From NCBI GenBank assembly GCA_041665465.1, contig JBAYIU010000001.1, positions 1,406,260 through 1,470,259 of the forward strand: a DNA stretch of 64,000 nucleotides, given 5' to 3'. The notes under the pieces are model-generated. The model saw only the letters and a program-made list of their open reading frames with translations, was not told the origin of the DNA and ran no database searches. The translations under genes and the position numbers were made by a program. This DNA comes from Candidatus Woesearchaeota archaeon (GTDB taxonomy: Archaea; Nanobdellota; Nanobdellia; Woesearchaeales; GW2011-AR9). Every line of letters starts with the position of its first letter. Positions within the stretch are counted from its first letter, which is position 1. Positions 1 through 64,000 of this stretch are shown here, piece by piece.

Positions 1-495
1 CATGGGTTAGATCGAGTGGAAGAATTGCATCGGATTGAAATGCTTTTTGTCGGAACCAAGGAACAAGTCATAGATTATTGGCAGAAGATTAGGGAAGCGG
101 TCATCAAATTATACGACCAAACTTTAGAAATGGAAATGCGTGTGGCTCGAGTGACTCCATGGTGGATGGCTCATGCCGGGATCAGAACAGATCAAGGAAC
201 AGCAGAAGTTGGAACTTTTGATTTTGATGTTTATCTTCCTTATCGTGGAAATCGTGAACAAGAATGGTTAGAAGTCGGCAACGTCAGTTCTAATGGAGAT
301 AAATATCCTCTTGCTTGGAACGTCAAAGACAAAGCTCAGCAGATTTTATGGAGCGGATGTGCAGGTAGTTCTTTCGAAAGAATGCTCGTTTCTTTCTTAG
401 CTCAGAAAGGTATCGATCCGAAAAACTGGCCTAAAGAAGTCAGAGAAAGATTCGAGCAGAAGATAAAGGGAGTTAAGCCACTTATTTTCTACTAA
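1..495 (+). CDS. C-terminal part of a class II aminoacyl-tRNA synthetase catalytic core (PheRS-alpha/SepRS-like, class IIc); 5' end lies outside the window
   Basis: In-frame open from nt 1 (the track start at 16 is a GTG). Motif-3-like 'SGCAGSSFERMLV' about 35 aa from the C-terminus. 'FDFDVYLPY...EWLEVGNV' resembles the PheRS-alpha region preceding motif 3. Confidence 0.4.
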   Translation, partial: HGLDRVEELHRIEMLFVGTKEQVIDYWQKIREAVIKLYDQTLEMEMRVARVTPWWMAHAGIRTDQGTAEVGTFDFDVYLPYRGNREQEWLEVGNVSSNGDKYPLAWNVKDKAQQILWSGCAGSSFERMLVSFLAQKGIDPKNWPKEVRERFEQKIKGVKPLIFY

Positions 496-631
496 ATTCT
501 TCTTTTTTAGTTATACCTACATTTTCACGAAAAAGCATAAATTTACGGATTTGTAGGTATAACTTTATCTCGTTTAAACCTTATTCTTCACAATAAAATT
601 TAAGAACTTGGATTAAATCTTTCCCTATAAC

Positions 632-1909
632 ATGCTAGATATCAAATTAATCCGGACCACTCCTGAAGTGGTAAGAAAAGACTTACAGAAGCGTAAAGAT
701 GAAGCTAAACTGGACGTCTTAGAACAAACTATCGCTTATGATAAAGAATGGCTCAAAGCTAAGAAAGAGATTGACGACTTAAGAGCTAAACGTAATACTC
801 TCAGTAAAGAGATTTCTGAAACCAAGAAGAAGAATGGTGATGTTTCTAATTTATTAAGAGAGGCAGCAGATATTCCTAAACATATCTCTTTGAAAGAGGA
901 AAGAATAACTTTCTTAGAAGCAGAAATCAAAAAGAATCTGTATAACTTGCCTAATATCTTACATGAGTCCGTTCCTTATGGAGAAGATGATACTCAGAAT
1001 ACTACTGTTAAGCTCTTCGGTAAGAAACCAGAATTTAAGTTTACTTTGAAGAGTCATGCTGACTTGATTGTAGAATTAGGGATGGCAGATTTAGAACGAG
1101 CAGCTAAAATTTCTGGAGCTAGATTCTGGATTCTTAAAGATGAAGGAGCATTGTTAGACTTAGCACTTCAACGATACGCAGTAGATTTCATGATGAAGAA
1201 AGGATATCACTTAATCCTTCCTCCTTACATGATTAAACGTGAACCGTACGAAGGAGTAACTTCTATGGGTGATTTTGCTGACGTCCTTTACAAGATTGAA
1301 GGAGAAGATGAATATCTGATTGCTACTTCTGAACATCCTCTTACTAGTATGTGGATGAACGAAGTGTTAGATGAAAAAGAGTTGCCCATAAAATTGATTG
1401 GCATTTCTCCCTGTTTTAGAAAAGAAGCTGGTGCTCATGGTAAAGATATGAAAGGAATCTTTCGAGGACATCAGTTCCATAAAATTGAACAGATTATTTT
1501 GTGTAAACCTGAAGATTCATGGAAATACCATGAGGAAATGATCCAAAATTCTATTGAATTGTTTGAATCTTTTGATCTGCACTTTAGACAGATTAACATC
1601 TGTACCGGGGATATCGGGATTGTAGCAGCTAAGAAGTATGATCTAGAAGCTTGGATGCCGGTCCAGAACGCTTTCCGAGAAGTAGTCTCTTGTTCAAATT
1701 GTACTGATTATCAATCTCGAAGACTAGACATCCGTTATCGAACACCTGAAGGAAATAAGTTAGTGCACACCTTAAACAGCACGGTAGTAGCTACTTCTCG
1801 AGCCATTGTGGCTTTAGTAGAAAATTTCCAAACCGAGAAAGGAACTATTAAGATTCCTAAAGTGCTTCAACCATACATGAACGGGTTGAAAGAGATTAAG
1901 AAAAGATAA
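632..1909 (+). CDS. serS: Seryl-tRNA synthetase
   Basis: N-terminal coiled-coil tRNA-binding arm. Class II core 'SGARFWILKDEGALLDLAL', 'FRGHQFHKIEQ', and C-terminal motif 3 'LNSTVVATSRAIVALVENFQ'. Confidence 0.93.
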   Translation: MLDIKLIRTTPEVVRKDLQKRKDEAKLDVLEQTIAYDKEWLKAKKEIDDLRAKRNTLSKEISETKKKNGDVSNLLREAADIPKHISLKEERITFLEAEIKKNLYNLPNILHESVPYGEDDTQNTTVKLFGKKPEFKFTLKSHADLIVELGMADLERAAKISGARFWILKDEGALLDLALQRYAVDFMMKKGYHLILPPYMIKREPYEGVTSMGDFADVLYKIEGEDEYLIATSEHPLTSMWMNEVLDEKELPIKLIGISPCFRKEAGAHGKDMKGIFRGHQFHKIEQIILCKPEDSWKYHEEMIQNSIELFESFDLHFRQINICTGDIGIVAAKKYDLEAWMPVQNAFREVVSCSNCTDYQSRRLDIRYRTPEGNKLVHTLNSTVVATSRAIVALVENFQTEKGTIKIPKVLQPYMNGLKEIKKR

Positions 1910-2081
1910 TTTGTTTTGGATTTTATTATTCTTTTTTAGTTCTAGTTTATTTTCTTTTAACTTTTCACTAGTTTCTCTCGTTAATCCTATTAGAACTTTG
2001 CTCTATAAAAGAGAAACGTTTAAAAAGGCCAGAACTTTCTTTTTGATTAAATAATCGGTAATTGAAAAGAGGCAGGTGTAG

Positions 2082-5000
2082 ATGAAGAAAAAGAAGAAGG
2101 TGGTTCGTAAAGTTCATTCTAAGGTACGTTCTAAAGTTGGTACTCAACCCTCTTCTCCTTTCTTAAGTGTTGGTTTACGTGGACTTGCTACTTTATTGGT
2201 AATTTTTGGGATACTTTTTTCATTACAACTTTACTCTTCAGAATCTTCCCTCCTTAAAGAAGGATGGACCTCTTTAAGTCAAGGATTTAATGGTATGGGG
2301 AACCTTCTTACCGGAGCAGCAGTTGGGGTAGAAGAGATGCAAGTCCAAGCGGGAGATTGTGCTGGAGCTTACACTGGCGGAAATTGGACTATTAATTCTT
2401 CTGTTAGTTGTAGTAATGATGTGATTAGTGTAGATGGTTTTGTGATAATTAGAAATGATTCTATCTCTCCTGAATTAGTGGTAAATAATTTCTCTTTAAC
2501 CACTACTGGGGTTTATGACTTAAGAGGTAATTCTACAAATATTGTTCTAGCTGTTCCAGATTTAGATTCATCTACTCCTTCTGCTTATACTAACGATTGG
2601 GATGCTAATTCTGGAAGAGAATTCCGTATTGCTATGAATGAATCCCAGAATAGAATAATGGTTTATGTTAACAATACTGACAACAGTAGTTTCCTTTATG
2701 AATTTGACTTAGATGATAACCCTAGCACCGGCGGGATTGTGGGTGCGGGGGATGATTTTGGGATAGGATATATTGGCGATTTTGGTGGGCCATTAATTGG
2801 ATGTTATAACTCTTCAGATCCGCAAAATAACCTAATTCTCTTATCTTGTGATAATAGTCCTCTTACCTGTGGAAATGTTGATGGCTACGATGGTACTTTC
2901 ATGGGCAACTTTACTGTTTATTGTAACAATTCCGGAAATGCATATGAAGTTGTGATTGATCTGACTAATGCTAGTGATGGGATATGGGAGACTAAACCTG
3001 TTTATGCTTTAGATCCGACAGATCAATCTTCTCCTTTTTATTACACTACTTTCCGGAATAACTCGGTTCTTGATTCGGGGATAAATGCTAGTGGTAATCT
3101 TGTCTTAAATAACGTTACTTTGAATCTTGAAAATAACTTTACTATCTCTGGAGGTAATCTTGATATCCAAAAATCAAATCTTACCTTTAGGCTTACTTCT
3201 AACGGAAGTGCTAATTTTATGATTAGTTCTGGAACTGCTTTTGCTAATATTAATCACAGTGCTTTTACTTCAAATAATTCTATCCTGAGATGGAAAGCGA
3301 GGATCACTGATGGAGATTACAATCTTACCAATAATGTTTTCTCATATGTGGGTTATGATAATGGAGATGGTATTGGTTATAATTACGAAGTTGGTTTTTA
3401 TTTTGCTTCTCCCTTGGGCGGATTAGTCTATAATAATACTTTCTCTAATTGCGGAACCATCGCGGAAGCTAGTTGTGTTTCTTTAGTTGATGGCGACGGG
3501 AATAGTAGAAATACTGGACTAAATTTCAGTTCCAACACCATTTTTAGTGAATCTGCGGGTCTTGGAACCTTTTATCTGTCTGATTATAGTAATACTTCTT
3601 ATACTAGTGGAGTTTTCATAGGGAATAATACTTTTTATGGTAGATTCTCAGTAGGTGGAAGAAACCACATTATCTCTGGGAACTATATAAATAAATCTCT
3701 CTGGTTATCTTCTGTTGAATATAATAATACTTTCATTAATAACGAAGTTAGAACGGAATTGGGGTTTGCTTCAATTAATGAGCAGAATACCTCTTATGGA
3801 TCTAGTATCATAATCTATTCCAATGGATATGGTAAGATGACCTGGAGCGGTAAAGATAACATTCAGATGGGTTTAGTCAGTGTAGATGAAACCTTTGGAT
3901 TAGGAAATTATTTCTATGTAGGGAACAATCTATTGGGTTTAAATGTTGGGAACGGTGCGGGAATAGATTTCTCTGTACTTAACACCACTGCTTCCTTAGA
4001 ATTTTATAGTTTGCTCTGGAATAATAGTGTCCAGTTATGTGTTAATAATAGTGGAACTTTATCTGGGTGTGTAGATTGTAATTCCGGGAATAATTGTACT
4101 TATAGTAATATTACTGGGATTATGTTAGCTAATGTTACTCATTTCAGTAATTATAGTACTAACGGAAGTATTAGTGTAGCAGAATCTCCTGCAGTGACTT
4201 ATCTAACTAACTTCACAGATACCTTTACCGGAACTACAATAAATGCATCAAGATATACTATTACTCAAAGTGGATTAAACGTTTCTCAGAGTGATAAGAT
4301 TATATTTAATGGTTCATATGAGGGTGCAACCTTTTTCACAAATTCATTTGTTGATACAAATCAATCATTTGTTATATCCATTAATGTAGCTAAATTTGAT
4401 CAGACAGAATATGTTGGTATTTTGGAGGACATTGGGCCTTTGGGTGGTGCTCCGGATGACAATGAAGTTGGAATTAGTATTGAAAATGACACCACTCGAA
4501 TTTTAATGTGTAAATTATTAAAAAATGATACTGGATACTTCATAGAAGCTAACGGTTTTACTCATCCCGCAGAAACAATGCAGGTAAACTATACTGAAGG
4601 CCAACTATTTAGCTTGAACTATTCTAATATTGATGGAAGGTATAGTTGTAATTATGCTGGTGAGATGGTTAGCAACACTAATAGTTCTGCTGCAGGGGCA
4701 GATTTTATTACTTTCGATGCTGAAGCAATTTCTCAAATGAATTTACAATTAGATGATTTAAACTTTTATTATGGGACATTAGTGGAAGAAGCTCCTGGAT
4801 CTTCTTATTGTGGTGGTGCTTACACTGGCGGAAATTGGAATATTAACTCTTCCATCAGTTGCAGTAATGAAGCGATTACTGTTAATGGGACTTTGACTGT
4901 TGCTGACAATTCTGTCTCTGCAAATGATGTGACTAACAATTTCACTTCTAATTCTGCTGCTAATTATAACCTTAGGGATAATTCTACAAATATTGTTCTA

Positions 5001-8000
5001 GCTGTTCCAGATTTAGATTCATCTACTCCTTCTGCTTATACTAACGATTGGGACAGTAATTCTAGTCATGAGTTCCGTATTGCGATGAATGAAACTCAGA
5101 ACCGATTAATCATTTTTACTAATAACACTAACAATCTTGATTTTGCTTATTCCCTTAATTTAGATGAGGGTCTTAGTGGAGGAGTCTTTGGTCCTGAATA
5201 TGGAGATGATTTCTTGGTGGGATACTCTGGTGGGCCTGCGATTGGATGTTATAACTCTAGTCTTTTAGACCTCAATGTCTTACCTTGTGATAGTAGTCCA
5301 GTTACTTGTGGAAATGTTTCTGGGTATGATAGTAATTACGATGGTAACTTTACTGTTTATTGTAACAATTCTGGGAATGCTTACGAGATAGTAATCGATC
5401 TAGCCAATACCGGAAACGGATTGTGGAAGAATAAACCCGTTTATGCTCTTGACTTAAACACCAGTGCTTTTTATTATACCACTTTCAGGAACAGTTCCAT
5501 TCTCCCGGTGGTTGCAGTGGGTAATTTAACCTTAAACAATGTTACTCTCAATCTGCAGAATAATCTTACTCTAAGTGGTGGTTATCTTAACATCTATGAT
5601 TCTAATGTGACGATGATGTTGACTGCTAATAATAGTGCAAATATGGATATAAGATCTTCTAATGTGAACTTAAGTGGGACGACTTTCTCTGCTAACAATA
5701 CTAATTTTAAATATATAATAGCAATACAGAACGGAAGTTACGCCAATAATGATTTTTCAGATTTGGCATTGTGGGTTTATCCTGGAACCGGCGGGGTATT
5801 CTCAAATAATGTGGTTTCCAATTGTGGTGGGACTCCAGCGTGTATCATGGCAGCCATAGGTTATAGCAACGGATTTAATTTTACGGGAAATAACATTACT
5901 GCCACTAGTGGTACTGCTTGGGCCACTATGGTTGCGGGAAACAATTACACTTTCAGTAATAATAATATTTATGGTAGCGCTTCACTCTTTTATGGGAATG
6001 TTAGCGTAAGTAATAATTTATTTAATCGTAGTTTATCATCAACAAAGGAGTATGGAATTGATATGATTATCTTTACCAATAATATTATCTTCCCCGGTAT
6101 TAATAGCCAATTGATGGGAGATTGGAACGATACCCTTCCTGACACCTTTATCTATTCAAATAACTATGGCAAGATCACTTGGAACCTTTCTAATTATACT
6201 ACTCCTGAACCTAATCCCAGTTCTTTTGGTTTGGGATATAATTTATACTTAAATAATAACATCGTTGGGGTAAATGCACAATTATCGCTTATTAACTTTA
6301 ATACCACTGCTTCAATTGAGTTTTATGGATTGCCTTGGAATAACAGTGTACAATTATGTAACAACATTAGTGGAACTTTATCTGGGTGTGTAGATTGTAA
6401 TTCCGGGAATAATTGTACTTATAGTAATATTACTGGAATAATGCTAGCTAATGTCACTCATTTCAGCAATTATAGTACTAATGGAAGTACTGGTGTAGCA
6501 GAAGTCGGAGTTAGTTATTGTAGCGGTGCTTACACTGGTGGAAATTGGAATGTTAGTTCTTCTATCAATTGTAGTAATGAGGTTATTCCCGTGAACGGAA
6601 TTATTACTGTTCAAGATCTTTCTGAAACTGCTGTGACCCAATTTGGGGCTTCTACTGGTGGAATTTATGATTTAAGAAATAACTCTACTGGTGTTTTTGA
6701 TACGGATTTAAGTTCTTCTACTCCTTCAGCTTATACTACTGATTGGGATTCTGATTCTAATCGAGTATTTAAGATTGCTATGAATGAATCTTCAGACACG
6801 ATTCAGGTATATGGAAGTTTACCTAACGTTACTGCTTTGTATAGTTTTGATTTAGATAATAATGCTGCTACTGGTACTTCTGTCGGTGGTTCTGGATCAT
6901 CAGGGATGGATCTTACTTTTGGATATCATGCTGATGCTGGTGGAGTGTTGATGGCTTGTTACAACTCTTCTGTGCCTGGTATGTACTTAACTTGGTTTGC
7001 CGCTAGTGGAAGCATTGTTTGTGGTCAAACCATGGATGTCGGGTATGATCGTAATTATACTATCACTTTTAATTCAACTGCCTCTGGAGGAGGGAACACT
7101 TTTGAGTTTATCATTAATTCTACGGGAAGTTGGACCGATAAGAGAGTGGAATTGATGGATGGGGGTAACGCCTATTATTATTATACTAAATTCAAAACAT
7201 CTGGAGCAGTGGCCGGAGGAAGGGGGAATTTAACTCTTAACAATGTTACCTTAACCTTATCTGGAAATCTTACTATTAATGGTATATTAAACGTTAATCG
7301 TTCTTTCTTATACTTTGGAAGTAATAATACTCTTTTCACTTCAAATATCGGAGCTAGCATATTAATCAATAATTCTAATGTTACTTCTAATGGTTCTATC
7401 CGTTATGGAATACGTTCCTTAGGGTCCGACTTTACTTTAGAGAACAGCTACTTGAATGATTTGGGAGCAGTTGTTTCCTCGATGACTTATCCCTTAAAGA
7501 TGGAAGGAACAGGAGGTATGATCAAAAATCTTTCTCTTGGAGCTAACCAAAAGATGTACGGGGTTCAGATTGCTGGATCAGGAATATCTGTCCTTAATAG
7601 TACCTTTTCTGGATCTGCTAACACCATTAATTTATTAGCGGGTAGTTATAATAATATTATCCGGGGGAATAATCTTTCTACTGGGATCAGTTATCTGAAT
7701 GGTGGAAGTTCTTATAACAATCTTATCGCTGAGAATACTATTGCCGGAGTGGGGAATATCTTGATTGGTCAAACTTCTCCAGCTCATTTACCTTATAACA
7801 ACACCTATCTGAATAATAATATTCAGCAGGTTATCACTACTTATGTTGTGAACTATACCAACTATTTCATCTACAATAATTCTTATGGGCAAATAAAATG
7901 GACCAAGAATAATTTCAGTTCTTCTTTTGGAGGAAATGCAGTATTGGTGTTGGACCAGACTGTGTTTGTTAGGTCGAACTTGTTAGGAGTAACCCCCAAT

Positions 8001-11000
8001 ATGTATATGGGGAACTTCAACACTACGGCGGAATTGACTTTTAGAAATCTTCTTTGGAACAATAGTGTACAGTTATGTGAGAATGTTAGTGGAACTTTAT
8101 CTGGATGTGTGGATTGTAACTCTAGTAATAGTTGTACTTATAGTAATATTACTGGGATTATGCTAGCTAATGTTACTCACTTCAGCAATTATAGTACTAA
8201 TGGAAGTATCAGTGTGGCAGGGGGTTTGATTAATAATATCTCTGTAGTGAAATATGCGGTTAATAGTACGGTTAATTGCGATTCAAATGTAACCAGTTAT
8301 GCCCTCTTTATTATTAACGTAACCAATAACAACGCTTACAACCTTACCAACATTATTGTTAATGACACTCCCTTATGTACAAATGGGTTATCCCTTCAAC
8401 AGTCTTTGCCGATATATACTAATTTCTCCTCTTGCAATTATGCTTCTTGGACCATTGCTAATCTTGGACCGGGTGAAACTTATAATATCACTCTAAATTT
8501 TAGTGTCAGCAGTTCTGGCAATTTAACTAACACTGTGCAGGTATGGAATGCAACCAGTCAGTTAGTGAACACTACCGGTAATATCACTGTTACTGGTAGT
8601 TGTGGTGGAGAAAGTCCGGGGTCAAATTTCCTTTCCAACTTTGTAGATACTTTTGATGGAGCGACTATTAATACCAGCGTATATAATGTAACCACTGTTG
8701 GAAACATCAGTATTTCTCAGAATAATAAATTGGTGATTAACGGTTCTAGTGGATATTCATTCGCTGCAACAAATAGCTACGTGAATGTAAGTAATAACTT
8801 TAGTGTTTCAGTAAAAGTAAGTAAGTTTGATAACACTACTTATGGCATTCTAGCAGGAGATCCTTATTCTAACTTTGGTGTGTTTATCAGTAGCTTTTCT
8901 GGCTCGTCTATCTCCTCTAACTTTGTTAGATGTAACATTGCTATGAATTCAAGTGGTTATTTCTTGAATGTTCCTAACCCTGGAAATACTGTTCCTGTAT
9001 CTTATGTTGAAAATGCTACTTTAACTCTGAATTATCATGCCAACAATTATACTTGTGATTGTACTTATGGTGGACAAACTATTTCCTGTGGTAATGAGAG
9101 TCTTCCTTCTACCGACTATTCTATCCTATTGTTCGGTGGCCTCATCTCTGTATCAAATTTACAATTTGATGATCTTAATTTGACGTATAATCCCGTGGCA
9201 GCAGCAGAAACTCCTGCAGGTCCAGGATTAACCATTTATAATAATGGTTTCTTTGAGAACTTTACTTCTTTGAATTCCACATTTTATAACAACACTCTCA
9301 TGATCTTTAGTAATCCTTCTATCATTAATGGGCAGTTGATGATGAATAAAACCACTTTTGAGGGTACTGGTCAAGATTACTTCTACACTACTGTAGATAA
9401 TGTTTCAACCAATAGTTCTTGGAACATTTCTGTTTGGATAAATTTAACTAACACTACTACTAATGCACAAGGAAGTTATTTGATAGAGGCAGGAATCTTG
9501 ATTTATAATAGAACTACCTACAGTAGTTCTTTAGCCTGTGAAGTAGGATATGGTAATGGTATTGGTTTAATATTAGCAAATTATAACAATACTCACAGTT
9601 CAGCACCAACGTATACCTCGGTCTCAAGGAGTTATGGTAACTTAACTTACAGTTACAACAACGCTACTGGAATTTTTAATTGTTCTTTAGATGATGGCAC
9701 TTCTGTTGCTGGATCAACTGGTTCTTTCGGTCCGGGTATGGGTATGGGTGTTGTTTCTCAATTGTCACAAATCGGGGCAGTTGCGCCCAACGGTTCTGTA
9801 ACTGCTTACTTTGATAATTTTAATTATACTTATGCGGTAGCAGCAACTCCTGCTGTGACTTACCTATCCAACTTCACGGATGATTTTGCCGGGACTACTC
9901 TCAATACCTCGAGATACACTCTAGATGTAGGGGGAACTTTGGGAATTGCTCAAAATGAGACCGTGATTGTCAATGGAACCGACACCGGTGCAGACAGTTT
10001 TGCGGGGACTTATACTAATTTGGGGGTTAACACTTCACGTTCATTCTATGTTTCTGTAGGGGTCCTAAACCTTACTAACACCAGCGCTATTACCAGTCCG
10101 AATGGTTACGCAGACGTTAGTCTTTCCTTGACTGATGTTGGTCTTGATTTTCTGAATTTTGCTGTCTGTAAGGTTAGGGTTAAACCGACAGGAATCTATT
10201 TGGAAGATGATAATGTTCAAAGTGTGCCCATATCTGCTACCAACGGTACTTTAGTGCTTTCTTTCAACGCTTCCAACCTGAATTATACCTGTGCTTTTGC
10301 TGGAGATAGTTTAACTAGTGCCAATCTCTCTGGTTTAGGTGGAAATAATAGTTTGGATCTTGTTGCCGAAGCACTTAATACTTCTGTCTGGGCAGAGATA
10401 GATAATCTAGAATTTGCTTATGGGGTTTATTCTGCTCCCGTAGAAACTCCTGCTGTGACTTACCTTTCTAACTTCACTGATAGTTTTACTGGAGTTACTA
10501 TCAACACTAGCAGATATATCTTAGATGAAGGCGGAAACTTATCTATGGCTCAGAATGGTACTTTGGTGGTCAATGGTACTGATAGTGGTTTTGATAGTTG
10601 GGAAGGAGTGTATACTAATTTAGGAGTTAACACTTCAGATTCTTTTTACATTTCAGTTGATGTTAATCTTACTAATACTAGTGCGATTACCAATGCGAGT
10701 GGTGCCACTCGTGCTTATATCTCACTCGCTGATGTGGCAACTGAACTGGATTTTGCGATGTGTGTAATTTACATAAGTCCAGCGGAGGTTGCTTTACAGG
10801 ATGGTGAGGGCGGTGGTCATGCTATGCCTCTATCTATAACCAATGGTACGCTGGTTATGGCTTTCAACGTTTCAAGTATGAATTATAGCTGTCAGTTTGC
10901 TGGACAAAATCTAACTCATGCTAATCTCTCTAGTCCAAGTGGTAATTATAGTTTGTTCTTAGAGTCTGATGCTTTGTATACCTCGACGTGGGCAGAGATG

Positions 11001-14000
11001 GATAACTTAGAGTTTGCCTATGGAGTTTATTCTGCTCCCGTAGCAGAAACTCCTGCTGTGACTTACCTATCCAACTTCAACGATACTTTTGATGGAGCGA
11101 CTATTAATACCAGTAGGTATACTGTTATTTCTGATGGGAATACTACCCTGTCTCAGAATAATAAAGTTATCATTAATGGTACTTCCGGTAGACCCATGAT
11201 GGGGATGAATAGCGCGGTAAACATCAGTAATAATTTCAGTGTTTCAGTCAAAGTAAGTAAATTTGACAATACCACTTATAGTATTATGGGAGCAGATCCT
11301 TATTCTTCTTTTGGGTTGTATATCGGTAACTTTTCTAATTCCAGTTATGATAAAGGCTTTGTTCGATGTAAACTTGCCATGAATTCTAGTGGTTATTTCT
11401 TGAATCATCCTAATTCCGGAAACACTGTTCCTGTCTCTTATGTAGAGAATGGAACTCTTACCTTGACATATTATGCTAATAATTATTCCAATAGTTGTAA
11501 TTATGATGGGAAAAATGTTTCTGGCATTAATGAGAGTTCTTCTTCTGGAGTATATTCTATCATTATGAATGCACAACCCCTTTCTTTAATCAACTTACAA
11601 TTTGATGACCTTAATTTGACGTATAATCCTGTAGCAGCAACTCCTGCTTCTGATAACTCTCCTAATGTTACTCTAGCCAATCCTGAAAATAATTATGTCA
11701 ACGATTCTGCGTCGAGAATTAATATCACTTTTGAATGTGATGCTACTGATGATTATCAACTAGTTAATGTCTCTTTATATTTAACTAATCCTGCTAATGC
11801 TTCTTTTGCTCTGAATCAAACCACCAATGTTGGTGGCACATCTAATTCAACTAGTTGGTTAGTAGAATTAGGTAATGGAAATTATACTTGGGGTTGTCTA
11901 GCATTCGATAATGCTTCTCAGTCCAGTTTCTCTACCCTCAATCACAGTATTCTAATAAACCATACTGTCTCGATATCTGATACCACTTATCCTACTGTAA
12001 CCCTAATCTCTCCTGCAAGCAGTTCTTACACAAACGCTAACAATAGTACCTTACCTTTTGTGTTCGGATACCAAGACAGTAATGATGCTACTGCTAACTG
12101 TACCTTATACCTGAACGGAGTAGCTAGAGGGAATAACGCTAGCACTAGAAACAACACTAACACTAATCTGTATTCTAGTACTACCTTCTCTGAAGGAAGT
12201 AATTCTTGGTACGTTAACTGTACTGATGCCGCTGGAAATACTAACGGAACTTCTACTTGGACTTTCATTGCTGATACTATTAATCCAACTGCTTCAATTA
12301 ATTCCATTAATACTCAGTATAGTGGTCAATGGACCAATACTCAAACTTTAAGTATTAATGCTACTGCTAGCGATGTTAACATTAATTATTGGAACCTTTC
12401 TGTATACAACAGTAATAGTTTAATTACTTCCAATCAGACTTCTGGAAGCAACCTTAATAATCTCGTTACTCTAAGTGTTTCTGCTGATGGAAATTATACT
12501 GTGAATTTAACCGTAACGGATCAAGTTAATAATTCCAACACTTCCACTTTCAATCTTCTAGTTGATACCTTTGCTCCTACTGTTAATTTGACTACTCCTC
12601 CTACAAATGTCTTAGTGTCCTTGGCATCAATAACTTCCACTTTCAATTTCACTGATGCTAGTTCTTCTAGCGCTAATTGCACTTTGTATGTGGGGGGGAT
12701 AGTTAAAGCAACTAACTCCTCTGTACTTAATTACACTAATACTGTGCTTACTGGTAGTTCTCTCTCTGAAGGGAACAATTCTTGGTATGTTAATTGTACT
12801 GATTTAGCAAGCAATACTGGAATCTCTGAAGTAAGAGTTATTCGAGTAGACACTACCACTCCCAGTGTCAGTGGTGCTAGTGTAAACGTAAGTCGAGCTA
12901 AATCTTCTACTTTGGTTGGAATCAATGTTACTGTAACCGATACCAATTTAGCCTGGGTTAAGGCTAATGGGATAAACATGAGTGCCAGTGGAAGCGACAT
13001 GTACAATCTTAGTGCAACTGCCTCTACTTTAGGATGTAGCGAAGGTACTTGTACTATTACTATAATTGCCAATGATTCTGCTAGAAATGCTAATAGTAGC
13101 GTTACTACCAGTTATGTGGTAGATGATACTGCTCCTGCACTGTTCTCTAACTCCACTTCTATCGCTACTGGATCAGTATACAATGCTTCATCTACTTATT
13201 ACTTCAATGTTACTTGGAATGAAACCGGAACCATTTCTAGTCCCTTATTAGAATTTAACAGTGCAAATTATACTATGACTACGGTTGGAAGCGGTGTTTA
13301 TTATTATACTTTTACCGATTTAGCAACTAGTACTTATTCTTACAAATTCATTGCTATAGATGATTCTGGGAATAGTAATGAGACTGCTAGTTATACTTAC
13401 GTTGTAGCTCAGGCAACTCCCTCTATCACCGCTTTACTTAATGGTACAGCTGCTAACCTAAGTGTCGCTTATCCCAATACCGTTAATGCTTCGGGAAGTA
13501 CCGACGCTGGAACCTTAGCTATTTATCGTAACGGGACATCTGTAACTAATGGGGCTGCATCTCTTTTAACTGTTGGATCTTATAGATATGATTTTAACGT
13601 TACTGGAAATCAGAATTATACTAACGCTTCTGCTACCTTGTATGCTACTGTGACTAAAGGTACTCCTGTCCTAACTTATTACTTAAATGGAAATACCACA
13701 AACTTAAGTGTTGTTTATCCTAATACCGTTAATGCTACTGCATCAACTACTGCAGGAACCTTAACCATTTACAGAAATGAAACTAATGTTACTAGTGAGA
13801 ATGGTGCAGCAACTTCTTTAGCTGTTGGATATTATCAATATGATTTCAATATAAGTGGTGGAGAGAATTATACTGATACTTCTACTACTTTGTATGCTAA
13901 TGTAACAATTGGAACTCCAACCTTGTCCCTGTACTTAAACGGAGCAGAAAACAATATGTCTGTAAACTACGGAACTAAAGTAAATGTTACTGGAACAGGT

Positions 14001-15179
14001 TCTGCATCTCAATTAAGTTATACCCTCTATCGTAACAATGTATCTACCCCTAACCCTGAAATTCTTTCCAATCTGTCTTACGGGACCAATTACACTTACC
14101 TCTTTAACACCAGCGGAAATGCCAATTACAGTGCTTCCTCGGTGTCTTACCAATTAGAAGTATTGTTGGGAGCGACTCAAGAATTAACCAATTCAACTGA
14201 TATTACTGTTACTAATACTACTACCGAAATTGTAATTCAGAATTCTAGTTTATCTCAAGTACGACTAAATTCTAGTATCGCTAGTACTACTCAAGTAAAT
14301 CTTTCTTTAGGTTTACTGATGGATCAGTCTACTGGAACTTTCAGTCTAGGAGAAAATAACTTCACCATGACTAGGGAAGTCTCTGGAGTGAACTATACTG
14401 TAGATATCCCGGCTAATACTAACTTGACTGGTGGAAGTGCTTGGGATGGTAAGTTTACTTTGCCCACTTTACCTGCTACTAGCGGATTTACTGCACCTTC
14501 TGGCAGTGTTAATTTAGTGATTGAAGTTGGTTCTACGGTGGAGATTAATCTCTCCGCTCCGGCAAAAATCGTTTTAAATGGAATGTCTGGAAAATCTGCA
14601 GGATGGTCCAGAAGTGGTACTATCACTGAGATAACCACTGTTTGTGATAATGCTACCTTGCCTACCAACATTAATACTACTAGTCCTAGAATCTGTTCTG
14701 TTGATAGTGGTAGTGATCTAATCGTTTGGACTTATCATTTCACTAACTTTGCTGCTTACACTCCCAGCGACGGATCTTCTAGTAGTTCTAGTAGCGGTGG
14801 AGGAAGTAGTAGTAGCAGCAGCACTCCCTCTTCTGCCCCAACAGAATACGCTACCGAGAACCCTGCTCCTAAATTGCCTTCAGTAACTAAAGCACCAACA
14901 GTGACTGCTCCGGTTGAAGTGCCAGTGGAAAATCCCGTTACGACTGTTCCTGAGACTGTTCCGGTTGAAGAGAATAAAGCTTTAGCGGGAATGGCTATCT
15001 CTGATCAACTTCGTTCAATCTTAACCGATTGGAGTAATTTATGGATTGGGTTAGTGGTGGTGGCTTTAATCGTTCTATCTCTATATCCTGTATTTAAGAG
15101 AGTTAAAAATAATCGTAACCGGGAAGAGATGCGAGAAGAATTAAGACAACAAGCGGCTAAGAAAATCAAACAGAAATAA
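2082..15179 (+). CDS. Giant (4365 aa) modular cell-surface protein: N-terminal signal/anchor helix, beta-helix-like Asn-rich repeats, lectin/LamG-like and Ig-like repeat modules, Ser/Thr/Pro-rich stalk, C-terminal TM helix with a basic cytoplasmic tail; saturated with N-x-S/T sequons (putative heavily N-glycosylated S-layer/adhesin-like protein)
   Basis: Single 13,098-nt ORF in AT-rich DNA (stop codons would be frequent by chance). AGGTG RBS 4 nt upstream. N-terminal 'LATLLVIFGILFSLQLY' helix. C-terminal 'SSSSSSSGGGSSSSSS...PTVTAPVEVPVENPVTTVPETVPV' stalk, then 'LWIGLVVVALIVLSLYPVF' and 'KRVKNNRNREEMREELRQQAAKKIKQK'. Modules recur 3-6 times. Confidence 0.88.
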   Translation: MKKKKKVVRKVHSKVRSKVGTQPSSPFLSVGLRGLATLLVIFGILFSLQLYSSESSLLKEGWTSLSQGFNGMGNLLTGAAVGVEEMQVQAGDCAGAYTGGNWTINSSVSCSNDVISVDGFVIIRNDSISPELVVNNFSLTTTGVYDLRGNSTNIVLAVPDLDSSTPSAYTNDWDANSGREFRIAMNESQNRIMVYVNNTDNSSFLYEFDLDDNPSTGGIVGAGDDFGIGYIGDFGGPLIGCYNSSDPQNNLILLSCDNSPLTCGNVDGYDGTFMGNFTVYCNNSGNAYEVVIDLTNASDGIWETKPVYALDPTDQSSPFYYTTFRNNSVLDSGINASGNLVLNNVTLNLENNFTISGGNLDIQKSNLTFRLTSNGSANFMISSGTAFANINHSAFTSNNSILRWKARITDGDYNLTNNVFSYVGYDNGDGIGYNYEVGFYFASPLGGLVYNNTFSNCGTIAEASCVSLVDGDGNSRNTGLNFSSNTIFSESAGLGTFYLSDYSNTSYTSGVFIGNNTFYGRFSVGGRNHIISGNYINKSLWLSSVEYNNTFINNEVRTELGFASINEQNTSYGSSIIIYSNGYGKMTWSGKDNIQMGLVSVDETFGLGNYFYVGNNLLGLNVGNGAGIDFSVLNTTASLEFYSLLWNNSVQLCVNNSGTLSGCVDCNSGNNCTYSNITGIMLANVTHFSNYSTNGSISVAESPAVTYLTNFTDTFTGTTINASRYTITQSGLNVSQSDKIIFNGSYEGATFFTNSFVDTNQSFVISINVAKFDQTEYVGILEDIGPLGGAPDDNEVGISIENDTTRILMCKLLKNDTGYFIEANGFTHPAETMQVNYTEGQLFSLNYSNIDGRYSCNYAGEMVSNTNSSAAGADFITFDAEAISQMNLQLDDLNFYYGTLVEEAPGSSYCGGAYTGGNWNINSSISCSNEAITVNGTLTVADNSVSANDVTNNFTSNSAANYNLRDNSTNIVLAVPDLDSSTPSAYTNDWDSNSSHEFRIAMNETQNRLIIFTNNTNNLDFAYSLNLDEGLSGGVFGPEYGDDFLVGYSGGPAIGCYNSSLLDLNVLPCDSSPVTCGNVSGYDSNYDGNFTVYCNNSGNAYEIVIDLANTGNGLWKNKPVYALDLNTSAFYYTTFRNSSILPVVAVGNLTLNNVTLNLQNNLTLSGGYLNIYDSNVTMMLTANNSANMDIRSSNVNLSGTTFSANNTNFKYIIAIQNGSYANNDFSDLALWVYPGTGGVFSNNVVSNCGGTPACIMAAIGYSNGFNFTGNNITATSGTAWATMVAGNNYTFSNNNIYGSASLFYGNVSVSNNLFNRSLSSTKEYGIDMIIFTNNIIFPGINSQLMGDWNDTLPDTFIYSNNYGKITWNLSNYTTPEPNPSSFGLGYNLYLNNNIVGVNAQLSLINFNTTASIEFYGLPWNNSVQLCNNISGTLSGCVDCNSGNNCTYSNITGIMLANVTHFSNYSTNGSTGVAEVGVSYCSGAYTGGNWNVSSSINCSNEVIPVNGIITVQDLSETAVTQFGASTGGIYDLRNNSTGVFDTDLSSSTPSAYTTDWDSDSNRVFKIAMNESSDTIQVYGSLPNVTALYSFDLDNNAATGTSVGGSGSSGMDLTFGYHADAGGVLMACYNSSVPGMYLTWFAASGSIVCGQTMDVGYDRNYTITFNSTASGGGNTFEFIINSTGSWTDKRVELMDGGNAYYYYTKFKTSGAVAGGRGNLTLNNVTLTLSGNLTINGILNVNRSFLYFGSNNTLFTSNIGASILINNSNVTSNGSIRYGIRSLGSDFTLENSYLNDLGAVVSSMTYPLKMEGTGGMIKNLSLGANQKMYGVQIAGSGISVLNSTFSGSANTINLLAGSYNNIIRGNNLSTGISYLNGGSSYNNLIAENTIAGVGNILIGQTSPAHLPYNNTYLNNNIQQVITTYVVNYTNYFIYNNSYGQIKWTKNNFSSSFGGNAVLVLDQTVFVRSNLLGVTPNMYMGNFNTTAELTFRNLLWNNSVQLCENVSGTLSGCVDCNSSNSCTYSNITGIMLANVTHFSNYSTNGSISVAGGLINNISVVKYAVNSTVNCDSNVTSYALFIINVTNNNAYNLTNIIVNDTPLCTNGLSLQQSLPIYTNFSSCNYASWTIANLGPGETYNITLNFSVSSSGNLTNTVQVWNATSQLVNTTGNITVTGSCGGESPGSNFLSNFVDTFDGATINTSVYNVTTVGNISISQNNKLVINGSSGYSFAATNSYVNVSNNFSVSVKVSKFDNTTYGILAGDPYSNFGVFISSFSGSSISSNFVRCNIAMNSSGYFLNVPNPGNTVPVSYVENATLTLNYHANNYTCDCTYGGQTISCGNESLPSTDYSILLFGGLISVSNLQFDDLNLTYNPVAAAETPAGPGLTIYNNGFFENFTSLNSTFYNNTLMIFSNPSIINGQLMMNKTTFEGTGQDYFYTTVDNVSTNSSWNISVWINLTNTTTNAQGSYLIEAGILIYNRTTYSSSLACEVGYGNGIGLILANYNNTHSSAPTYTSVSRSYGNLTYSYNNATGIFNCSLDDGTSVAGSTGSFGPGMGMGVVSQLSQIGAVAPNGSVTAYFDNFNYTYAVAATPAVTYLSNFTDDFAGTTLNTSRYTLDVGGTLGIAQNETVIVNGTDTGADSFAGTYTNLGVNTSRSFYVSVGVLNLTNTSAITSPNGYADVSLSLTDVGLDFLNFAVCKVRVKPTGIYLEDDNVQSVPISATNGTLVLSFNASNLNYTCAFAGDSLTSANLSGLGGNNSLDLVAEALNTSVWAEIDNLEFAYGVYSAPVETPAVTYLSNFTDSFTGVTINTSRYILDEGGNLSMAQNGTLVVNGTDSGFDSWEGVYTNLGVNTSDSFYISVDVNLTNTSAITNASGATRAYISLADVATELDFAMCVIYISPAEVALQDGEGGGHAMPLSITNGTLVMAFNVSSMNYSCQFAGQNLTHANLSSPSGNYSLFLESDALYTSTWAEMDNLEFAYGVYSAPVAETPAVTYLSNFNDTFDGATINTSRYTVISDGNTTLSQNNKVIINGTSGRPMMGMNSAVNISNNFSVSVKVSKFDNTTYSIMGADPYSSFGLYIGNFSNSSYDKGFVRCKLAMNSSGYFLNHPNSGNTVPVSYVENGTLTLTYYANNYSNSCNYDGKNVSGINESSSSGVYSIIMNAQPLSLINLQFDDLNLTYNPVAATPASDNSPNVTLANPENNYVNDSASRINITFECDATDDYQLVNVSLYLTNPANASFALNQTTNVGGTSNSTSWLVELGNGNYTWGCLAFDNASQSSFSTLNHSILINHTVSISDTTYPTVTLISPASSSYTNANNSTLPFVFGYQDSNDATANCTLYLNGVARGNNASTRNNTNTNLYSSTTFSEGSNSWYVNCTDAAGNTNGTSTWTFIADTINPTASINSINTQYSGQWTNTQTLSINATASDVNINYWNLSVYNSNSLITSNQTSGSNLNNLVTLSVSADGNYTVNLTVTDQVNNSNTSTFNLLVDTFAPTVNLTTPPTNVLVSLASITSTFNFTDASSSSANCTLYVGGIVKATNSSVLNYTNTVLTGSSLSEGNNSWYVNCTDLASNTGISEVRVIRVDTTTPSVSGASVNVSRAKSSTLVGINVTVTDTNLAWVKANGINMSASGSDMYNLSATASTLGCSEGTCTITIIANDSARNANSSVTTSYVVDDTAPALFSNSTSIATGSVYNASSTYYFNVTWNETGTISSPLLEFNSANYTMTTVGSGVYYYTFTDLATSTYSYKFIAIDDSGNSNETASYTYVVAQATPSITALLNGTAANLSVAYPNTVNASGSTDAGTLAIYRNGTSVTNGAASLLTVGSYRYDFNVTGNQNYTNASATLYATVTKGTPVLTYYLNGNTTNLSVVYPNTVNATASTTAGTLTIYRNETNVTSENGAATSLAVGYYQYDFNISGGENYTDTSTTLYANVTIGTPTLSLYLNGAENNMSVNYGTKVNVTGTGSASQLSYTLYRNNVSTPNPEILSNLSYGTNYTYLFNTSGNANYSASSVSYQLEVLLGATQELTNSTDITVTNTTTEIVIQNSSLSQVRLNSSIASTTQVNLSLGLLMDQSTGTFSLGENNFTMTREVSGVNYTVDIPANTNLTGGSAWDGKFTLPTLPATSGFTAPSGSVNLVIEVGSTVEINLSAPAKIVLNGMSGKSAGWSRSGTITEITTVCDNATLPTNINTTSPRICSVDSGSDLIVWTYHFTNFAAYTPSDGSSSSSSSGGGSSSSSSTPSSAPTEYATENPAPKLPSVTKAPTVTAPVEVPVENPVTTVPETVPVEENKALAGMAISDQLRSILTDWSNLWIGLVVVALIVLSLYPVFKRVKNNRNREEMREELRQQAAKKIKQK
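2529..2602 (+). repeat. 74-nt segment of the giant gene identical to 4980..5053 (codes LAVPDLDSSTPSAYTNDWD)
   Basis: Both copies read directly; perfect nucleotide identity. Confidence 0.85.
4015..4169 (+). repeat. About 155-nt near-identical intragenic module (WNNSVQLC..SGTLSGCVDCNSGNNCTYSNITGIMLANVTHFSNYSTNGS), copy 1 of 3; other copies about 6335..6489 and 8055..8216
   Basis: Near-identical nucleotide strings at three positions in the giant ORF. Confidence 0.8.
4980..5053 (+). repeat. Second copy of the 74-nt identical intragenic repeat (see 2529..2602)
   Basis: Direct comparison of the two segments. Confidence 0.85.
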
Positions 15180-15182
15180 TGT

Positions 15183-16910
15183 TTATATCTTTTTAATCAT
15201 GTAAGGTCCTTCTAAGCGATACCCTAACTTTCTGTAATAATTACGAACACCTATTCCGGAAATAATTACCATTCTAGTCTTAGAATATTTTCTAGCTATC
15301 TCTTCTGCTGTTTTCATCAACTTTTTACCCCATCCTCGATGTTGGACGGTTCCTTCTTCTCCGATAGCGGTAGCTGTGCCATACACATGTAATTCTCTGA
15401 TTAATGCAGAATTCTTAGTAATCTCTTTTCTTAACAAAGTTGAAGGGAAACGCATTCTGATAAATCCAATTAGTAAATCATTCTTGATGTCTTCTGCAGA
15501 AATGAAGAACTCTTCTCCTTGAGAGGCATCATATTCATTTACTTTAATCTTAATATCTTTCCACGAAATCTTATGTCCTTTTGGTTCTCGGCAACGGATA
15601 CAACGACAATTTACAGGATAGGTCTGATGCAGATATTGACGTAGATTGGTCATCTTTACTCCCGCTACGATCTGGGTGGAAGGAATGTCTCGCTGGATGC
15701 GCATGATTCTACAATATTCCGGAACGTACTTCTTAAACTTAAAGATCATCTCTGCTGCATCTTCTGCAACTAATGGTTTAAACTTCCCTTGTTGATATTC
15801 CTTATATAATTTGGTTCCTTTAGCTACCATGCATGGATATATCTTCAACATATCAGGACGATAGTTTTGGTCAGAGAATAGTCTAATCATCCCTTTAAGA
15901 TCTTCCTCTTTACTTAATCCAGGAAGTCCAGGCATATAATGTCCTGCAACTTTAAATCCGAGATCTTTCAATATTTGGATAGATTGTTGAGTCTGTAAGG
16001 TGGTATGTCCGCGTTGAATCCGCTGAAGAGTCTTATCATATACACTTTGTATCCCTAACTCTACTCTGGTACAACCCAGACGAAGCATTTCATTGCCTTG
16101 AATTAATAGTCCATAATCCGGGCGAGTCTCAATACATAAAGCCACTGCTTTGATGGTTGAAGTCTCGTTTCTCTTTTGTTCTTTGATCAAAGAAGAACGT
16201 CCTTTCAGAGCTAACATCTTTTTCTTTACTCTTTTAATCCTGGTTGTATCATTAGGCGGTGCAGGAAGTTCAAAGAACTGTTTGAATTTAAGATAATTTA
16301 ATTCTCCTCGATAATAAAATTGTTGAGAGAAATCGTTCATGGCCTTGAATGCAAATTTAATAAACTTTTCTTGATATGGTTTAGGAAAACTTGGAAAGGT
16401 TCCACCCATAACTATCAGTTCTACTTTTTCGCAGTTGTGTCCCAACAAAATGTATTGTTCTAATCGGTTCATCACTTGCAGGTATGGATCATAATCATTA
16501 TGGATTCCGCGCATGGTAGCGGGTTCAGTTCCGGTATAGGATTGAGGAACGTTGCCGAAAGCACTTTTTACTCCTCCTGGACACATGATACATTTTCCGT
16601 GAGGACAAGGGAAAGGTTGGGTCATAATAGCGACGGGAGCTACTCCGGAAAGACTTCTTACTGGTTTACTTAGCAAGAAAGGTCTTAGTTTTACTGCTTC
16701 TTGTTTATTAGCATGTAGAAGAATCTGGATATTAGTGGGCACTTCTTTTAAATTATATTTTCTGGATAGGTCTCTCTTAATCTGATCGAACTCTTTTAGA
16801 GATAGGTTTCTTCTAAGTAGGATCTTAAGTAGTTCGGGGTAAAATTCAGACATGAGTAGTAGAAAAGATAGTTTGAATAAAAGGTTTTCTGTGGTTAGAC
16901 AAAATTTCAT
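15183..16910 (-). CDS. elp3: Elongator Elp3 homolog (radical SAM plus GNAT acetyltransferase; tRNA wobble-uridine modification)
   Basis: 'CPHGKCIMCPGG...SYTGTEPATMRGIHNDYDPY' matches the Elp3 radical-SAM region. C-terminal GNAT 'QHRGWGKKLMKTAEEIA'. True start may be the internal Met (MSEFYPELL, 16853). Converges with the giant gene, stop to stop 3 nt apart. Confidence 0.9.
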   Translation of the reverse strand: MKFCLTTENLLFKLSFLLLMSEFYPELLKILLRRNLSLKEFDQIKRDLSRKYNLKEVPTNIQILLHANKQEAVKLRPFLLSKPVRSLSGVAPVAIMTQPFPCPHGKCIMCPGGVKSAFGNVPQSYTGTEPATMRGIHNDYDPYLQVMNRLEQYILLGHNCEKVELIVMGGTFPSFPKPYQEKFIKFAFKAMNDFSQQFYYRGELNYLKFKQFFELPAPPNDTTRIKRVKKKMLALKGRSSLIKEQKRNETSTIKAVALCIETRPDYGLLIQGNEMLRLGCTRVELGIQSVYDKTLQRIQRGHTTLQTQQSIQILKDLGFKVAGHYMPGLPGLSKEEDLKGMIRLFSDQNYRPDMLKIYPCMVAKGTKLYKEYQQGKFKPLVAEDAAEMIFKFKKYVPEYCRIMRIQRDIPSTQIVAGVKMTNLRQYLHQTYPVNCRCIRCREPKGHKISWKDIKIKVNEYDASQGEEFFISAEDIKNDLLIGFIRMRFPSTLLRKEITKNSALIRELHVYGTATAIGEEGTVQHRGWGKKLMKTAEEIARKYSKTRMVIISGIGVRNYYRKLGYRLEGPYMIKKI

Positions 16911-16939
16911 AAATTTTTATAAAAAAGAGCCTCTTAAAT

Positions 16940-17635
16940 ATGCTTATGGATAAGGTTTATTATATTGAAGATTACTTTATGTCTGGTATTATCTCTTTCT
17001 TAAAGGGACAAGGGTTTGCTAAAATTAATTTTGTTCCTTTGAACATTCCTTCTGATCCAAGAGAAGCTTTCGGGAAGAAAGTCAATTTTGCCATAGAGGA
17101 AGAATCTGCAGTATTGATTTGGGGAGACGGTTCTTTTCATCAGGCTAGTTATTATTTTAGTCCTTCGCAACCGTATTGTAAATCGGTTGATGATGCTCAT
17201 CATGATTTTAAAGAATGTTATGAAAGTATTTCTTGTGCTAGTCATAATTTGGCCTTAATCAGAAATGATCCTCTTTTACAGGAATTAGAATTGTTAGGAG
17301 TAACTGAGGAAGATTCTCAACTTAATTCTTCTTCAAAAGTGAGGATTTGTTCCAGCTTAGGTTCAAACTTTTCTCGCAGATTAGTCCATAAGAGTATAGA
17401 TTTAGATGTGATTTTTGGGTATCCTTGTTCAGAAAGTTATGCTTCAGGAAGGTTTACTTTTCCAGCAGTAATGAGTGCGTTTGAAGAAATTCTTAGAAAT
17501 AATGACCTTAGTCGGTTAGATCTGGGTGGGTTAAGTAAATATGCTAAGGATAGTTTAATTCCTTTAATTCATAAGGGTTATGGGATGAGGGAATATCGAG
17601 ACCTGCTTACCTTATTTTTCGACTATCGTCATTAG
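16940..17635 (+). CDS. Arginase/agmatinase (ureohydrolase)-fold protein, short and with altered metal-binding motifs
   Basis: 'LIWGDGSFHQ' (compare GGDHS), 'SVDDAHHD' (DAHxD), 'SIDLDVIFGYP' (SxDxDxxDP). Only 231 aa. Confidence 0.4.
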   Translation: MLMDKVYYIEDYFMSGIISFLKGQGFAKINFVPLNIPSDPREAFGKKVNFAIEEESAVLIWGDGSFHQASYYFSPSQPYCKSVDDAHHDFKECYESISCASHNLALIRNDPLLQELELLGVTEEDSQLNSSSKVRICSSLGSNFSRRLVHKSIDLDVIFGYPCSESYASGRFTFPAVMSAFEEILRNNDLSRLDLGGLSKYAKDSLIPLIHKGYGMREYRDLLTLFFDYRH

Positions 17636-17694
17636 TGCTGGGTATTCAAACCATACCGTAATATTTATAAATAAACTGTGGAATTAAAGTTAAC

Positions 17695-17988
17695 ATGGCA
17701 AACAGAGTAGGTTCATTTTTAAGAAAGACTAGGCAAAAGATGCGCTTAGGTTACAAGGAAAAGGGAAAAATCTCTTTAAGTAAATACTTCCAAGAATTCA
17801 AAGAAGGCGAAAAAGTTGCTTTAAAGAATCATTCTTGCGTATTAAAAGGACGCTTCTTCCCTCGTTTTCAAGGCATCACTGGAACTATCGCTGAGAAAAG
17901 AGGTAGCTGTTATGCTGTGGTCTTTCATGATCACGATAAACTGAAGAAAGTGTTCGTTCATCCTATTCATCTAAAAAAACAGGAGTAA
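17695..17988 (+). CDS. rpl21e: Ribosomal protein L21e
   Basis: 'RKTRQKMRLGYKEKGKISLSKYFQEFKEGEKVAL...GITGTI' is L21e-like. Sits in the conserved archaeal L21e-RpoF-DUF655 arrangement. Confidence 0.8.
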   Translation: MANRVGSFLRKTRQKMRLGYKEKGKISLSKYFQEFKEGEKVALKNHSCVLKGRFFPRFQGITGTIAEKRGSCYAVVFHDHDKLKKVFVHPIHLKKQE

Positions 17989-17994
17989 ATTCAT

Positions 17995-18345
17995 ATGCCT
18001 AACCCCCAATTAGTAGAACAAAAATCTTTATCTTTAAGTGAGGTAAAAGTAATCTTACAAGATGCTGAGAAAAGGGATGGTCAACTAAATTATCTTTCTA
18101 CTAAATCCAAAGAGTACTTAGAGACTTTTATTCCTTTATCCCCTGCTAAGAGAGAAGACTTGATTAAGAAGTTGGGAGAACTAGGAGTAACTAGGTTAAG
18201 GGACGAGATTGTAGCTAAAATTGCTGATTTCTTACCAAAAACCGCTAATGATCTTAAAGTAGTATTACAGGCTTACACCATGACTCTGTCTAAGAAGGAT
18301 CAGGACAGTATCTTAGAAGTAGTTGCCAAGTTTGTTAAAGAATAA
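17995..18345 (+). CDS. rpoF: RNA polymerase subunit Rpo4/RpoF (Rpb4 homolog)
   Basis: Size, helical profile, 'IADFLPKTANDLKVVL' region and conserved position downstream of rpl21e. Confidence 0.65.
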   Translation: MPNPQLVEQKSLSLSEVKVILQDAEKRDGQLNYLSTKSKEYLETFIPLSPAKREDLIKKLGELGVTRLRDEIVAKIADFLPKTANDLKVVLQAYTMTLSKKDQDSILEVVAKFVKE

Positions 18346-18490
18346 GAAAAATGAAAAAACATTTTTCAATTATAAATAAAGGTAAAATACTTTATTTAAA
18401 ATAAGAAAAAGGGGGAAAAGGTATTCTATAGCTAAATATAGGTTTAGAAAGCGCAATTTTTATTAATCCCAACAGAATACTTATCTATAT

Positions 18491-19051
18491 ATGGACCAAA
18501 ATAAACCGATTGAACGAGAAGAGAAGGCTATTGTGCTTGATTATCTAGAGCATGGATACCCATTTGATGATGGGGCTATGAAGACACCTATAGTACAAGC
18601 TCTTGGTTTAGTTCATCTTACTGTTCTTGAACTTATCCCAAAAAGAGGAATCGCTCTACAGCCGTTGCAGGAAGTGTACATTGGCGAAGGTAGACGGGAT
18701 GAGATTCATCATATTAAAGGCAGAATCGGGGTTGAGAAGCTTACGGGTACAGCCAGAAATGAACTCCCTCATGCCATAGAAGCCGTGATTGATATGGACG
18801 AGAAGCGTTTTGTTGAATTCTTCAATAAAGCTCAGCCCTTAAGTATGAGAATGCACCAACTAGAATTAATTCCCGGATTTGGAAAGAAACATATGTGGGA
18901 AGTATTAGAAGCTAGAAAAGTTAAACCTTTTGAGAGTTTGGAAGACTTGAAAGAAAGGGTTAAACTATTACCTGATCCCAAAGCAGCAGTGGTTAAAAGA
19001 ATCGTTTCTGAGCTAGAGGGTAAAGAGAAGTATCATCTGTTTACTAGTTAG
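18491..19051 (+). CDS. DUF655-family putative RNA/nucleic-acid-binding protein (conserved archaeal partner of L21e/RpoF)
   Basis: 'KAIVLDYLEHGYP...' N-terminal OB-like region and C-terminal HhH-like 'LELIPGFGKKHMWEVLEAR'. Position in the cluster. Confidence 0.65.
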   Translation: MDQNKPIEREEKAIVLDYLEHGYPFDDGAMKTPIVQALGLVHLTVLELIPKRGIALQPLQEVYIGEGRRDEIHHIKGRIGVEKLTGTARNELPHAIEAVIDMDEKRFVEFFNKAQPLSMRMHQLELIPGFGKKHMWEVLEARKVKPFESLEDLKERVKLLPDPKAAVVKRIVSELEGKEKYHLFTS

Positions 19052-19111
19052 TTATTTCTTTTATTATAGAAATGTTTATATCTTTCACTTTTTTAATGTC
19101 TCAATACAGAG

Positions 19112-19297
19112 GTGATTAATATGGTAAGAACAGCATCTGGTGTTGTAAAAAGCGTTTTAACACATGGTTCAGATAATTATATGGTTGTAGTCGAGATAGT
19201 TGGTGGAGGAACGCTTTCAATCGATTGCGACATGGAAGCCTATTCTAAATTAGTAGGGATTAGGAAAGGAACTAAAATTGAAATATTGTTAAGTTAA
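19112..19297 (+). CDS. Small hypothetical protein (61 aa)
   Basis: ORF only. Confidence 0.25.
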   Translation: MINMVRTASGVVKSVLTHGSDNYMVVVEIVGGGTLSIDCDMEAYSKLVGIRKGTKIEILLS

Positions 19298-19396
19298 TCT
19301 TAACGATTATTTTTTCATTTCTTTGCTATTTTCCAGAATGTCTCAAAATACTTCTTAAATGACTTAGTCGCTTCTTCGTTTTCTAACAGAAATAAC

Positions 19397-19795
19397 TTAC
19401 CACCAGAACTGCCACTTCTGATCCTTCTTCTTTTCCTTTACTAGATCATGCATGCCTGCTTTTTCTGCTTCACGCAATAAATGTCGAGCAACTCTTTTAA
19501 TCCTTAGTCCATCAATATCTACATCATTCTGATGGTCTTCATACTGAAACAACAATTTATCCATAAGTTTAGCTTGAGCATCAATATTAATCTGGACCAC
19601 TCCTTGGGTAGCCACTTGACGTTCTCTTTCTAACTCTTCTAAATCTCCCAGTTGTTTCAGAAGTAGTTCTGTATCTTTCTTAGATTGGATTAAAGATTCA
19701 GCAATAGCTTGAATGTCAGTAAGTGCATCCACCTGCTTTTCGTGATGTTCTTTCTTAAACAGCTTCTTCCACCAACTCTTTTCGTACAAAGGCAT
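19397..19795 (-). CDS. Hypothetical coiled-coil protein
   Basis: ORF; charged heptad-like sequence. Confidence 0.3.
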   Translation of the reverse strand: MPLYEKSWWKKLFKKEHHEKQVDALTDIQAIAESLIQSKKDTELLLKQLGDLEELERERQVATQGVVQINIDAQAKLMDKLLFQYEDHQNDVDIDGLRIKRVARHLLREAEKAGMHDLVKEKKKDQKWQFWW

Positions 19796-19862
19796 AATAA
19801 GGAGTAAAATTTACGGGATTATAAAGGTTTTTGTTGATTTCGCGGTTGTTTAACTTAAATCT

Positions 19863-20204
19863 CTAAAACTCTTCTTCACCTAAACTAAGAAGAACATTCT
19901 TTATCTCAGAAATCACTTTCTGTTGGTCTTTCTTCTCAGACATTCTTACAAACTTAATCAACAAGTTTTTGAGTTCTTCAGATTTAAGGAACTTTAATTT
20001 ATACCCATCAGTTATGAAGTAGAATCGGAACTTTTCGTATCTCATTTCTTTAAGGAGAATCTTTCCAACATGGCACAACTCCTTCCCTTTGTAGGGGTTT
20101 TCTTCTAATGTTTCTAACAAATCAAGAATCTTGTTTCCTTCAGCCTCACTAAATTTCTTTTTAATCTCTTCCACAAAATAATCAGTAAAGAGTACCTGAA
20201 CCAT
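19863..20204 (-). CDS. RelE/ParE-like type II toxin
   Basis: About 110 aa, 'KELCHVGKILLKEMRYEKFRFYFITDGYKLKFL' resembles the RelE/ParE core. 2-nt gap to the upstream small gene. Confidence 0.5.
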   Translation of the reverse strand: MVQVLFTDYFVEEIKKKFSEAEGNKILDLLETLEENPYKGKELCHVGKILLKEMRYEKFRFYFITDGYKLKFLKSEELKNLLIKFVRMSEKKDQQKVISEIKNVLLSLGEEEF

Positions 20205-20206
20205 AA

Positions 20207-20407
20207 TTATTTCTTCAACTTGGCTCTGGCCTCTTTTACAGTAAGACAGTTAGTCGTATCCATAAGTAATTCTTGCAGCTGCCTCTCTTTAGCTGAATTA
20301 AGCAGCCTTGAAAGTACTTCATCATAAGTTTCTCCCTTAATCCCAAACTCTTTGATCTGATCTCGAACCTCTTCTGAAATGGCAATGGTGGTAGTCATAA
20401 TTTTCAC
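20207..20407 (-). CDS. Putative antitoxin (small DNA-binding partner of the RelE/ParE-like toxin)
   Basis: 66 aa, 'TIAISEEVRDQIKEF...YDEVLSRLL' resembles RHH/Phd-type antitoxin N-termini. First gene of the bicistron. Confidence 0.45.
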   Translation of the reverse strand: MKIMTTTIAISEEVRDQIKEFGIKGETYDEVLSRLLNSAKERQLQELLMDTTNCLTVKEARAKLKK

Positions 20408-20409
20408 CT

Positions 20410-20447
20410 ATAACGGTTATAATTAGTATAATGACTATAATGGTTAT
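20410..20447. promoter_or_regulatory. Two copies of near-palindrome ATAAC-G-GTTAT (20410..20420, 20437..20447) in the promoter of the toxin-antitoxin operon, overlapping a TATA-like TTTATATAA; candidate antitoxin operator
   Basis: Read directly; located immediately upstream (minus-strand sense) of the antitoxin start. Confidence 0.4.
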
Positions 20448-20553
20448 ATAAATCTTTCTGTGAAAAAGAGTGCAAATTCCAAAGTATCAGTACAAATTGT
20501 ATCCCTCCCATTTTTACTAAACCTTTAAAAAGCACCCGAATAACTTCCGTCTT

Positions 20554-21591
20554 ATGCTTACCCAGGAAGAAGTTAATATATTAAGAGAAGAAGTTCTTAC
20601 TGCTAGAAATCCCCTTTTTATTTATGATGACGATCCGGATGGTTTATGTTCTTTCCTGATCCTATATAGAATGATTCGTGAAGGACACGGAACCATGGTT
20701 AAAACTTCTCCTAAGGTGGATGTTTCTTTCTTAAGAAGAGTAGAAGAATATCAACCGGATAAGATTTTTGTGTTGGATATGCCTTTTATAGATCAAGAGT
20801 TCTTGGACGGAGTTAAAGTTCCGGTATTCTGGATTGATCATCATGATCCTCAACAGATGCATAAAGTTAAGTATTTTAACCCTAAGACCAGAGAACCAAA
20901 TTCTTATTATCCTGTTACCTGGTTAGCCTACCAAATCTCTGGTAATCCTGAAGATTTGTGGCTAGCAACTACCGGGGTATTGTTTGACGCAGCTATGCCC
21001 AACTTTATTGGTGCTGCACAAGAAAAGTACCCTGAATTGATTCCCTCAACTCCAAAAACAGTAGCTGAAGCAGTATACAAAATGCCTATTGGTAAATTAG
21101 TCAGAATATTCTCGTTCTTATTGAAAGGAGCAACTTCTGAAGTTAATCGGTGCATTAAGATTCTTTCCAGAATTAAATCTCCAGAAGAGATTCTTGAACA
21201 AACTACTTCTCAAGGCAAATTTCTTTACACTCATTATGATAAGATGGTTCATGCTTATGATAATATGTTAGAAAGAGCTAAGGAAAAAGTCACTCGAAGT
21301 AAATTGCTTCTATTTTATTATACCGAGCAAAAATGGTCTTTTACTTCTGATTTAGCTAATGAACTATTTTCGTTGTATCCTCAGAAAGTAATTCTCATCG
21401 CTAGAAACAAAAGTGGAGAGATGAAATGTAGTTTACGTAGTGATGCTCCTATTACTAAAGCTTTAGAGAACGCTTTAATCGGTGTAGAAGGATATGGTGG
21501 TGGACATCCCAAAGCTTGTGGTGTAGTAGTTAAAGAGAAAGACTGGGAACAATTCTTGAAGAACCTTAAAAGAGAAATTAAGAAGATTTAA
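20554..21591 (+). CDS. DHH/DHHA1 phosphoesterase (NrnA/RecJ-like nuclease family)
   Basis: 'DDDPDGLCS' (motif I/II), 'WIDHHDP' (DHH), C-terminal 'GYGGGHPKACG' (DHHA1 GGGH). Confidence 0.8.
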   Translation: MLTQEEVNILREEVLTARNPLFIYDDDPDGLCSFLILYRMIREGHGTMVKTSPKVDVSFLRRVEEYQPDKIFVLDMPFIDQEFLDGVKVPVFWIDHHDPQQMHKVKYFNPKTREPNSYYPVTWLAYQISGNPEDLWLATTGVLFDAAMPNFIGAAQEKYPELIPSTPKTVAEAVYKMPIGKLVRIFSFLLKGATSEVNRCIKILSRIKSPEEILEQTTSQGKFLYTHYDKMVHAYDNMLERAKEKVTRSKLLLFYYTEQKWSFTSDLANELFSLYPQKVILIARNKSGEMKCSLRSDAPITKALENALIGVEGYGGGHPKACGVVVKEKDWEQFLKNLKREIKKI

Positions 21592-21620
21592 ATATCTCTT
21601 CTTTTTCTCCTCTGACTGAA

Positions 21621-22013
21621 ATGTCTCTCTTTTCAAACTTGCTAATGCTGTTAATAGGATATAGCGGTATTCTGTTTGGGATTATCTTAAGCTATATTGC
21701 TCCGGAAGAATTATCCTCCGGAAAGAGGTATTTTATGTTGTTAAGAATGATTCTTTATCTACTCTTTAACCTAATTGTAATCTATTTTTCTTGGTCTATG
21801 AATGATTTGTTTGGAATATTAATCTTGTTGATATTAATCATTGGATCAATATTCGTCTATAAGTTCCCTCAAAAATCTTATTCCTGGTGGGGATTATATG
21901 TGGTGTTTACTTTGTGCTACTTTTTAATCCCTGTATCAAATTTTCAAACTTTAGCTACAGTGTTAACTTTCCTATATGGGTTACCCTTAGGAACCTTACT
22001 AAGAACTCCATGA
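21621..22013 (+). CDS. Small polytopic membrane protein
   Basis: Four hydrophobic helices; overlaps the next start by ATGA. Confidence 0.4.
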   Translation: MSLFSNLLMLLIGYSGILFGIILSYIAPEELSSGKRYFMLLRMILYLLFNLIVIYFSWSMNDLFGILILLILIIGSIFVYKFPQKSYSWWGLYVVFTLCYFLIPVSNFQTLATVLTFLYGLPLGTLLRTP

Positions 22014-22660
22014 AGACCAAAGAAAAACAAGATTTGGAAGATGCTTTGAAAGAGAAAGTATCGCCTCTATTAGAAGAGACTATGGAAAAAAATTGGGGTA
22101 TCACCATCCCTAAATTAGGGTCAGATATCACCGATAATCTCAAGAACCCACAATTGAACATTTATATTCCTCCTGATTTAAACTTTGATCAAGCTAAAAA
22201 ACATTTTAAAGGGGAGTTTGTTAAACGAGAATTACGCCTTAACAAGGGAAATATTTCTCAACTGGCTAAATTACTTGGTGTGAATAGAAGAAGTATTCAT
22301 CGAGTGATAAAAGATCTTTCTATCGATAAGAAAAAAGAAACGTTATTATCTAAAGAAGATTATCAACAAGATGTGATTGATAAAACTCTACGTAGTACTT
22401 TAGATCAGTATAAAGCCATCATTCATCCTCAGCAAATGGAAAAGATGTATCAAGAAGTGTCTACTCTTTCTCGAAATATCGCCAAATTTATCCCTTTTGA
22501 AGAACTCTCTTGGAAAGAAGCAGAACGAGAATTTGAAAGACAGTTTTTACAACAAGCTCTTCGTGAGCAGGATAACAATATTTCTAAAACTGCTCAGAAG
22601 ATTGATATTCGTATCGAAACTTTGTACCGGAAGATTAAGAAACTGGGGTTGAAAGGATAG
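22010..22660 (+). CDS. DNA-binding protein with two Fis-type HTH motifs
   Basis: 'GNISQLAKLLGVNRRSIHRVIKDL' and C-terminal 'NISKTAQKIDIRIETLYRKIKKLG'. Start chosen at MKTKEKQ (the track ORF starts earlier, inside the previous gene). Confidence 0.45.
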   Translation: MKTKEKQDLEDALKEKVSPLLEETMEKNWGITIPKLGSDITDNLKNPQLNIYIPPDLNFDQAKKHFKGEFVKRELRLNKGNISQLAKLLGVNRRSIHRVIKDLSIDKKKETLLSKEDYQQDVIDKTLRSTLDQYKAIIHPQQMEKMYQEVSTLSRNIAKFIPFEELSWKEAEREFERQFLQQALREQDNNISKTAQKIDIRIETLYRKIKKLGLKG

Positions 22661-22722
22661 TTGTCTCTTTTCAGTAGTAAGGTTTATAAATGGTCGTTCT
22701 TTTTTGATACTTGGTGATTTAA

Positions 22723-23232
22723 ATGAGATACATATCAAATATTGTTATGGCTTTAGCTTTTCCTATAATGGTTGGATGTTATGGTCCTCAAACCGTAGAA
22801 GAACGTTCTCCTGTTTTACATGAAAATGGAAGAGTAACTCAACTTACTTATGTTCCTGCTACTCGGAGTAGTAGAATTAGTCCGACTCTTGATTCAAACT
22901 TGAACGTGGGGATTGGTTTTACTGCTATTGGTGGCAGTGGGCTTAGTCCAGCTATTGATTCATCCTCAAACGTAGGGGTTGGTTCTTCTTCTGAGAATGG
23001 AGCTGTTTATGGTGTAACCTTCGAATCTCCAAAGGGAAGATTTGTTTCTCAAGGAACTGATCAGCGTCATCAGGATTTGTGGAAAAGAATGAAAAAAGAT
23101 GTTCCGGTAGAGGTTACCTATCAAGAGGTATATTCTGTTACCTATCAAGATACCGATGGGGATAGGAAAAAAGAACAAGTTGGTCCTAGAAGATTTGTTC
23201 GGTTTGACTTTCTTGATGCTCAACTAAAATAA
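22723..23232 (+). CDS. Secreted/lipoprotein-like hypothetical protein
   Basis: 'MALAFPIMVGCYGP' signal plus Cys, Gly/Ser-rich middle. Confidence 0.4.
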   Translation: MRYISNIVMALAFPIMVGCYGPQTVEERSPVLHENGRVTQLTYVPATRSSRISPTLDSNLNVGIGFTAIGGSGLSPAIDSSSNVGVGSSSENGAVYGVTFESPKGRFVSQGTDQRHQDLWKRMKKDVPVEVTYQEVYSVTYQDTDGDRKKEQVGPRRFVRFDFLDAQLK

Positions 23233-23237
23233 TTTTC

Positions 23238-23453
23238 TTATTTCATTAATCTTTCATATTGTTCTGTAGATAATATTCCTTCTATTCTTAATCTGTCATA
23301 AATTTCTTTACGAAAAAGAGGTTCAGGAATAGTCCTAAGATGTTTCTCCCAAAGATCTAAAGGAATTCCGCTGTTTTGATAATATTCTCTCTCTATAGTG
23401 TAAACTCTAGTCAGAGCTTTAATCAACCGTTCTTGATTCGTTTCTGGAAGCAT
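23238..23453 (-). CDS. Small hypothetical protein (71 aa)
   Basis: ORF only. Confidence 0.25.
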   Translation of the reverse strand: MLPETNQERLIKALTRVYTIEREYYQNSGIPLDLWEKHLRTIPEPLFRKEIYDRLRIEGILSTEQYERLMK

Positions 23454-23587
23454 AATTTGATTTTTAAAGGAAGAATTATAAAACTTTTGTCTTAAAGCCG
23501 AGATTTAAACCTAATCTCTCCACTCCACCACCAAAAACTTTAAGAAGCCCACCGATACCCTTTAGCTATCCAAAAGAGGGATAACTA

Positions 23588-24226
23588 ATGGTAAAAGAAT
23601 TTTTTATGAACTTGCTGAAAAGGCTATCGTTTAATCCTTTTGCTAAAAAGAGCCATATTAAGCTCGGTTTATACGGTCCGCCTAATGGTGGAAAGTCTAC
23701 TTTAGCTAACCGTATTTGTGAAGATTGGTTAGGAGAAAGTATGTCTAGCGTATCTCATATTCCTCATGAAACTCGAGAAATTGTGATCAAAGAGCAAGTT
23801 ACCATTAAGAATGGTAAAGGTAAAGAGTTAACTTTCTCTTTGGTCGATACTCCCGGAATCGCTACTAAAATTGATTATGAAGACTTTCTAAAAAAGGGAC
23901 TGAACAAAGAAGAATCTAAAAGACGAGCTAAAGAAGCGACTAAAGGGGTTATTGACTCCATTAAATGGTTAGATAAGATGGAATCGGTAATCGTAGTATT
24001 AGATGCTACCCAGGATCCTTATTCACAAGTTAACGTTACTATCTTGGGAAACTTACAAGCTCGAGACATTCCCGTATTGATTGTAGCAAATAAGGTTGAT
24101 CTAAAGAAGTCTAGTATTGACTCTATTCAATCAGCTTTTCCCCAGTACAAAGTTATCGGAATTTCCGCTAAATATGGTAAGAATATAGAAGACTTTTATG
24201 AGGAATTGTTCAAGTTTGCTAAGTAA
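23588..24226 (+). CDS. Small P-loop GTPase
   Basis: G1 'GPPNGGKST', G3 'DTPG', G4 'NKVD', G5 'SAK'. Confidence 0.8.
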   Translation: MVKEFFMNLLKRLSFNPFAKKSHIKLGLYGPPNGGKSTLANRICEDWLGESMSSVSHIPHETREIVIKEQVTIKNGKGKELTFSLVDTPGIATKIDYEDFLKKGLNKEESKRRAKEATKGVIDSIKWLDKMESVIVVLDATQDPYSQVNVTILGNLQARDIPVLIVANKVDLKKSSIDSIQSAFPQYKVIGISAKYGKNIEDFYEELFKFAK

Positions 24227-24314
24227 GATATATATTATAATCCCTATAATAAAAAATAAAGTTTAAAAACTATAGATGTTTCCTATACATAGAAAAGAGG
24301 TTTAGATAGTAAAA

Positions 24315-24692
24315 ATGGTTACGTTTCAATTTGTTCCTTATCAAGATATCGAGAATTTATCCTCCGCTAAACGGATTAATAAGCTCTTAAATATTGTTAA
24401 AGAGAATAAGATTGTTCTGATGGAAGGGCGTTTAAAGAAGGAAGAAGAAGCCGATTTAATTGAAATTACTATGGGCGAGATTACCCAGAAATTCAAAGGA
24501 ATTGAATTAAGTGTGATTTATCCAGATAGAAGTAAACAAGATCTGTTCCAGAAAGTTAAAGGGACCATGACTAGTGTGTTGCTAGGAAATCGTGAAGGCA
24601 TGACTATTATCGGGCCGGCGTCAATCGTTAAAAAGATTGAGAAGAACCCCAATAAGATTGAGTTATTCACGCGAGAAGCGCGTGGAGATTAA
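24315..24692 (+). CDS. Uncharacterised archaeal protein (DUF2073-like, usually encoded next to this GTPase)
   Basis: Conserved-neighbourhood recollection (GTPase, DUF2073, Zn-ribbon); no catalytic motif. Confidence 0.5.
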   Translation: MVTFQFVPYQDIENLSSAKRINKLLNIVKENKIVLMEGRLKKEEEADLIEITMGEITQKFKGIELSVIYPDRSKQDLFQKVKGTMTSVLLGNREGMTIIGPASIVKKIEKNPNKIELFTREARGD

Positions 24693-24748
24693 AACCTATA
24701 TAATCGTAAAGAGAAAAGGTTAAAAAGCCGTTGGGCTGATAAATATAT

Positions 24749-25147
24749 ATGCCACACCAATGCGTCCGATGTAATACCCTTTATCCGGAAGGGGCAGAAG
24801 AAATTCTTAAAGGATGTAAATGCGGAGCTCGATTATTTTTTTATATCAAACAGCAACACATTGATGAAGGTAAGAAACTTATCAGCAATTTAACTGCAGA
24901 AGATAAGAAAGCAATAGAAGAGGATGTTACCGAGATCTTAACCTTAAAATCCACTCCTGATGCTCCGGTAGTGTTAGATATCGAAGCAATTAGAATCTTA
25001 AAACCGGGGAAGTATGAATTAGACTTAGTACATTTGTTCAAGAAAGATCCACTGATAATTAAATTAGAAGAAGGAAAGTATGTGATTGATTTACCTCATT
25101 TGTTTAAAGAATCTTCTTTAGATAAGGATGAAGACAGTTCTCTTTAG
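24749..25147 (+). CDS. Zn-ribbon protein (DUF2072-like)
   Basis: N-terminal 'CVRCNTLY...CKCGARLF' C4 ribbon; third member of the conserved triad. Confidence 0.5.
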   Translation: MPHQCVRCNTLYPEGAEEILKGCKCGARLFFYIKQQHIDEGKKLISNLTAEDKKAIEEDVTEILTLKSTPDAPVVLDIEAIRILKPGKYELDLVHLFKKDPLIIKLEEGKYVIDLPHLFKESSLDKDEDSSL

Positions 25148-25215
25148 TTTTTAGATTAACTTACGAGTGTTCTAGTCTAGAAATACTTATAAATTTAGGA
25201 CTACTGTAATTAAAT

Positions 25216-26022
25216 ATGGGTTATGATACGAAATTAGTTATTGATGATCAAGGAGCACTTAAAATTGATAGCTTAACTGCTTTAACTTCTGAAGATTGGG
25301 GAGATTGGATCAGAGATCAACTTCAAGAGAGGATGGTGGTAATGATTAGTGGAGAGCATGAAGATGATTCTACTTCTGTGTTTTCAAGACATGTTCCTTA
25401 TTTGGATCCTTCTGAAAGAATTAAAGCCTATGAAGGCATAACTCAATGTCTGGACGGAGCTTATCAAGAAAGAAAGGACGATTCAAAAAGATCTCAGTGG
25501 AATGATCATTTCTTAGATAGCTTACTTTTCTTAACCGGAGATATAGAATCCCGATCTGAAAGAGATGGGTTCAATCACCAAGATGATTATTTTGCTCAAA
25601 GAAGTGAGTTAATTACTAGATTTTTAGAAATACTAGAGGCAAAACCTAGTTTAAGCAGTTCTAGAAAAAAGATTGATCTTTATGGAAGAACATTGCAGGC
25701 TCTTTGTGGTACTCAGTCAAAATTACCTTTAGAATTCTGGAATAAACAACTTGAACTTTCTCCTTCCGTTTATGGGTCAGTTTGTTTTAGCGGAGCCTCA
25801 TATAATTCTCCTTATGATGGAATAGCTATTATTTCTCAAGTTGATTGGTCTGAAAGAACGAAATGGACCATGCACGGCTCTTTATTGTACTTTTATCATA
25901 AACATTATGGAGATAAGGAAGTAATAGAAGCAATTGAAAGAAAGAAGTTGGAACTTCCAGCAAGAGCACATGAAGTGTTTGATTTAGCAAAGAGTGGTGC
26001 TGATCGTCTTGTAAAAGGATAA
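25216..26022 (+). CDS. Hypothetical protein
   Basis: ORF. Confidence 0.35.
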   Translation: MGYDTKLVIDDQGALKIDSLTALTSEDWGDWIRDQLQERMVVMISGEHEDDSTSVFSRHVPYLDPSERIKAYEGITQCLDGAYQERKDDSKRSQWNDHFLDSLLFLTGDIESRSERDGFNHQDDYFAQRSELITRFLEILEAKPSLSSSRKKIDLYGRTLQALCGTQSKLPLEFWNKQLELSPSVYGSVCFSGASYNSPYDGIAIISQVDWSERTKWTMHGSLLYFYHKHYGDKEVIEAIERKKLELPARAHEVFDLAKSGADRLVKG

Positions 26023-26028
26023 GTTAAT

Positions 26029-26697
26029 TTAATCCTTTACAACTTCTGGTGCTAGCTGTAAAACCTTTTTCTTTCGAGAAAATTTATCTCGTATCGCTTT
26101 TAAAACTCCTTTCTGAGTAGTGGGGGGAACATAAACCTGTTCTAAGAAATATTCTGCACCAAATCCTCCTTCTACTGCTAATAATGCTCCAGCTGCTGCT
26201 GATTTAACTAAGAATGATAATTGAGGACATAATTCTGGATGATTTTCACATGCGGGCATGGGGGTGTTAGTAACCAAAGAATAAATTCCTGCCATTACAA
26301 ATGATAAAGGTACATATATATTCTTGAATGCTCTCCATCCAGAAAATTTGGGTTGAGATGGGCATCCGGTTTCTGTGATTAATTCTAGTTCTCTGTCTTC
26401 TGCTTTCTGGTATCTTTCATTTATCCCCGCTAGACTTCTTGCTTCAACTGCAGTTACTCCTCCTACAAATCCTAAAGAGATTAAATAATGTGCGGGAGTG
26501 GAATAATTTCCTTGTAAAATAGTCGCAAGACCAAAATAGGCAGCCATTCCAAATAAACTAACCCGACCAGCAACTTCTGCTCTTTTTGCTAAATCATATT
26601 TGCTATATCCAAAATGATCTTGACAGTAAGTGGTTGCTTTCTCAAAGCCATTCCAGATAGCCATGTCCGCTTTAAGGAAAAGATCTTCTAATCCCAT
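26029..26697 (-). CDS. Hypothetical integral membrane protein
   Basis: Multiple hydrophobic segments. Confidence 0.4.
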   Translation of the reverse strand: MGLEDLFLKADMAIWNGFEKATTYCQDHFGYSKYDLAKRAEVAGRVSLFGMAAYFGLATILQGNYSTPAHYLISLGFVGGVTAVEARSLAGINERYQKAEDRELELITETGCPSQPKFSGWRAFKNIYVPLSFVMAGIYSLVTNTPMPACENHPELCPQLSFLVKSAAAGALLAVEGGFGAEYFLEQVYVPPTTQKGVLKAIRDKFSRKKKVLQLAPEVVKD

Positions 26698-26836
26698 ATG
26701 GTAAAAATCCTCGTTAGTTTATTGAGAAGGGGATTATTTATAAAACTTTTGTATTTAATCTACTGAGGAGTAGTAATTTTACCAAAGGCCATTTTATTCT
26801 TCCAACTATCTTTTAAAAATAATCCCTAAAATATTT

Positions 26837-27349
26837 TTACAACTTACTCTTTACTGCTTTATCCGAGATAATCGCAGAATGGCCAGAAGGATCTTCAATA
26901 ATAATCTTTAACTTTTCTCTGCCTACTAAAGCTTTACCTAATTTCTTAACCAAATTTCTGCCTTTGTTCTTGGCATCTTCGTCTTCTTCTCCTTCAACAG
27001 AAGACTCAATCATTTTCTTGATTTTTTCTAATAATCCTTCTACATTAGTGATGAACCCTTCAGAAGCTACTCCTGGTTCCATAGTTATTACATGAGGAAT
27101 CTTTACTGTAGCTTCTCCGGACTTAACGATTCTGACGTTTAAGTCTTCTTCGCTTTCTACTTCAAAAGTATACTTAGCTGGTTCTTTCTCTTCTGCCGGC
27201 TCGATATCGGACTTACGGAAACCGCATCCTTCACATTCCATCGATAGAACATAAACTTTACCAAAGTAAGGTATATCTAATTCTTCCTCTTTCAAGGTTA
27301 ACTTCTTTTCTCCACATAAGTGGCATGGTTGTCCTTTAAGTTCTGACAT
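26837..27349 (-). CDS. ZPR1-type zinc-finger protein (COG1779-like)
   Basis: 'CHLCGEKK...' and 'MECEGCGFRK' paired CxxC, followed by ZPR1-like beta-rich domain. Confidence 0.65.
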   Translation of the reverse strand: MSELKGQPCHLCGEKKLTLKEEELDIPYFGKVYVLSMECEGCGFRKSDIEPAEEKEPAKYTFEVESEEDLNVRIVKSGEATVKIPHVITMEPGVASEGFITNVEGLLEKIKKMIESSVEGEEDEDAKNKGRNLVKKLGKALVGREKLKIIIEDPSGHSAIISDKAVKSKL

Positions 27350-27431
27350 AAGCTTAGCATAGATTTGGCATTTAAAAAGATTTCTATGAGGAAAGCTTAA
27401 GATTCAAATATCTTCTTTTAGATGAAGTAAG

Positions 27432-27440
27432 TTTTATAAA
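27432..27440 (+). promoter_or_regulatory. TATA box (TTTTATAAA) about 30 nt upstream of the tRNA
   Basis: Position and sequence. Confidence 0.5.
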
Positions 27441-27465
27441 TAGCATTTAAATTTATTCTCTTAAT

Positions 27466-27567
27466 GCACCGATGATATAACGGTTAGTATTACAGCCTTC
27501 CAAGCTGTCTATCGGGGTTCGAATGCAAGCAAGTCTAATTTGCTGCGAGAAAGTCCCCGTCGGTGCA
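27466..27567 (+). tRNA. tRNA-Gly (anticodon UCC) with a 30-nt non-canonical intron (27525..27554) between the T-loop and the 3' T-stem; no encoded CCA
   Basis: Acceptor GCACCGA/TCGGTGC. D-arm ATAT-AACGGTTA-GTAT. Anticodon stem ACAGC/GCTGT with loop CTTCCAA. T-stem CGGGG, loop TTCGAAT, then the 30-nt insert before CCCCG. T-tract follows. Confidence 0.7.
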
Positions 27568-27569
27568 GT

Positions 27570-27580
27570 TCTTTTTCCTT
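27570..27580 (+). terminator. T-rich tract after the tRNA (archaeal-type terminator)
   Basis: 'ctttttcctt' immediately 3' of the discriminator. Confidence 0.4.
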
Positions 27581-27654
27581 AATTTGTTTAATTCAGCATG
27601 TAGTTACTTCATTCTAATAATATTTATATAGCTCTTTCCCGCCCAGAGCTTAAA

Positions 27655-28674
27655 ATGGCAACTTTATATGGAATCCTATATGCTGGCAACCAGCTGAGAT
27701 ATATGGATCTCACTGAAACAAAAGATACCTTCATGGTTAACAATCCCTTTTTAGGAAAATCAGGTATTCGTGGAATTGAGAGCCTTACTTTATTCAACGA
27801 TGACGTGGTTTTCTCTGGAAGGACTTATGATGTTCGAGGAGGTTATGATACTGGCGAATATATCTTCCATCTCTTTTCTGATGCTAAGCCGGTAATTCGC
27901 CGATCTTCTTCTTTCGACTTTGCCGTTCACAACGGAAAACTGATTGATGCCGGTTTTGAGCATTTAAGTTTAGCAGATAGAGATCCAAATCGTAGTGCCC
28001 TTCCCTTTTTGATCTCCGAGGAAGAGATGAGAAGTGCAGGATTAAGTGGTTTCATAGGGTTAGGGGTTGATGCAGAAGAAAGGTTGTATGCTTGGGCTTG
28101 GAAAGAAGGAAGAAATCCCAATACTCGCAGTCCGGAAACAGTAGCTACGGTTCTAGTAAATCTAGATTGCTGTAATAATTATTATAATGTTGGCAAAACA
28201 GTTCTTACTTACAATAAAAGAGGTGGAGATTGTACTCGTGGAATTCTTCTTCCCGGAGGAGAACTTAGAGGAGAGGATGGTCAGGATTATCCCTTCTCGG
28301 CTCTAAGCACTTCTTTTGGAGATTACTTAGACCTAAACGGAAAAAAAGTTGAAGGTTCTGAAGCAGGTAAATCTAATTGGTGGCGAGATGTTAGAACTAT
28401 TTCTCTGGAAGGAAGTCAACTAGAAGTATTATGTTCAGATTATGTTGGAAGAGTTTTTACTGCCCTGAATATCGACCTTTCTAGTCCAAAAGTTGTTGAA
28501 CGTCGTTCTATCGGATCGATTCGGAAAGAAATGGATCACACTATTAATAGAGCTCTACCCATTACTGATGAAAAATGGCATACTCAGTTAATGGAAAGAG
28601 GCCGGCAGATGAGAAGTAGGGGTATAAAAGAATTTGTCCCTAACATTCCCTCTGGTGGTAGGGGGTGTTGTTAG
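27655..28674 (+). CDS. Hypothetical protein (339 aa), somewhat higher GC than neighbours
   Basis: ORF; no motif recognised; ends GGRGCC. Confidence 0.4.
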   Translation: MATLYGILYAGNQLRYMDLTETKDTFMVNNPFLGKSGIRGIESLTLFNDDVVFSGRTYDVRGGYDTGEYIFHLFSDAKPVIRRSSSFDFAVHNGKLIDAGFEHLSLADRDPNRSALPFLISEEEMRSAGLSGFIGLGVDAEERLYAWAWKEGRNPNTRSPETVATVLVNLDCCNNYYNVGKTVLTYNKRGGDCTRGILLPGGELRGEDGQDYPFSALSTSFGDYLDLNGKKVEGSEAGKSNWWRDVRTISLEGSQLEVLCSDYVGRVFTALNIDLSSPKVVERRSIGSIRKEMDHTINRALPITDEKWHTQLMERGRQMRSRGIKEFVPNIPSGGRGCC

Positions 28675-28687
28675 AATTATATTTTTT

Positions 28688-29611
28688 CTAACTTCTCCAT
28701 TCTACTTCCAACTCTTCAAAATGACCTAAATGATGAGCTTTAAGGAAAGCGTCTATTACTAATCTAATCTTATCTTCTTTATATTTGGGTCTTAACTTAC
28801 GAACGATTAAATATAATGTTCTTTGATCTTCTATCATAGTATCCATCTTTAATGCGGCATCTCCAATATCCTCATCTTCGGTTAAACTGGCTTTGGCTCT
28901 TTCTATCAAAGCCAGAAAGATGTCCTCTCCCAAATCTCGATATCTTCCTGATTTTCCATAAGCCATCTTGGCTACCATTGCCTTAACAAAGAGGTCTTCT
29001 TCAGTTTCTATCTCCTCTTCCAACTCTTGTTCTAGTAATACTGAACGAGCTAGTTTCACAATTGCAGCATGTTCAGAAATACTCCCTTGGGAATAGCTCT
29101 CTGCCCTAAACGCTTTATACAAAGCTGCTTCGTTGAAGAAGATTAAACGAAACAATCTTTCTAATAATTCTTTAGAAGGCTTTCTTAAAACTAATTTAAT
29201 CAAATGGTGTTCTAAAATTAAAGTATCATGGATCTCTTTAAAGATGATTAAAAGAGCTGCTTGTTTTTTCTTTTCTTGAACTAATTCTCTGGCTATACTT
29301 CCAATATTCAGATCATTCCTTAATTTATCTAAATCTCTAAGAAGAATTTCTTCTTCTTTCTCTTCTTCCTCTAATGTGATTAATTCTGGAGGGATTAACG
29401 CTTCTATCTGTTGTAATACTCTGCGTGTTTCATCAAAGTTGATTAGCGCTTGCTCGATATATTGTCCAAATCTGAAATGCTTGGCTAAGGCTTCTCTTTG
29501 CGGAAAATTGTTCAAATGAGCATCCCATAGAACTAATCTCTTTTCCTCGTCTAGTTCTAATCTCTTAGCAGCTTTCTTATTATCTCCAAAAAGATGATTA
29601 AGTAAACCCAT
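28688..29611 (-). CDS. Hypothetical Glu/Lys-rich helical protein
   Basis: ORF. Confidence 0.35.
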   Translation of the reverse strand: MGLLNHLFGDNKKAAKRLELDEEKRLVLWDAHLNNFPQREALAKHFRFGQYIEQALINFDETRRVLQQIEALIPPELITLEEEEKEEEILLRDLDKLRNDLNIGSIARELVQEKKKQAALLIIFKEIHDTLILEHHLIKLVLRKPSKELLERLFRLIFFNEAALYKAFRAESYSQGSISEHAAIVKLARSVLLEQELEEEIETEEDLFVKAMVAKMAYGKSGRYRDLGEDIFLALIERAKASLTEDEDIGDAALKMDTMIEDQRTLYLIVRKLRPKYKEDKIRLVIDAFLKAHHLGHFEELEVEWRS

Positions 29612-29707
29612 AATATTTAGAAAATGAGGATATTAATAAATGATTTGTTTGTTAAACTAAAGCTCTCCTCCGCAAATAATATAAACCCTTAAATTCCCAT
29701 TTTATCT

Positions 29708-30694
29708 ATGGATATCATTAAAATTACTAACTTAACTAAGAAATTTGGCGAGTTTACTGCTGTAAATAGCATCAATTTTGAAGTAAAGCAAGGTGAAATA
29801 TTTGGTTTTCTCGGGCCGAACGGTGCTGGAAAAACCACTACTATTTCTATGCTAGCTACAATCCTTAAGGCCACTTCTGGTGAAGCTACAGTTAATGGTT
29901 ATGATATCACTACTCAGCAAGACGAAGTAAGGACTTCTATTGGTATTGTGTTCCAAGATCAGAGTTTAGATGAAGAACTTACTGCTTATGAAAATATGGA
30001 CTTTCATGGCAGATTATATCATGTTCCTAAAGAAGTGCGTAAAGATAAGATCCTCAAATTGTTAAGATTGGTAGAATTAGAAGATAGAAAGAATGATTTG
30101 GTAAAGACTTTTTCTGGTGGAATGCGTCGACGTTTAGAAATTGCTCGAGGATTATTACATGAACCAAAAGTATTGTTCTTAGATGAGCCTACTTTAGGAT
30201 TAGATCCGCAAACCCGTAATCATTTATGGGATTATATTCGAAAACTTAACCAAGAACAACACATTACTATTATTTTAACTACTCATTACATGGAAGAAGC
30301 AGATCGATTATGTAATACTATTGCTATCATCGATCAAGGAAAGATTGTTACTTCTGGAACGCCTTCTTTTTTAAAAGATGCAATTGGTGGAGATATCATC
30401 ACTTTAGAATCCTCAGACAATCAAAAATTATTATCTTCTTTGGTTAAGTTTAAGTGGGTAAATAAAGCCCAGACTCATAATGGTTCTTTGACCATAAATT
30501 TAAAACAGTCGGAGAAACATGTGGTAGATATTGTTAGCTTAGCAAACAAAGAGAAGATAAATATCAGTACTCTCACCGTTCACAAACCCACTTTAGAAGA
30601 TGTGTTCTTACACTTTACTGGAAAAACCATTAGAGAAGAAGAAGCAGGACCTAAAGATGCGATGCGTATGCAGCATAAGATGTGGAGGCGTTAA
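29708..30694 (+). CDS. ABC transporter ATP-binding protein (ABC-2/CcmA-NosF type)
   Basis: Walker A 'GPNGAGKTT', signature 'SGGMRRRLEIA', Walker B 'LFLDEPT'. Confidence 0.9.
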   Translation: MDIIKITNLTKKFGEFTAVNSINFEVKQGEIFGFLGPNGAGKTTTISMLATILKATSGEATVNGYDITTQQDEVRTSIGIVFQDQSLDEELTAYENMDFHGRLYHVPKEVRKDKILKLLRLVELEDRKNDLVKTFSGGMRRRLEIARGLLHEPKVLFLDEPTLGLDPQTRNHLWDYIRKLNQEQHITIILTTHYMEEADRLCNTIAIIDQGKIVTSGTPSFLKDAIGGDIITLESSDNQKLLSSLVKFKWVNKAQTHNGSLTINLKQSEKHVVDIVSLANKEKINISTLTVHKPTLEDVFLHFTGKTIREEEAGPKDAMRMQHKMWRR

Positions 30695-30695
30695 G

Positions 30696-31448
30696 ATGAT
30701 GGAAGCGACTTACACTATCTGGCTGCGTAACATGAAACGATATCTTCGTTCTAAAAGCAGAATTATTGGAAGTTTAGGTATGCCCTTGTTCTTCTTGTTA
30801 ATATTGGGGTTTGGATTGAACTCAATCGTTAGTGTTCCGGGAACTGGGAAAGGATATGTGGGATTTATTGTTCCAGGAATTGTAGCTATGAGCGTTCTGT
30901 TCACTTCCGTTTTCTCAGGAATACAAATCATCTGGGATAAACAGTTTGGTTTTCTCAAAGAAACTCTGGTTGCACCTGTATCTCGGTTAGAGATTATGCT
31001 TGGTCAGACTCTAGGTGGGGCTTCGACTTCATTCATTCAAGGAGCGGTTATCTTATTGGTATCTTTAGTTTTAGGAATAATTTCAGTTAAATGGTGGGGT
31101 TTCCTGATTGCTTTTGGATTTATGTTGTTGATTGGAATCGCTTTTACTGCTTTAGGTATTGCTATCGCTTCTAAGATGGAAGATATGCACGGCTTTCAGT
31201 TAATCATGAACTTTCTGATTTTTCCAATCTTCGGCCTATCTGGGGCAATATTTCCAATCAGCAGTCTTCCTTCTTGGTTGAAGTATATTACTTACATTGA
31301 CCCATTAACTTATGGTGTAGAAGGGATTAGGTATGGGTTATTAGGAGTATCGCAAATATCGCCCTTATTATGTTTTGGAATATTGGGTGGATTTACTCTC
31401 CTTATGGTTGGTTTGGGGGCGTATCTGTTTAGAAAGATTCAAGTTTGA
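30696..31448 (+). CDS. ABC-2 type permease
   Basis: Six hydrophobic helices. Start MMEATYTIWLRN 2 nt after the ATPase stop (track ORF begins earlier in an overlapping frame). Confidence 0.8.
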   Translation: MMEATYTIWLRNMKRYLRSKSRIIGSLGMPLFFLLILGFGLNSIVSVPGTGKGYVGFIVPGIVAMSVLFTSVFSGIQIIWDKQFGFLKETLVAPVSRLEIMLGQTLGGASTSFIQGAVILLVSLVLGIISVKWWGFLIAFGFMLLIGIAFTALGIAIASKMEDMHGFQLIMNFLIFPIFGLSGAIFPISSLPSWLKYITYIDPLTYGVEGIRYGLLGVSQISPLLCFGILGGFTLLMVGLGAYLFRKIQV

Positions 31449-31511
31449 ATATTCTAACTTTCCTAAATATTTATATATCCATTAATTCTTCTCTGTTCAA
31501 GTGATAGATAC

Positions 31512-31793
31512 ATGAAGATAACCATAGATACTAAGGAAGACTCTCCCGAAGAGATTCGTAAAGCTATTACCTTTCTTCATAGTTTGAGTAATTCTGGCGG
31601 AGGAGCGTACATTCCCGAAGCTAATACTCCTGCTGCAGACACAACTAATCTGATGAGTATGTTTGGAGATGCTCCTAGCACTCCTGCTGCAAGTGAGACC
31701 GCTCCTAATTTTGGATCTTTCTTGAATTTAGTTGATCAGAAGAAAGAAGCTTCTAAAAGATATCTGGACGAACCAAAGTTAGAATTCTATTAA
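31512..31793 (+). CDS. Small hypothetical protein
   Basis: ORF. Confidence 0.3.
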   Translation: MKITIDTKEDSPEEIRKAITFLHSLSNSGGGAYIPEANTPAADTTNLMSMFGDAPSTPAASETAPNFGSFLNLVDQKKEASKRYLDEPKLEFY

Positions 31794-31809
31794 TACTTCC
31801 CTTCTTCTC

Positions 31810-33054
31810 TTACAACAGAAATATCAACGCTAGTCCCAACGCAAATAATATCACGTAGAACCAAATAATAATCTTAGCAAATTGTTTCCCGCCAAAGAAG
31901 TATGCTATCCCTCCTTTGGTACAAATGTTAGTCAATACTGCTAAAATTATCCCTTGAGCAGCGATATCACCACTTAGGGTGGTTTTAGCTAGTTCTGAAA
32001 GAGAAATAACTATTGCATCGACATCGGCAAATCCGGAGATGATACTTACTACATACACTCCTTTATTTGAGAAGAAAACATTAGCCAGTTTTGCTAAAGC
32101 TAACATTACTGCAAATACGGCTCCAAACTTTAAAGCCGGAGTAAGAGTAAAAGGAGAATGCAGTTCTACTTTACTTTCAATATTCTGGGTTTTCCGCCAT
32201 AAGAAATATGAGAACAAGGCTGTTAGCAATATTAATATGGTCAACGGAAGAAGAACTTTAGAAGAAAGTGGCTGGTTGACCACGAAGACCAATACAAACA
32301 CCCTTATCATCATCACTCCATTGGCTAGGATTACTCCTAGGGCTAGGGCTCGATAAATCTTAAGCTCACGTTTACTTCGTTGAGAGAAACTCATCGTTAA
32401 AGCGGTACTGCTAGCTAATCCTCCTAATAATCCGGCTAGAGCAATCCCTTTGTCTCCTAACCATTTCAAGGCAACATAACCAACAAAGCTTATTCCAGAT
32501 ACTAATACTACCATTAGCCAGATGATGTAAGGGTTAAATATCTCATACGGTCCGTAACCTTGATTGGGAAGAAGAGGAAGAATAACAAAAGCAATCACTG
32601 CAAATTTAAGAGTGTCAGCCATTTCTTCAGTACTTATCTTCTGAGCAAAACGATGTAATACTGAACGTGCGTAAAGAATGATGGTGATTACTATGGCTAG
32701 GATTACTGCTAAAGTAATCTCATTATTGTAACAAAGCATACCAATAAAGAAAGCCAAAAATCCGGCTACTTCTGAGGTGGCTCCAACGTATTGTTTAGAA
32801 TGGCCTGAGAAGGTAAAGTAGGCCACGATGATTAAAATTCCCATCAAAGCTATACTTATAAATAATACCCATTCAGAAATAGTTTGTCCAAGGTAAGTGG
32901 CTAGAGCTCCGAACAAGGCAATTAAAGGAAAAGTACGAATCCCTGCAAAAGAATGACCTCGGTTTTTATACGTTGCATATTCTCGTTCTAACCCTATTAG
33001 TGCACCTAGAGCTAGAGCCGCTAAGAATCTTTCTAATATGCTTAGTTCAAACAT
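31810..33054 (-). CDS. MgtC/SapB-family membrane protein with DUF4010-like C-terminal half
   Basis: N-terminal 'LGALIGLEREYATYKNRGHSFAGIRTFPLIALFGA' is the MgtC signature; polytopic. Confidence 0.55.
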   Translation of the reverse strand: MFELSILERFLAALALGALIGLEREYATYKNRGHSFAGIRTFPLIALFGALATYLGQTISEWVLFISIALMGILIIVAYFTFSGHSKQYVGATSEVAGFLAFFIGMLCYNNEITLAVILAIVITIILYARSVLHRFAQKISTEEMADTLKFAVIAFVILPLLPNQGYGPYEIFNPYIIWLMVVLVSGISFVGYVALKWLGDKGIALAGLLGGLASSTALTMSFSQRSKRELKIYRALALGVILANGVMMIRVFVLVFVVNQPLSSKVLLPLTILILLTALFSYFLWRKTQNIESKVELHSPFTLTPALKFGAVFAVMLALAKLANVFFSNKGVYVVSIISGFADVDAIVISLSELAKTTLSGDIAAQGIILAVLTNICTKGGIAYFFGGKQFAKIIIWFYVILFALGLALIFLL

Positions 33055-33107
33055 CTATTGCACCAATAGTAAGAAGAATGTTTCGCTTTATATAGTTTAC
33101 TGAGGTG

Positions 33108-34583
33108 TTAACTCTTCACTTCAGGCGTAACTTCCTTCTCAGCATTTTTCTTCGCTCTTTCTGCTCTTCGTAGATCTCTTTCTTGCTTCTTTATCTCGTT
33201 AGCTTGTTTCTTAGCTTCTTTAGCTGCTTCTTTTTCTTCTTCTTCTTTATTATGAAGATGGTCTTTCCATCGAAGTAAGGTGTAATTAACCGGGTTTTTG
33301 ATATGGGCACATAAGCTGTCTGGCTTACACACTCCAAACGATTTATAGTAACCTTCATTGTTACAGTTAGGTGGAAGTTTCTCTCCCGGTTTGAAATAAC
33401 GTAACTGTGATTCGATATAATTGTCCCTAAGAGGATTAGCTTTATTTTTGTCATGGTTCCATTCTAACAAAAATCCTTCTAATTCTTTTTTGCTCCATCC
33501 AATCTTGCCTAAGAAATTACTCCAACAGAATACTGCCCGTTTCTTTCCATCTTCCATTCCGTTCAATAACCCTTTCATACAGGGAGGAAAGAAATCCTCT
33601 CTAATCGGAGAAGTAACCATCGTTTCTTCGTTCTTATTTTGGTTCTCAATCTTGATTCTATCTCGAACTTCTTTTTCTACTACTGTTTTAGTTTGGAAGT
33701 CTAATGCTGAGGTAAGCAAGTTTCTGGCACTTGGTCCAGAAACGTTTCGGTCCATAAACTTAAACATAGGGGTAAGAATCTTGTCCGGATCAGCCATAGA
33801 TCGCTCAAATTCCATCACTCGTTCTGGATCGATGGGCAAACTAACTAATCCCGATTTCTCATGCAAAGAATAAGGCATACGATACAAATGACGTGGGGCG
33901 ATCAGGATAGTATCAATCTCTAAGAACTTATCCACGTTTAGTTTAGCAACCTTATCACCATACTGGTTCTTTTCATAACCCGTTATATCTTCCGGTGGCA
34001 GTTCTACTTTATCTTTGATCTTACTGAAATCGTTGTTTTCAAAAGCAAGAATTCTTTTTCCTAACTCTTCTTTGATGTTCTCTTTGATATAAGCAGCAAT
34101 CTTTCTGGCTGCTTCCGGAAAGAGAGTTTTAATCTGGATAGATCCTACTTGGCTGGGAAATGCTTCAAAAGGTACTCCAATATGAAAACCTTTATTGCCC
34201 GAAAATTTTATGGAATAATCTTTTACTTCACATCTCTTAAGAAATTTGATAATCAAATCCGCACTAATCTTGCTGTAATCGATAAATTTACAATCTATAT
34301 CTAGTACTAAGTCCCATCCTCGGCGAAGTTCTTCCATCTCTTTCTTATTTGAAGTGCTGCTTAAACTTAAGGGATTATCCCATATTTCTTCGCTACAGTG
34401 AAACGAAGTTACTCCTTTAAGAGCTAATTCTAAAATCTCTTTAGGATATGTCAAGATATCTGGGCGTTTACCAAAGCTTTCTCCATATCTGACACTGAAT
34501 TCTTTATTCTGAGCATGTTCTACTATCTCTTGCTGAATGTCCTTTCTTTTGTAGAAGCGTAGGCATGTGCCTTTGTCTATCAT
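33108..34583 (-). CDS. priS: Single-chain DNA primase: PriS catalytic domain fused to a PriL C-terminal Fe-S-type domain
   Basis: PriS motifs 'WDLVLDIDCK' (DxD) and 'FSGNKGFHIGV' (SGxRGxH). C-terminal region 'FFPPCMKGLL...FLGKIGWSKKELEGFLLEW...PNCNNEGYYKSFGVCKPDSLC' parallels p58C/PriL-CTD (FPPCM...FLKGIGL..FW...C...C). Lys/Glu-rich tail. Confidence 0.75.
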   Translation of the reverse strand: MIDKGTCLRFYKRKDIQQEIVEHAQNKEFSVRYGESFGKRPDILTYPKEILELALKGVTSFHCSEEIWDNPLSLSSTSNKKEMEELRRGWDLVLDIDCKFIDYSKISADLIIKFLKRCEVKDYSIKFSGNKGFHIGVPFEAFPSQVGSIQIKTLFPEAARKIAAYIKENIKEELGKRILAFENNDFSKIKDKVELPPEDITGYEKNQYGDKVAKLNVDKFLEIDTILIAPRHLYRMPYSLHEKSGLVSLPIDPERVMEFERSMADPDKILTPMFKFMDRNVSGPSARNLLTSALDFQTKTVVEKEVRDRIKIENQNKNEETMVTSPIREDFFPPCMKGLLNGMEDGKKRAVFCWSNFLGKIGWSKKELEGFLLEWNHDKNKANPLRDNYIESQLRYFKPGEKLPPNCNNEGYYKSFGVCKPDSLCAHIKNPVNYTLLRWKDHLHNKEEEEKEAAKEAKKQANEIKKQERDLRRAERAKKNAEKEVTPEVKS

Positions 34584-34640
34584 TAAAATTCAATTTAAAT
34601 TAGAAGTATAAAATACTTTCTTTAGTAGAATAGATAATAC

Positions 34641-34910
34641 TTACAATCCACTTGCTTCTTTCTGGAACTCTTTAGCTTTCTTCTTCAGATTAGTTAAAGC
34701 TTCCTTTAAGGATTTTCTGGGCTCAATTCCTTTAGTTTCTAACAGGAAATGAGGTACTCCCGTTAAAGGATGGTCAATCTTATAAGTGGCAGTGTCTACA
34801 CCTTTAACTTGCTGTAATTCATGCTTTAGAGCGTTACAGAAGGTGTGCGTTTCTCCTTTCAGCTCAAAAATGAGCTTAGTCTTAGATTCTTCAATGACTT
34901 TGAATTCCAT
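34641..34910 (-). CDS. rpoL: RNA polymerase subunit Rpo11/RpoL (Rpb11 homolog)
   Basis: 'GETHTFCNALKHELQQVKGVDTATYKIDHPLTGVPHFLLETKG' matches the RpoL pattern (DHTLGNLL...HPL). Start set at MEFKV. Confidence 0.7.
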   Translation of the reverse strand: MEFKVIEESKTKLIFELKGETHTFCNALKHELQQVKGVDTATYKIDHPLTGVPHFLLETKGIEPRKSLKEALTNLKKKAKEFQKEASGL

Positions 34911-35009
34911 AGTGGAGAAAATTAAGGACTTCATTTATAAACGTTTCGATGGTATTTTTACTACAGCACAGAGAAAGTATTTAAATCTCGGGGTATTCCT
35001 TAATAACTA

Positions 35010-36203
35010 ATGCCCATTCTTAGGAAAGATACTCCCGAACATCAGATTTACAAAGTCTTAGAACATTGGCAGCCAACTGATGAAATTATGATGGTTAAAG
35101 AGCTAACTAACCCTAAGAAAAAATTATCTATCCTCTTTGCTTATCTCTATGATCTGGTTAAGAAAGAGTATAAATCCTTTCCCACTCGTAAAAATGGAAA
35201 AAATCCTTTTGTTCATCCTCTTAACATAGTATGGGATCTAAGGAAAGCCAAAGTTAAAAATGAAGTAACGATTTGTGCAGCGTTAATCCATGACTTAATT
35301 GAGGAGAAGGTAGATCTTTATAAAAGACTGAAACATCTTTCTGAAACACCGGATGGAGTAAAAAAGTTAGATAAGTATGAGGATAAGTTGTGGGTAAAAT
35401 TTGAGAAAGATCTTAAAGAATTCAGTGAAGATGCTCAGTATCATTCTTCTGTTAAACAGATTTTAGAGGTAGTTTTTCTTTTAACTCGACACAAAAGACA
35501 TTTCTATTATCGTTCCATTTCTTCTCTTTTTAATCGAGAGGATGACGATACCAAAGAAATGGCCATCCAAGTTAAACTAGCGGACAGGATTCATAATCTT
35601 CAATCTTTAGACTGCTTTACTGAAGAGGATAGGATGTACCAATGTTTCAAAACTTTATTTATTCTTAATAACACTAAAGCTTATCTTAAGAAAAAATACG
35701 GGCAAAATAGTAATCCAGATAAAGCAGTCCATCCTACTGAAAAATTGTTTAAAAAATGTTGTAAGGCAACGTATGATGCTTTTCTGATGATTGAGAGAAT
35801 GTCTCTGGCTAAAGGGATTACTCCCATCGAATCGATGCTACAATTGGCGTTTATGAAGTATGCTTGGGAAAGATCTGGGCTGGACCAAGTTACTTCTACT
35901 AATCTTAAAGAAACTCATCCTATGCGTTTGTATCAGGGAATCATTAGGAAATATGATTCTCGATTACACCAAGAATGGAGCCAATTTAAACAGATGAAAC
36001 GGTTAGAATCAGAATATTGTCAAAAGTTCTTTGCTGATTACAATTTTACTTCTGAACAAATAGAGGCTTTGATTAATTATAAAGATGCTTATGCTCTTAA
36101 AGAAGTGGTCGCTTTATTGTTGTATGATCCGGATTATGTCGTGAAAGGATTTGGGTGTGCGGGATTGTGTCGTAGAGGATTTGTGTGTATGAAGAAAAAG
36201 TAA
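35010..36203 (+). CDS. RelA/SpoT-family HD-domain protein ((p)ppGpp hydrolase-like) with an uncharacterised C-terminal extension
   Basis: 'RKNGKNPFVHPLNIVWDL...ICAALIHDLIEE' and 'KLADRIHNLQSL' mirror SpoT 'RKSGEPYI.HP...AALLHDVIEDT' and 'KLADRTHNMRTL'. No synthetase domain seen. Confidence 0.65.
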   Translation: MPILRKDTPEHQIYKVLEHWQPTDEIMMVKELTNPKKKLSILFAYLYDLVKKEYKSFPTRKNGKNPFVHPLNIVWDLRKAKVKNEVTICAALIHDLIEEKVDLYKRLKHLSETPDGVKKLDKYEDKLWVKFEKDLKEFSEDAQYHSSVKQILEVVFLLTRHKRHFYYRSISSLFNREDDDTKEMAIQVKLADRIHNLQSLDCFTEEDRMYQCFKTLFILNNTKAYLKKKYGQNSNPDKAVHPTEKLFKKCCKATYDAFLMIERMSLAKGITPIESMLQLAFMKYAWERSGLDQVTSTNLKETHPMRLYQGIIRKYDSRLHQEWSQFKQMKRLESEYCQKFFADYNFTSEQIEALINYKDAYALKEVVALLLYDPDYVVKGFGCAGLCRRGFVCMKKK

Positions 36204-36349
36204 GATTTTTCCAGAGGATTTATAAATCAGCTCTGTTTCTAATATAAAATACACAAATATAAGAAACGTAAACCGTTTTAAAATATGGGGAATCCCGACT
36301 GGGCTTTCCGTGCTCAAGAATAATTTTCTTAGCACCTGTGCAGAAAATC

Positions 36350-36389
36350 ACCTCTAAACCGATGTGGTTTTCTAAATATATTTAGAGGT
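36350..36389 (+). promoter_or_regulatory. 9-bp perfect inverted repeat ACCTCTAAA...TTTAGAGGT bracketing an AAATATATTT TATA-like element about 26 nt upstream of the DEAD-box helicase ATG
   Basis: Read directly; 196-bp intergenic region. Confidence 0.4.
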
Positions 36390-36399
36390 AAAAATAAAT

Positions 36400-37845
36400 A
36401 TGAACTTTGAAGAACTAAACTTGGCTCCGCAGTTATTAAAAGCGGTGCAATATCAGGGGTATACTGAACCTACTGACATTCAACAAAAGACTATCCCTTT
36501 AATCCTAGACGGAAAAGATATAGTCGGACAATCAGCTACCGGTAGTGGAAAAACTGCTGCCTTTGGGTTACCTATATTAGGAAAGATTAAACCTGGTCAG
36601 GGATTACAATTCATTGTGTTGACTCCTACCAGAGAATTATGTGTGCAAGTAGCAGAAACTCTTACTGCTCTAAGTAAATTCATGCCCATGAACATCGTTA
36701 AGATTTATGGTGGAGTAGGAATGGGTCCACAGGTTGATGCAGCTAGATATGCAGATATCGTGGTTGGTACTCCTGGAAGAACTTTAGATCACTTGAATCA
36801 TAATACTTTAAATTTAAGCAAGGTAAAATTCTTAGTTATCGATGAAGCTGATAAGATGTTTGAGATGGGTTTTATTGAAGATGTAGAACAGATTCTTAGT
36901 TATATACCTTCTCCGCGTCAAACCTTATTGTTTAGCGCTACCATGTCTGATGTGGTTTTGAAGTTGGTAGAGCGTCATTTGAACCATCCGGTAAACATTC
37001 GTACTGTGATGCATGTTGATAGAAGCCTATTGAAGCAGGTTTATTACAATGTTGACCAAAGAGAAAAGTTTTCTTTGTTGTTACACTGTCTTAAAAATAA
37101 GACCCCTGGACTAGCGTTAGTGTTCTGTGCTACTCGACAAGAAGTTGATCTGTTAAACCGGAATCTGAAGATGCAGGGAATTAAAGTCATGGCTATTCAT
37201 GGTGGATTAACTCAAAATAAGCGTGAATATGCTTTGAAACAACTTCGTGATGAAAATATTGACGTACTTGTAGCTACTGATGTTGCTGCTCGTGGATTAG
37301 ACATTAAGAATGTTTCTAACGTCTATAACTACGATGCTCCTAAGACTTCTGAAGAATACGTGCATCGTATTGGAAGAACTGCTCGTGCCGGTGAAAAAGG
37401 TGAAGCAGTTACTTTACTTAGTCAGAGGGACTTTGACAATTTTAGAAGAATTGAAAGTGATCGCACTTTACAAATTAAAGAAGAATCCTTGCCCGAATAT
37501 GAGAAAGTTCGTTTCGTAAGAGAAGTAGAACGTCGTGGTGGACGGTTTGGTGGCGGAGATCATTTTGGTAACCGTGGACCTCAACATGGAGGAGTAGCTA
37601 CTAGTGCTTATGGTTCTCGTAGTAATCAAGGACCTCGAGAAGGCGGCTTTAATCGCGGTTCTCGTTCTGAAGAAGGAGCTTCTCGTGGAGGAGCTGGCGG
37701 ATTCCATCGTGGACCAAGACCAGAAGGCAGTGGTGGGTTCCATAGAGGTCCTAGACCCGAGGGTAGTGGCGGGTTTAATCGTGGTCCTCGATCTGAAAGT
37801 GGAGCTAGACCTGAACGAAGAAGTCGAGAAATGACTCGACGTTAG
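36400..37845 (+). CDS. DEAD-box ATP-dependent RNA helicase with Gly/Arg-rich (RGG-like) C-terminal repeats
   Basis: Q motif, 'GSGKTAAF', 'DEAD' (VIDEADKM), 'SAT', 'HRIGRTAR'. C-terminal 3x 'GGFHRGPRPEGSG'. Confidence 0.95.
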   Translation: MNFEELNLAPQLLKAVQYQGYTEPTDIQQKTIPLILDGKDIVGQSATGSGKTAAFGLPILGKIKPGQGLQFIVLTPTRELCVQVAETLTALSKFMPMNIVKIYGGVGMGPQVDAARYADIVVGTPGRTLDHLNHNTLNLSKVKFLVIDEADKMFEMGFIEDVEQILSYIPSPRQTLLFSATMSDVVLKLVERHLNHPVNIRTVMHVDRSLLKQVYYNVDQREKFSLLLHCLKNKTPGLALVFCATRQEVDLLNRNLKMQGIKVMAIHGGLTQNKREYALKQLRDENIDVLVATDVAARGLDIKNVSNVYNYDAPKTSEEYVHRIGRTARAGEKGEAVTLLSQRDFDNFRRIESDRTLQIKEESLPEYEKVRFVREVERRGGRFGGGDHFGNRGPQHGGVATSAYGSRSNQGPREGGFNRGSRSEEGASRGGAGGFHRGPRPEGSGGFHRGPRPEGSGGFNRGPRSESGARPERRSREMTRR

Positions 37846-37846
37846 G

Positions 37847-38800
37847 TTATTTTTGTTCTTTTACTTTTTCTTTAGAGGGAAATTCTTTAATTTCGTAATC
37901 CTTTGAGATAGATCTTTCGACATTCACTCCCGATTCTCTTAGAATAATAGCTAGATGCATTGTAATTGATTTTAAGTACACTCTGGGTAATTTCTGAATA
38001 ATAGAAATTATCTCTTGCCAATTCTCATTATTCCTGTTTAATGGAATATCCAAAAACAACTCTTTTGATTGGTCATATCTCTTAAGTTCATCTAAAGAAC
38101 GAGCGAAATAGAAATCTTTAACCTCTACCCCCAGGGAGATTGGTCCTAACTTTCTTATATCTTGTATAGCTGTAAAATTTATGTCTTCTAAGCTTTCACA
38201 ATAAGCATCACATAGAATTGGGTCGTGTATTTTCCGCATTTTATTAAAGAACTCTTTTCTAAAAGAAATACTTCTTGCAAGATTAATTAAGAATTCTTCT
38301 TTAAACGGTTCAGCCGAGTATTTCTCCCCTTCAATATTCTCGACCAATCTATTTCTTAGATATCTTGCAATTACAATTTTCTTATCAATTTTAATTATAT
38401 CTGGGTTTTCATTAAAGATGTTCTTCTTTGAAGCACCTATCCCGGGCCATACCTCAAGAATCATCTCTTCCCCATTATAATAAAGATTGAATACAAATTT
38501 TGTCTTAACTAAACTATGAACAAATGGCACGTAATCTTTACGTTCTCTCTCAATTATTTTCGCAATATCCTTAATAGTAAATTTACCTAAGAAGAAAGGT
38601 AGATTCATATTATCTCCCTTAGAGAAGCGGATCGCTACTTCATCATTATCCTTGAATCCATTCTTGGCTAATTTATCGATTATTTGCTGTTGATTATCCT
38701 CTTCTGAAAATATCACAAAAGAACGATGAAACAAGTTATTCTGTGAGAAATAGTATAATCCAAAAAGCTTCCACCCTAATCTATCAGGAGAATATTCCAT
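37847..38800 (-). CDS. Hypothetical protein (317 aa)
   Basis: ORF. Confidence 0.4.
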   Translation of the reverse strand: MEYSPDRLGWKLFGLYYFSQNNLFHRSFVIFSEEDNQQQIIDKLAKNGFKDNDEVAIRFSKGDNMNLPFFLGKFTIKDIAKIIERERKDYVPFVHSLVKTKFVFNLYYNGEEMILEVWPGIGASKKNIFNENPDIIKIDKKIVIARYLRNRLVENIEGEKYSAEPFKEEFLINLARSISFRKEFFNKMRKIHDPILCDAYCESLEDINFTAIQDIRKLGPISLGVEVKDFYFARSLDELKRYDQSKELFLDIPLNRNNENWQEIISIIQKLPRVYLKSITMHLAIILRESGVNVERSISKDYEIKEFPSKEKVKEQK

Positions 38801-38860
38801 TAACTAATAATAACCTTAGATAACTTAAAAAACTTATCTCTGTTTATCTTAATAAAAGAG

Positions 38861-39793
38861 TTACTTCCGATTTAATATCCATTTAATTCTTTCTTCTAAT
38901 TCTTCAGGACCAAACCTGCTTCCAGTAAATCTAGGAGAACCACCAATTGTATTAGAACCATTCCAACGATTAGTCTTTGTAATTCTGTCTCCTTCTAATT
39001 TGTTTAATCCGCGGTATAACTTAGGGATATCATACTTCACCCACACTGATTTTCTTCCCAAGACATAACGATGACCACTTCCATTTTGTGAGCCTAACCA
39101 GGCTGCAAAAGCGTTAATCCCATCGTTGTACATAGCCATACGAGAAGCAGGACCGGTTTCATGGACCATGGTCCATCCCTCTCCACCACCAATTTTCTCA
39201 TACTGGCCTACTAAGGGTAATTTTTCTCCTCCGTTGATTACATGAGCAGAAATTCTACTGAATACTGCTTCCATAATGGTTTTCATTCCGGCTTCGCTCA
39301 TTCCAGAAAGCCTATTCTCAAATCGGGCTTGATTATATGGTTCAAAGATCCAAGCCATTCTTTGTCTCATCTCTGTTTCTCCAAAAGGATAGGCTCCGGC
39401 AGTAGAGTCTAACCTGTCTTCACAATAAACTAAACGATTTATAGGGGGAGAAGCATGGCCAATGACCATGTCATGGTTCATTAATAACCATGCTGCTAAG
39501 CAAGTATCTTCATCACAATCATTCACATAAATCCTAGCCGTAGGAATTCCTCCTTGTTTGAAGGTGTCAAAAAGGTCCATGTTAATCTCTAAATGTACTT
39601 GATCAGAAGTAGATCGGGTAGCAAACCGGTCTACTCCGGTATGATGATCAAAATTAGCGTAAGGTCCGCGAGGGTCTTTATGGGTGGGAGCAGATACAAA
39701 TCCGTCTAAGGCAATAGAATATGGAGGTTTCTGGCTCTTAAATTCATTCCATTTATAGGTCTTTCCCGGCTCAATGTATAGTTCTATTGTCAT
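38861..39793 (-). CDS. Hypothetical protein (310 aa), compositionally GC-richer than neighbours
   Basis: ORF. Contains 'NFDHHTG', 'NDCDEDTC', 'IGGGEGW' but no confident family. Confidence 0.4.
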   Translation of the reverse strand: MTIELYIEPGKTYKWNEFKSQKPPYSIALDGFVSAPTHKDPRGPYANFDHHTGVDRFATRSTSDQVHLEINMDLFDTFKQGGIPTARIYVNDCDEDTCLAAWLLMNHDMVIGHASPPINRLVYCEDRLDSTAGAYPFGETEMRQRMAWIFEPYNQARFENRLSGMSEAGMKTIMEAVFSRISAHVINGGEKLPLVGQYEKIGGGEGWTMVHETGPASRMAMYNDGINAFAAWLGSQNGSGHRYVLGRKSVWVKYDIPKLYRGLNKLEGDRITKTNRWNGSNTIGGSPRFTGSRFGPEELEERIKWILNRK

Positions 39794-39865
39794 GACCCAA
39801 TCTAGGGGATTCTACTCTTTTTAAGGATTTAGGGTGTATAGAATAAACGTTTTAATTCGGTTAGG

Positions 39866-40597
39866 TTATTTTATACTTTTCCACAGATATTCAAAATACT
39901 TTCGATAGTTATCCGCTAGTTTCTTATGCTTAGTTACAAAAGCCAACGGTTTTTCCAACCATAGGATATTAGCGACATAATCTCCGTAAATATAGATGAC
40001 GTTCAACCCACTAAGAATCTTAGGCAGAACTTTGTATTGATAATATTTTGATTGAGTAATTGATTTGTTTTTGGCTTCATGAACTAAGAGTAATCTCCAT
40101 TTGCACTTTAATTTCTCTCTTTTCTTGTTGTATTGTGGCCAGAAGTATGGTAAGCGATTCTCTACATCTCCTGTTGCCCCAATGAATAAGACTTCTTTAT
40201 AATTCAAGCATTCTTTTAATATGGTCTTAATCCCTTCTGTGCCTCGATAAATTTCTGATTCAATTTCGGCAGGAGCTTTTCCAGGATATGAATTCATCTC
40301 AGAGATGATCTTTTTAACCTCTTGTCTTTGTTCTTCAATCTTCGCCTTTTTCTCATCTAAATATTTCTCTAAGTTTTCTGGTTTCTTGGCTTGAAAAAAT
40401 TTGATTTTGTTCTCTATAACATAACTCACCAGTCCTTTTTCAATCAATCGATTCAAGGCATCGTAAAGATTCTTCCTATACACTCCGGTGTCATCGACAA
40501 TCTTTCTTGCAGAAGTTGCTCCTAAATTTAATAATGAGAGATAAATCTTAATCTCGGTTTCGGTTAATCCAATCTCTTTTAAGAGTTTTGTATTCAT
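39866..40597 (-). CDS. TrmB-family transcriptional regulator
   Basis: N-terminal wHTH 'LTETEIKIYLSLLNLGATSARKIVDDTGVYRKNLYDALNRLIEKGLV'. Confidence 0.7.
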   Translation of the reverse strand: MNTKLLKEIGLTETEIKIYLSLLNLGATSARKIVDDTGVYRKNLYDALNRLIEKGLVSYVIENKIKFFQAKKPENLEKYLDEKKAKIEEQRQEVKKIISEMNSYPGKAPAEIESEIYRGTEGIKTILKECLNYKEVLFIGATGDVENRLPYFWPQYNKKREKLKCKWRLLLVHEAKNKSITQSKYYQYKVLPKILSGLNVIYIYGDYVANILWLEKPLAFVTKHKKLADNYRKYFEYLWKSIK

Positions 40598-40665
40598 TAT
40601 CTCTATTTTTGCTTTATTTAATATAAACCTTGTGGTAGTATTAAGATACTACAATAATTAAAATA

Positions 40666-41328
40666 ATGTTGGTTAGCTTCTCTCAAGTGATTAAAATGCT
40701 TGAAATCTATAATTCATCCTGTAAGTCTATTGCTTTAACTGCTTTAATGGGGGCATTAGTATTAATTGAACCTGTTTCTGCACAAGAGTTATCTCCTAAA
40801 GTGGGAGTTGAACAAAGAATTGGAGAAGTAGACCAAGAGCTGAACAGACTTGGAAAGGAAAAGGATTATCTTCAACATAAAAGAGACTTTGATCTTCATT
40901 TAAATAATGCAGAACGATATCTTGAAGCTTTTGTCTCTGATAATTCTCTTACCTTAGAAGAACAAAGAATGATTAGCTCTGAGTTAAAATGGGCACTCTA
41001 CCTCCAATCAAATAATCCTGAATATCAAAATGTGCCCGAGATATGGAAAACTCGATATGATCAAATGAAAGAAAATGCTGATGGGCTAAAGTTAAATCCT
41101 TTTAGATCTGAAGAAGCGGGCTTAGAGCAAGAATTAAGAAATCACGGTTATCCTGAAATTAAAGTAGGATATAATGGGTTATGGAATAACTTTGCTTTGG
41201 AAATTGGAGAAACATTTCTTGCTGCCTTTCGAGTGGCTTATTGGGGTGTTGCTTTTCTGTCGATAAGGTGGGTATACCGAAAAATGAATCGCAAAAAGTT
41301 ACAAAACAACGAAAAACCAGAGGTTTGA
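40666..41328 (+). CDS. Secreted/membrane-anchored hypothetical protein
   Basis: Signal-like 'IALTALMGALVLIEPVSAQ', C-terminal hydrophobic helix. Confidence 0.4.
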   Translation: MLVSFSQVIKMLEIYNSSCKSIALTALMGALVLIEPVSAQELSPKVGVEQRIGEVDQELNRLGKEKDYLQHKRDFDLHLNNAERYLEAFVSDNSLTLEEQRMISSELKWALYLQSNNPEYQNVPEIWKTRYDQMKENADGLKLNPFRSEEAGLEQELRNHGYPEIKVGYNGLWNNFALEIGETFLAAFRVAYWGVAFLSIRWVYRKMNRKKLQNNEKPEV

Positions 41329-41330
41329 AA

Positions 41331-41636
41331 ATGGGAAGTCTAAGCGATAGTATCGTTCAAATCTGGGGAGAACGCAGTCCTGAAGATATTCTATCCCCCT
41401 TTTGTTTTAGGGTAGACCAAAGTTATGTTGGTTTAATCAGTAAATTTGAAGAGAAAGAACTATGGCTCGATATTTATGATTCTAAATCTGGACAGTTAAC
41501 TCCCAATTCTATGAGCGTTTCATATGTTCATTTTTTTAATGGCCGTTTTAGGTCCCGCTCTAAAAAAGAAGTTCTGTCTGAAATACCACGAGAAAGTGCA
41601 CTAGCCGAAAGAATCTTACTGTACTTGTATGCTTAA
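41331..41636 (+). CDS. Hypothetical protein (operon with flanking genes)
   Basis: ATG 2 nt after the upstream stop. Confidence 0.3.
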   Translation: MGSLSDSIVQIWGERSPEDILSPFCFRVDQSYVGLISKFEEKELWLDIYDSKSGQLTPNSMSVSYVHFFNGRFRSRSKKEVLSEIPRESALAERILLYLYA

Positions 41637-42381
41637 AATGACACTTGAAAGACAATTAGCTTTACACAAAGTAGAAGAAGGTAAGATTGTGGTTATACAT
41701 AATGGCGACCAACTGGAATTTATTAAATATGATGGGAAACTACTCCAAAAAGCAGAGTGTATTTGGGATATCCCTACCTTCTCCGAATTAATCTCGTTGA
41801 TAACTACTGCTCGTAAAAGTTGCGGGGGGAATGGTGAGAATGTTCTGCGTTTATTTAATGGATATAATAATTCTGATCGAATCATTCCATCTGGTCTTCA
41901 TGATATAAAATGGGGAACAGCTACTTCTCTGGCAATCATTCCTGAACAAGATATTCACATTAATGAAAGAAATACTCTAAGGAAGATGGACTATTCTCAA
42001 ATAATAATGCCTTCAAATGATTTACGTGGACGGATCTCTACTAGAACGTTTTTGCGATGGGGGTTGGTTCAGAAACTATGCGATTCAGATGAAACACTAG
42101 AAAAACTTGCTGATCTTGTAGATTCTTATCTTGTTGCTCCCTTAGTCTCTGGACCGGAGAGTTATTGTTTTTCGGTTTGGTTGTCACATTTAGGTTCGGA
42201 AAAAAGAAACGTTTCAGCACAAGTCACCTTGGGAGTAGGGTATAATTATCCTCATTTTCCTTATGCCGAATCTAGATGTGGTGATTCAGCCCTTTATACT
42301 AAAATTGGGTCTTTAGAGCTTTCATTCAATAGTGCAATCAGCAATGGACCTTACGTAATCCTCAAGAAATCGAAATTTTAA
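41629..42381 (+). CDS. Hypothetical protein (250 aa)
   Basis: ORF overlapping the previous stop by 8 nt. Confidence 0.4.
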   Translation: MLKMTLERQLALHKVEEGKIVVIHNGDQLEFIKYDGKLLQKAECIWDIPTFSELISLITTARKSCGGNGENVLRLFNGYNNSDRIIPSGLHDIKWGTATSLAIIPEQDIHINERNTLRKMDYSQIIMPSNDLRGRISTRTFLRWGLVQKLCDSDETLEKLADLVDSYLVAPLVSGPESYCFSVWLSHLGSEKRNVSAQVTLGVGYNYPHFPYAESRCGDSALYTKIGSLELSFNSAISNGPYVILKKSKF

Positions 42382-42437
42382 AAATCAAAACAAAAATAAA
42401 AAAAATCTAATATGAATATAATTGTGATTATATCTGA

Positions 42438-42596
42438 TTAGAACTTCTTGTGCTTCTGGTAACAGTTTCTACAATAAACTGGTTTTCCTGGAGTGGGCTT
42501 AAAAGGTACTTCGCACTCTTGGTTACAGTCTGCACAAACAGCTTTGTGTCTCTCTCGGGGTCCGTCAAAACTTCTTTGGTTTCCAAAATTTCCCAT
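42438..42596 (-). CDS. Small (52 aa) CxxC...CxxC zinc-ribbon protein, absent from the ORF track
   Basis: My translation of the minus strand: MGNFGNQRSFDGPRERHKAVCADCNQECEVPFKPTPGKPVYCRNCYQKHKKF. 'CxxC-x17-CxxC' with 'EVPF.P....PVYC' resembles zf-trcl-like ribbons. Confidence 0.5.
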   Translation of the reverse strand: MGNFGNQRSFDGPRERHKAVCADCNQECEVPFKPTPGKPVYCRNCYQKHKKF

Positions 42597-42758
42597 GTTA
42601 TATATTTCACCTATGTGTGTATTTCTTACACAGAAATAGTGTCCAAGATCCTCTTTTGGATTATGTCTGTTATTACTTCTAAACCTATGGCTGTTTATAA
42701 ATGTATGTCCTGGAAAAGATAAATTAATATATCTACTCCTCTAAAAATCCTCTTAATT

Positions 42759-43364
42759 ATGGCCATTACTACTTACCTTTTTGATCTGGACGATACTTTG
42801 ATTGATGCTCAAATCTATGCTAAAATTTATCCCTTTATTATCTCTGGGATTAAATCCAAGTTCAAGCTTACTGATAAATTGCTGGATGAGGAGATGCAGC
42901 AACTTGGATTGAAGAAGAATAAGTATAATCGCTGGGATACTGGGGATATCTGCCGTGCTTTGGGAATGTTAGACTTTTATTATCAAGAACTAGAGAAGGC
43001 TATTCAGGTTAATTCTTGGGTTAACCTAGATGCTCAAGCTCTGTTTTCTACTTTGAAACAACGAGGTAAGAAGATTGGAATAGTTTCTAATTCTATGTCC
43101 AGAACCATTTATGCTTATCTGCATAAATATGGGTTAAGTGAAATGGTTGATTTTATTGTTTCTGCAGTAGAATTGAACAAAAGGAAAAGTGATGAAGTAT
43201 TCTGGCGCGATCTTATCAGTAGTCATAAACTGATCCCTAAAGAAACCGTTGTTATAGGAGATGATCTGCAGGAAGACGTTAATCTGCCTAAAAAGTTTGG
43301 ATTTCAGACTTTTCATATGGTTAGAGCAGAAGACTTGAAAAGGATAGCTGGACTGTTTCCTTAA
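42759..43364 (+). CDS. HAD-superfamily hydrolase
   Basis: Motif I 'FDLDDTLID', motif II 'GIVSNS', motif IV 'VIGDDLQEDV'. Confidence 0.75.
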   Translation: MAITTYLFDLDDTLIDAQIYAKIYPFIISGIKSKFKLTDKLLDEEMQQLGLKKNKYNRWDTGDICRALGMLDFYYQELEKAIQVNSWVNLDAQALFSTLKQRGKKIGIVSNSMSRTIYAYLHKYGLSEMVDFIVSAVELNKRKSDEVFWRDLISSHKLIPKETVVIGDDLQEDVNLPKKFGFQTFHMVRAEDLKRIAGLFP

Positions 43365-43437
43365 GGATAACCTGAAAGGGATAGAATAAATTGGCGTAAT
43401 CTTTATTCTTCTTTGTTTCTGTATTCTTGTTTATAAT

Positions 43438-44913
43438 CTAGGTATCCTTGGGAATTAATCGGTTTAACTCTTCCCTATAGTTCGGTAAATTTTCTAGAGT
43501 TAAGACTTTAGAAATATTCGGAGCATAGTTCTTAACAATCTCTCTAAATAACTTAAATGATCTTTCAGTCATCAATTCATGTCCATTGGTTTCCATTAGA
43601 GGCACAGTTAAAAAACTTTGAACTCTGTCCAACTGATGAGCATCATAACTCATTCTTATTGCATAATCATTAACTAGTTTTCTTTCTTCCTGGTTTGGAT
43701 GGGAAATGACATTGGCCAACGTCTCAAATCCAAGATTGGCAAAAAAAGTTGGATTATCTAGAAGCTTTTGATAAGCCTTTGATTGTTTCCACTCCGGTCT
43801 TCTCCAATTTCTATTCCCGGGAATGAAATTCTTAGCAGGGAAGCCGCGATAAATAGAACTGTTGAATGAACTTAACAATCCGTTACATACCTCTCTTGTT
43901 TCTCTGAGGGTCTCTTTAGTATCCTCTTCAATCCCAAAAACATATAGGATCTCGGGGATAAAACCATTCTTCTCTGCGTGAATAAAAGACTCTAATAATC
44001 TTGATTCTAAGTCTAAATCTCCTTTGCCCATGGCTTTAAGCAGTTTAACATTAGCTGCACCATCGGCACCAAAACCAAATTGATAAAAACCAGCTTCCTT
44101 AACTAACTGCATTAACTCTTCATCTTTAGATGCTTGAAGATAGGAATCAGCTCGAGTTAAGGCTCTTAATCTTAAACTTATTCCATATTCCTCTTGAAGA
44201 CTGACTATAACTTGCAATTCCCGCTTTAACTTCCCCTTATCTCCGCCATTCAAAGCCTGTTGAAAAAAATCAAGTGAAGTGACATAAGCACTTAATTGAG
44301 AGATTCCCAGTTCTCTTGCTTGGCCCAAATAAGTTCTTAAGTTATCCTTGATATCATAAAATTGTTCTCTACTCCCTGTTTGTGCTCCACAAAATGAACA
44401 GTTATACTTGCACCCTTGACTAAATAAAAGAGTAATCTCGTTGTTGAGATAAACTCTCAAATCCTCTTCAGAAATTCGTTCTAACTGTTTTCTAATAGAG
44501 ATATTCCAATAATTATCTTCCATTAATGCTTCTCTTCCAACTTGGTTCGCTTTAGGAAATATTCTTCCAAATTCCTCGGGCTCTAATTTTTCAATTCCTT
44601 GGCCTCCGAAGTAAATCCTTTCAGGAATAATCTCTCTATCTAGCAAGTTAAGATAGATTTGATGAGCAGGAGCAATGTTTTGTGCACCCATAACGTGAAT
44701 CCCGATGGAATCAAAATCACTTATATCTCGTTCATCTAAGTTATGTAATTGACAATCATGATATTGAATTGCTGCATTTTGTGTTTCTTCTAAGATCTGT
44801 CCTGCATAAAGCAGTCCTAACGGTAAAAATGGGGTTTCATCCTTAACAAACTCTTTTGAGTAATGCACATATGGTGGGTGGACCATTAACACCTTGCCTG
44901 AGGGAAGATTCAT
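43438..44913 (-). CDS. B12-binding-domain radical SAM protein
   Basis: 'CKYNCSFC' CxxxCxxC cluster after an N-terminal Rossmann-like B12-binding region. Confidence 0.75.
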   Translation of the reverse strand: MNLPSGKVLMVHPPYVHYSKEFVKDETPFLPLGLLYAGQILEETQNAAIQYHDCQLHNLDERDISDFDSIGIHVMGAQNIAPAHQIYLNLLDREIIPERIYFGGQGIEKLEPEEFGRIFPKANQVGREALMEDNYWNISIRKQLERISEEDLRVYLNNEITLLFSQGCKYNCSFCGAQTGSREQFYDIKDNLRTYLGQARELGISQLSAYVTSLDFFQQALNGGDKGKLKRELQVIVSLQEEYGISLRLRALTRADSYLQASKDEELMQLVKEAGFYQFGFGADGAANVKLLKAMGKGDLDLESRLLESFIHAEKNGFIPEILYVFGIEEDTKETLRETREVCNGLLSSFNSSIYRGFPAKNFIPGNRNWRRPEWKQSKAYQKLLDNPTFFANLGFETLANVISHPNQEERKLVNDYAIRMSYDAHQLDRVQSFLTVPLMETNGHELMTERSFKLFREIVKNYAPNISKVLTLENLPNYREELNRLIPKDT

Positions 44914-44916
44914 TGC

Positions 44917-45438
44917 TCACTGCTCCACTTCTGGGTCTTTGTATTTCTCTAAGAATGGTTCTAGCTTATCCGCTATGGCATCTATTTCTTTTCTGCTTTC
45001 TTCTAGATTTGTTAGATCTTTTCTTAAAAATGTATCAATCGTTAACTCTACCCTCTTAAGATAGATGACAACTGCCCCCCCAAAATTATCTACTGTAGGA
45101 AAGTCTCCATTTGATATTCCTGGCAGGCCATAATGATAAGCATTATAATCTAGAGTTACAGTTACTTCATCGGCTTTCGCACTTGATTTAAAAGAGTACT
45201 CTAAGCTAACTTCGGAATTAAGACCTTCACTCACATCAAAGAAAGCTCCTTTTTTCAAGATTCTTTTTTCTGGAACAATTCCTTCTATTCCTGTTTCTAA
45301 GAATCCAATCAATTCTTCTATCCCTTGCAGATCTTGGAACTTTTCATCATGGAATGGAACCTCAACTTTTACTTGTTGATACTGATGTTGATTATTGTTC
45401 CATCCCCCTTTCTTAACTAAATTATATTCTCGGACCAT
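44917..45438 (-). CDS. Hypothetical protein co-transcribed with the radical SAM enzyme
   Basis: ORF; 3-nt gap to the downstream gene. Confidence 0.4.
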   Translation of the reverse strand: MVREYNLVKKGGWNNNQHQYQQVKVEVPFHDEKFQDLQGIEELIGFLETGIEGIVPEKRILKKGAFFDVSEGLNSEVSLEYSFKSSAKADEVTVTLDYNAYHYGLPGISNGDFPTVDNFGGAVVIYLKRVELTIDTFLRKDLTNLEESRKEIDAIADKLEPFLEKYKDPEVEQ

Positions 45439-45561
45439 GTTAATTCCTCCTTTTGATTACTTATCTGTAGCAACTACTACTTATAATAAATATACGATTA
45501 ATTATTTTGTCAAAAAGGAAATATTTATATATAAAAGTAAATTATATCTTAAATGGGCTAA

Positions 45562-46512
45562 ATGGTAGATAATACGGACTTGCGTTTATTGTACGAGTTG
45601 AATTGGAACTGCCGACAGACTCACACCTCTTTAGGTAAGAAGCTGCGTATTTCTAAACAGGTGGTAAGTTATAGAATTGCTCAGTTAGAGAAAAACCAGA
45701 TAATTCAAAGTTATCATGCTTTGATTGATTGGAGAAAGTTAGGATATAATTCTATTCGTGTTTACATCAAGTGGCATCGTATCTCTCCGGAAGAAGAAAA
45801 AAAGATATACGACGAGATTAAAAAAAACCCTTTCTTTATGTGGACAGTTAAGTTTGAAGGAGAGTTTGACTTGGGTCTTTACATGTGGGTAAAGGAAGTG
45901 CCAGAATTTTCTCAGAAATGGTTTTCCTTTCTAGCTAAGTACAAAAAGTTTATCTTAAGATATGAGATTTACGAATCGGTCAATATGGTCCATTATCCCA
46001 TGAAAGTGTTAGTTGAGAATTCTAAAAATGATGAGAAAATACTTGGCGAAGGAAATAAAGTAGAATATGATTCCATCGATGATGAGATTATGAAAGTTCT
46101 TACCGAGAATGCTTCAACTTCACTCGTAGAATTAGCTAAAAGAATTAAATTAACGCCAAAAGCAGCTCTTTATCGTCTACGTAAATTAGAGAAAAACAAG
46201 ATAATTCTCGGTTATAATGCCTTAATTGATACTGATAAGTTAGGTTATCGTTTTTATAAGATTGATTTTTATCTCAATGACTTTAGCCGAATTAAGGAAA
46301 TGAATGAGTTCGCTAAGCAGCATAAGAATATTGTTTATCGCATGAGAACTATTGGTGGTCCAGATTTTGAGATTGAGGTTATGGTTAAAGATGTTACGGA
46401 AATGAATCAATTAGTTGCAGAGATCAGGAGAAGGTTTTCTGAATGTATAGAATATTCCCGTTTCCACCGTTTTGAGTATACAATTAAACAGGTGTATCTA
46501 CCGGGAGAGTAA
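45562..46512 (+). CDS. Tandem-duplicated Lrp/AsnC-type transcriptional regulator (two HTH plus RAM-like units in one chain)
   Basis: 'TDLRLLYELNWNCRQTHTSLGKKLRISKQVVSYRIAQLEKNQII' and 'DDEIMKVLTENASTSLVELAKRIKLTPKAALYRLRKLEKNKII' each followed by a 'YHALID/YNALID' RAM-like segment. Confidence 0.7.
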   Translation: MVDNTDLRLLYELNWNCRQTHTSLGKKLRISKQVVSYRIAQLEKNQIIQSYHALIDWRKLGYNSIRVYIKWHRISPEEEKKIYDEIKKNPFFMWTVKFEGEFDLGLYMWVKEVPEFSQKWFSFLAKYKKFILRYEIYESVNMVHYPMKVLVENSKNDEKILGEGNKVEYDSIDDEIMKVLTENASTSLVELAKRIKLTPKAALYRLRKLEKNKIILGYNALIDTDKLGYRFYKIDFYLNDFSRIKEMNEFAKQHKNIVYRMRTIGGPDFEIEVMVKDVTEMNQLVAEIRRRFSECIEYSRFHRFEYTIKQVYLPGE

Positions 46513-46557
46513 TTCTCCACGGAAATATTTATTAACAAACTAAAGTTATAACTCTTT

Positions 46558-47925
46558 ATGGTTGAACTGATATCCACTAATCCCGCTAAAAACTATGAAG
46601 TTCTCGGTAAGGTCGAGGTTTCTTCTTCTGAAAAAATTCTTGAGAAAGTTAAATTGGCTAATAAAGTTAAACTCCTTTGGAAAGAAACTTCAATTAAAGA
46701 GAGGATAGCTTTACTTAAACCCATTTATGAAGATTTTAACTCTAGAAAAGAAGAATTAGCTCTTTTGATTACTCGAGAGATGGGTAAGCCCATAACCGAT
46801 AGCAGAGGAGAAGTGAGTGGTTTTCTAACTGAATGGAATTGGTTTTTTGAAAATGCAGAAAAAGCTTTAGCTGAAGAAATCACTTTTGAAGGTAATAATT
46901 CTAAACATAAGATTGTTTACGAACCTCTTGGCACGACTGCAGTGATCACTCCTTGGAATTATCCCTTTGGTATGTTTGTGTGGGGAGTAGTTCCTAATTT
47001 ATTAGCCGGTAACCCGGTAGTCTTTAAGATCTCTGAAGAATGTCCGTTAACTGGTAAACTGATTGAGCAAGTGATGACTGCTCATGATCTTCCTAGTGGT
47101 GTATTCTCGGAAGTTTACGGTGCTGGCGAAGTGGGTCAGAGATTAGCTAATAGTAAAATTGATTTAATCTGGTTTACCGGAAGCACTAAAGTGGGAAAAC
47201 TGTTGTACAAAATCGCCGCAAAGAAGTTTATCCGAGTAGTCTTAGAAATGGGGGGTTCAAACCCTGCTATTGTTTTTGAAAATGTTAACGTTTCTGAAAT
47301 AATTAACACTATCTATTCCGGTCGGTTTGGTAATTGTGGACAGGTTTGTGATGCTTTGAAACGTTTGATAGTTCACGAATCTTTATTTGAAGAGGTAGTT
47401 GAAAAGTTAAAGCAGCGAGTGGAAAGAGTAAAACTGGGGTCTCCGGAGGATCCTAAGACTGAGATGGGAAGTTTAGTCGCAAAAAGACAACTTCTTGTTC
47501 TCCAGGATCAAGTAAAGGATGCTTTAGAGAAGGGTGCGAAGTTGATTACCGGTGGAAAAGCTCTGGATTTGGGCGGTGCTTTCTATGAGCCCACCATCCT
47601 AACCCATCTCACTCCTAAGATGCGGGTGTGGAAAGAAGAAGTTTTCGGTCCGGTTCTGCCTATCGTCGCTTTCAAGACGGAAAAACAAGCCTTAAAGTTA
47701 GCTAATGATACTCCTTACGGATTAGGCAGTCGGGTCTTCTCTAAGGATTTAGAAAGAGCGAGAAGAGTTGCTTCTAAGATTGAGGCGGGAGTGGTCGAGA
47801 TTAATAATGCGGATCACTGGCTTACTTGTAATCCTTTTGGCGGGTATAAAAACTCTGGCATGGGTCGGGAGTTAGGATTAATGGGATTTAAAGAATTATG
47901 TCAAGTTAAGGTTATTTCTGAATAA
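46558..47925 (+). CDS. NAD(P)-dependent aldehyde dehydrogenase
   Basis: 'VLEMGGSNP', catalytic 'FGNCGQVC', 'EEVFGPV'. Confidence 0.9.
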   Translation: MVELISTNPAKNYEVLGKVEVSSSEKILEKVKLANKVKLLWKETSIKERIALLKPIYEDFNSRKEELALLITREMGKPITDSRGEVSGFLTEWNWFFENAEKALAEEITFEGNNSKHKIVYEPLGTTAVITPWNYPFGMFVWGVVPNLLAGNPVVFKISEECPLTGKLIEQVMTAHDLPSGVFSEVYGAGEVGQRLANSKIDLIWFTGSTKVGKLLYKIAAKKFIRVVLEMGGSNPAIVFENVNVSEIINTIYSGRFGNCGQVCDALKRLIVHESLFEEVVEKLKQRVERVKLGSPEDPKTEMGSLVAKRQLLVLQDQVKDALEKGAKLITGGKALDLGGAFYEPTILTHLTPKMRVWKEEVFGPVLPIVAFKTEKQALKLANDTPYGLGSRVFSKDLERARRVASKIEAGVVEINNADHWLTCNPFGGYKNSGMGRELGLMGFKELCQVKVISE

Positions 47926-47992
47926 ACCAATTCGGCTAATCTACTTCTCTTCTCGCGAAAACTTAATATACCCTTATCCTTCTATTAAGACC

Positions 47993-49060
47993 ATGTCCTT
48001 GTTTAAAGATATGTTGAAAGGTGGTGAGACCATTTTTAGAGATAGTGTTGTTCTTGACTATGATTATCAGCCTAAGATGATCAAGTACCGTGAGAATGAA
48101 CAGATGCGTTTCGCTACCGCTATCAGGCCTTTGCTGCAAGGCAATAATGGAAGAAACCTGTTTGTGTATGGTCCGCCAGGGGTGGGTAAAACTACTGCTT
48201 GCAAGCACGTGTTAAGAGAACTACAGGAAGAAACTGATGAAGTTCATACAGTTTACATCAATTGCTGGAAAGAAAATACCACTTTTAAGATTTATATCAA
48301 GATTTGTGAGGATTTAGGATACAAATTCATTCAAAGCAAGAAAACTTCTGAACTGTTTGGGATGATCAAACAGCACTTTAATAAGAAGCCGGTAGTGTTT
48401 GTGTTTGATGAGATCGATAAATTAGAGGATACTGATTTCTTGTACGGGATATTAGAAGATATTTATCGTAAGTCGATTATTGTTTTAACAAATTATCGAG
48501 ATACTTATTCTGAACTGGATGAACGTATCAGAAGCCGTTTCTCTCCAGAATTTCTTCCTTTTAATTCTTATACTGAACAAGAGATTGCTGGAATAATGAA
48601 AGAACGTTGTGAGTATGCTTTCATCCCGGATAGTTGGGACCAGGATGCTTTTATGGAAATTGTAGAAAAGTGTACCGAACTACAGGATGTACGAATTGGA
48701 TTATATATGATGCGAGAAGCAGGGAATCTGGCTGAAGAAAAGAGTTCTCGTAAAGTTACTCTTCCCCATGTAGCGGAAGCACTTAAAAAAGTAGATGAAT
48801 TCCATATCAAACCTAAAGAAGGGTTAGACGAAGAGTTGCAGATGATTCTGGACTTGGTAAGAAGTAATTCTGGAAAAAAGATTGGTGATGTGTATACTGC
48901 TTATGTAGAAAAAGGTGGAGAGATGAGTTATAAAAGTTTCCAGCGTCGCATTCTTAAATTGCAGGAAGGCCGTTTCTTAAACATGGAAAAGTTATCCAGT
49001 AAAGAAGGAAATACTAGTATTGTTAGTGTAAGCGCAGATAAGAAACTTAATGAGTTCTAA
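47993..49060 (+). CDS. orc1: Orc1/Cdc6 replication initiator
   Basis: Walker A 'GPPGVGKTT', Walker B 'VFVFDEID', sensor and winged-helix C-terminus. Confidence 0.85.
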   Translation: MSLFKDMLKGGETIFRDSVVLDYDYQPKMIKYRENEQMRFATAIRPLLQGNNGRNLFVYGPPGVGKTTACKHVLRELQEETDEVHTVYINCWKENTTFKIYIKICEDLGYKFIQSKKTSELFGMIKQHFNKKPVVFVFDEIDKLEDTDFLYGILEDIYRKSIIVLTNYRDTYSELDERIRSRFSPEFLPFNSYTEQEIAGIMKERCEYAFIPDSWDQDAFMEIVEKCTELQDVRIGLYMMREAGNLAEEKSSRKVTLPHVAEALKKVDEFHIKPKEGLDEELQMILDLVRSNSGKKIGDVYTAYVEKGGEMSYKSFQRRILKLQEGRFLNMEKLSSKEGNTSIVSVSADKKLNEF

Positions 49061-49140
49061 GAATAGAACTACTCTAGAATAACAAACCTTATAAATCTTC
49101 TTCCTTCTTTATCTCTAAAGTTTACACTTACGAGGCAAAA

Positions 49141-49851
49141 ATGGCTAAAAATTTAGAATATCAACTTATTTCTGGAGAATATGGTGCAGTTGGAGAATTA
49201 ATCGAAACCGGTTATCGCTTACAAACTGCTCGTGAATTACAGGATGATCGCTGGCAAGACGGTCAAGAAGCATTACAAAAGAAGGGATTTTATGTTGCTA
49301 ATGGTAGTGCTTTATATCGAGATCGTAAGAGTGGTCGTTTAAGTTGGGCTTGTACCGATGGACAACATAACTTAATTCTTAAATCTCCCCGTCGGGCATG
49401 GGATTTAAGAATTTTATCTGAGGATGGTATCTGCCGTCCGGGTAGTGCTAGAACCTCTTGGAATGCTATTAATCATGAGAGTACTCAGAAGTTCTTCTTG
49501 GATGACCTAGAACTGGTCCTAGGTTATGGTAATTCTTCTTTTATGCCAATTAAAACAGATAATTATGGTGCCTTAAACCCAGAGCAAAAAAGAGCTGCAA
49601 GCGCTGTTGGTTATACTGAACAGAATGTTGCTTATATGGCCAAGAAAGGAATTAAGGAAATTCATTTGGGATTGCTAAATTCAGAATACTTAACAAGGGT
49701 CTTTGCAAAAGAAGGAAAAGATCCTATTTGGTTGGTTTCTTCGCTGTGTGATGATGAGACTGTTGATCAAAAAGACTTTTCTTATTTCAACGCGAGAGAA
49801 CGCTACACCGATGGCTCTCTTCTTCTTCGTGGAGTGCGTGAGGTTAAGTAA
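49141..49851 (+). CDS. Hypothetical protein, compositionally GC-richer
   Basis: ORF. Confidence 0.35.
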   Translation: MAKNLEYQLISGEYGAVGELIETGYRLQTARELQDDRWQDGQEALQKKGFYVANGSALYRDRKSGRLSWACTDGQHNLILKSPRRAWDLRILSEDGICRPGSARTSWNAINHESTQKFFLDDLELVLGYGNSSFMPIKTDNYGALNPEQKRAASAVGYTEQNVAYMAKKGIKEIHLGLLNSEYLTRVFAKEGKDPIWLVSSLCDDETVDQKDFSYFNARERYTDGSLLLRGVREVK

Positions 49852-49854
49852 GTT

Positions 49855-50532
49855 CTAAATTATCCTTAACTTCGTTAATTCTTTTTCTAATTCAACAACG
49901 TTCTTAGCTTGGACCAAACAAATCTTCTTTAACCCTTTAGAAACATAAGGGTCCCATCCTGCTAGTATAAAAGGAACATCCAATTCTTTGCAAGCAAAAT
50001 AATCTTCTTCTTCATTGCCAATATACACTTCCGGTTTTCCATGGGTTGAAATAAACCGCTGCAACAATTCTTTCTTGTTTGGTTCTTCGTGTAACGGACT
50101 TAGTTCTTTAAAATCAAATAGGTCTGAACATCCTGCTAATTCTAAGATTGGATTAACGCTCTCTTCAGGAGAAGTGGTAATTAAAGCTAGAGTATACTTC
50201 CTCTTCAATTCCTTGAGTAAGGTAATAATCTCAGAATATCTCAGTTTGTCTCTGAGTTGATGAGCTTTTCCCAGATAACTCATCTGAAACAAGCTGCGAG
50301 CCATTTTCTTAAGCAACAGTTTATTCTCTTCCTTCTTGGCATCTAATCCTGTGTACCTTTCTAGTACCTTATACACTTCAGGAAAATAATCCTTTTTCTT
50401 TGCAAGGGTCTCTACAGACGGGTCATTTAAAGCAGCAGCCATAATTCTAAACCATTCTTGATGTGCTTTTTGTCCTGCTTCTTCACAGATTAAAGTTCCA
50501 GAAAGGTCTACTGCAATTATTTTCTTAGACAT
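49855..50532 (-). CDS. HAD-like hydrolase (divergent motif I)
   Basis: 'IIAVDLSGTLI', 'ALITTSPEE', 'YIGNEEEDYFACKE'. Confidence 0.45.
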   Translation of the reverse strand: MSKKIIAVDLSGTLICEEAGQKAHQEWFRIMAAALNDPSVETLAKKKDYFPEVYKVLERYTGLDAKKEENKLLLKKMARSLFQMSYLGKAHQLRDKLRYSEIITLLKELKRKYTLALITTSPEESVNPILELAGCSDLFDFKELSPLHEEPNKKELLQRFISTHGKPEVYIGNEEEDYFACKELDVPFILAGWDPYVSKGLKKICLVQAKNVVELEKELTKLRII

Positions 50533-50570
50533 ACTTATTCTTTCCTAAAGAAGATTAAAAACTTTTCTGT

Positions 50571-52982
50571 CTAATATCTACTTAATGCTAACTTAAGAAT
50601 CTGGTATACTTTAGGATATTTCTGGATTTTTAACAGATCGGTATGCAATAATTGTGATCCTGAACAACTACCTTCTACATAATAATTTTTCACTCCAGGT
50701 AGTTCTGCTTTTTCTTTCAATACCACTCCATCTCCGTCTACTCCATTAGTTTCACATCCTGTGCCCACAATATTATAAATGGGTATTTCCGGAAGAGGTT
50801 CTCGATTTAGCTTATTCAAGAACAGACTATTTTCACTCATATCTCTACATTCCAATTGTTCTCCGATTACCGGACAATAATCCGCTACGTCTCCCACCAC
50901 TCCATTGTTGGGAGTACCAATCATTACTAGTTGTGAAACACTTTCCGATCCAAATACTTGAATATATCTACGAGCGACTAATCCTCCCATACTATGAGCT
51001 ACGATTATTACTTTAGACCTTCCGGTTTTGTATTTTATCCAGTCAATCATATCCTTTAAACGGATAGCGTAAGTGTCAATATTTTCACTTTTAGTCTGTA
51101 CTAAACTGTACTGGCTAGCTTCTTCGAATAGATCATAATAATAACTTCCTTTGAAAGTAAATGGTGCAGGGATTTGTTTCCAGATCCCTTTAGTATCAGT
51201 TTTAAAACTGTATCCTGAAATTGCTCCTGCATTTAGGTATCCTTCTTCCACTAATTGGTTCTGGATAAAATTAAACGCATCTAAACTGTACTCAGTGGAT
51301 ACATCTTTGTTAAAAGCGTGACCATGGATAAATATAATCGGATATTGTTTAGGGTCATCTTGACAAGTAAGGTTAAGGCAACAGGCTTTTTCTTCTCCAT
51401 ATACTGGACAGGTTTGAGATGGTTCTTCTAAACTTATCTCAAAGGGAGTAATATTTACTGATTCTTGTTCAGAAAAATTTGCTAAAGGTAAATTAATGAG
51501 GTCTAAATCTAGAGGATAGGTTAAGCAACTTGGTTGTTGTCTGATTAATTCTTCTACTAATAGATTGGTAGGAGAAGAATCTATCACTCTAGAAGAATCA
51601 TTAAGGATTAATCCTTGTAATGCTTTTACAATTATTTCTGAACCTCTAGAAAGATTATTCAAATGAGCTTTAGCTTGGGTTGATTGAAGCAGATCAATAT
51701 TAGCTCGAGCGTTTTGTATTAAGGTACTGCTGTTAACATCTCTAGAGCTGCTTGGCAAAGAAGCTTTGGTTTGGGTTAATAACAGTAAAAAGTCTGCCGC
51801 TCTTTGACATGATTGGTTTAAAGAATAGCGATTTTCTGTTCCCATGGACGGGAAAGAATGAGTCACGCACATTCCATTAATCAGGCATAATACTTCTTGG
51901 TCTATAGCCAAAGCCACTTCTAGATTTAATTTCTCAGTTAATATCTCTTCTTGAACTGACTTATTTAAACTAAAGGCATAGTTTTCTAACTCTAAAGCTA
52001 ATTGTTGTTTTTCTCCTAGGGTTCCTTTTTGATTGAACAATTCCTGTTTGTGATTATAAGTGATGACCGTTTGATTTAAGGCTGTGATAAAGCCCGGATT
52101 TAATAGTTTAGATTCTTCCTTAAGATGTTGTACTAATTCTTGAGCACCTTTAACTTGATCTTTGGCTTGGTTTAGTTGTAATAATAATGGTGAAACTGCT
52201 TGATTCCATTGTTCTAGACGCAAACTTATGGCTTGAGAATTAGACTCAATCTTTTTCAATAATTCTTCTACCTTAGAAAAATCTTGAAGTTCCCATTCTC
52301 GGGCAGTTTGATTAAATAATTCTCTATTTTCTCTTAAACTGCGATTGATATCTTTTGCAGGAAAGTCTACTTCTAAGGTCAATACTTCTTTTATTTGATT
52401 GTTTAGTTGTTCAGTTCTCAACGTTTCCTGTTCTAACTCTTCTTGTTGAATCAGTTTCTGATTAAAATTTATCTTAGTACTATCCTTCATATCTAGCTCT
52501 TCTTGACTTAAATCGTGGCTTAAGGTAATTATAATAGAACGAGTAATGTTGTCCTCAGCAGTATGACACCAAGTGGTTTTCTTGCTATAACAGGCGATAT
52601 TAAACTGATACAATTCTTTACCACTTCCTTTATGATACGGTTTTAAAGTATATTCTCGGTAAAATGGCGATCCTGGACGGATGGTAAAGGCCAAGTTATC
52701 TATCTCTCGATTGTGGCTTAGGTCTTGAAACAGTGAATTACATTTCGCTTGACAGAAAGGGTTAGTTTGTACCTTAACCTCAAAAGCTACTTTTTGTTCC
52801 TGGCCGTTGTCTAAGTAAATGTTCTCATTATTGGTACTTAAAGTGATCAAGATATCGTTTCCTAATAAGAAATTCATCCACAACCAGATTTTTGTCCCGA
52901 AAATGAATAATAATATGATTAAGAGTATCCCTGCGGGAATAATATACTTTTTATTCTTATTCCACCACGTTCTTTTAACCAT
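50571..52982 (-). CDS. Membrane-anchored protein with long coiled-coil region and C-terminal alpha/beta-hydrolase (lipase/PGAP1-like) domain
   Basis: N-terminal TM 'YIIPAGILLIILLFIFGTKIWLWM'; Gln/Glu/Leu-rich coiled coil; 'IIFIHGHAFN' and nucleophile elbow 'VAHSMGG'. Confidence 0.6.
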   Translation of the reverse strand: MVKRTWWNKNKKYIIPAGILLIILLFIFGTKIWLWMNFLLGNDILITLSTNNENIYLDNGQEQKVAFEVKVQTNPFCQAKCNSLFQDLSHNREIDNLAFTIRPGSPFYREYTLKPYHKGSGKELYQFNIACYSKKTTWCHTAEDNITRSIIITLSHDLSQEELDMKDSTKINFNQKLIQQEELEQETLRTEQLNNQIKEVLTLEVDFPAKDINRSLRENRELFNQTAREWELQDFSKVEELLKKIESNSQAISLRLEQWNQAVSPLLLQLNQAKDQVKGAQELVQHLKEESKLLNPGFITALNQTVITYNHKQELFNQKGTLGEKQQLALELENYAFSLNKSVQEEILTEKLNLEVALAIDQEVLCLINGMCVTHSFPSMGTENRYSLNQSCQRAADFLLLLTQTKASLPSSSRDVNSSTLIQNARANIDLLQSTQAKAHLNNLSRGSEIIVKALQGLILNDSSRVIDSSPTNLLVEELIRQQPSCLTYPLDLDLINLPLANFSEQESVNITPFEISLEEPSQTCPVYGEEKACCLNLTCQDDPKQYPIIFIHGHAFNKDVSTEYSLDAFNFIQNQLVEEGYLNAGAISGYSFKTDTKGIWKQIPAPFTFKGSYYYDLFEEASQYSLVQTKSENIDTYAIRLKDMIDWIKYKTGRSKVIIVAHSMGGLVARRYIQVFGSESVSQLVMIGTPNNGVVGDVADYCPVIGEQLECRDMSENSLFLNKLNREPLPEIPIYNIVGTGCETNGVDGDGVVLKEKAELPGVKNYYVEGSCSGSQLLHTDLLKIQKYPKVYQILKLALSRY

Positions 52983-53132
52983 AATTCTCTTTAAAACATC
53001 TTTTAATATTTAAAATATACTCTTTTCATAAGTGGAGAATATCGATTGCAAAATGATGGTTGTAATAGTCTAATTGCTAATCCCCAGTAAGAACAAAAAC
53101 TATATAAATATCCTCGTTAAAATGAATTAACT

Positions 53133-53423
53133 ATGGCAAAAGAGATTAATCCAATTGAACGGAAAATCAGTATGGTGGCTGCCGCTTCTGAAGCGTTAGC
53201 TTATAAGAAGAAAAATCCCGCCCATGATAGCGATCGGGTATTACAGTACATTTCTAAAAATGTGGCTATCGGTAAAGATGAGATTACTAAAATGGGAATG
53301 ATTGCTGCAGCTACAGATGCGTTAACTATTGTAGAAAAACAACCCGCACTGAATGAGAAGGACGTGTTAAGGAAAGTTATGGATAACCTTCCCGGGATAA
53401 TTAATAACATTAACGACATTTAA
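53133..53423 (+). CDS. Small hypothetical protein with internal duplication
   Basis: 'MVAAASEALAYKKKNPAHDSDRVLQYISKNV' and 'MIAAATDALTIVEKQPALNEKDVLRKVMDNL'. Confidence 0.3.
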   Translation: MAKEINPIERKISMVAAASEALAYKKKNPAHDSDRVLQYISKNVAIGKDEITKMGMIAAATDALTIVEKQPALNEKDVLRKVMDNLPGIINNINDI

Positions 53424-53533
53424 TTTTTTCTTTTTCATATTTATTTTTCTGAGAGTGTGCTTGTAACTCTACTTCTATCTAAAAGTTTATATAGCTGAAG
53501 TATTGAACCTCTTTAATAAAAAGAGTGTGAAAT

Positions 53534-55459
53534 ATGCAATACAAAAATCTTACTTTAGATCCGTTTCAAGAAGATGCCATTAAAGCTATTGAAGCAAACA
53601 ACTCAGTAGTTGTTTCTGCTCCTACTGGAAGCGGTAAGACCTTAATTGCTGACTTTATCATCGAGAAGCATCGAAATGATGATAAACGAATAATCTATAC
53701 TGCTCCCATCAAGGCTCTTTCTAACCAGAAATATCGAGATTTCTGTAAGGATTATGGTGAGGACAGGATAGGATTAATGACCGGAGATATTGTCATCAAC
53801 CCCAGTGCTAAAGTTTTGATCATGACTACCGAGATCTATCGTAACATGGTAGTTTCTAACGATGAAGAAGTTAAAGATGTAGCTTACGTCATTTTTGATG
53901 AGATTCATTTTATTAATGATATTGAACGAGGATATGTTTGGGAAGAATCAATAATCTATAGTCCTGAAACGGTACGTTTTCTTTGTCTCTCTGCTACTAT
54001 CCCCAATGCTGAAGAATTTGCTCGCTGGATTAAAGCGATTAAACATCATTCCGTAAAAACTGTCGTCTCTGTTACTCGTCCTGTTCCATTACAGATGCAA
54101 TTTTATGATTATGAACAAGGGTTAACCACTTTAGAAAAAGTAAAAGCAGTTTTGGATGATCCAGAATATCGAAGAATGCGCAGTAAGAAGACTAAAAATA
54201 GAGTAAGGGTTCCTGCTCCAGATCATACTGCTTTAATCAAAGAGATAGGTAATGACAAGTTACCTTGCTTGTTCTTTATCTTTTCCAGAAATGAGTGCCA
54301 ACTTAAATCTCAAGAACTAGCTCGTAAAAACCTTTTTCCTAAAGATTTTAACTTACTTCAACGTTTTAATAAACGATTAGAAGATGCTCCTAGCGAGATC
54401 AGTCGTTTAACCTCTACCAAGATTCTTAGAGAAACCTTACCTCAGGGAATAGCGTTTCATCATGCTGGACTTTTACCAATCATAAAAGAAGCATTAGAAG
54501 AGTTCTTTGCAGAAGGAAAGATTAAAGTTCTTTATGCCACAGAAACTTTTGCTGTTGGTATCAACATGCCAGCTAAAACTGTAGCTTTTGATTCTTTACG
54601 CAAGTTTGATGGATACAATTTTAGAAATCTTACTACCAAAGAATTCTTCCAAATGGCCGGAAGAGCAGGTAGAAGAGGAATAGATAAGATTGGTTATGCT
54701 ATTAGTATGATCTTCCGTCCAAGTTTCAGTTATGCTGAAGTTAAACATATCACTTCTAAAGATGTTGAGCCAATTAAATCTCAATTTAAATTGTCTGTAA
54801 ATACTGTTCTTAACTTGATTAACCAACATACCCCAGAACAGATTGAACATATCTTACGTTTGAGTTTCTGGAGTTATCAACAGTTCGGAGAGAATTATGC
54901 TAAAGTTCCAGCTAGAGTATTATTGGCTAGGTATAATAGTATTGTTAGAAAATTAGAGTTGTTTGGATATATCCAAGACGGGACTATTACTCCTAAGGGG
55001 ATGTTCTCAGCTAAGATCTTTGCCGACGAAATATCAATCGGAGAAATATTTGCTACAGAGATTGCTGAGTCTTTGGATGAGTATCAAATTTTGTTAGTCT
55101 TAGCAGGATTAGCTTACGAAACCAGAGATATAGACGAGTTTAAGAACCAACATGTCGATGACCGTTTACGCAAGTTACGTAAAATTTTACATGATCATGA
55201 ATACCTTTCTAAAGAGAAGAAGTTTAAGGAATTAGAGAAAATCTCTGCTTTAGTTTATCCTGTTTTTTCCGGAGAAAGTTTCTTTAAAGTGTTAGAACAA
55301 ACTAATCTTCAGGAAGGAGATTTGATTCGGTTCTTCTTACAGATCCTGGATCGTATTGGTCAGATTAAGAAAGCTACTACAGATTATCGAGTGAAGAATA
55401 AGATGGCTAACTGTGAAGGTATCCTTAAGAAAGCCCTGGAAGGGATATATTTAGTGTAA
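53534..55459 (+). CDS. Ski2-like/Hel308-family DExH helicase
   Basis: 'APTGSGKT', 'DEIH', 'SAT', 'FHHAGL', 'QMAGRAGRRG'. Confidence 0.8.
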   Translation: MQYKNLTLDPFQEDAIKAIEANNSVVVSAPTGSGKTLIADFIIEKHRNDDKRIIYTAPIKALSNQKYRDFCKDYGEDRIGLMTGDIVINPSAKVLIMTTEIYRNMVVSNDEEVKDVAYVIFDEIHFINDIERGYVWEESIIYSPETVRFLCLSATIPNAEEFARWIKAIKHHSVKTVVSVTRPVPLQMQFYDYEQGLTTLEKVKAVLDDPEYRRMRSKKTKNRVRVPAPDHTALIKEIGNDKLPCLFFIFSRNECQLKSQELARKNLFPKDFNLLQRFNKRLEDAPSEISRLTSTKILRETLPQGIAFHHAGLLPIIKEALEEFFAEGKIKVLYATETFAVGINMPAKTVAFDSLRKFDGYNFRNLTTKEFFQMAGRAGRRGIDKIGYAISMIFRPSFSYAEVKHITSKDVEPIKSQFKLSVNTVLNLINQHTPEQIEHILRLSFWSYQQFGENYAKVPARVLLARYNSIVRKLELFGYIQDGTITPKGMFSAKIFADEISIGEIFATEIAESLDEYQILLVLAGLAYETRDIDEFKNQHVDDRLRKLRKILHDHEYLSKEKKFKELEKISALVYPVFSGESFFKVLEQTNLQEGDLIRFFLQILDRIGQIKKATTDYRVKNKMANCEGILKKALEGIYLV

Positions 55460-55493
55460 GTTTGGGAAGATTTTTATAAATAAAAATAAAAAA

Positions 55494-57221
55494 TTACTTT
55501 CTATTATCTCTTTCATCTACTAATTGCTTGATGAAATCTTCTATCTTTACATCAAACTTGACTTCCCCCGATCGAGACCGAATCGCTAGACAGTTCTTCT
55601 CCACTTCTTTATCTCCAATGGTAACCATATAATTTGATTTCTCCATCTGAGCATCGCGTACCTTCTTGCCAATGGTTTCTGAAGAAAGGTCTAACTCTAC
55701 TCTGATCCTTTTATCCATTAATCTTTCAAAGAGATCTTGAGCGAGGAGATTGTTTCGTTCATTAACCGTAAGAATCTTAACTTGTACTGGATTTAACCAT
55801 AGGGGTAGATTTCCATTAGTATGTTCTAATAAGATCCCAATAAATCGCTCTAACGAACCGTAAATAACCCGATGTAACATTACTGGTCGTTTCATTTGGT
55901 TGTTATTATCCACATATTCTAACTCAAACCTCTCTGGCATGGCAAAATCTAATTGGATAGTGGAACATTGCCAGGTTCTTCCCAAACTGTCTCTTACATG
56001 GAAATCTATCTTCGGTCCGTAGAAAGCACCGTCTCCTTCATTTACTTTATACTTCATCTTAGTTTTCTTTAAGACGTCTTCTAAGGCTTTCTCAGCTTTG
56101 TCCCAAACAGAATCATCTCCTATTCTTTTCTCTGGGCGAGTAGACAGTTCTACATGGTCAAATTCTAAATTGAACTTTGAAAAGAATTTCTTGATCAGTT
56201 CAATGATATTATTTATCTCTTGATCTAATTGTTCTTCAGTACAGAAAATATGGGCATCATCTTGAGTAAATTTTATCACTCTAAACAATCCCGCTAGTAC
56301 TCCACTTAATTCTTGTCGATGTACAATCCCCAATTCACCTACTCTTAAGGGTAAGTGACGATAGGTCTTAGGAGTAGATTTGTAAACTAACATTCCTCCT
56401 GGACAGTTCATGGGTTTAACTGCAAATTCTCTTTTTTCATAATCCGTTAAAAAGATATTCTCTTTGTACTTATCCCAATGGCCCGAGATTAACCATAATT
56501 TCTTGTCTAAGATTTGAGGAGTAGAAATTTCTTGATATCCAGCCTTGCGATGTTCCTCTCTCCAGAAATTCACTAATTCATTGTAGATGGTTAATCCTTT
56601 ATCATGATAGAATACCATTCCCGGAGCTACATCTTGGAAAGAAAATAAATCTAATTTCTGTCCAATGATGCGATGATCGTTGTCTTTCAGTTTGCTAGTA
56701 TCTAATCTGGATTTGGAAATCTGTGCTAATAACTTCTTATGGTCAATCACTTCTTCTGTTGGGGCTATCTTAACTTCTTTTCCCACAGAAACTTCTCCTG
56801 CCGGTCCAAAACTTCTACTTAACTCAGAGAGAGGATGTCCTTTACAAGCTACGTTAAATGATTTATACCATCCAAAAGGTGCTCTGGTGATTTGATACTC
56901 TTTCTCTTTGTTTAATATCTTTTCTGCTTCTTTCAAAGCTTCTTCTGCTTTTTTAGGAGCAGCTAAGCTAGAACTTAAATGGGCATAGGGATATAAGACA
57001 ATATTCTTTGCTTTAACTTGTACTGCGATGTCTTTGACTTCTTTAACATAACGTTCTACTACTCCTTTAAGGTCAGATTCGTCAGCTTTCTCAACTGCAG
57101 AAAAGATCACTAAACATTCTTCTACTCTTTGCTTTCCTTCTTTAGCATCTTCGGCATCCTTAATAGCTTTCTTTTTAGCTTCAAACTCAATAAAATCGGC
57201 GTGTATGGCAAGTATTTTCAT
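55494..57221 (-). CDS. thrS: Threonyl-tRNA synthetase with archaeal-type N-terminal editing domain
   Basis: 'DHRIIGQKLDLFSF', class II motifs, C-terminal anticodon-binding region; non-bacterial N-terminus. Confidence 0.88.
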   Translation of the reverse strand: MKILAIHADFIEFEAKKKAIKDAEDAKEGKQRVEECLVIFSAVEKADESDLKGVVERYVKEVKDIAVQVKAKNIVLYPYAHLSSSLAAPKKAEEALKEAEKILNKEKEYQITRAPFGWYKSFNVACKGHPLSELSRSFGPAGEVSVGKEVKIAPTEEVIDHKKLLAQISKSRLDTSKLKDNDHRIIGQKLDLFSFQDVAPGMVFYHDKGLTIYNELVNFWREEHRKAGYQEISTPQILDKKLWLISGHWDKYKENIFLTDYEKREFAVKPMNCPGGMLVYKSTPKTYRHLPLRVGELGIVHRQELSGVLAGLFRVIKFTQDDAHIFCTEEQLDQEINNIIELIKKFFSKFNLEFDHVELSTRPEKRIGDDSVWDKAEKALEDVLKKTKMKYKVNEGDGAFYGPKIDFHVRDSLGRTWQCSTIQLDFAMPERFELEYVDNNNQMKRPVMLHRVIYGSLERFIGILLEHTNGNLPLWLNPVQVKILTVNERNNLLAQDLFERLMDKRIRVELDLSSETIGKKVRDAQMEKSNYMVTIGDKEVEKNCLAIRSRSGEVKFDVKIEDFIKQLVDERDNRK

Positions 57222-57280
57222 TTTTTAATCCTCTTGTTTTATTTTTAGTACTTCATCCTTATTCTTTAAATATTTAACTC

Positions 57281-57691
57281 TCATTTCTGTTTATGTGGTG
57301 TGTTCCAATAGAGGAGACGAGCAGAAAAGTTGGGAGAATCTTTTCTAATGTAACTCTCAATTAGATTTATTCCTTCTCCCGCTTTAACTACTACTTCCTG
57401 ACATCCTTCGAGGGGAAGAGTTCCCATGTAATCTCGCCGGACTAATATCCTTTGTTCTATCCCTTCCTCATAAACAGAACGAGGTAGATCTACTATCAGG
57501 ACTTCGTCACGAGGAAGGTGAAAACGACTGCTCTCTCTAGCTAAACTCTCATTTGGGGTTAAGAAGAAGTCTCTTTCCGAATCTAATCCTCTGGTAAGTA
57601 TTCCTCGCAATTTCCCTTGCTTCCCTCCATGGTACAATGTTATTTTTTCCGGTGCCATTTTTTGATTATAGCACTGCCTGTTCAGAACCAT
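57281..57691 (-). CDS. Hypothetical protein
   Basis: ORF. Confidence 0.3.
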   Translation of the reverse strand: MVLNRQCYNQKMAPEKITLYHGGKQGKLRGILTRGLDSERDFFLTPNESLARESSRFHLPRDEVLIVDLPRSVYEEGIEQRILVRRDYMGTLPLEGCQEVVVKAGEGINLIESYIRKDSPNFSARLLYWNTPHKQK

Positions 57692-57759
57692 TCTTCAGAA
57701 AGAAAAACTAGCCCTGAACTTCCCTTTAGCAGGAAGCAGTAGTGCTAGTAGTAGTAGTT

Positions 57760-57795
57760 CCAACTAGTAAAAACTTCAATAAGTTTTGTAGTTGG
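57760..57795. other. 36-nt near-perfect hairpin/palindrome (CCAACTAGTAAAACTT-caata-AAGTTTTGTAGTTGG) in a divergent promoter region
   Basis: Read directly. Confidence 0.4.
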
Positions 57796-57934
57796 TTTAA
57801 GATCATCTCTTGATGGGAGTTGAGGTAAAGTATTTAAAACTTTTGGAGATTATCTTTGTTCTTACTATTAAGTAATTACAAAGCGAAAGATTTATAAATA
57901 AGTCTTGCTTAAGAATGAAAAAGGTGATTAAAAC

Positions 57935-58678
57935 ATGACAACTACAATTGATTCATTAGACGTTTTATCAAGACATATAGATTCTCTTCCTGCTTTTGAA
58001 CTAGCTAGTAATCCCTTTATCAGATATTATTCAGGGGTTCTAGATGCTTGTGGTGAAGATCCTCGTGTTGAAGGAATAGTTGAAAGATTTAATTCTAAGA
58101 CTAAGGTTCCCGTAGAAATGGTAACTCAGCACCAAGATATTCTGTACGAAGCAACTCTAGCTGTAGCTAAAGATGAACCCTTAGCTGAAGAAGTTGGTTC
58201 TATCATGGATAAGTTTATTCAACCAGAGCATCCTCTTTATGCTTTACTTCAAGTTGCTGCTTCTGGTAATCCGGTTGATTATGATTTAGCAAGAGTACCT
58301 ATCCTTGCTTATCGTAAAGATCGGGCTAATCAACAATTTGATTTAGAGTTTGGGTTAGTCTTTGGTCCTCAAGATGATGATGCAGAGAAAGCTAGAAAAA
58401 GAGAGTTAAGAGCAAACTCTATTGAACAAAGAAGTGATTATGTTGAACAGAGAATGGCCGAAATCCAATCAAAAGATTCTCGTCGATTAGTTTACGAGAC
58501 TTTAAAAGATTCTCTAATAACATTAACTAGTGCTTATTCCATTGTCCTAGAAGAAACTCAGAAGACGTTTGATAGAGCAATTGCTACTTTAGATGGGGCT
58601 TATGAAAAATCTCAATTTATTATTCTTCCATTGCGGGAAGTAATTCCAGATGATGGTAAGATTATGATAAGAGTCTAA
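57935..58678 (+). CDS. Hypothetical protein (247 aa)
   Basis: ORF. Confidence 0.4.
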   Translation: MTTTIDSLDVLSRHIDSLPAFELASNPFIRYYSGVLDACGEDPRVEGIVERFNSKTKVPVEMVTQHQDILYEATLAVAKDEPLAEEVGSIMDKFIQPEHPLYALLQVAASGNPVDYDLARVPILAYRKDRANQQFDLEFGLVFGPQDDDAEKARKRELRANSIEQRSDYVEQRMAEIQSKDSRRLVYETLKDSLITLTSAYSIVLEETQKTFDRAIATLDGAYEKSQFIILPLREVIPDDGKIMIRV

Positions 58679-58756
58679 TTATTTTTCTATTTTTATTGTT
58701 ATTTTACCCTTTACAAACAAAAAGCTTCTTAAATCCCAAATATATCCTTAACTATA

Positions 58757-59410
58757 ATGACTAAAAAAGAAACTATTCTTGTTTTTGGAGCACATTCTGA
58801 CGATTTTGTGTTAGGGGCAGGAGGAACTCTGGCTAAATATAAAAAAGAAGGCAAGACGGTTATCTCAGTTATATTCTCTTTCGGTGAGAAATCTCATCCC
58901 TGGTTAAGGCAAACTATTGTACAACAGATGCGTTCCAAAGAAGCGATTGAGGCAAGTAATATTTTGGGAATGAGTCGTCTAGTTTTTTATGATTTAGAAG
59001 AACTTAAATTCTATGAAGAATATCAATCTAAGAATTTGGCGAAGGAATTGTTGGCTCTTATAGAAACAGAAGCTCCAACTAAGATTTTTACTCATAGTGC
59101 AGAAGATCTTCATCCTGATCATCAGGACGTTTACAAGATTACTATAGAGCTTTGGAAACTTCTACCAAAAACAGTTCGTCCAGAAGTTTATACCTATTCT
59201 ATCTGGAATCCCATATCACTAGATAATAAATACCCTTCATTATATGTTAATATCACCAAATACTTCACTCAGAAGATGAGAGCGCTGAAAACCTTCCGTA
59301 GTCAGAAGGTCTATATCGTTTATCCCATAATCTTACTATTATTCCGTTCATTAAAAGATGGATTAAGAATAAGAACACTTTTTGGGGAGAGGTTCTTTAG
59401 AATAAAATGA
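58757..59410 (+). CDS. PIG-L/LmbE-family N-acetylglucosaminyl deacetylase
   Basis: 'ILVFGAHSDDFVLGAGGTLAKY' (AHPDDE-like), 'HPDHQDV'. 4-nt overlap with the downstream GT4 gene. Confidence 0.75.
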   Translation: MTKKETILVFGAHSDDFVLGAGGTLAKYKKEGKTVISVIFSFGEKSHPWLRQTIVQQMRSKEAIEASNILGMSRLVFYDLEELKFYEEYQSKNLAKELLALIETEAPTKIFTHSAEDLHPDHQDVYKITIELWKLLPKTVRPEVYTYSIWNPISLDNKYPSLYVNITKYFTQKMRALKTFRSQKVYIVYPIILLLFRSLKDGLRIRTLFGERFFRIK

Positions 59411-60549
59411 CTCCTCTTGAACCTAAACTAAAATTATTGGTTGTTGCAGATACTTATTATCCCAAAGTTGATGGCATTCTTAGATTCATGGAAGAGTTTA
59501 TCAAGCGTTCTGAACATGATTTTGATCTCTCTCTGTTGGTTCCCAACCTTGGCTTGAAAAAAGGAAATAAAGTTACTTATTTAGAAACGTCTAAGTTCTT
59601 AAAAGTGTCTGGGTATCCAAGCATTAAATTTTCTAATCACAATAGAAAGATAATCAGAGAATCTGTCCAAAACGCTGATGTAGTATTTGTACAAGGTCCA
59701 GCTCTGGCTAGTTATTTAACCATTAAGTATGCTCATCGTTGTGGTAAACCTGTTGTGTTTTATGCTCATATTATTATTTGGGAATTATTTGAGAAATTTC
59801 TACCAAAAATATTTAATAAATTTATCTCTCGTTTAATCCGTCGTATAAACATAAAACTGTATAATAAATGTGGTGAAATTCTTGTTCCTTATCATGAACT
59901 TAAACATACCTTAGTTCATAATGGGGTAACTGTCCCTATTAGTGTAGCTAAGTTGGGAGTAGATATTGTTCGTTTTTCTCCTGTTCAAGATAAAAAACCT
60001 TGGAAGATAAAATTTGGAATTGATCCGGAAAAAACGGTTATTGGTTACGTGGGTAGAATATCTAAAGAAAAAAACGTGCCAGTATTATTAGAAGCATTTA
60101 ATAAATTACGTAATCGTCGTAATAATTTCTTATTAATGGTGGGAGATGGCCCGGATGAACAAGTGCAACCCTTTAAAGAAAATTCTCAATGTTTAGTTAC
60201 TGGATTTGTAGATAATGTTGAAGATTATCTTAAGGCCATGGATGTGTTTGTTATGCCCAGTTTGACTGAAACAACTTCTCTTGCAACTTTGGAAGCAATG
60301 TCTTCTGGATTGCCGGTAGTGGTTACTAAAGTAGGGTTTCAGAAACAGTATGTAGTTAAAGATTACAATGGGTTATTCTTCCCTAAGAATAGTCCTTCTT
60401 TGCTAGCTTTAAAGATCGAAAGAATCTTACGTCATTCTGAACTTAAATCGAGGCTTTCTCAGAATGCTCGTAAGACTATCTCTTATTCCTTCTCTTGGGA
60501 AAGGTCTATCAATCATATTAAACGTCTGCTGAAGAAACATAAAGAATGA
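59407..60549 (+). CDS. GT4-family glycosyltransferase (PIG-A/MshA/BshA-like)
   Basis: GT-B fold; C-terminal 'EAMSSGLPVVVT' E-x7-E region; 'GRISKEKN'. Confidence 0.85.
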   Translation: MTPLEPKLKLLVVADTYYPKVDGILRFMEEFIKRSEHDFDLSLLVPNLGLKKGNKVTYLETSKFLKVSGYPSIKFSNHNRKIIRESVQNADVVFVQGPALASYLTIKYAHRCGKPVVFYAHIIIWELFEKFLPKIFNKFISRLIRRINIKLYNKCGEILVPYHELKHTLVHNGVTVPISVAKLGVDIVRFSPVQDKKPWKIKFGIDPEKTVIGYVGRISKEKNVPVLLEAFNKLRNRRNNFLLMVGDGPDEQVQPFKENSQCLVTGFVDNVEDYLKAMDVFVMPSLTETTSLATLEAMSSGLPVVVTKVGFQKQYVVKDYNGLFFPKNSPSLLALKIERILRHSELKSRLSQNARKTISYSFSWERSINHIKRLLKKHKE

Positions 60550-60606
60550 TTTATATTGTGTATATGCAAAAAGTTTAAAAAAGCACGCTTAAAAGGGTGA
60601 TTAATC

Positions 60607-60864
60607 ATGAAAAACTACGTATTTGAAGAAGGAGAAGCACCAGCTGAAGAAGTATTGGAAGACGAAGATGCTACCGAAGAAGACGGCTTTAAGGAAGGAT
60701 TTGAAGATGATGAAACCGAAGCCCCAGAATGTTGCGAATGTGGTACGGCGGTAACCGCTGAAAAGAAAGTCACTCGCGAGATAGAAGGTGAGCAATATAT
60801 CTTCTGTTCCAAAGAATGTGCTGATGAATTCGAAGAAAGCCTAGGCGAACCGGAAGAAGGATAG
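60607..60864 (+). CDS. Acidic small protein with C-terminal TRASH/YHS-type metal-binding motif
   Basis: 'CxxC-x21-CxxxC' (CCECG...FCSKEC); Glu/Asp-rich N-terminus. Confidence 0.45.
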   Translation: MKNYVFEEGEAPAEEVLEDEDATEEDGFKEGFEDDETEAPECCECGTAVTAEKKVTREIEGEQYIFCSKECADEFEESLGEPEEG

Positions 60865-60892
60865 ACTTATTCCTTTTGTAATATTTTATCTA

Positions 60893-62602
60893 TTATTTTT
60901 CTAAACTCTTCTCGATCTTTTTAAGGTCCCAACAGTTTAACACATCCTTTTTCTCTGTCCAGCCACGTCGAGCAGATAGTAGTCCTAAAGGATAGTATCC
61001 TAACTGGCTTTTCTGGTGAGCATCGGTGCTGATAACAACCCTACATCCAGCTTGTATGGCTGATTTAACTTGCAGCCCATTTAAGTCCATTCTTTCGGGA
61101 GAAGAGTTGATTTCTAAAAAGACGTTCTTTTGTTTAGCTGCTTCAAATACTCTCTCTAGGTTTATATTTATCTCTGGACGATGTCCATGCTCAATCCCAG
61201 TAGGATGACCCAAAATATTTATTGGGTAATTATTTAAACATTTTATTATTCGAGCAGTCATCTCTTTCTCTGGCATTTGTAATGAAGTATGCACTGCTGC
61301 TATCACCACATCTAACTCTTTAAGTTTAGATTTGGGCAGAGTTAGAGTGCCGTCTTTCTGAATGTCAATCTCTATTCCCGAAAAGACTCTGATTCCTACT
61401 TTCTTTCTAACCTTCTCGATTTCTTTTAAGTATTGAATTAAGCGTTTTTCAGTTAGGGGATTAACTATCCCTAATCTGCTGTAATGGTCATTGAAAGAAA
61501 TGAATTTCATCCCTATTCTTTCTGCTTGCTGAGCCATTTTTAATATTGAGTTTTCTCCATCGGACCAGGTAGAATGGTTGTGAAACAATCCTTTAATGTC
61601 CTTCAAAGTGATTAGTTTAGGAAGTTTATGTTGTAAAGCTGCTTCTATTTCTCCAGTATTCTCTCTCAATTCTGGTTCGATAAAGTTCATCCCTAATTTA
61701 TCATAAATCTCTTTCTCTGTGGTTCCAGCCACCCATACTTTATCTTTTAATCTGAACAATCCATATTCGCTGAGAGTATATCCTTTGGAGAGAGCTAGTT
61801 TTCTTAGCTGAATGTTGTGTTCCTTACTCCCGATGAAATAATTCATGGCTGAACCGAATTCTTTTTCTTTGACTACTCGTAAATCTACTTGCAATCCGTT
61901 GCTTAGACGAATGGAACTCTTAGTAGTTCCTTTATTGAGAATCTCTTTTACTTCCGGAAGTTTAGTAAATAAGTCAATTACTTTTTCTGGCTGAGTGGAA
62001 GTGGCTAAGAAATCTAAATCTCCAACTGTTTCTTTACCTCGGCGGAAAGATCCGGCAACTTCTATCTTTTTGGCAAAAGGTTGAGCTTTGAAATAAGCTA
62101 GAATCTCATTCACGATCGGAAGAGCCTGAGCATACAAGAAACGTTGAGGATTAGTCTTCAAGTAGTTGATTCCTTGCAAGAAATGTTTCTCTGTTTCTGC
62201 TCCAAACCCTGGAACGGTTCTTAACTTTCCAGTTTTGATCGCTTTCTCTAAGTCATCGACATTACTGATCTTCAATTTCTGATGAAGGATCTTAACTCTC
62301 TTTGGCCCCAATCCGGGGATTTGTAATAATTGTTCTAAATCAAACCCTACTTCTTTCTTCAGTTTGGTGTAATAATCTAATTTTCCGGTTTCTAGATATT
62401 GCTCTATTTTTAGAGCGATATGTTCTCCTATTCCGGGAATCTTCTGTAATTCTCCTCTTTGATGGATGGCTTCGATGTCTTCAGAAAGTGATTCGATAGA
62501 GCGAGCGGCATTTCGGTATGCCTGTGGTTTGAATTTAATTTCTTGCAGTTCTAGCAAGTCAGCGATTTCGTACAAGATTTTAGCTATTTCTAAGTTTTTC
62601 AT
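60893..62602 (-). CDS. Family X DNA polymerase with C-terminal PHP domain
   Basis: HhH motifs; 'GSFRRGKETVGDLDFL'; PHP 'HNHSTWSDG'. Start taken at MKNLEIAKIL (track extension to 62689 covers a GC-rich palindromic element). Confidence 0.88.
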   Translation of the reverse strand: MKNLEIAKILYEIADLLELQEIKFKPQAYRNAARSIESLSEDIEAIHQRGELQKIPGIGEHIALKIEQYLETGKLDYYTKLKKEVGFDLEQLLQIPGLGPKRVKILHQKLKISNVDDLEKAIKTGKLRTVPGFGAETEKHFLQGINYLKTNPQRFLYAQALPIVNEILAYFKAQPFAKKIEVAGSFRRGKETVGDLDFLATSTQPEKVIDLFTKLPEVKEILNKGTTKSSIRLSNGLQVDLRVVKEKEFGSAMNYFIGSKEHNIQLRKLALSKGYTLSEYGLFRLKDKVWVAGTTEKEIYDKLGMNFIEPELRENTGEIEAALQHKLPKLITLKDIKGLFHNHSTWSDGENSILKMAQQAERIGMKFISFNDHYSRLGIVNPLTEKRLIQYLKEIEKVRKKVGIRVFSGIEIDIQKDGTLTLPKSKLKELDVVIAAVHTSLQMPEKEMTARIIKCLNNYPINILGHPTGIEHGHRPEININLERVFEAAKQKNVFLEINSSPERMDLNGLQVKSAIQAGCRVVISTDAHQKSQLGYYPLGLLSARRGWTEKKDVLNCWDLKKIEKSLEK

Positions 62603-62799
62603 GTATTCCTCTTTTTGGGGAGAAGTAGTTGTTTTAAGTTTATAAAAATTTGGAAAAGCCACTGAACAGAGTGGTTTGTCCAGTGGCACTAACCTTCCAA
62701 ACCCTAAATCTTTTGGGAATCAGCCGTTCTAGAGAAGCCACTCCCGCACTGGACAACCTCAGCTAGAATATATAAAGGGGTTCTGCTCTTAGGTTTATT

Positions 62800-63642
62800 A
62801 TGGAAACGCACAATGCTTTGGTGGTCTTTGAGGGTAAGAATCTCCGTAGAACTTGGCACAACGAACAATGGTATTTTTCGGTGGTGGATATTGTGGCAGT
62901 TTTAACCGAGAGTGTAGATTCTAAGGATTATTGGTATAGATTGAAGCAAAGAGAACTTGAATCAAGCGGAATTGAGTTATCGACATTTTGTCGACAACTG
63001 AAATTACTTTCAGCAGATGGTAAATATTATGAGACGGATTGTGCTAATACTGAATCATTATTTCGTATCATTCAATCCGTTCCCTCAAAAAAAGCAGAAC
63101 CGTTCAAGCTGTGGTTAGCTAAGGTGGGTTATGAACGTATCCAAGAAATAGAGAACCCAGAACTCGCTCAGAAACGGATGAGAGAAATATACAAAGCTAA
63201 AGGTTATTCAGATGAGTGGATTGAGAAACGGGTCAGAGGTATCACAGTAAGAGATGAATTGACTAGTGAATGGGATAAACGGGGAATAAAGAAAGAAAAA
63301 GAATTTGCTATTTTAACTGCGGAGATCTCTAAAGCTACGTTTGATATGGCTCCCCATGAATATTCTAAATTCAAGGGGCTAAAGAAAGAACCTTTACGAG
63401 ATCATATGAATGATTTAGAACTAATTTTTACTATGTTAGGAGAAGCTTCTACTACCAGAATAGCTAGAAACAAGGACGCTCAAGGTTTTCCTGAAAACCA
63501 ATCTGCGGCGAAGAAAGGCGGACAGATTGCTGGTGATGCTAGAAAGAGTCTAGAGGTAGAATCAGGAGAAGCAGTAGTTACTTCTGAGAATTATCTTCAA
63601 GAACCAGAAAAAAAGAAAAGGAAGCAGTTAAGAGGTAAATAA
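62800..63642 (+). CDS. Bro-N-like DNA-binding-domain protein (phage antirepressor/DinD-like), compositionally atypical
   Basis: N-terminal 'FEGKNLRRTWHNEQWYFSVVDIVAVL' Bro-N-like pattern; higher GC; TATA (ATATATAAAG) 22-31 nt upstream. Confidence 0.4.
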   Translation: METHNALVVFEGKNLRRTWHNEQWYFSVVDIVAVLTESVDSKDYWYRLKQRELESSGIELSTFCRQLKLLSADGKYYETDCANTESLFRIIQSVPSKKAEPFKLWLAKVGYERIQEIENPELAQKRMREIYKAKGYSDEWIEKRVRGITVRDELTSEWDKRGIKKEKEFAILTAEISKATFDMAPHEYSKFKGLKKEPLRDHMNDLELIFTMLGEASTTRIARNKDAQGFPENQSAAKKGGQIAGDARKSLEVESGEAVVTSENYLQEPEKKKRKQLRGK

Positions 63643-63666
63643 GTTTCTTTATCTCCCTTCATTTCA

Positions 63667-63830
63667 CCCATAATCACAGAAAACTTCGTTTTCTTGGTTA
63701 GGGTAAAATCCTTCGAGTTTGCCCATAACCACAGAAAATCTTATTTTCTTAGTTTTGTGTTCTGCCACAAAACCACAGAAAACTCCGTTTTCTTAGTTAG
63801 GGTAAAATCCTTCGGGTTTACCCATAACCT
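63667..63830. repeat. Array of about 2.5 direct repeats (44-55-bp period) each containing CCACAGAAAAC, a palindrome AGAAAAC-N3/4-GTTTTCT, and a GGGTAAA...TTT(A/G)CCC inverted repeat; immediately upstream of the leuS BRE/TATA
   Basis: Copies centred at 63675, 63730, 63774; read directly. Confidence 0.6.
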
Positions 63831-63861
63831 TTAAAAACCACCCTTCACTCCCTTCCTCGAT

Positions 63862-64000
63862 ATGGTTTTAGAATGGAACTCTCTGCAAGATAAATGGCAG
63901 AAAGCGTGGCAGGAAGCACAATTAGGTAAAGCTAGCGTCAAAAAGAACAAAGATAAGTTCATGATGATCTTTGCCTATCCGGGTGTTTCTGGTTACTTAC
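63862..64000 (+). CDS. leuS: Leucyl-tRNA synthetase, N-terminal fragment (continues beyond window)
   Basis: 'DKWQKAWQEAQL...KFMMIFAYPGVSGYL' parallels archaeal LeuRS 'EKWQKRWLEAKIF...KFYITVAFPYLSGHLH'. Confidence 0.55.
   Translation, partial: MVLEWNSLQDKWQKAWQEAQLGKASVKKNKDKFMMIFAYPGVSGYL

Follow-up and report, generated by a model that had tools for sequence, protein, structure and literature searches.

It has long been asked whether archaea make use of (p)ppGpp-type alarmones, and surveys have found RSH genes in them only sporadically. To date, (p)ppGpp has gone undetected in the model archaea that were analysed (PMC8646023). An earlier note on a 64,000-nucleotide stretch of a Candidatus Woesearchaeota genome (the window) singled out an ORF at positions 35010–36203 and described (p)ppGpp-type hydrolases as uncommon in archaea. 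That holds for cultured archaea (PMC3153485) but not for Woesearchaeota, where the family of this ORF is widespread and where a DPANN survey lists RelA/SpoT annotations in about 42% of MAGs (PMC8407392). As a concrete, clonable enzyme, the product of the ORF could serve as a probe of 3'-phosphorylated nucleotides in DPANN archaea or their partners.

The ORF is complete, running from an ATG to a TAA stop codon, and encodes a 397-aa extended RelA/SpoT-type HD hydrolase without a synthetase domain; the ORF, its parts and the two flanking elements described below as promoter and terminator candidates lie on the + strand. More than 250 full-length homologues share 47–92% identity and coinciding N- and C-termini; this is far beyond chance, and the ORF is a real conserved protein. 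The gene is divergent from Rpo11, and the 75-nt intergenic region between them contains a candidate TATA box, TATTTAAA (34978–34985), ending 25 nt upstream of the ATG. Archaeal TATA boxes follow a well-established spacing rule, and this box, as read from the sequence, is probably a promoter that would give a leaderless mRNA. A T5 run at 36206–36210, 3 nt after the TAA, is a plausible archaeal oligo-T terminator, and the downstream DEAD-box gene (36400) has an A/T-rich box of its own. The hydrolase gene is monocistronic, with its own predicted promoter. Scans of the window for Rfam families and tRNAs returned nothing.

The family is common in Woesearchaeota and is a routine component of their genomes. 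Its gene recurs in the order Primase(−) Rpo11(−) HD(+) TatD(−), almost always on the strand opposite to its neighbours, and 23 of 34 archaeal loci have a TatD gene no more than 4 kb away, often so close that the two genes overlap at their 3' ends; in the window, no TatD lies within that distance. Since TatD is invariably encoded on the other strand, it is not co-transcribed with the hydrolase gene. The recurring association with primase, Rpo11, TatD and deoxyhypusine synthase resembles a conserved core-genome order, and within Woesearchaeota the gene is vertically inherited and housekeeping. A conserved operon partner and a nearby synthetase were both sought, and neither was found, the neighbours being on the opposite strand. 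The archaeal context given in the earlier note was confirmed but is not exclusive. Bacterial MAGs labelled Myxococcota carry a sister clade. An archaea-only family was therefore rejected, as the Myxococcota/Oligoflexales-labelled members sit in genuinely bacterial contexts. One bacterial locus carries tandem paralogues with an Exo_endo_phos gene directly upstream on the same strand, and a second bacterial lineage has unrelated neighbours.

Both sequence blocks that had been quoted as SpoT-type hydrolase motifs are present in the translation, where residues 59–102 read TRKNGKNPFVHPLNIVWDLRKAKVKNEVTICAALIHDLIEEKVD and residues 189–201 read KLADRIHNLQSLD. The family profile aligned with residues 37–165 of E. 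coli SpoT at 97.2% probability (hhalign, E 4.7e-11), and NCBIfam spoT_relA gave a local match (E 9e-9). All 18 PDB sequence matches of the profile at E ≤ 1 were RSH hydrolase domains or SAHs; those to the Mesh1 structures 3nr1 and 5vxa (E 4e-5) indicate general homology. Searched alone against Pfam, the query protein scores below the cut-off for both HD_4 (PF13328; 20.6 bits, cut-off 27.2) and generic HD (21.6 bits, cut-off 22), and its RSH-type membership therefore rests on family-level evidence. HD_4 matches 29 of 32 family members and the generic HD model 14 of 32, and nine of ten divergent members exceed the HD_4 gathering score, with up to 42.5 bits. The HD_4 search proposed in the earlier note was thus positive for the family but not for the query by itself.

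Structure searches gave the same picture. The AF2 model of the protein (pLDDT 89.4, pTM 0.91) is entirely helical, with 18 helices, and all its confident Foldseek matches were Rel/SpoT hydrolase domains or SAHs. The best matches were SpoT/Rel (probability 1.00). TM-scores normalised to the target were 0.73 for 7p1y and 6yvc and 0.62 for 7qod, and SAHs scored 0.62–0.73 in that search. Over all searches, SAHs gave TM-scores, normalised to the SAH, of 0.59–0.75, the upper value being reached by phage SAHs, and the alignments to SAHs of 160–230 aa covered 200–250 query columns. As had been proposed from the sequence, the protein is of the RelA/SpoT HD type: profile and structure searches returned such domains only, and its front half is homologous to the SpoT/Rel (p)ppGpp hydrolase domain. 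A cyclic-nucleotide PDE-like enzyme was rejected. Class I PDE domains (PDE9/10, TbrPDEB1) are also all-helical and of the HD superfamily, about 330 aa long, with extra helical subdomains that form the pocket. However, their Foldseek matches to the 397-aa protein were weak (probability 0.2–0.7, TM 0.23–0.32, E > 0.2), no PDEase match was found in Pfam, and the motifs are RSH-type.

Long RSHs (E. coli SpoT, RelSeq 1VJ7, TtRel 6S2T, A. baumannii SpoT 7QPR) scored best in both the sequence and the Foldseek comparisons, and their metal ligands and guanine-contact positions correspond to those of the 397-aa protein. Long RSHs also have synthetase, TGS, helical, zinc-finger and ACT domains, all of which the 397-aa protein lacks. 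The absence of a synthetase domain, already claimed in the earlier note, is borne out by Pfam, which gave no match to PF04607, TGS or ACT in the query, by the all-helical model and by the SpoT alignment, which stops at query residue 218 with nothing aligned beyond. The possibility that a degenerate synthetase makes up the C-terminal half was likewise rejected: the half is all-helical while the long-RSH synthetase domain is alpha/beta and does not align, SpoT aligned over residues 37–165 only, and a fold search with the C-terminal model by itself gave no RSH match.

The active site is intact. The first hydrolase block (aa 60–99; 35187–35306), defined by alignments to SpoT, Rel and Mesh1, carries R60-K61-N62-G63, H69-P70 and H94-D95-x-x-E98-E99, equivalent in RelSeq to R44 and K45 (R60, K61), H53 (H69), H77 and D78 (H94, D95), and E81 and D82 (E98, E99). 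The second, K189-L-A-D192-R193-I-H195-N196 (35574–35597), defined by the same alignments, corresponds to RelSeq K141, D144, R145, H147 and N148 for K189, D192, R193, H195 and N196, and by this equivalence supplies the fourth metal ligand and a base contact. Conservation was counted over 186 homologues from the archaeal and bacterial clades. Three of the four metal ligands (H94, D95 and D192) are present in all 186 and H69 in 185; K189 and H195 are likewise invariant, R60 and R193 occur in 185 and N196 in 184. The catalytic acidic pair is E98-E99 in this family, in contrast to the canonical E-D of RSHs (E81-D82 in RelSeq); position 98 is E in 171 and D in 15 homologues, and position 99 is E in 177 and D in 9. 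Also within the HD core lies a signature motif, LLTRHKRHFYYRSIS (aa 157–171; 35478–35522), which also served as a search pattern and in which T159, K162, Y166 and Y167 are invariant in alignment A1. The remainder of the core (aa 197–265; 35598–35804), delimited by the Foldseek alignments to SAHs with an approximate boundary at aa 265, includes an invariant FKNLFILNNxK motif (K214, N220).

Residues around the base were compared with those of characterised enzymes. In TtRel, guanine is contacted by R43, R44, S45, N150, T153 and M157 (PMC10083569), and the equivalents in the family are R60, K/R61, N/D62, N196, S/T/C199 and F/Y203. (p)ppApp-specific Aph1-type hydrolases are stand-alone HD_4-type enzymes like the 397-aa protein, and Aph1 is marked by an Asp (D24) at the first base-stacking Arg, together with R119 (PMC10083569). 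In contrast, this Asp signature was not found at position 60 among the 186 homologues, where R60 is essentially invariant (185/186). Aph1 further lacks two helices and is tetrameric, whereas the 397-aa protein has extra helices. Judged from sequence, the base-contacting positions of the family look like those of (p)ppGpp hydrolases and unlike those of Aph1. The idea in the earlier note that the protein may hydrolyse some other nucleotide messenger is speculative.

The overall best explanation, and one that we consider reasonably probable, is that the 397-aa protein is an extended hydrolase-only enzyme acting on (p)ppGpp and/or (p)ppApp. Its likeliest activity is that of a Mn-dependent nucleotide 3'-(pyro)phosphohydrolase of the (p)ppGpp/(p)ppApp type, metal and substrate being those that we infer from the comparisons above. 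The metal would be held by H69, H94, D95 and D192 and a water molecule activated by the E98-E99 pair, while R60/K61, N196, S199 and F203 would hold the purine nucleotide. The 3'-pyrophosphate, or a 2'/3'-phosphate, would then be removed from the ribose; with (p)ppGpp and/or (p)ppApp as the likeliest substrates, the products would be GDP/GTP or ADP/ATP and pyrophosphate. Against this explanation stand the Pfam scores of the query protein by itself, the Glu at the place of the second catalytic Asp, the failure to detect (p)ppGpp in archaea and the range of substrates that SAHs accept.

Characterised SAHs are promiscuous. MESH1 and XccSAH dephosphorylate NADPH (PMC9765508), and MESH1 is also reported to be a CoA 3'-phosphatase (PMC13221220); the fold therefore does not fix the substrate. 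The same fold and chemistry could accordingly serve a Mesh1-like 2'/3'-phosphatase acting on NADPH, CoA, pAp or a similar cofactor or metabolite, which a symbiont with a reduced genome would use for nucleotide salvage or to keep its cofactors in balance. An organism with a hydrolase but no known synthetase is in the situation of Mesh1, the gene is vertically inherited among housekeeping genes, and de novo nucleotide synthesis is often missing in DPANN (PMC8407392), all of which would suit such a role. However, R60, K61, N196 and S/T199 match the base and phosphate contacts of (p)ppGpp hydrolases, and bacterial members of the family occur in Myxococcota-labelled MAGs. Myxococcota are expected to use the stringent response. 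We consider a cofactor phosphatase rather unlikely and retain (p)ppGpp/(p)ppApp hydrolysis as the preferred reading.

An alarmone hydrolase of this kind would resemble the SAHs (Mesh1, Mesh1-L/XccSAH, PaSAH, RelH of C. glutamicum, TdActApo2 and phage SAHs), which have the same hydrolase-only make-up and helical HD fold. SAHs and the 397-aa protein share the pattern R-K-x-G...HP...HD-x-x-E-[D/E]...KLADRxHN, and neither has a synthetase, TGS or ACT domain. However, SAHs are single domains of 160–220 aa with E-D as the acidic pair, whereas the family protein has E-E and adds an N-terminal extension, an insertion of about 30 aa and a C-terminal region of about 130 aa. No entry named 'Woesearchaeota' or 'archaeon' (DPANN) was found in the portion searched of the supplementary text of the census by Jimmy et al., which defines 11 SAH subfamilies. 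The N-terminal extension (aa 1–55; 35010–35174) lies outside the region aligned with SpoT/Rel and contains the invariant residues W20 and Y54 (alignment A1). The insertion relative to canonical RSH hydrolase domains, seen as an alignment gap (aa 100–156; 35307–35477), is helical in the AF2 model (helices 114–138 and 142–159); the aligned KLADR block begins 85 aa after the acidic pair, compared to 53 aa in RelSeq.

Beyond the core, the earlier note had recognised a unique C-terminal extension of roughly 200 aa. The unique part is approximately aa 266–397, about 130 aa, whereas the first 70 or so residues after KLADR belong to the SAH-type HD fold. Most of it is a family-specific helical module of about 115 aa (aa 266–379; 35805–36146), delimited by profile search, Pfam, fold search and conservation. 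Its residues K283, Y315, E333, K358, D359 and Y372 roughly equal the catalytic residues in conservation, and full-length members always carry the region. Among 1.84 billion representative proteins, a profile of aa 266–397 matched 46, all of them either fragments or proteins of the same architecture with the match at their C-terminus. Pfam has no domain in the module, and the isolated model had no fold neighbour in the PDB (best E 2.9). An internal duplication of the HD core was rejected (hhalign probability 1.3%), and nucleic-acid binding deduced from charge found no support, since the net charge ranges from −10 to +5 across members. The core is embedded in one compact, 397-aa helical protein in which the C-terminal module may gate or regulate the active site or mediate oligomerisation; from the tandem paralogues in bacteria, a dimer would be expected. 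Conserved like catalytic residues and with no detectable relatives, the region of about 130 aa may represent an undescribed way to build or regulate an alarmone-hydrolase pocket.

The protein ends in GFGCAGLCRRGFVCMKKK, whose C383, C387 and C393 form the tail C383-x3-C387-x5-C393 (aa 380–397; 36147–36200), a candidate metal site in a part of the model with low pLDDT (51–68). The Cys-rich tail reported earlier is real in the query, but only 70 of 186 homologues have the Cys triad. H320 is present in 100% of the tail-bearing members and 58% of the tail-less ones, and the tail is possibly a metal site with H320 as fourth ligand; such a Cys3(-His) site would pin the C-terminal module in most lineages. 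A recent, sub-clade origin of the tail was considered and reversed: the tail is found in both branches that arise from the family's deepest split and is thus ancestral, having been lost in a large Woesearchaeota sub-clade. A more ambitious scheme would have Woesearchaeota run genuine alarmone-type signalling or surveillance, in which the hydrolase-only enzyme degrades (p)ppGpp/(p)ppApp-like nucleotides from an unrecognised archaeal synthetase or from a partner cell, and the C-terminal module, sensing metal or redox state through its Cys3(-His) site, serves as a switch for hydrolysis that has no relation to the TGS/ACT domains used by Rel/SpoT in bacteria. We regard this scheme as a long shot.

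An alarmone hydrolase might also serve immunity or detoxification against foreign alarmone-type toxins, such as (p)ppApp synthetase effectors, exported alarmone synthetases or toxSAS that pyrophosphorylate tRNA CCA ends. Indeed, SAHs act as antidotes to toxSAS and (p)ppApp toxins (10.1101/575399; PMC10083569), exported alarmone synthetases exist (PMC12691689), and episymbionts and their partner cells make cytoplasmic contact. However, toxin, TA-like and phage or defence neighbours were absent from all 34 loci, the gene is monocistronic and vertically inherited in a core housekeeping region, and the family lacks the Aph1 signature; a role in immunity thus appears quite improbable. Still less probable is a nucleic-acid 3'-end phosphoesterase that would act on the 3'-phosphate, 3'-pyrophosphate or 2',3'-cyclic phosphate of RNA or DNA in partnership with a neighbouring nuclease. 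The proximity of TatD in archaeal loci and of Exo_endo_phos in the bacterial operon would fit such a partnership, and SAHs can strip pyrophosphate from tRNA 3' ends (10.1101/2021.04.30.441581). Against it, TatD is on the opposite strand throughout and is missing near the gene in the window, the other bacterial lineage has unrelated neighbours, and a basic C-terminal module is not a constant feature of the family (net charge +5 in the query, −10 to +4 in the bacterial proteins). The last alternative, either an HD phosphohydrolase of generic type without relation to RSH or a scaffold that has lost catalysis, is effectively refuted: the query alone scores slightly higher with HD than with HD_4, both under the cut-off, but PDB matches at E ≤ 1 are RSH-type only, HD_4 outperforms generic HD across members (29/32 vs 14/32), SpoT homology stands at 97% probability, the catalytic residues are all strictly conserved, and neither of the two outcomes named in advance as refuting, placement in a generic HD clade or loss of the HD dyad, was found, the dyad being 99–100% conserved.

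The whole architecture of this predicted alarmone hydrolase is common to Woesearchaeota and a few Myxococcota-labelled bacteria, which documents an inter-domain transfer. In one of the bacterial members, P0151 (514 aa), the insertion region is expanded further.

The ORF at positions 35010–36203 (+ strand) runs from ATG to TAA and encodes a protein of 397 aa (the HD protein), whose translation contains both SpoT hydrolase blocks quoted in the earlier note, 'RKNGKNPFVHPLNIVWDL...ICAALIHDLIEE' at aa 60–99 and 'KLADRIHNLQSL' at aa 189–200, and ends in 'GFGCAGLCRRGFVCMKKK'. An identical protein is encoded by a metagenomic contig of 352 kb. Judged from this single query, membership of the RelA/SpoT-type (RSH) hydrolases would be borderline: Pfam HD scored 21.6 bits against a cut-off of 22 and HD_4 20.6 against 27.2, NCBIfam TIGR00691 (spoT_relA) gave a local match with an E-value of 9e-9, and phmmer against the PDB matched only SpoT/Rel N-terminal regions and small alarmone hydrolases (SAHs), with E-values from 1e-4 to 0.5. 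Evidence at the family level is decisive. Among 5.8 billion proteins searched, more than 250 full-length homologues were found (380–400 aa, 47–92% identity), and a 32-member family profile matched 18 PDB sequences at E ≤ 1, all of them RSH hydrolase domains or SAHs (SpoT 7qps/7qpr; Rel 7oiw/1vj7/6s2t/8acu; Mesh1 3nr1/5vxa/3nqw; SAHs 4yf1/7qoc/7p1y). HD_4 was matched by 29/32 members and the generic HD model by 14/32; nine of ten deep-branching members exceeded the HD_4 gathering score. When the family profile was aligned with residues 1–390 of E. coli SpoT using hhalign, SpoT 37–165, the hydrolase domain, was aligned (97.2% probability, E 4.7e-11) and nothing matched the synthetase domain, in line with the earlier reading that the protein lacks one. 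An AlphaFold2 model (pLDDT 89.4) consists of 18 helices and no sheet, and its pTM of 0.91 shows a predicted single compact globule. Foldseek retrieved SpoT/Rel from the PDB at probability 1.00 and SAHs at TM 0.59–0.73 (normalised to the SAH); from a viral library it retrieved phage SAHs of 150–230 aa (TM up to 0.75). The HD protein thus shows the homology and fold of an RSH hydrolase and has no synthetase domain.

To compare active sites, residue numbering of the bacterial Rel references RelSeq and TtRel was carried over through sequence and profile alignments. R60 and K61 correspond to RelSeq R44 and K45, H69 to H53, H94 and D95 to H77 and D78, E98 and E99 to E81 and D82, K189 to K141, D192 to D144, R193 to R145, H195 to H147 and N196 to N148. 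Across 186 aligned full-length members of the family, H94, D95, K189, D192 and H195 never vary, while 185 sequences have R60, H69 and R193 and 184 have N196. Either position of the E98/E99 pair can be E or D, overwhelmingly E-E compared to the canonical E-D. TtRel contacts the guanine of ppGpp through R43, R44, S45, N150, T153 and M157 (PMC10083569), and the equivalent family residues are R60, K/R61, N/D62, N196, S/T/C199 and F/Y203. Whereas the (p)ppApp-specific hydrolase Aph1 carries Asp instead of the first Arg, the family keeps Arg, and this Asp was not found at the equivalent position (R60 in 185/186). The residue pattern indicates a probably active enzyme with a nucleotide pocket like that of (p)ppGpp-capable hydrolases, without proving the substrate, given the promiscuity of characterised SAHs, which accept NADPH (PMC9765508) and, as reported for MESH1, CoA (PMC13221220). 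A Mesh1-like cofactor phosphatase would draw on such promiscuity; set beside the guanine-contact positions kept by the family, we consider it unlikely.

The HD protein works like an SAH but is not a small single-domain protein, SAHs being 160–220 aa long (PMC9293644), and it has none of the defining features of long RSHs. Compared to SAHs and the long-RSH hydrolase domain, it has four additions: a conserved N-terminal extension of ~55 aa with an invariant W20; a helical insertion between the HD-x-x-EE and KLADR blocks (spacing 85 aa, versus 53 aa in RelSeq), after which comes the family signature LLTRHKRxFYYRSIS; a helical C-terminal module (about aa 266–379); and a Cys tail (C383-x3-C387-x5-C393). 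In an exhaustive search of 1.84 billion representative proteins, a profile of aa 266–397 matched 46 proteins, all either fragments or proteins of 367–514 aa with this region C-terminal. The region is thus confined to this architecture, neither free-standing nor joined to anything else, which bears out the earlier note in calling the extension unique. It has no Pfam match, and modelled alone (pLDDT 76) it has no fold neighbour in the PDB (best E 2.9). Its origin as a divergent duplicate of the HD core was ruled out (hhalign probability 1.3%). Several module residues match the catalytic ones in conservation (K283 in 182/186, Y315 in 179, E333 in 185, K358 in 184, D359 in 185, Y372 in 185), which points to a probable functional role rather than mere decoration. 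When a distance tree is rooted at its midpoint, the Cys triad (present in 70/186 members) falls on either side of the root; it is therefore ancestral, with losses in a large Woesearchaeota sub-clade and the duplicated bacterial paralogues. The sole further Cys/His column tracking it is H320 (100% with the tail, 58% without), a weak hint, since the sequences are phylogenetically related, of a candidate Cys3-His metal site.

The archaeal setting assumed in the earlier note was borne out. Neighbours in the window (GC 34–39%) are a single-chain primase (33108–34583, − strand, 491 aa; DNA_primase_S and DNA_primase_lrg both matched, i.e. fused PriS-PriL, with a Lys/Glu-rich C-terminal tail), RNA polymerase subunit Rpo11/L and a DEAD-box helicase (36400–37845, + strand); ThrRS with the archaea-specific editing domain, Elp3, Cdc6/Orc1 and a PolX-PHP polymerase are also encoded. 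The helicase ends in tandem GGF(H/N)RGPR(P/S)E repeats; such a low-complexity, RGG-like tail seems, to our knowledge, unusual in an archaeal helicase. Two adjacent − strand ORFs of 317 and 310 aa (37847–38800 and 38861–39793) have no Pfam match, the former taking the place held by TatD in most related genomes. Clustering of ORFs from the window and archaeal loci (n = 34) gave the recurrent order Primase(−) Rpo11(−) HD(+) TatD(−) ... deoxyhypusine synthase(+), with TatD, Rpo11 and primase within 4 kb of the HD gene at 23, 14 and 12 of the 34 loci. The HD gene nearly always lies opposite in strand to its neighbours and converges with TatD, their 3' ends often overlapping. TATTTAAA ends 25 nt before the ATG and a T5 run lies 3 nt past the stop, which fits a putative leaderless, monocistronic archaeal transcript. 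These data show that the HD gene is a housekeeping, vertically inherited gene. No synthetase gene was found in any flank examined. An immunity enzyme acting against foreign alarmone toxins is improbable: none of the examined loci shows a toxin-antitoxin, phage or defence setting.

Named archaeal members are labelled Woesearchaeota, Nanoarchaeota or Nanoarchaeia and no others, and most database entries for the family read 'hypothetical protein' or 'HD domain-containing protein'. At least 31 loci came from a scan of GTDB species representatives; among those listed, all carry these labels or the title 'uncultured Methanosarcinales', with the same synteny. The latter titles, on Woesearchaeota-type synteny and gene content (loci L012, L013, L017–L023, L027, L029, L031, L034, L036, L039 and L041), are probably placeholders or wrong taxonomy. 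L012, from an archaeal species-representative MAG, carries two HD-family copies around a convergent TatD (HD+ TatD− HD+; 4001–7256). An archaea-specific family was ruled out by a separate clade in Myxococcota/Oligoflexales-labelled MAGs, where contigs reach 3.2 Mb and the neighbours are plainly bacterial (gyrB, recR, dnaX, recA, ychF, ruvX). The bacterial and archaeal clades split cleanly in the distance tree, so the whole architecture is likely to have crossed between the domains once, in an ancient transfer in either direction. In one bacterial lineage (Myxococcota-labelled loci L007/L008, 6842–9140), two tandem paralogues (391 and 379 aa) share a 17-nt overlap, both without the Cys tail, and Pirin and Exo_endo_phos genes lie upstream on the same strand; the pair suggests that this version of the enzyme is a heterodimer. 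A nucleic-acid 3'-end phosphoesterase partnered with TatD or the Exo_endo_phos protein would draw on these neighbours, but it is most improbable.

It is very probable that the HD protein is an active hydrolase of the RSH type bearing a unique extension. H69, H94, D95 and D192 would bind Mn2+, or Mg2+ as in Aph1, and E98/E99 would activate water to cleave the ribose 3'-pyrophosphate or 2'/3'-phosphate off a purine nucleotide. The most probable substrate class would be (p)ppGpp or (p)ppApp, which we propose only tentatively as the physiological substrate. Where the Cys3(-His) site is present it would staple the C-terminal module, which most plausibly would complete or gate the pocket or mediate dimerisation, the last because SAHs are obligate dimers (PMC9293644) and the tandem paralogues suggest a heterodimer. 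Hydrolase, alarmone-type substrate and module role taken together make an explanation that we moderately favour. The earlier note had named a generic HD clade or a missing catalytic dyad as grounds against its reading; because the family-level profile and structure matches are to RSHs and SAHs, and H94 and D95 are invariant in 186 sequences, a generic or dead HD protein is hardly credible.

The classification is solid, but the chemistry predicted for the HD protein is an expected one. That (p)ppGpp hydrolases are uncommon in archaea, as the earlier note had it, agrees with surveys in which archaeal RSHs are only sporadic and ascribed to horizontal transfer (PMC3153485), but not with a comparative-genomics study of DPANN archaea, in which 41.7% of Woesearchaeota MAGs were annotated with 'RelA/SpoT' and a bacterial origin was inferred (PMC8407392); the mere presence of an RSH-like gene there is thus not new. 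The annotation reaches 69% in Diapherotrites (PMC8407392), where no named HD-family member was found. Our literature search found no description of the architecture, the C-terminal module or the Cys tail. (p)ppGpp went undetected in H. volcanii and S. acidocaldarius (PMC8646023), and the value of the HD protein lies in its unique module and in offering a concrete enzyme for testing the archaeal-alarmone question.

Elsewhere, no tRNA genes (ARAGORN) or Rfam families at the gathering threshold were found across the 64 kb (1–64000). An ORF of 4365 aa (2082–15179, + strand) matches no Pfam family at E ≤ 1e-4; it may be a very large surface protein of the kind reported for DPANN and CPR organisms. 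PolX with its PHP domain (60893–62689, − strand), the Elp3-like radical-SAM/GNAT protein (15183–16910, − strand) and a Ski2-like helicase with a DSHCT domain (53534–55459, + strand) make a fairly rich information-processing set for a small-genome archaeon.

Follow-up and report, generated by a model that had tools for sequence, protein, structure and literature searches.

The 219-nt intergenic spacer upstream of leuS in a Candidatus Woesearchaeota genome (36% GC) carries a genuine and non-random array of palindromic repeats. Three tandem units, with two hairpins apiece, fill positions 63667-63829 of the window, by which we mean the whole 64,000-nt stretch of DNA that was analysed. Among the readings weighed, a REP/BIME- or MITE-like nature appears to fit the comparative data best. 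Our tentative interpretation is a modular palindromic cluster of the REP/BIME kind that grows by insertion or duplication of a 55-nt unit. The cluster could well be lineage-specific and fast-changing. It lies where a variable gene slot, filled by horizontal transfer, meets the core promoter of leuS, a place that seems prone to recombination. As such the array would be a known sort of element, here in an archaeal lineage that has received little study, and its novelty is modest.

The order of elements along the + strand is left flank, A1-B1, A2-B2, A3-B1' and the TATA box of leuS, and the units themselves span 63675-63828. Two copies of the 55-nt unit (hairpin A followed by hairpin B1), about 90% identical, stand on either side of a 44-nt unit (hairpin A followed by hairpin B2). 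A 62-nt long repeat is present in two copies that are 90% identical and 99 nt apart, and an nhmmer comparison of unit 1 with unit 3, the two 55-nt A-B1 copies, gave E = 3e-9. The left flank (63645-63674, + strand) consists of TTCTTTATCT followed by 20 nt with CCCATAAT at the end. It is homologous to the corresponding flank of a close relative, L126, which has TTCTTTAAAC, 20 nt and then CACAG. Positions 63654-63674 of the left flank are similar to the 3' half of hairpin B1.

All units are given on the + strand. Unit 1 (63675-63729), the first copy of the 55-nt A-B1 module, runs from CACAG to CCCATAAC. Its hairpin A1 (63678-63694) is AGAAAAC-ttc-GTTTTCT, with the 3' arm forming a T4/U4 tract, and its hairpin B1 (63695-63731), TGGTTAGGGTAAA...TTTGCCCATAACCA, has 13 + 2 bp, a single bulge and a single U·G pair. 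At its right end this B1 shares two bases with the start of unit 2. Unit 2 (63730-63773) is the 44-nt A-B2 module and is orthologous to the single unit found in L126 and in another close relative, L122. It contains hairpin A2 (63733-63749), AGAAAAT-ctt-ATTTTCT, in which the innermost C-G pair has become U-A in a compensatory manner, and hairpin B2 (63752-63773), GTTTTGTG-ttctgc-CACAAAAC, a perfect 8-bp stem whose arms are kept in L126 and L122 while the loops differ. Unit 3 (63774-63828), the second copy of the 55-nt module, occupies the point where L126 and L122 run directly from CACAAAAC into CTTTAAAAA. It comprises hairpin A3 (63777-63793), AGAAAAC-tcc-GTTTTCT, and hairpin B1' (63796-63828), GTTAGGGTAAA...TTTACCCATAAC, with an inner CC-UUCG-GG. 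The 3' arm of B1' is at the same time the BRE-proximal promoter segment of leuS.

A first-pass annotation of this DNA had described direct repeats that each start a 7-bp palindrome, and the repeats and A palindromes were found where it had placed them. All three copies of its motif are present, but the first reads TCACAGAAAAC rather than CCACAG. The two GGGTAAA stems that it noted also exist; they belong to B1 and B1', and are longer than described, being (T)GGTTAGGGTAAA / TTTRCCCATAACC(A) with one bulge. The annotation was also right about the T·G pair that unit 1 has where unit 3 has T-A. Hairpin B2 of the middle unit was absent from that description.

The array stands out from its surroundings. 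The B1 palindrome GGGTAAAATCCTTCGRGTTTRCCC occurs at 63701-63724 and 63800-63823, where 0 matches are expected by chance, and the B1 pattern was found nowhere else in the window. Similarly, the hairpin A palindrome pattern had no further occurrence in the 64 kb. Apart from this cluster, the window has no more perfect hairpins than chance would give (48, versus 22-61 in shuffles). Folding of the spacer was far stronger than that of shuffled sequences on both strands (z = -6.0 for the + strand and z = -3.8 for the - strand). Assignment of the array to one strand by fold energy was rejected, as the palindromes fold on both. GC content across the array is 0.35-0.37, compared with a genome mean of 0.36.

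The start codon of leuS is at 63862, and the window contains the 5' end of the gene (63862-64000, + strand); the full gene on the source contig (L120) encodes 943 amino acids. The TATA box TTTAAAAA (63830-63837, + strand) lies at -32 to -25 relative to the ATG, leaving a gap of 24 nt. The first-pass annotation had let the array end about 10 nt before the BRE/TATA, which needs correction, the last arm ending at 63828-63829 and abutting TTTAAAAA. Most of the relatives examined, hairpin-free ones included, have AAC[C/G]TTTAAAAA at -34 to -37 of leuS, and the remaining relatives have variants of it. A TATA-like box also precedes many other genes of the window at a leuS-like distance. Because this segment is conserved at -34 to -37 across relatives and its TATA spacing is shared by other genes, the comparison implies that the leuS mRNA is leaderless, which situates the array upstream of the core promoter.

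Immediately upstream of the array is a gene with a Bro-N domain (62800-63642, + strand), and beyond it lies a divergent PolX gene. The PolX-leuS interval holds different, unrelated genes in every lineage compared. The Bro-N gene is horizontally acquired and fills this variable slot. Homologues of the Bro-N gene (65-67% identity) are found on IMG/VR viral contigs without the array. That the array is part of a mobile Bro-N gene was rejected, given that the viral homologues lack it and that the modules of relatives accompany other upstream genes.

Loci of leuS were fetched for LeuRS homologues at 70-86% identity. L126 (LeuRS 86% identical to that of the window) has the homologous flank, hairpin A, hairpin B2 and the TATA box. 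L122 (85%) has one unit, in which hairpin A is GGAAAAA-ttc-TTTTTCC, with two compensatory pair changes, and B2 is slightly altered; CTGGGAAAAA replaces CACAGAAAAC and CCACAG is absent. L124 (86%) has just the right-hand 17-18 nt of B1, directly against the TATA box. Relatives at 85-86% thus contain 0-1 units only, versus three in the window. More distantly, L127 (72%) has a single hairpin, and L125, L167, L171 and L174 (70-77%) have none. L128 and L168 (about 72% to the window and to each other) have different three-hairpin arrays. Their stems are of the type (CAC)AGAAA...TTTCT(T)GTG with longer or shorter tips, and a GC-clamped A/T-run hairpin follows them near the TATA box. Folding of the L128 array gave z = -8.3. 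L177 (70% to the window and 80% to L128) carries no hairpins. The nhmmer searches with the units against all fetched loci recovered only the units themselves and their orthologues.

Of about 9 lineages sampled, 3 have hairpin arrays of this kind upstream of leuS. The 200 nt that precede leuS hold 14 perfect hairpins, where the remainder of these loci would lead one to expect 1.2, an approximately 12-fold enrichment among lineages that are not fully independent. Because L177 lacks any hairpin while being an 80% relative of L128, the leuS arrays are best seen as sporadic insertions, and because close relatives do without the array, it is not essential. Some relatives do have a counterpart upstream of leuS, one unit being present in L126 and in L122, but the element is absent in many others.

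Compared with L126, the 55-nt A-B1 unit appears in the window as two precise extra blocks, each between ...AAY and C. One copy lies after ATAAT^ and the other after AAAAC^, the unit is precisely missing from L126 and L122, at the very AAC^C junction, and neither copy is accompanied by a target duplication. Similar in form to IS200/IS605-derived PATE/MITE-like elements, the A-B1 unit has a hairpin at each end, lacks terminal inverted repeats and target duplication, and is precisely present or absent at its junctions. Unlike in those elements, the hairpins are flush with the ends and not subterminal, neither a Y1 transposase nor TnpB was seen in the window, and the copies number two at a single locus. 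AACC microhomology is present at both A-B1 junctions, and tandem duplication together with deletion through this microhomology explains both 55-nt copies equally well without mobility. The unit may be mobile; against this stand the lack of any other copy in 74 kb of the source genome, the lack of a transposase in the window and the possibility of AACC slippage. In either case whole modules would be inserted, excised or slipped, and the cluster would expand or contract accordingly.

The pairing of hairpin A is preserved throughout its copies. Among the five copies compared, paralogues and orthologues alike, every one of the 35 cells is paired, and two of the seven pairs have changed on both sides (A-U to G-C, and C-G to U-A to A-U). 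This level of covariation was reached by only 4 of 500 shuffles, and RNAalifold agrees. The change is symmetric at half-site positions 1 and 7, even among the units within the source genome. As palindromes, B1 and B2 have no relation to each other, yet which of them stands beside the TATA box differs from relative to relative. In related hairpins of other lineages the arms are kept and the arm-to-arm distance ranges from 3 to 16 nt, and in other Woesearchaeota hairpins the AGAAA/TTTCT stem base is constant and the tip varies in length. The compensatory pairing, constant stem base and variable tip are why single-strand folding is favoured over a site for a dimeric regulator, so that the modules probably act as single-stranded hairpins and not as double-stranded protein sites.

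Copies of the hairpin were also sought elsewhere. An exact-pattern scan with CACAGAAAAYNNNRTTTTCTT covered one genome per species, and since the pattern demanded a palindrome its matches are ascertainment-biased. Among the matches listed, most were single chance matches in bacteria, and there were several matches per genome in Woesearchaeota/Nanoarchaeota assemblies. In at least three other Woesearchaeota/Nanoarchaeota assemblies, CACAGAAAAC-ttt-GTTTTCTTGTG lies within multi-copy intergenic repeats of 120-230 nt, which are genome-specific strings of hairpins, a result that shares the same ascertainment bias. One repeat family (L017, L055, L104) has 9-bp terminal inverted repeats, and in another (L019, L073, L074, L110) the assembly is broken at four contig ends. 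The dispersed DPANN repeats contain neighbouring hairpins with the AGAAA/TTTCT base and inner stems of varied length. In metagenome contigs, a longer pattern gave five chance matches only, in coding DNA of unrelated GC-richer contigs, and scans of viral contigs for hairpins A and B1 gave chance matches or none. The source genome itself was not among the matches from the species-level genomes or the metagenome contigs. Within 74 kb of the source genome there is no further module copy apart from one solitary exact 14-mer, TAACCACAGAAAAC, at 16884-16897.

Like REP/BIME clusters, the array consists of imperfect palindromes (A 17 nt, B2 22 nt, B1 about 35-37 nt) that fold as hairpins. It likewise forms an extragenic cluster just past the 3' end of a gene, mixes module types in a tandem mosaic and varies in copy number among close relatives, and a role in termination or 3'-end protection is plausible. 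The occurrence of an array hairpin within multi-copy repeats of other Woesearchaeota assemblies is a further likeness to MITE-like elements. In contrast, the array does not carry the GTAG/CGTC tag that PMC3733652 gives as a REP feature. Its stems are AT-rich whereas REP stems are GC-rich, and its host is archaeal. The hallmark of REP and MITE elements is a high dispersed copy number, whereas the array is one cluster in 74 kb. No transposase, RAYT (REP-associated transposase) or integrase was found among the window ORFs. A bolder version of the REP/BIME- or MITE-like reading, which we regard as improbable, is that the A-B1 unit, together with the CACAGAAAAC-loop-GTTTTCT(T)GTG hairpin that it has in common with multi-copy repeats of other Woesearchaeota, represents an undescribed DPANN family of hairpin-ended miniature mobile elements. 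Members of such a family would insert beside promoter-proximal AAC^C sites without target duplication, at leuS more than once, and would bring with them U-tract terminators that act in both directions, as an archaeal counterpart of REP/RAYT.

The most plausible activity of the array would be that of hairpins in read-through RNA, with a terminator or insulator role, because the modules carry hairpins and, on either strand, U4 tracts. The + strand has four such tracts within 110 nt, and the - strand has as many or more. U4 tracts are the termination signal in archaea, and two or more of them raise efficiency, via aCPSF1 (PMC8716108). When RNA from the upstream gene reads through on the + strand, each module would fold and its 3' arm would present a U4 tract. 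By means of its U tracts, its hairpins and aCPSF1, the cluster would then probably work as a bidirectional terminator, a 3'-end protector and an insulator before the leuS promoter, much as REP elements do in bacteria. Like archaeal U-tract terminators and bacterial bidirectional intrinsic terminators, each module joins an A-tract, a stem-loop and a T-tract. However, archaeal U-tract terminators generally do not require a hairpin. Elsewhere in the window, genes finish in simple T runs that no hairpin accompanies, so that this genome does not habitually use hairpin terminators. A general use of hairpin terminators in the source genome was rejected on these plain T runs at 3' ends and on the chance level of hairpins in the window. 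The related array of L128 stands between divergent genes, where the need for a terminator is not obvious, and this counts against a terminator role.

The evidence for single-stranded hairpins bears directly on two other readings, both of which the first-pass annotation had raised. According to one of them, a dimeric regulator, for example of the Lrp/AsnC or TrmB type, binds cooperatively to the three 17-bp A palindromes, has a second site (B) over the BRE and controls leuS. The centre-to-centre distances of the A palindromes, 55 and 44 bp, are multiples of 11 bp and hence in helical phase. The array also lies directly upstream of the BRE/TATA, with the 3' arm of hairpin B forming the BRE-proximal segment; hairpins are enriched before leuS in several lineages; another TATA box follows the solitary TAACCACAGAAAAC at about 10 nt; and Lrp/AsnC- and TrmB-type regulator genes (45562-46512 and 39866-40597) are encoded in the window. 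Yet the symmetric change of half-site positions 1 and 7 is needed for base pairing and not for a homodimer site, and the exchange of unrelated B1 and B2 next to the TATA box also counts against an operator. Moreover, with arm-to-arm distances of 3-16 nt among related hairpins, fixed spacing is confined to the clade of the window, many relatives lack the element, L177 with its 80% identity to L128 among them, and no regulator gene is linked to the array. On balance we consider an operator array unlikely. The other reading, a small structured non-coding RNA or a long leuS 5' leader made of tandem hairpins, for which TTCTTTATCT, some 25 nt ahead of A1, would serve as a weak distal promoter, looks doubtful to a greater degree. 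It draws on the strong folding and the compensatory pairs, on the U·G wobble that the + strand tolerates in B1 of unit 1, on the cUUCGg tetraloop of B1', and on a TATA-like TTCTTTAWMY conserved 20 nt before CACAG in the window and in L126. What survives of this proposal is the single-strand hairpins, which may act in RNA. TATA-like words are frequent at 36% GC, no promoter/terminator pair could be demonstrated, the number and type of units vary among close relatives, many of which have none, and the palindromes fold on either strand and as DNA. On the - strand the loop is C-GAA-G, a mini-hairpin type known to be stable in DNA. A T-box or other known leader was rejected, as Rfam 15 gave no match, T-box included, at permissive thresholds for the window region and 19 related loci.

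The variable slot raises the question of recombination, in that the events that fill the PolX-leuS slot might use the hairpins as targets (att-, attC- or dif-like) or might have left them behind as remnants. Each relative has unrelated cargo there, followed by related palindromic modules beside leuS. In addition, the 8-bp arms of B2 enclose a 6-nt spacer that varies among relatives, as in the core sites of tyrosine recombinases, and GTTAGGG / CCATAAC are loosely reminiscent of attC core sites. Integrons and attC clusters are present in DPANN archaea (PMC9668308). But the window has no recombinase gene, no matching site was found at the other border of the slot, and the cores depart from RYYYAAC/GTTRRRY. 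We hold a recombination site or scar to be highly improbable. An integron attC or CALIN was rejected outright, the hairpins being about 37 nt long versus 55-141 nt for attC, CCATAAC/GTTAGGG being off-consensus, and neither cassettes nor intI being present. The idea of the leuS promoter as an att site came from repeats that flank inserted genes (CCCATAAYCTTTAAAAA in L124 and GAGTAACCTTTAAAAACATT in L171). It was downgraded because AACCTTTAAAAA[C/G]CACCC also occurs at an unrelated gene, at window position 20520, and these direct repeats are probably shared promoter consensus. A CRISPR-like mini-array was rejected too, since its 'spacers' 1 and 3 would be nearly identical and spacer 2 would be 14 nt. 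An origin element of ORB type bound by Orc1/Cdc6, as the first-pass annotation had suggested, is scarcely credible. As it had noted, an Orc1/Cdc6-like gene (47993-49060) lies some 15 kb away, at 14.6 kb from the array. The likeness to the ORB core is also real in part, CCACAGAAAAC matching CCAGTGGAAAC at 8 of 11 positions with GGGT downstream, and the array shares with ORB and mini-ORB elements a short, repeated A-rich motif with a GAAAC end and some dyad symmetry. The mini-ORB consensus TTCCAGTGGAAAC has invariant TTCC and GAA motifs (PMC1904270). The copies in the array (AAYCACAGAAAAY), however, lack the invariant TTCC and have 5 mismatches to this consensus, and a scan for TTCCAGTGGAAAC with up to 3 mismatches gave 23 window sites versus 20 expected, none of them in the array. 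All three copies are direct repeats and not in the inverted layout around an AT-rich unwinding element; there is no such AT-rich region, the GC of the array being the genome mean. The whole spacer measures only 219 nt and does not neighbour orc1, close relatives differ in having 0-3 units, L122 has no CCACAG, and the array is not conserved. There is no GC-skew extremum here either, the skew following gene orientation in a 74-kb stretch that is too short to judge.

The finding has no bearing on replication-origin biology, and the locus warns that ORB-like words alone are insufficient for calling origins. If the reading as a REP/BIME-like cluster is true, this would be among the few dissected cases of non-coding repeat dynamics in a DPANN archaeon, with palindromic modules gained and lost beside the promoter of an essential gene. 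These modules share a hairpin with dispersed MITE-like repeats of sister genomes, and a very compact genome may in that case have put them to use as terminators or insulators. The spacer itself was found in identical form in an ENA assembly and a JGI assembly carrying the same DNA. In L174, PolX is divergent directly from leuS, and the spacer between them is 85 nt.

The interval between PolX and leuS, two genes that are divergently arranged, is a variable gene slot. It occupies 62603-63642 in the window and, at the leuS loci of relatives, 2070-3900 in L122, 3317-3947 in L124, 136-828 in L126 and 617-1099 in L171; at a further relative's leuS locus, L174, the slot is empty and is represented by an 85-nt spacer. 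The window carries a Bro-N gene at this position, and homologues of Bro-N with 65-67% identity are encoded on two IMG/VR viral contigs (L169 and L170). In other relatives, the slot is occupied by unrelated ORFs, comprising an AbrB-like protein, GrpB and small ORFs. The divergent promoter region of PolX and Bro-N (window 62650-62690) contains GCCACTG...CAGTGGC, an inverted repeat that has a CCACT/AGTGG pair nested within it. This repeat includes TCCAGTGG, and its likeness to the dyad core of the archaeal origin recognition box is a coincidence.

The core promoter AACCTTTAAAAA[C/G]CACCC is near-identical at leuS (window 63826-63843) and at an unrelated DHH-family gene (window 20520-20537). In L124 (3373 and 3961) and L171 (583 and 1164), the leuS promoter occurs twice, the additional copy being carried by the genes inserted upstream of leuS. 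The L171 copies remain similar as far as the ATG, a stretch of roughly 55 nt with about 85% identity.

In L128, a distant relative, leuS is likewise preceded by a three-hairpin array (2835-2962), which is situated between divergent genes and has an exceptionally stable fold (-55 kcal/mol, z = -8.3). The array has a composite stem, about 22 bp long, with direct and inverted ATATAGTCA repeats on either side. One NCBI Woesearchaeota contig (L178, 1-40) stops 40 nt upstream of leuS, exactly at the promoter. In L177, which was assembled independently, the sequence runs past this point without a break and shows no repeat.

Other Woesearchaeota and Nanoarchaeota assemblies, retrieved with a search pattern that required the palindrome, have multi-copy, genome-specific intergenic repeats of 120-230 nt. 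These repeats are strings of hairpins, and CACAGAAAAC-ttt-GTTTTCTTGTG is present in all of them. One family, found in L017 (about 60-300), L055 (about 330-560) and L104 (about 560-800), carries 9-bp terminal inverted repeats (GGTCATGGC). Another is found at four contig ends (L019, L073, L074 and L110), and further loci are L004 (4448-4495), L021 and L057. In L004, ARAGORN reported an odd 97-nt tRNA with no anticodon assigned (4585-4681, minus strand), and the hairpin pair is about 90 nt downstream of it. The tRNA probably contains an intron; the Rfam tRNA model was below threshold at this position.

The exact 14-mer TAACCACAGAAAAC, the same as the motif of the array upstream of leuS, has a solitary copy at window 16884-16897 on the minus strand. 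This copy falls within an Elp3-like tRNA-modification gene (15183-16910, minus strand), at codons 5-9, and also precedes the TATA box of the ORF at 16940-17635 by about 10 nt; it may reflect chance or a shared site. Giant ORFs are typical of DPANN surface proteins, and one of 4365 aa occupies window 2082-15179.
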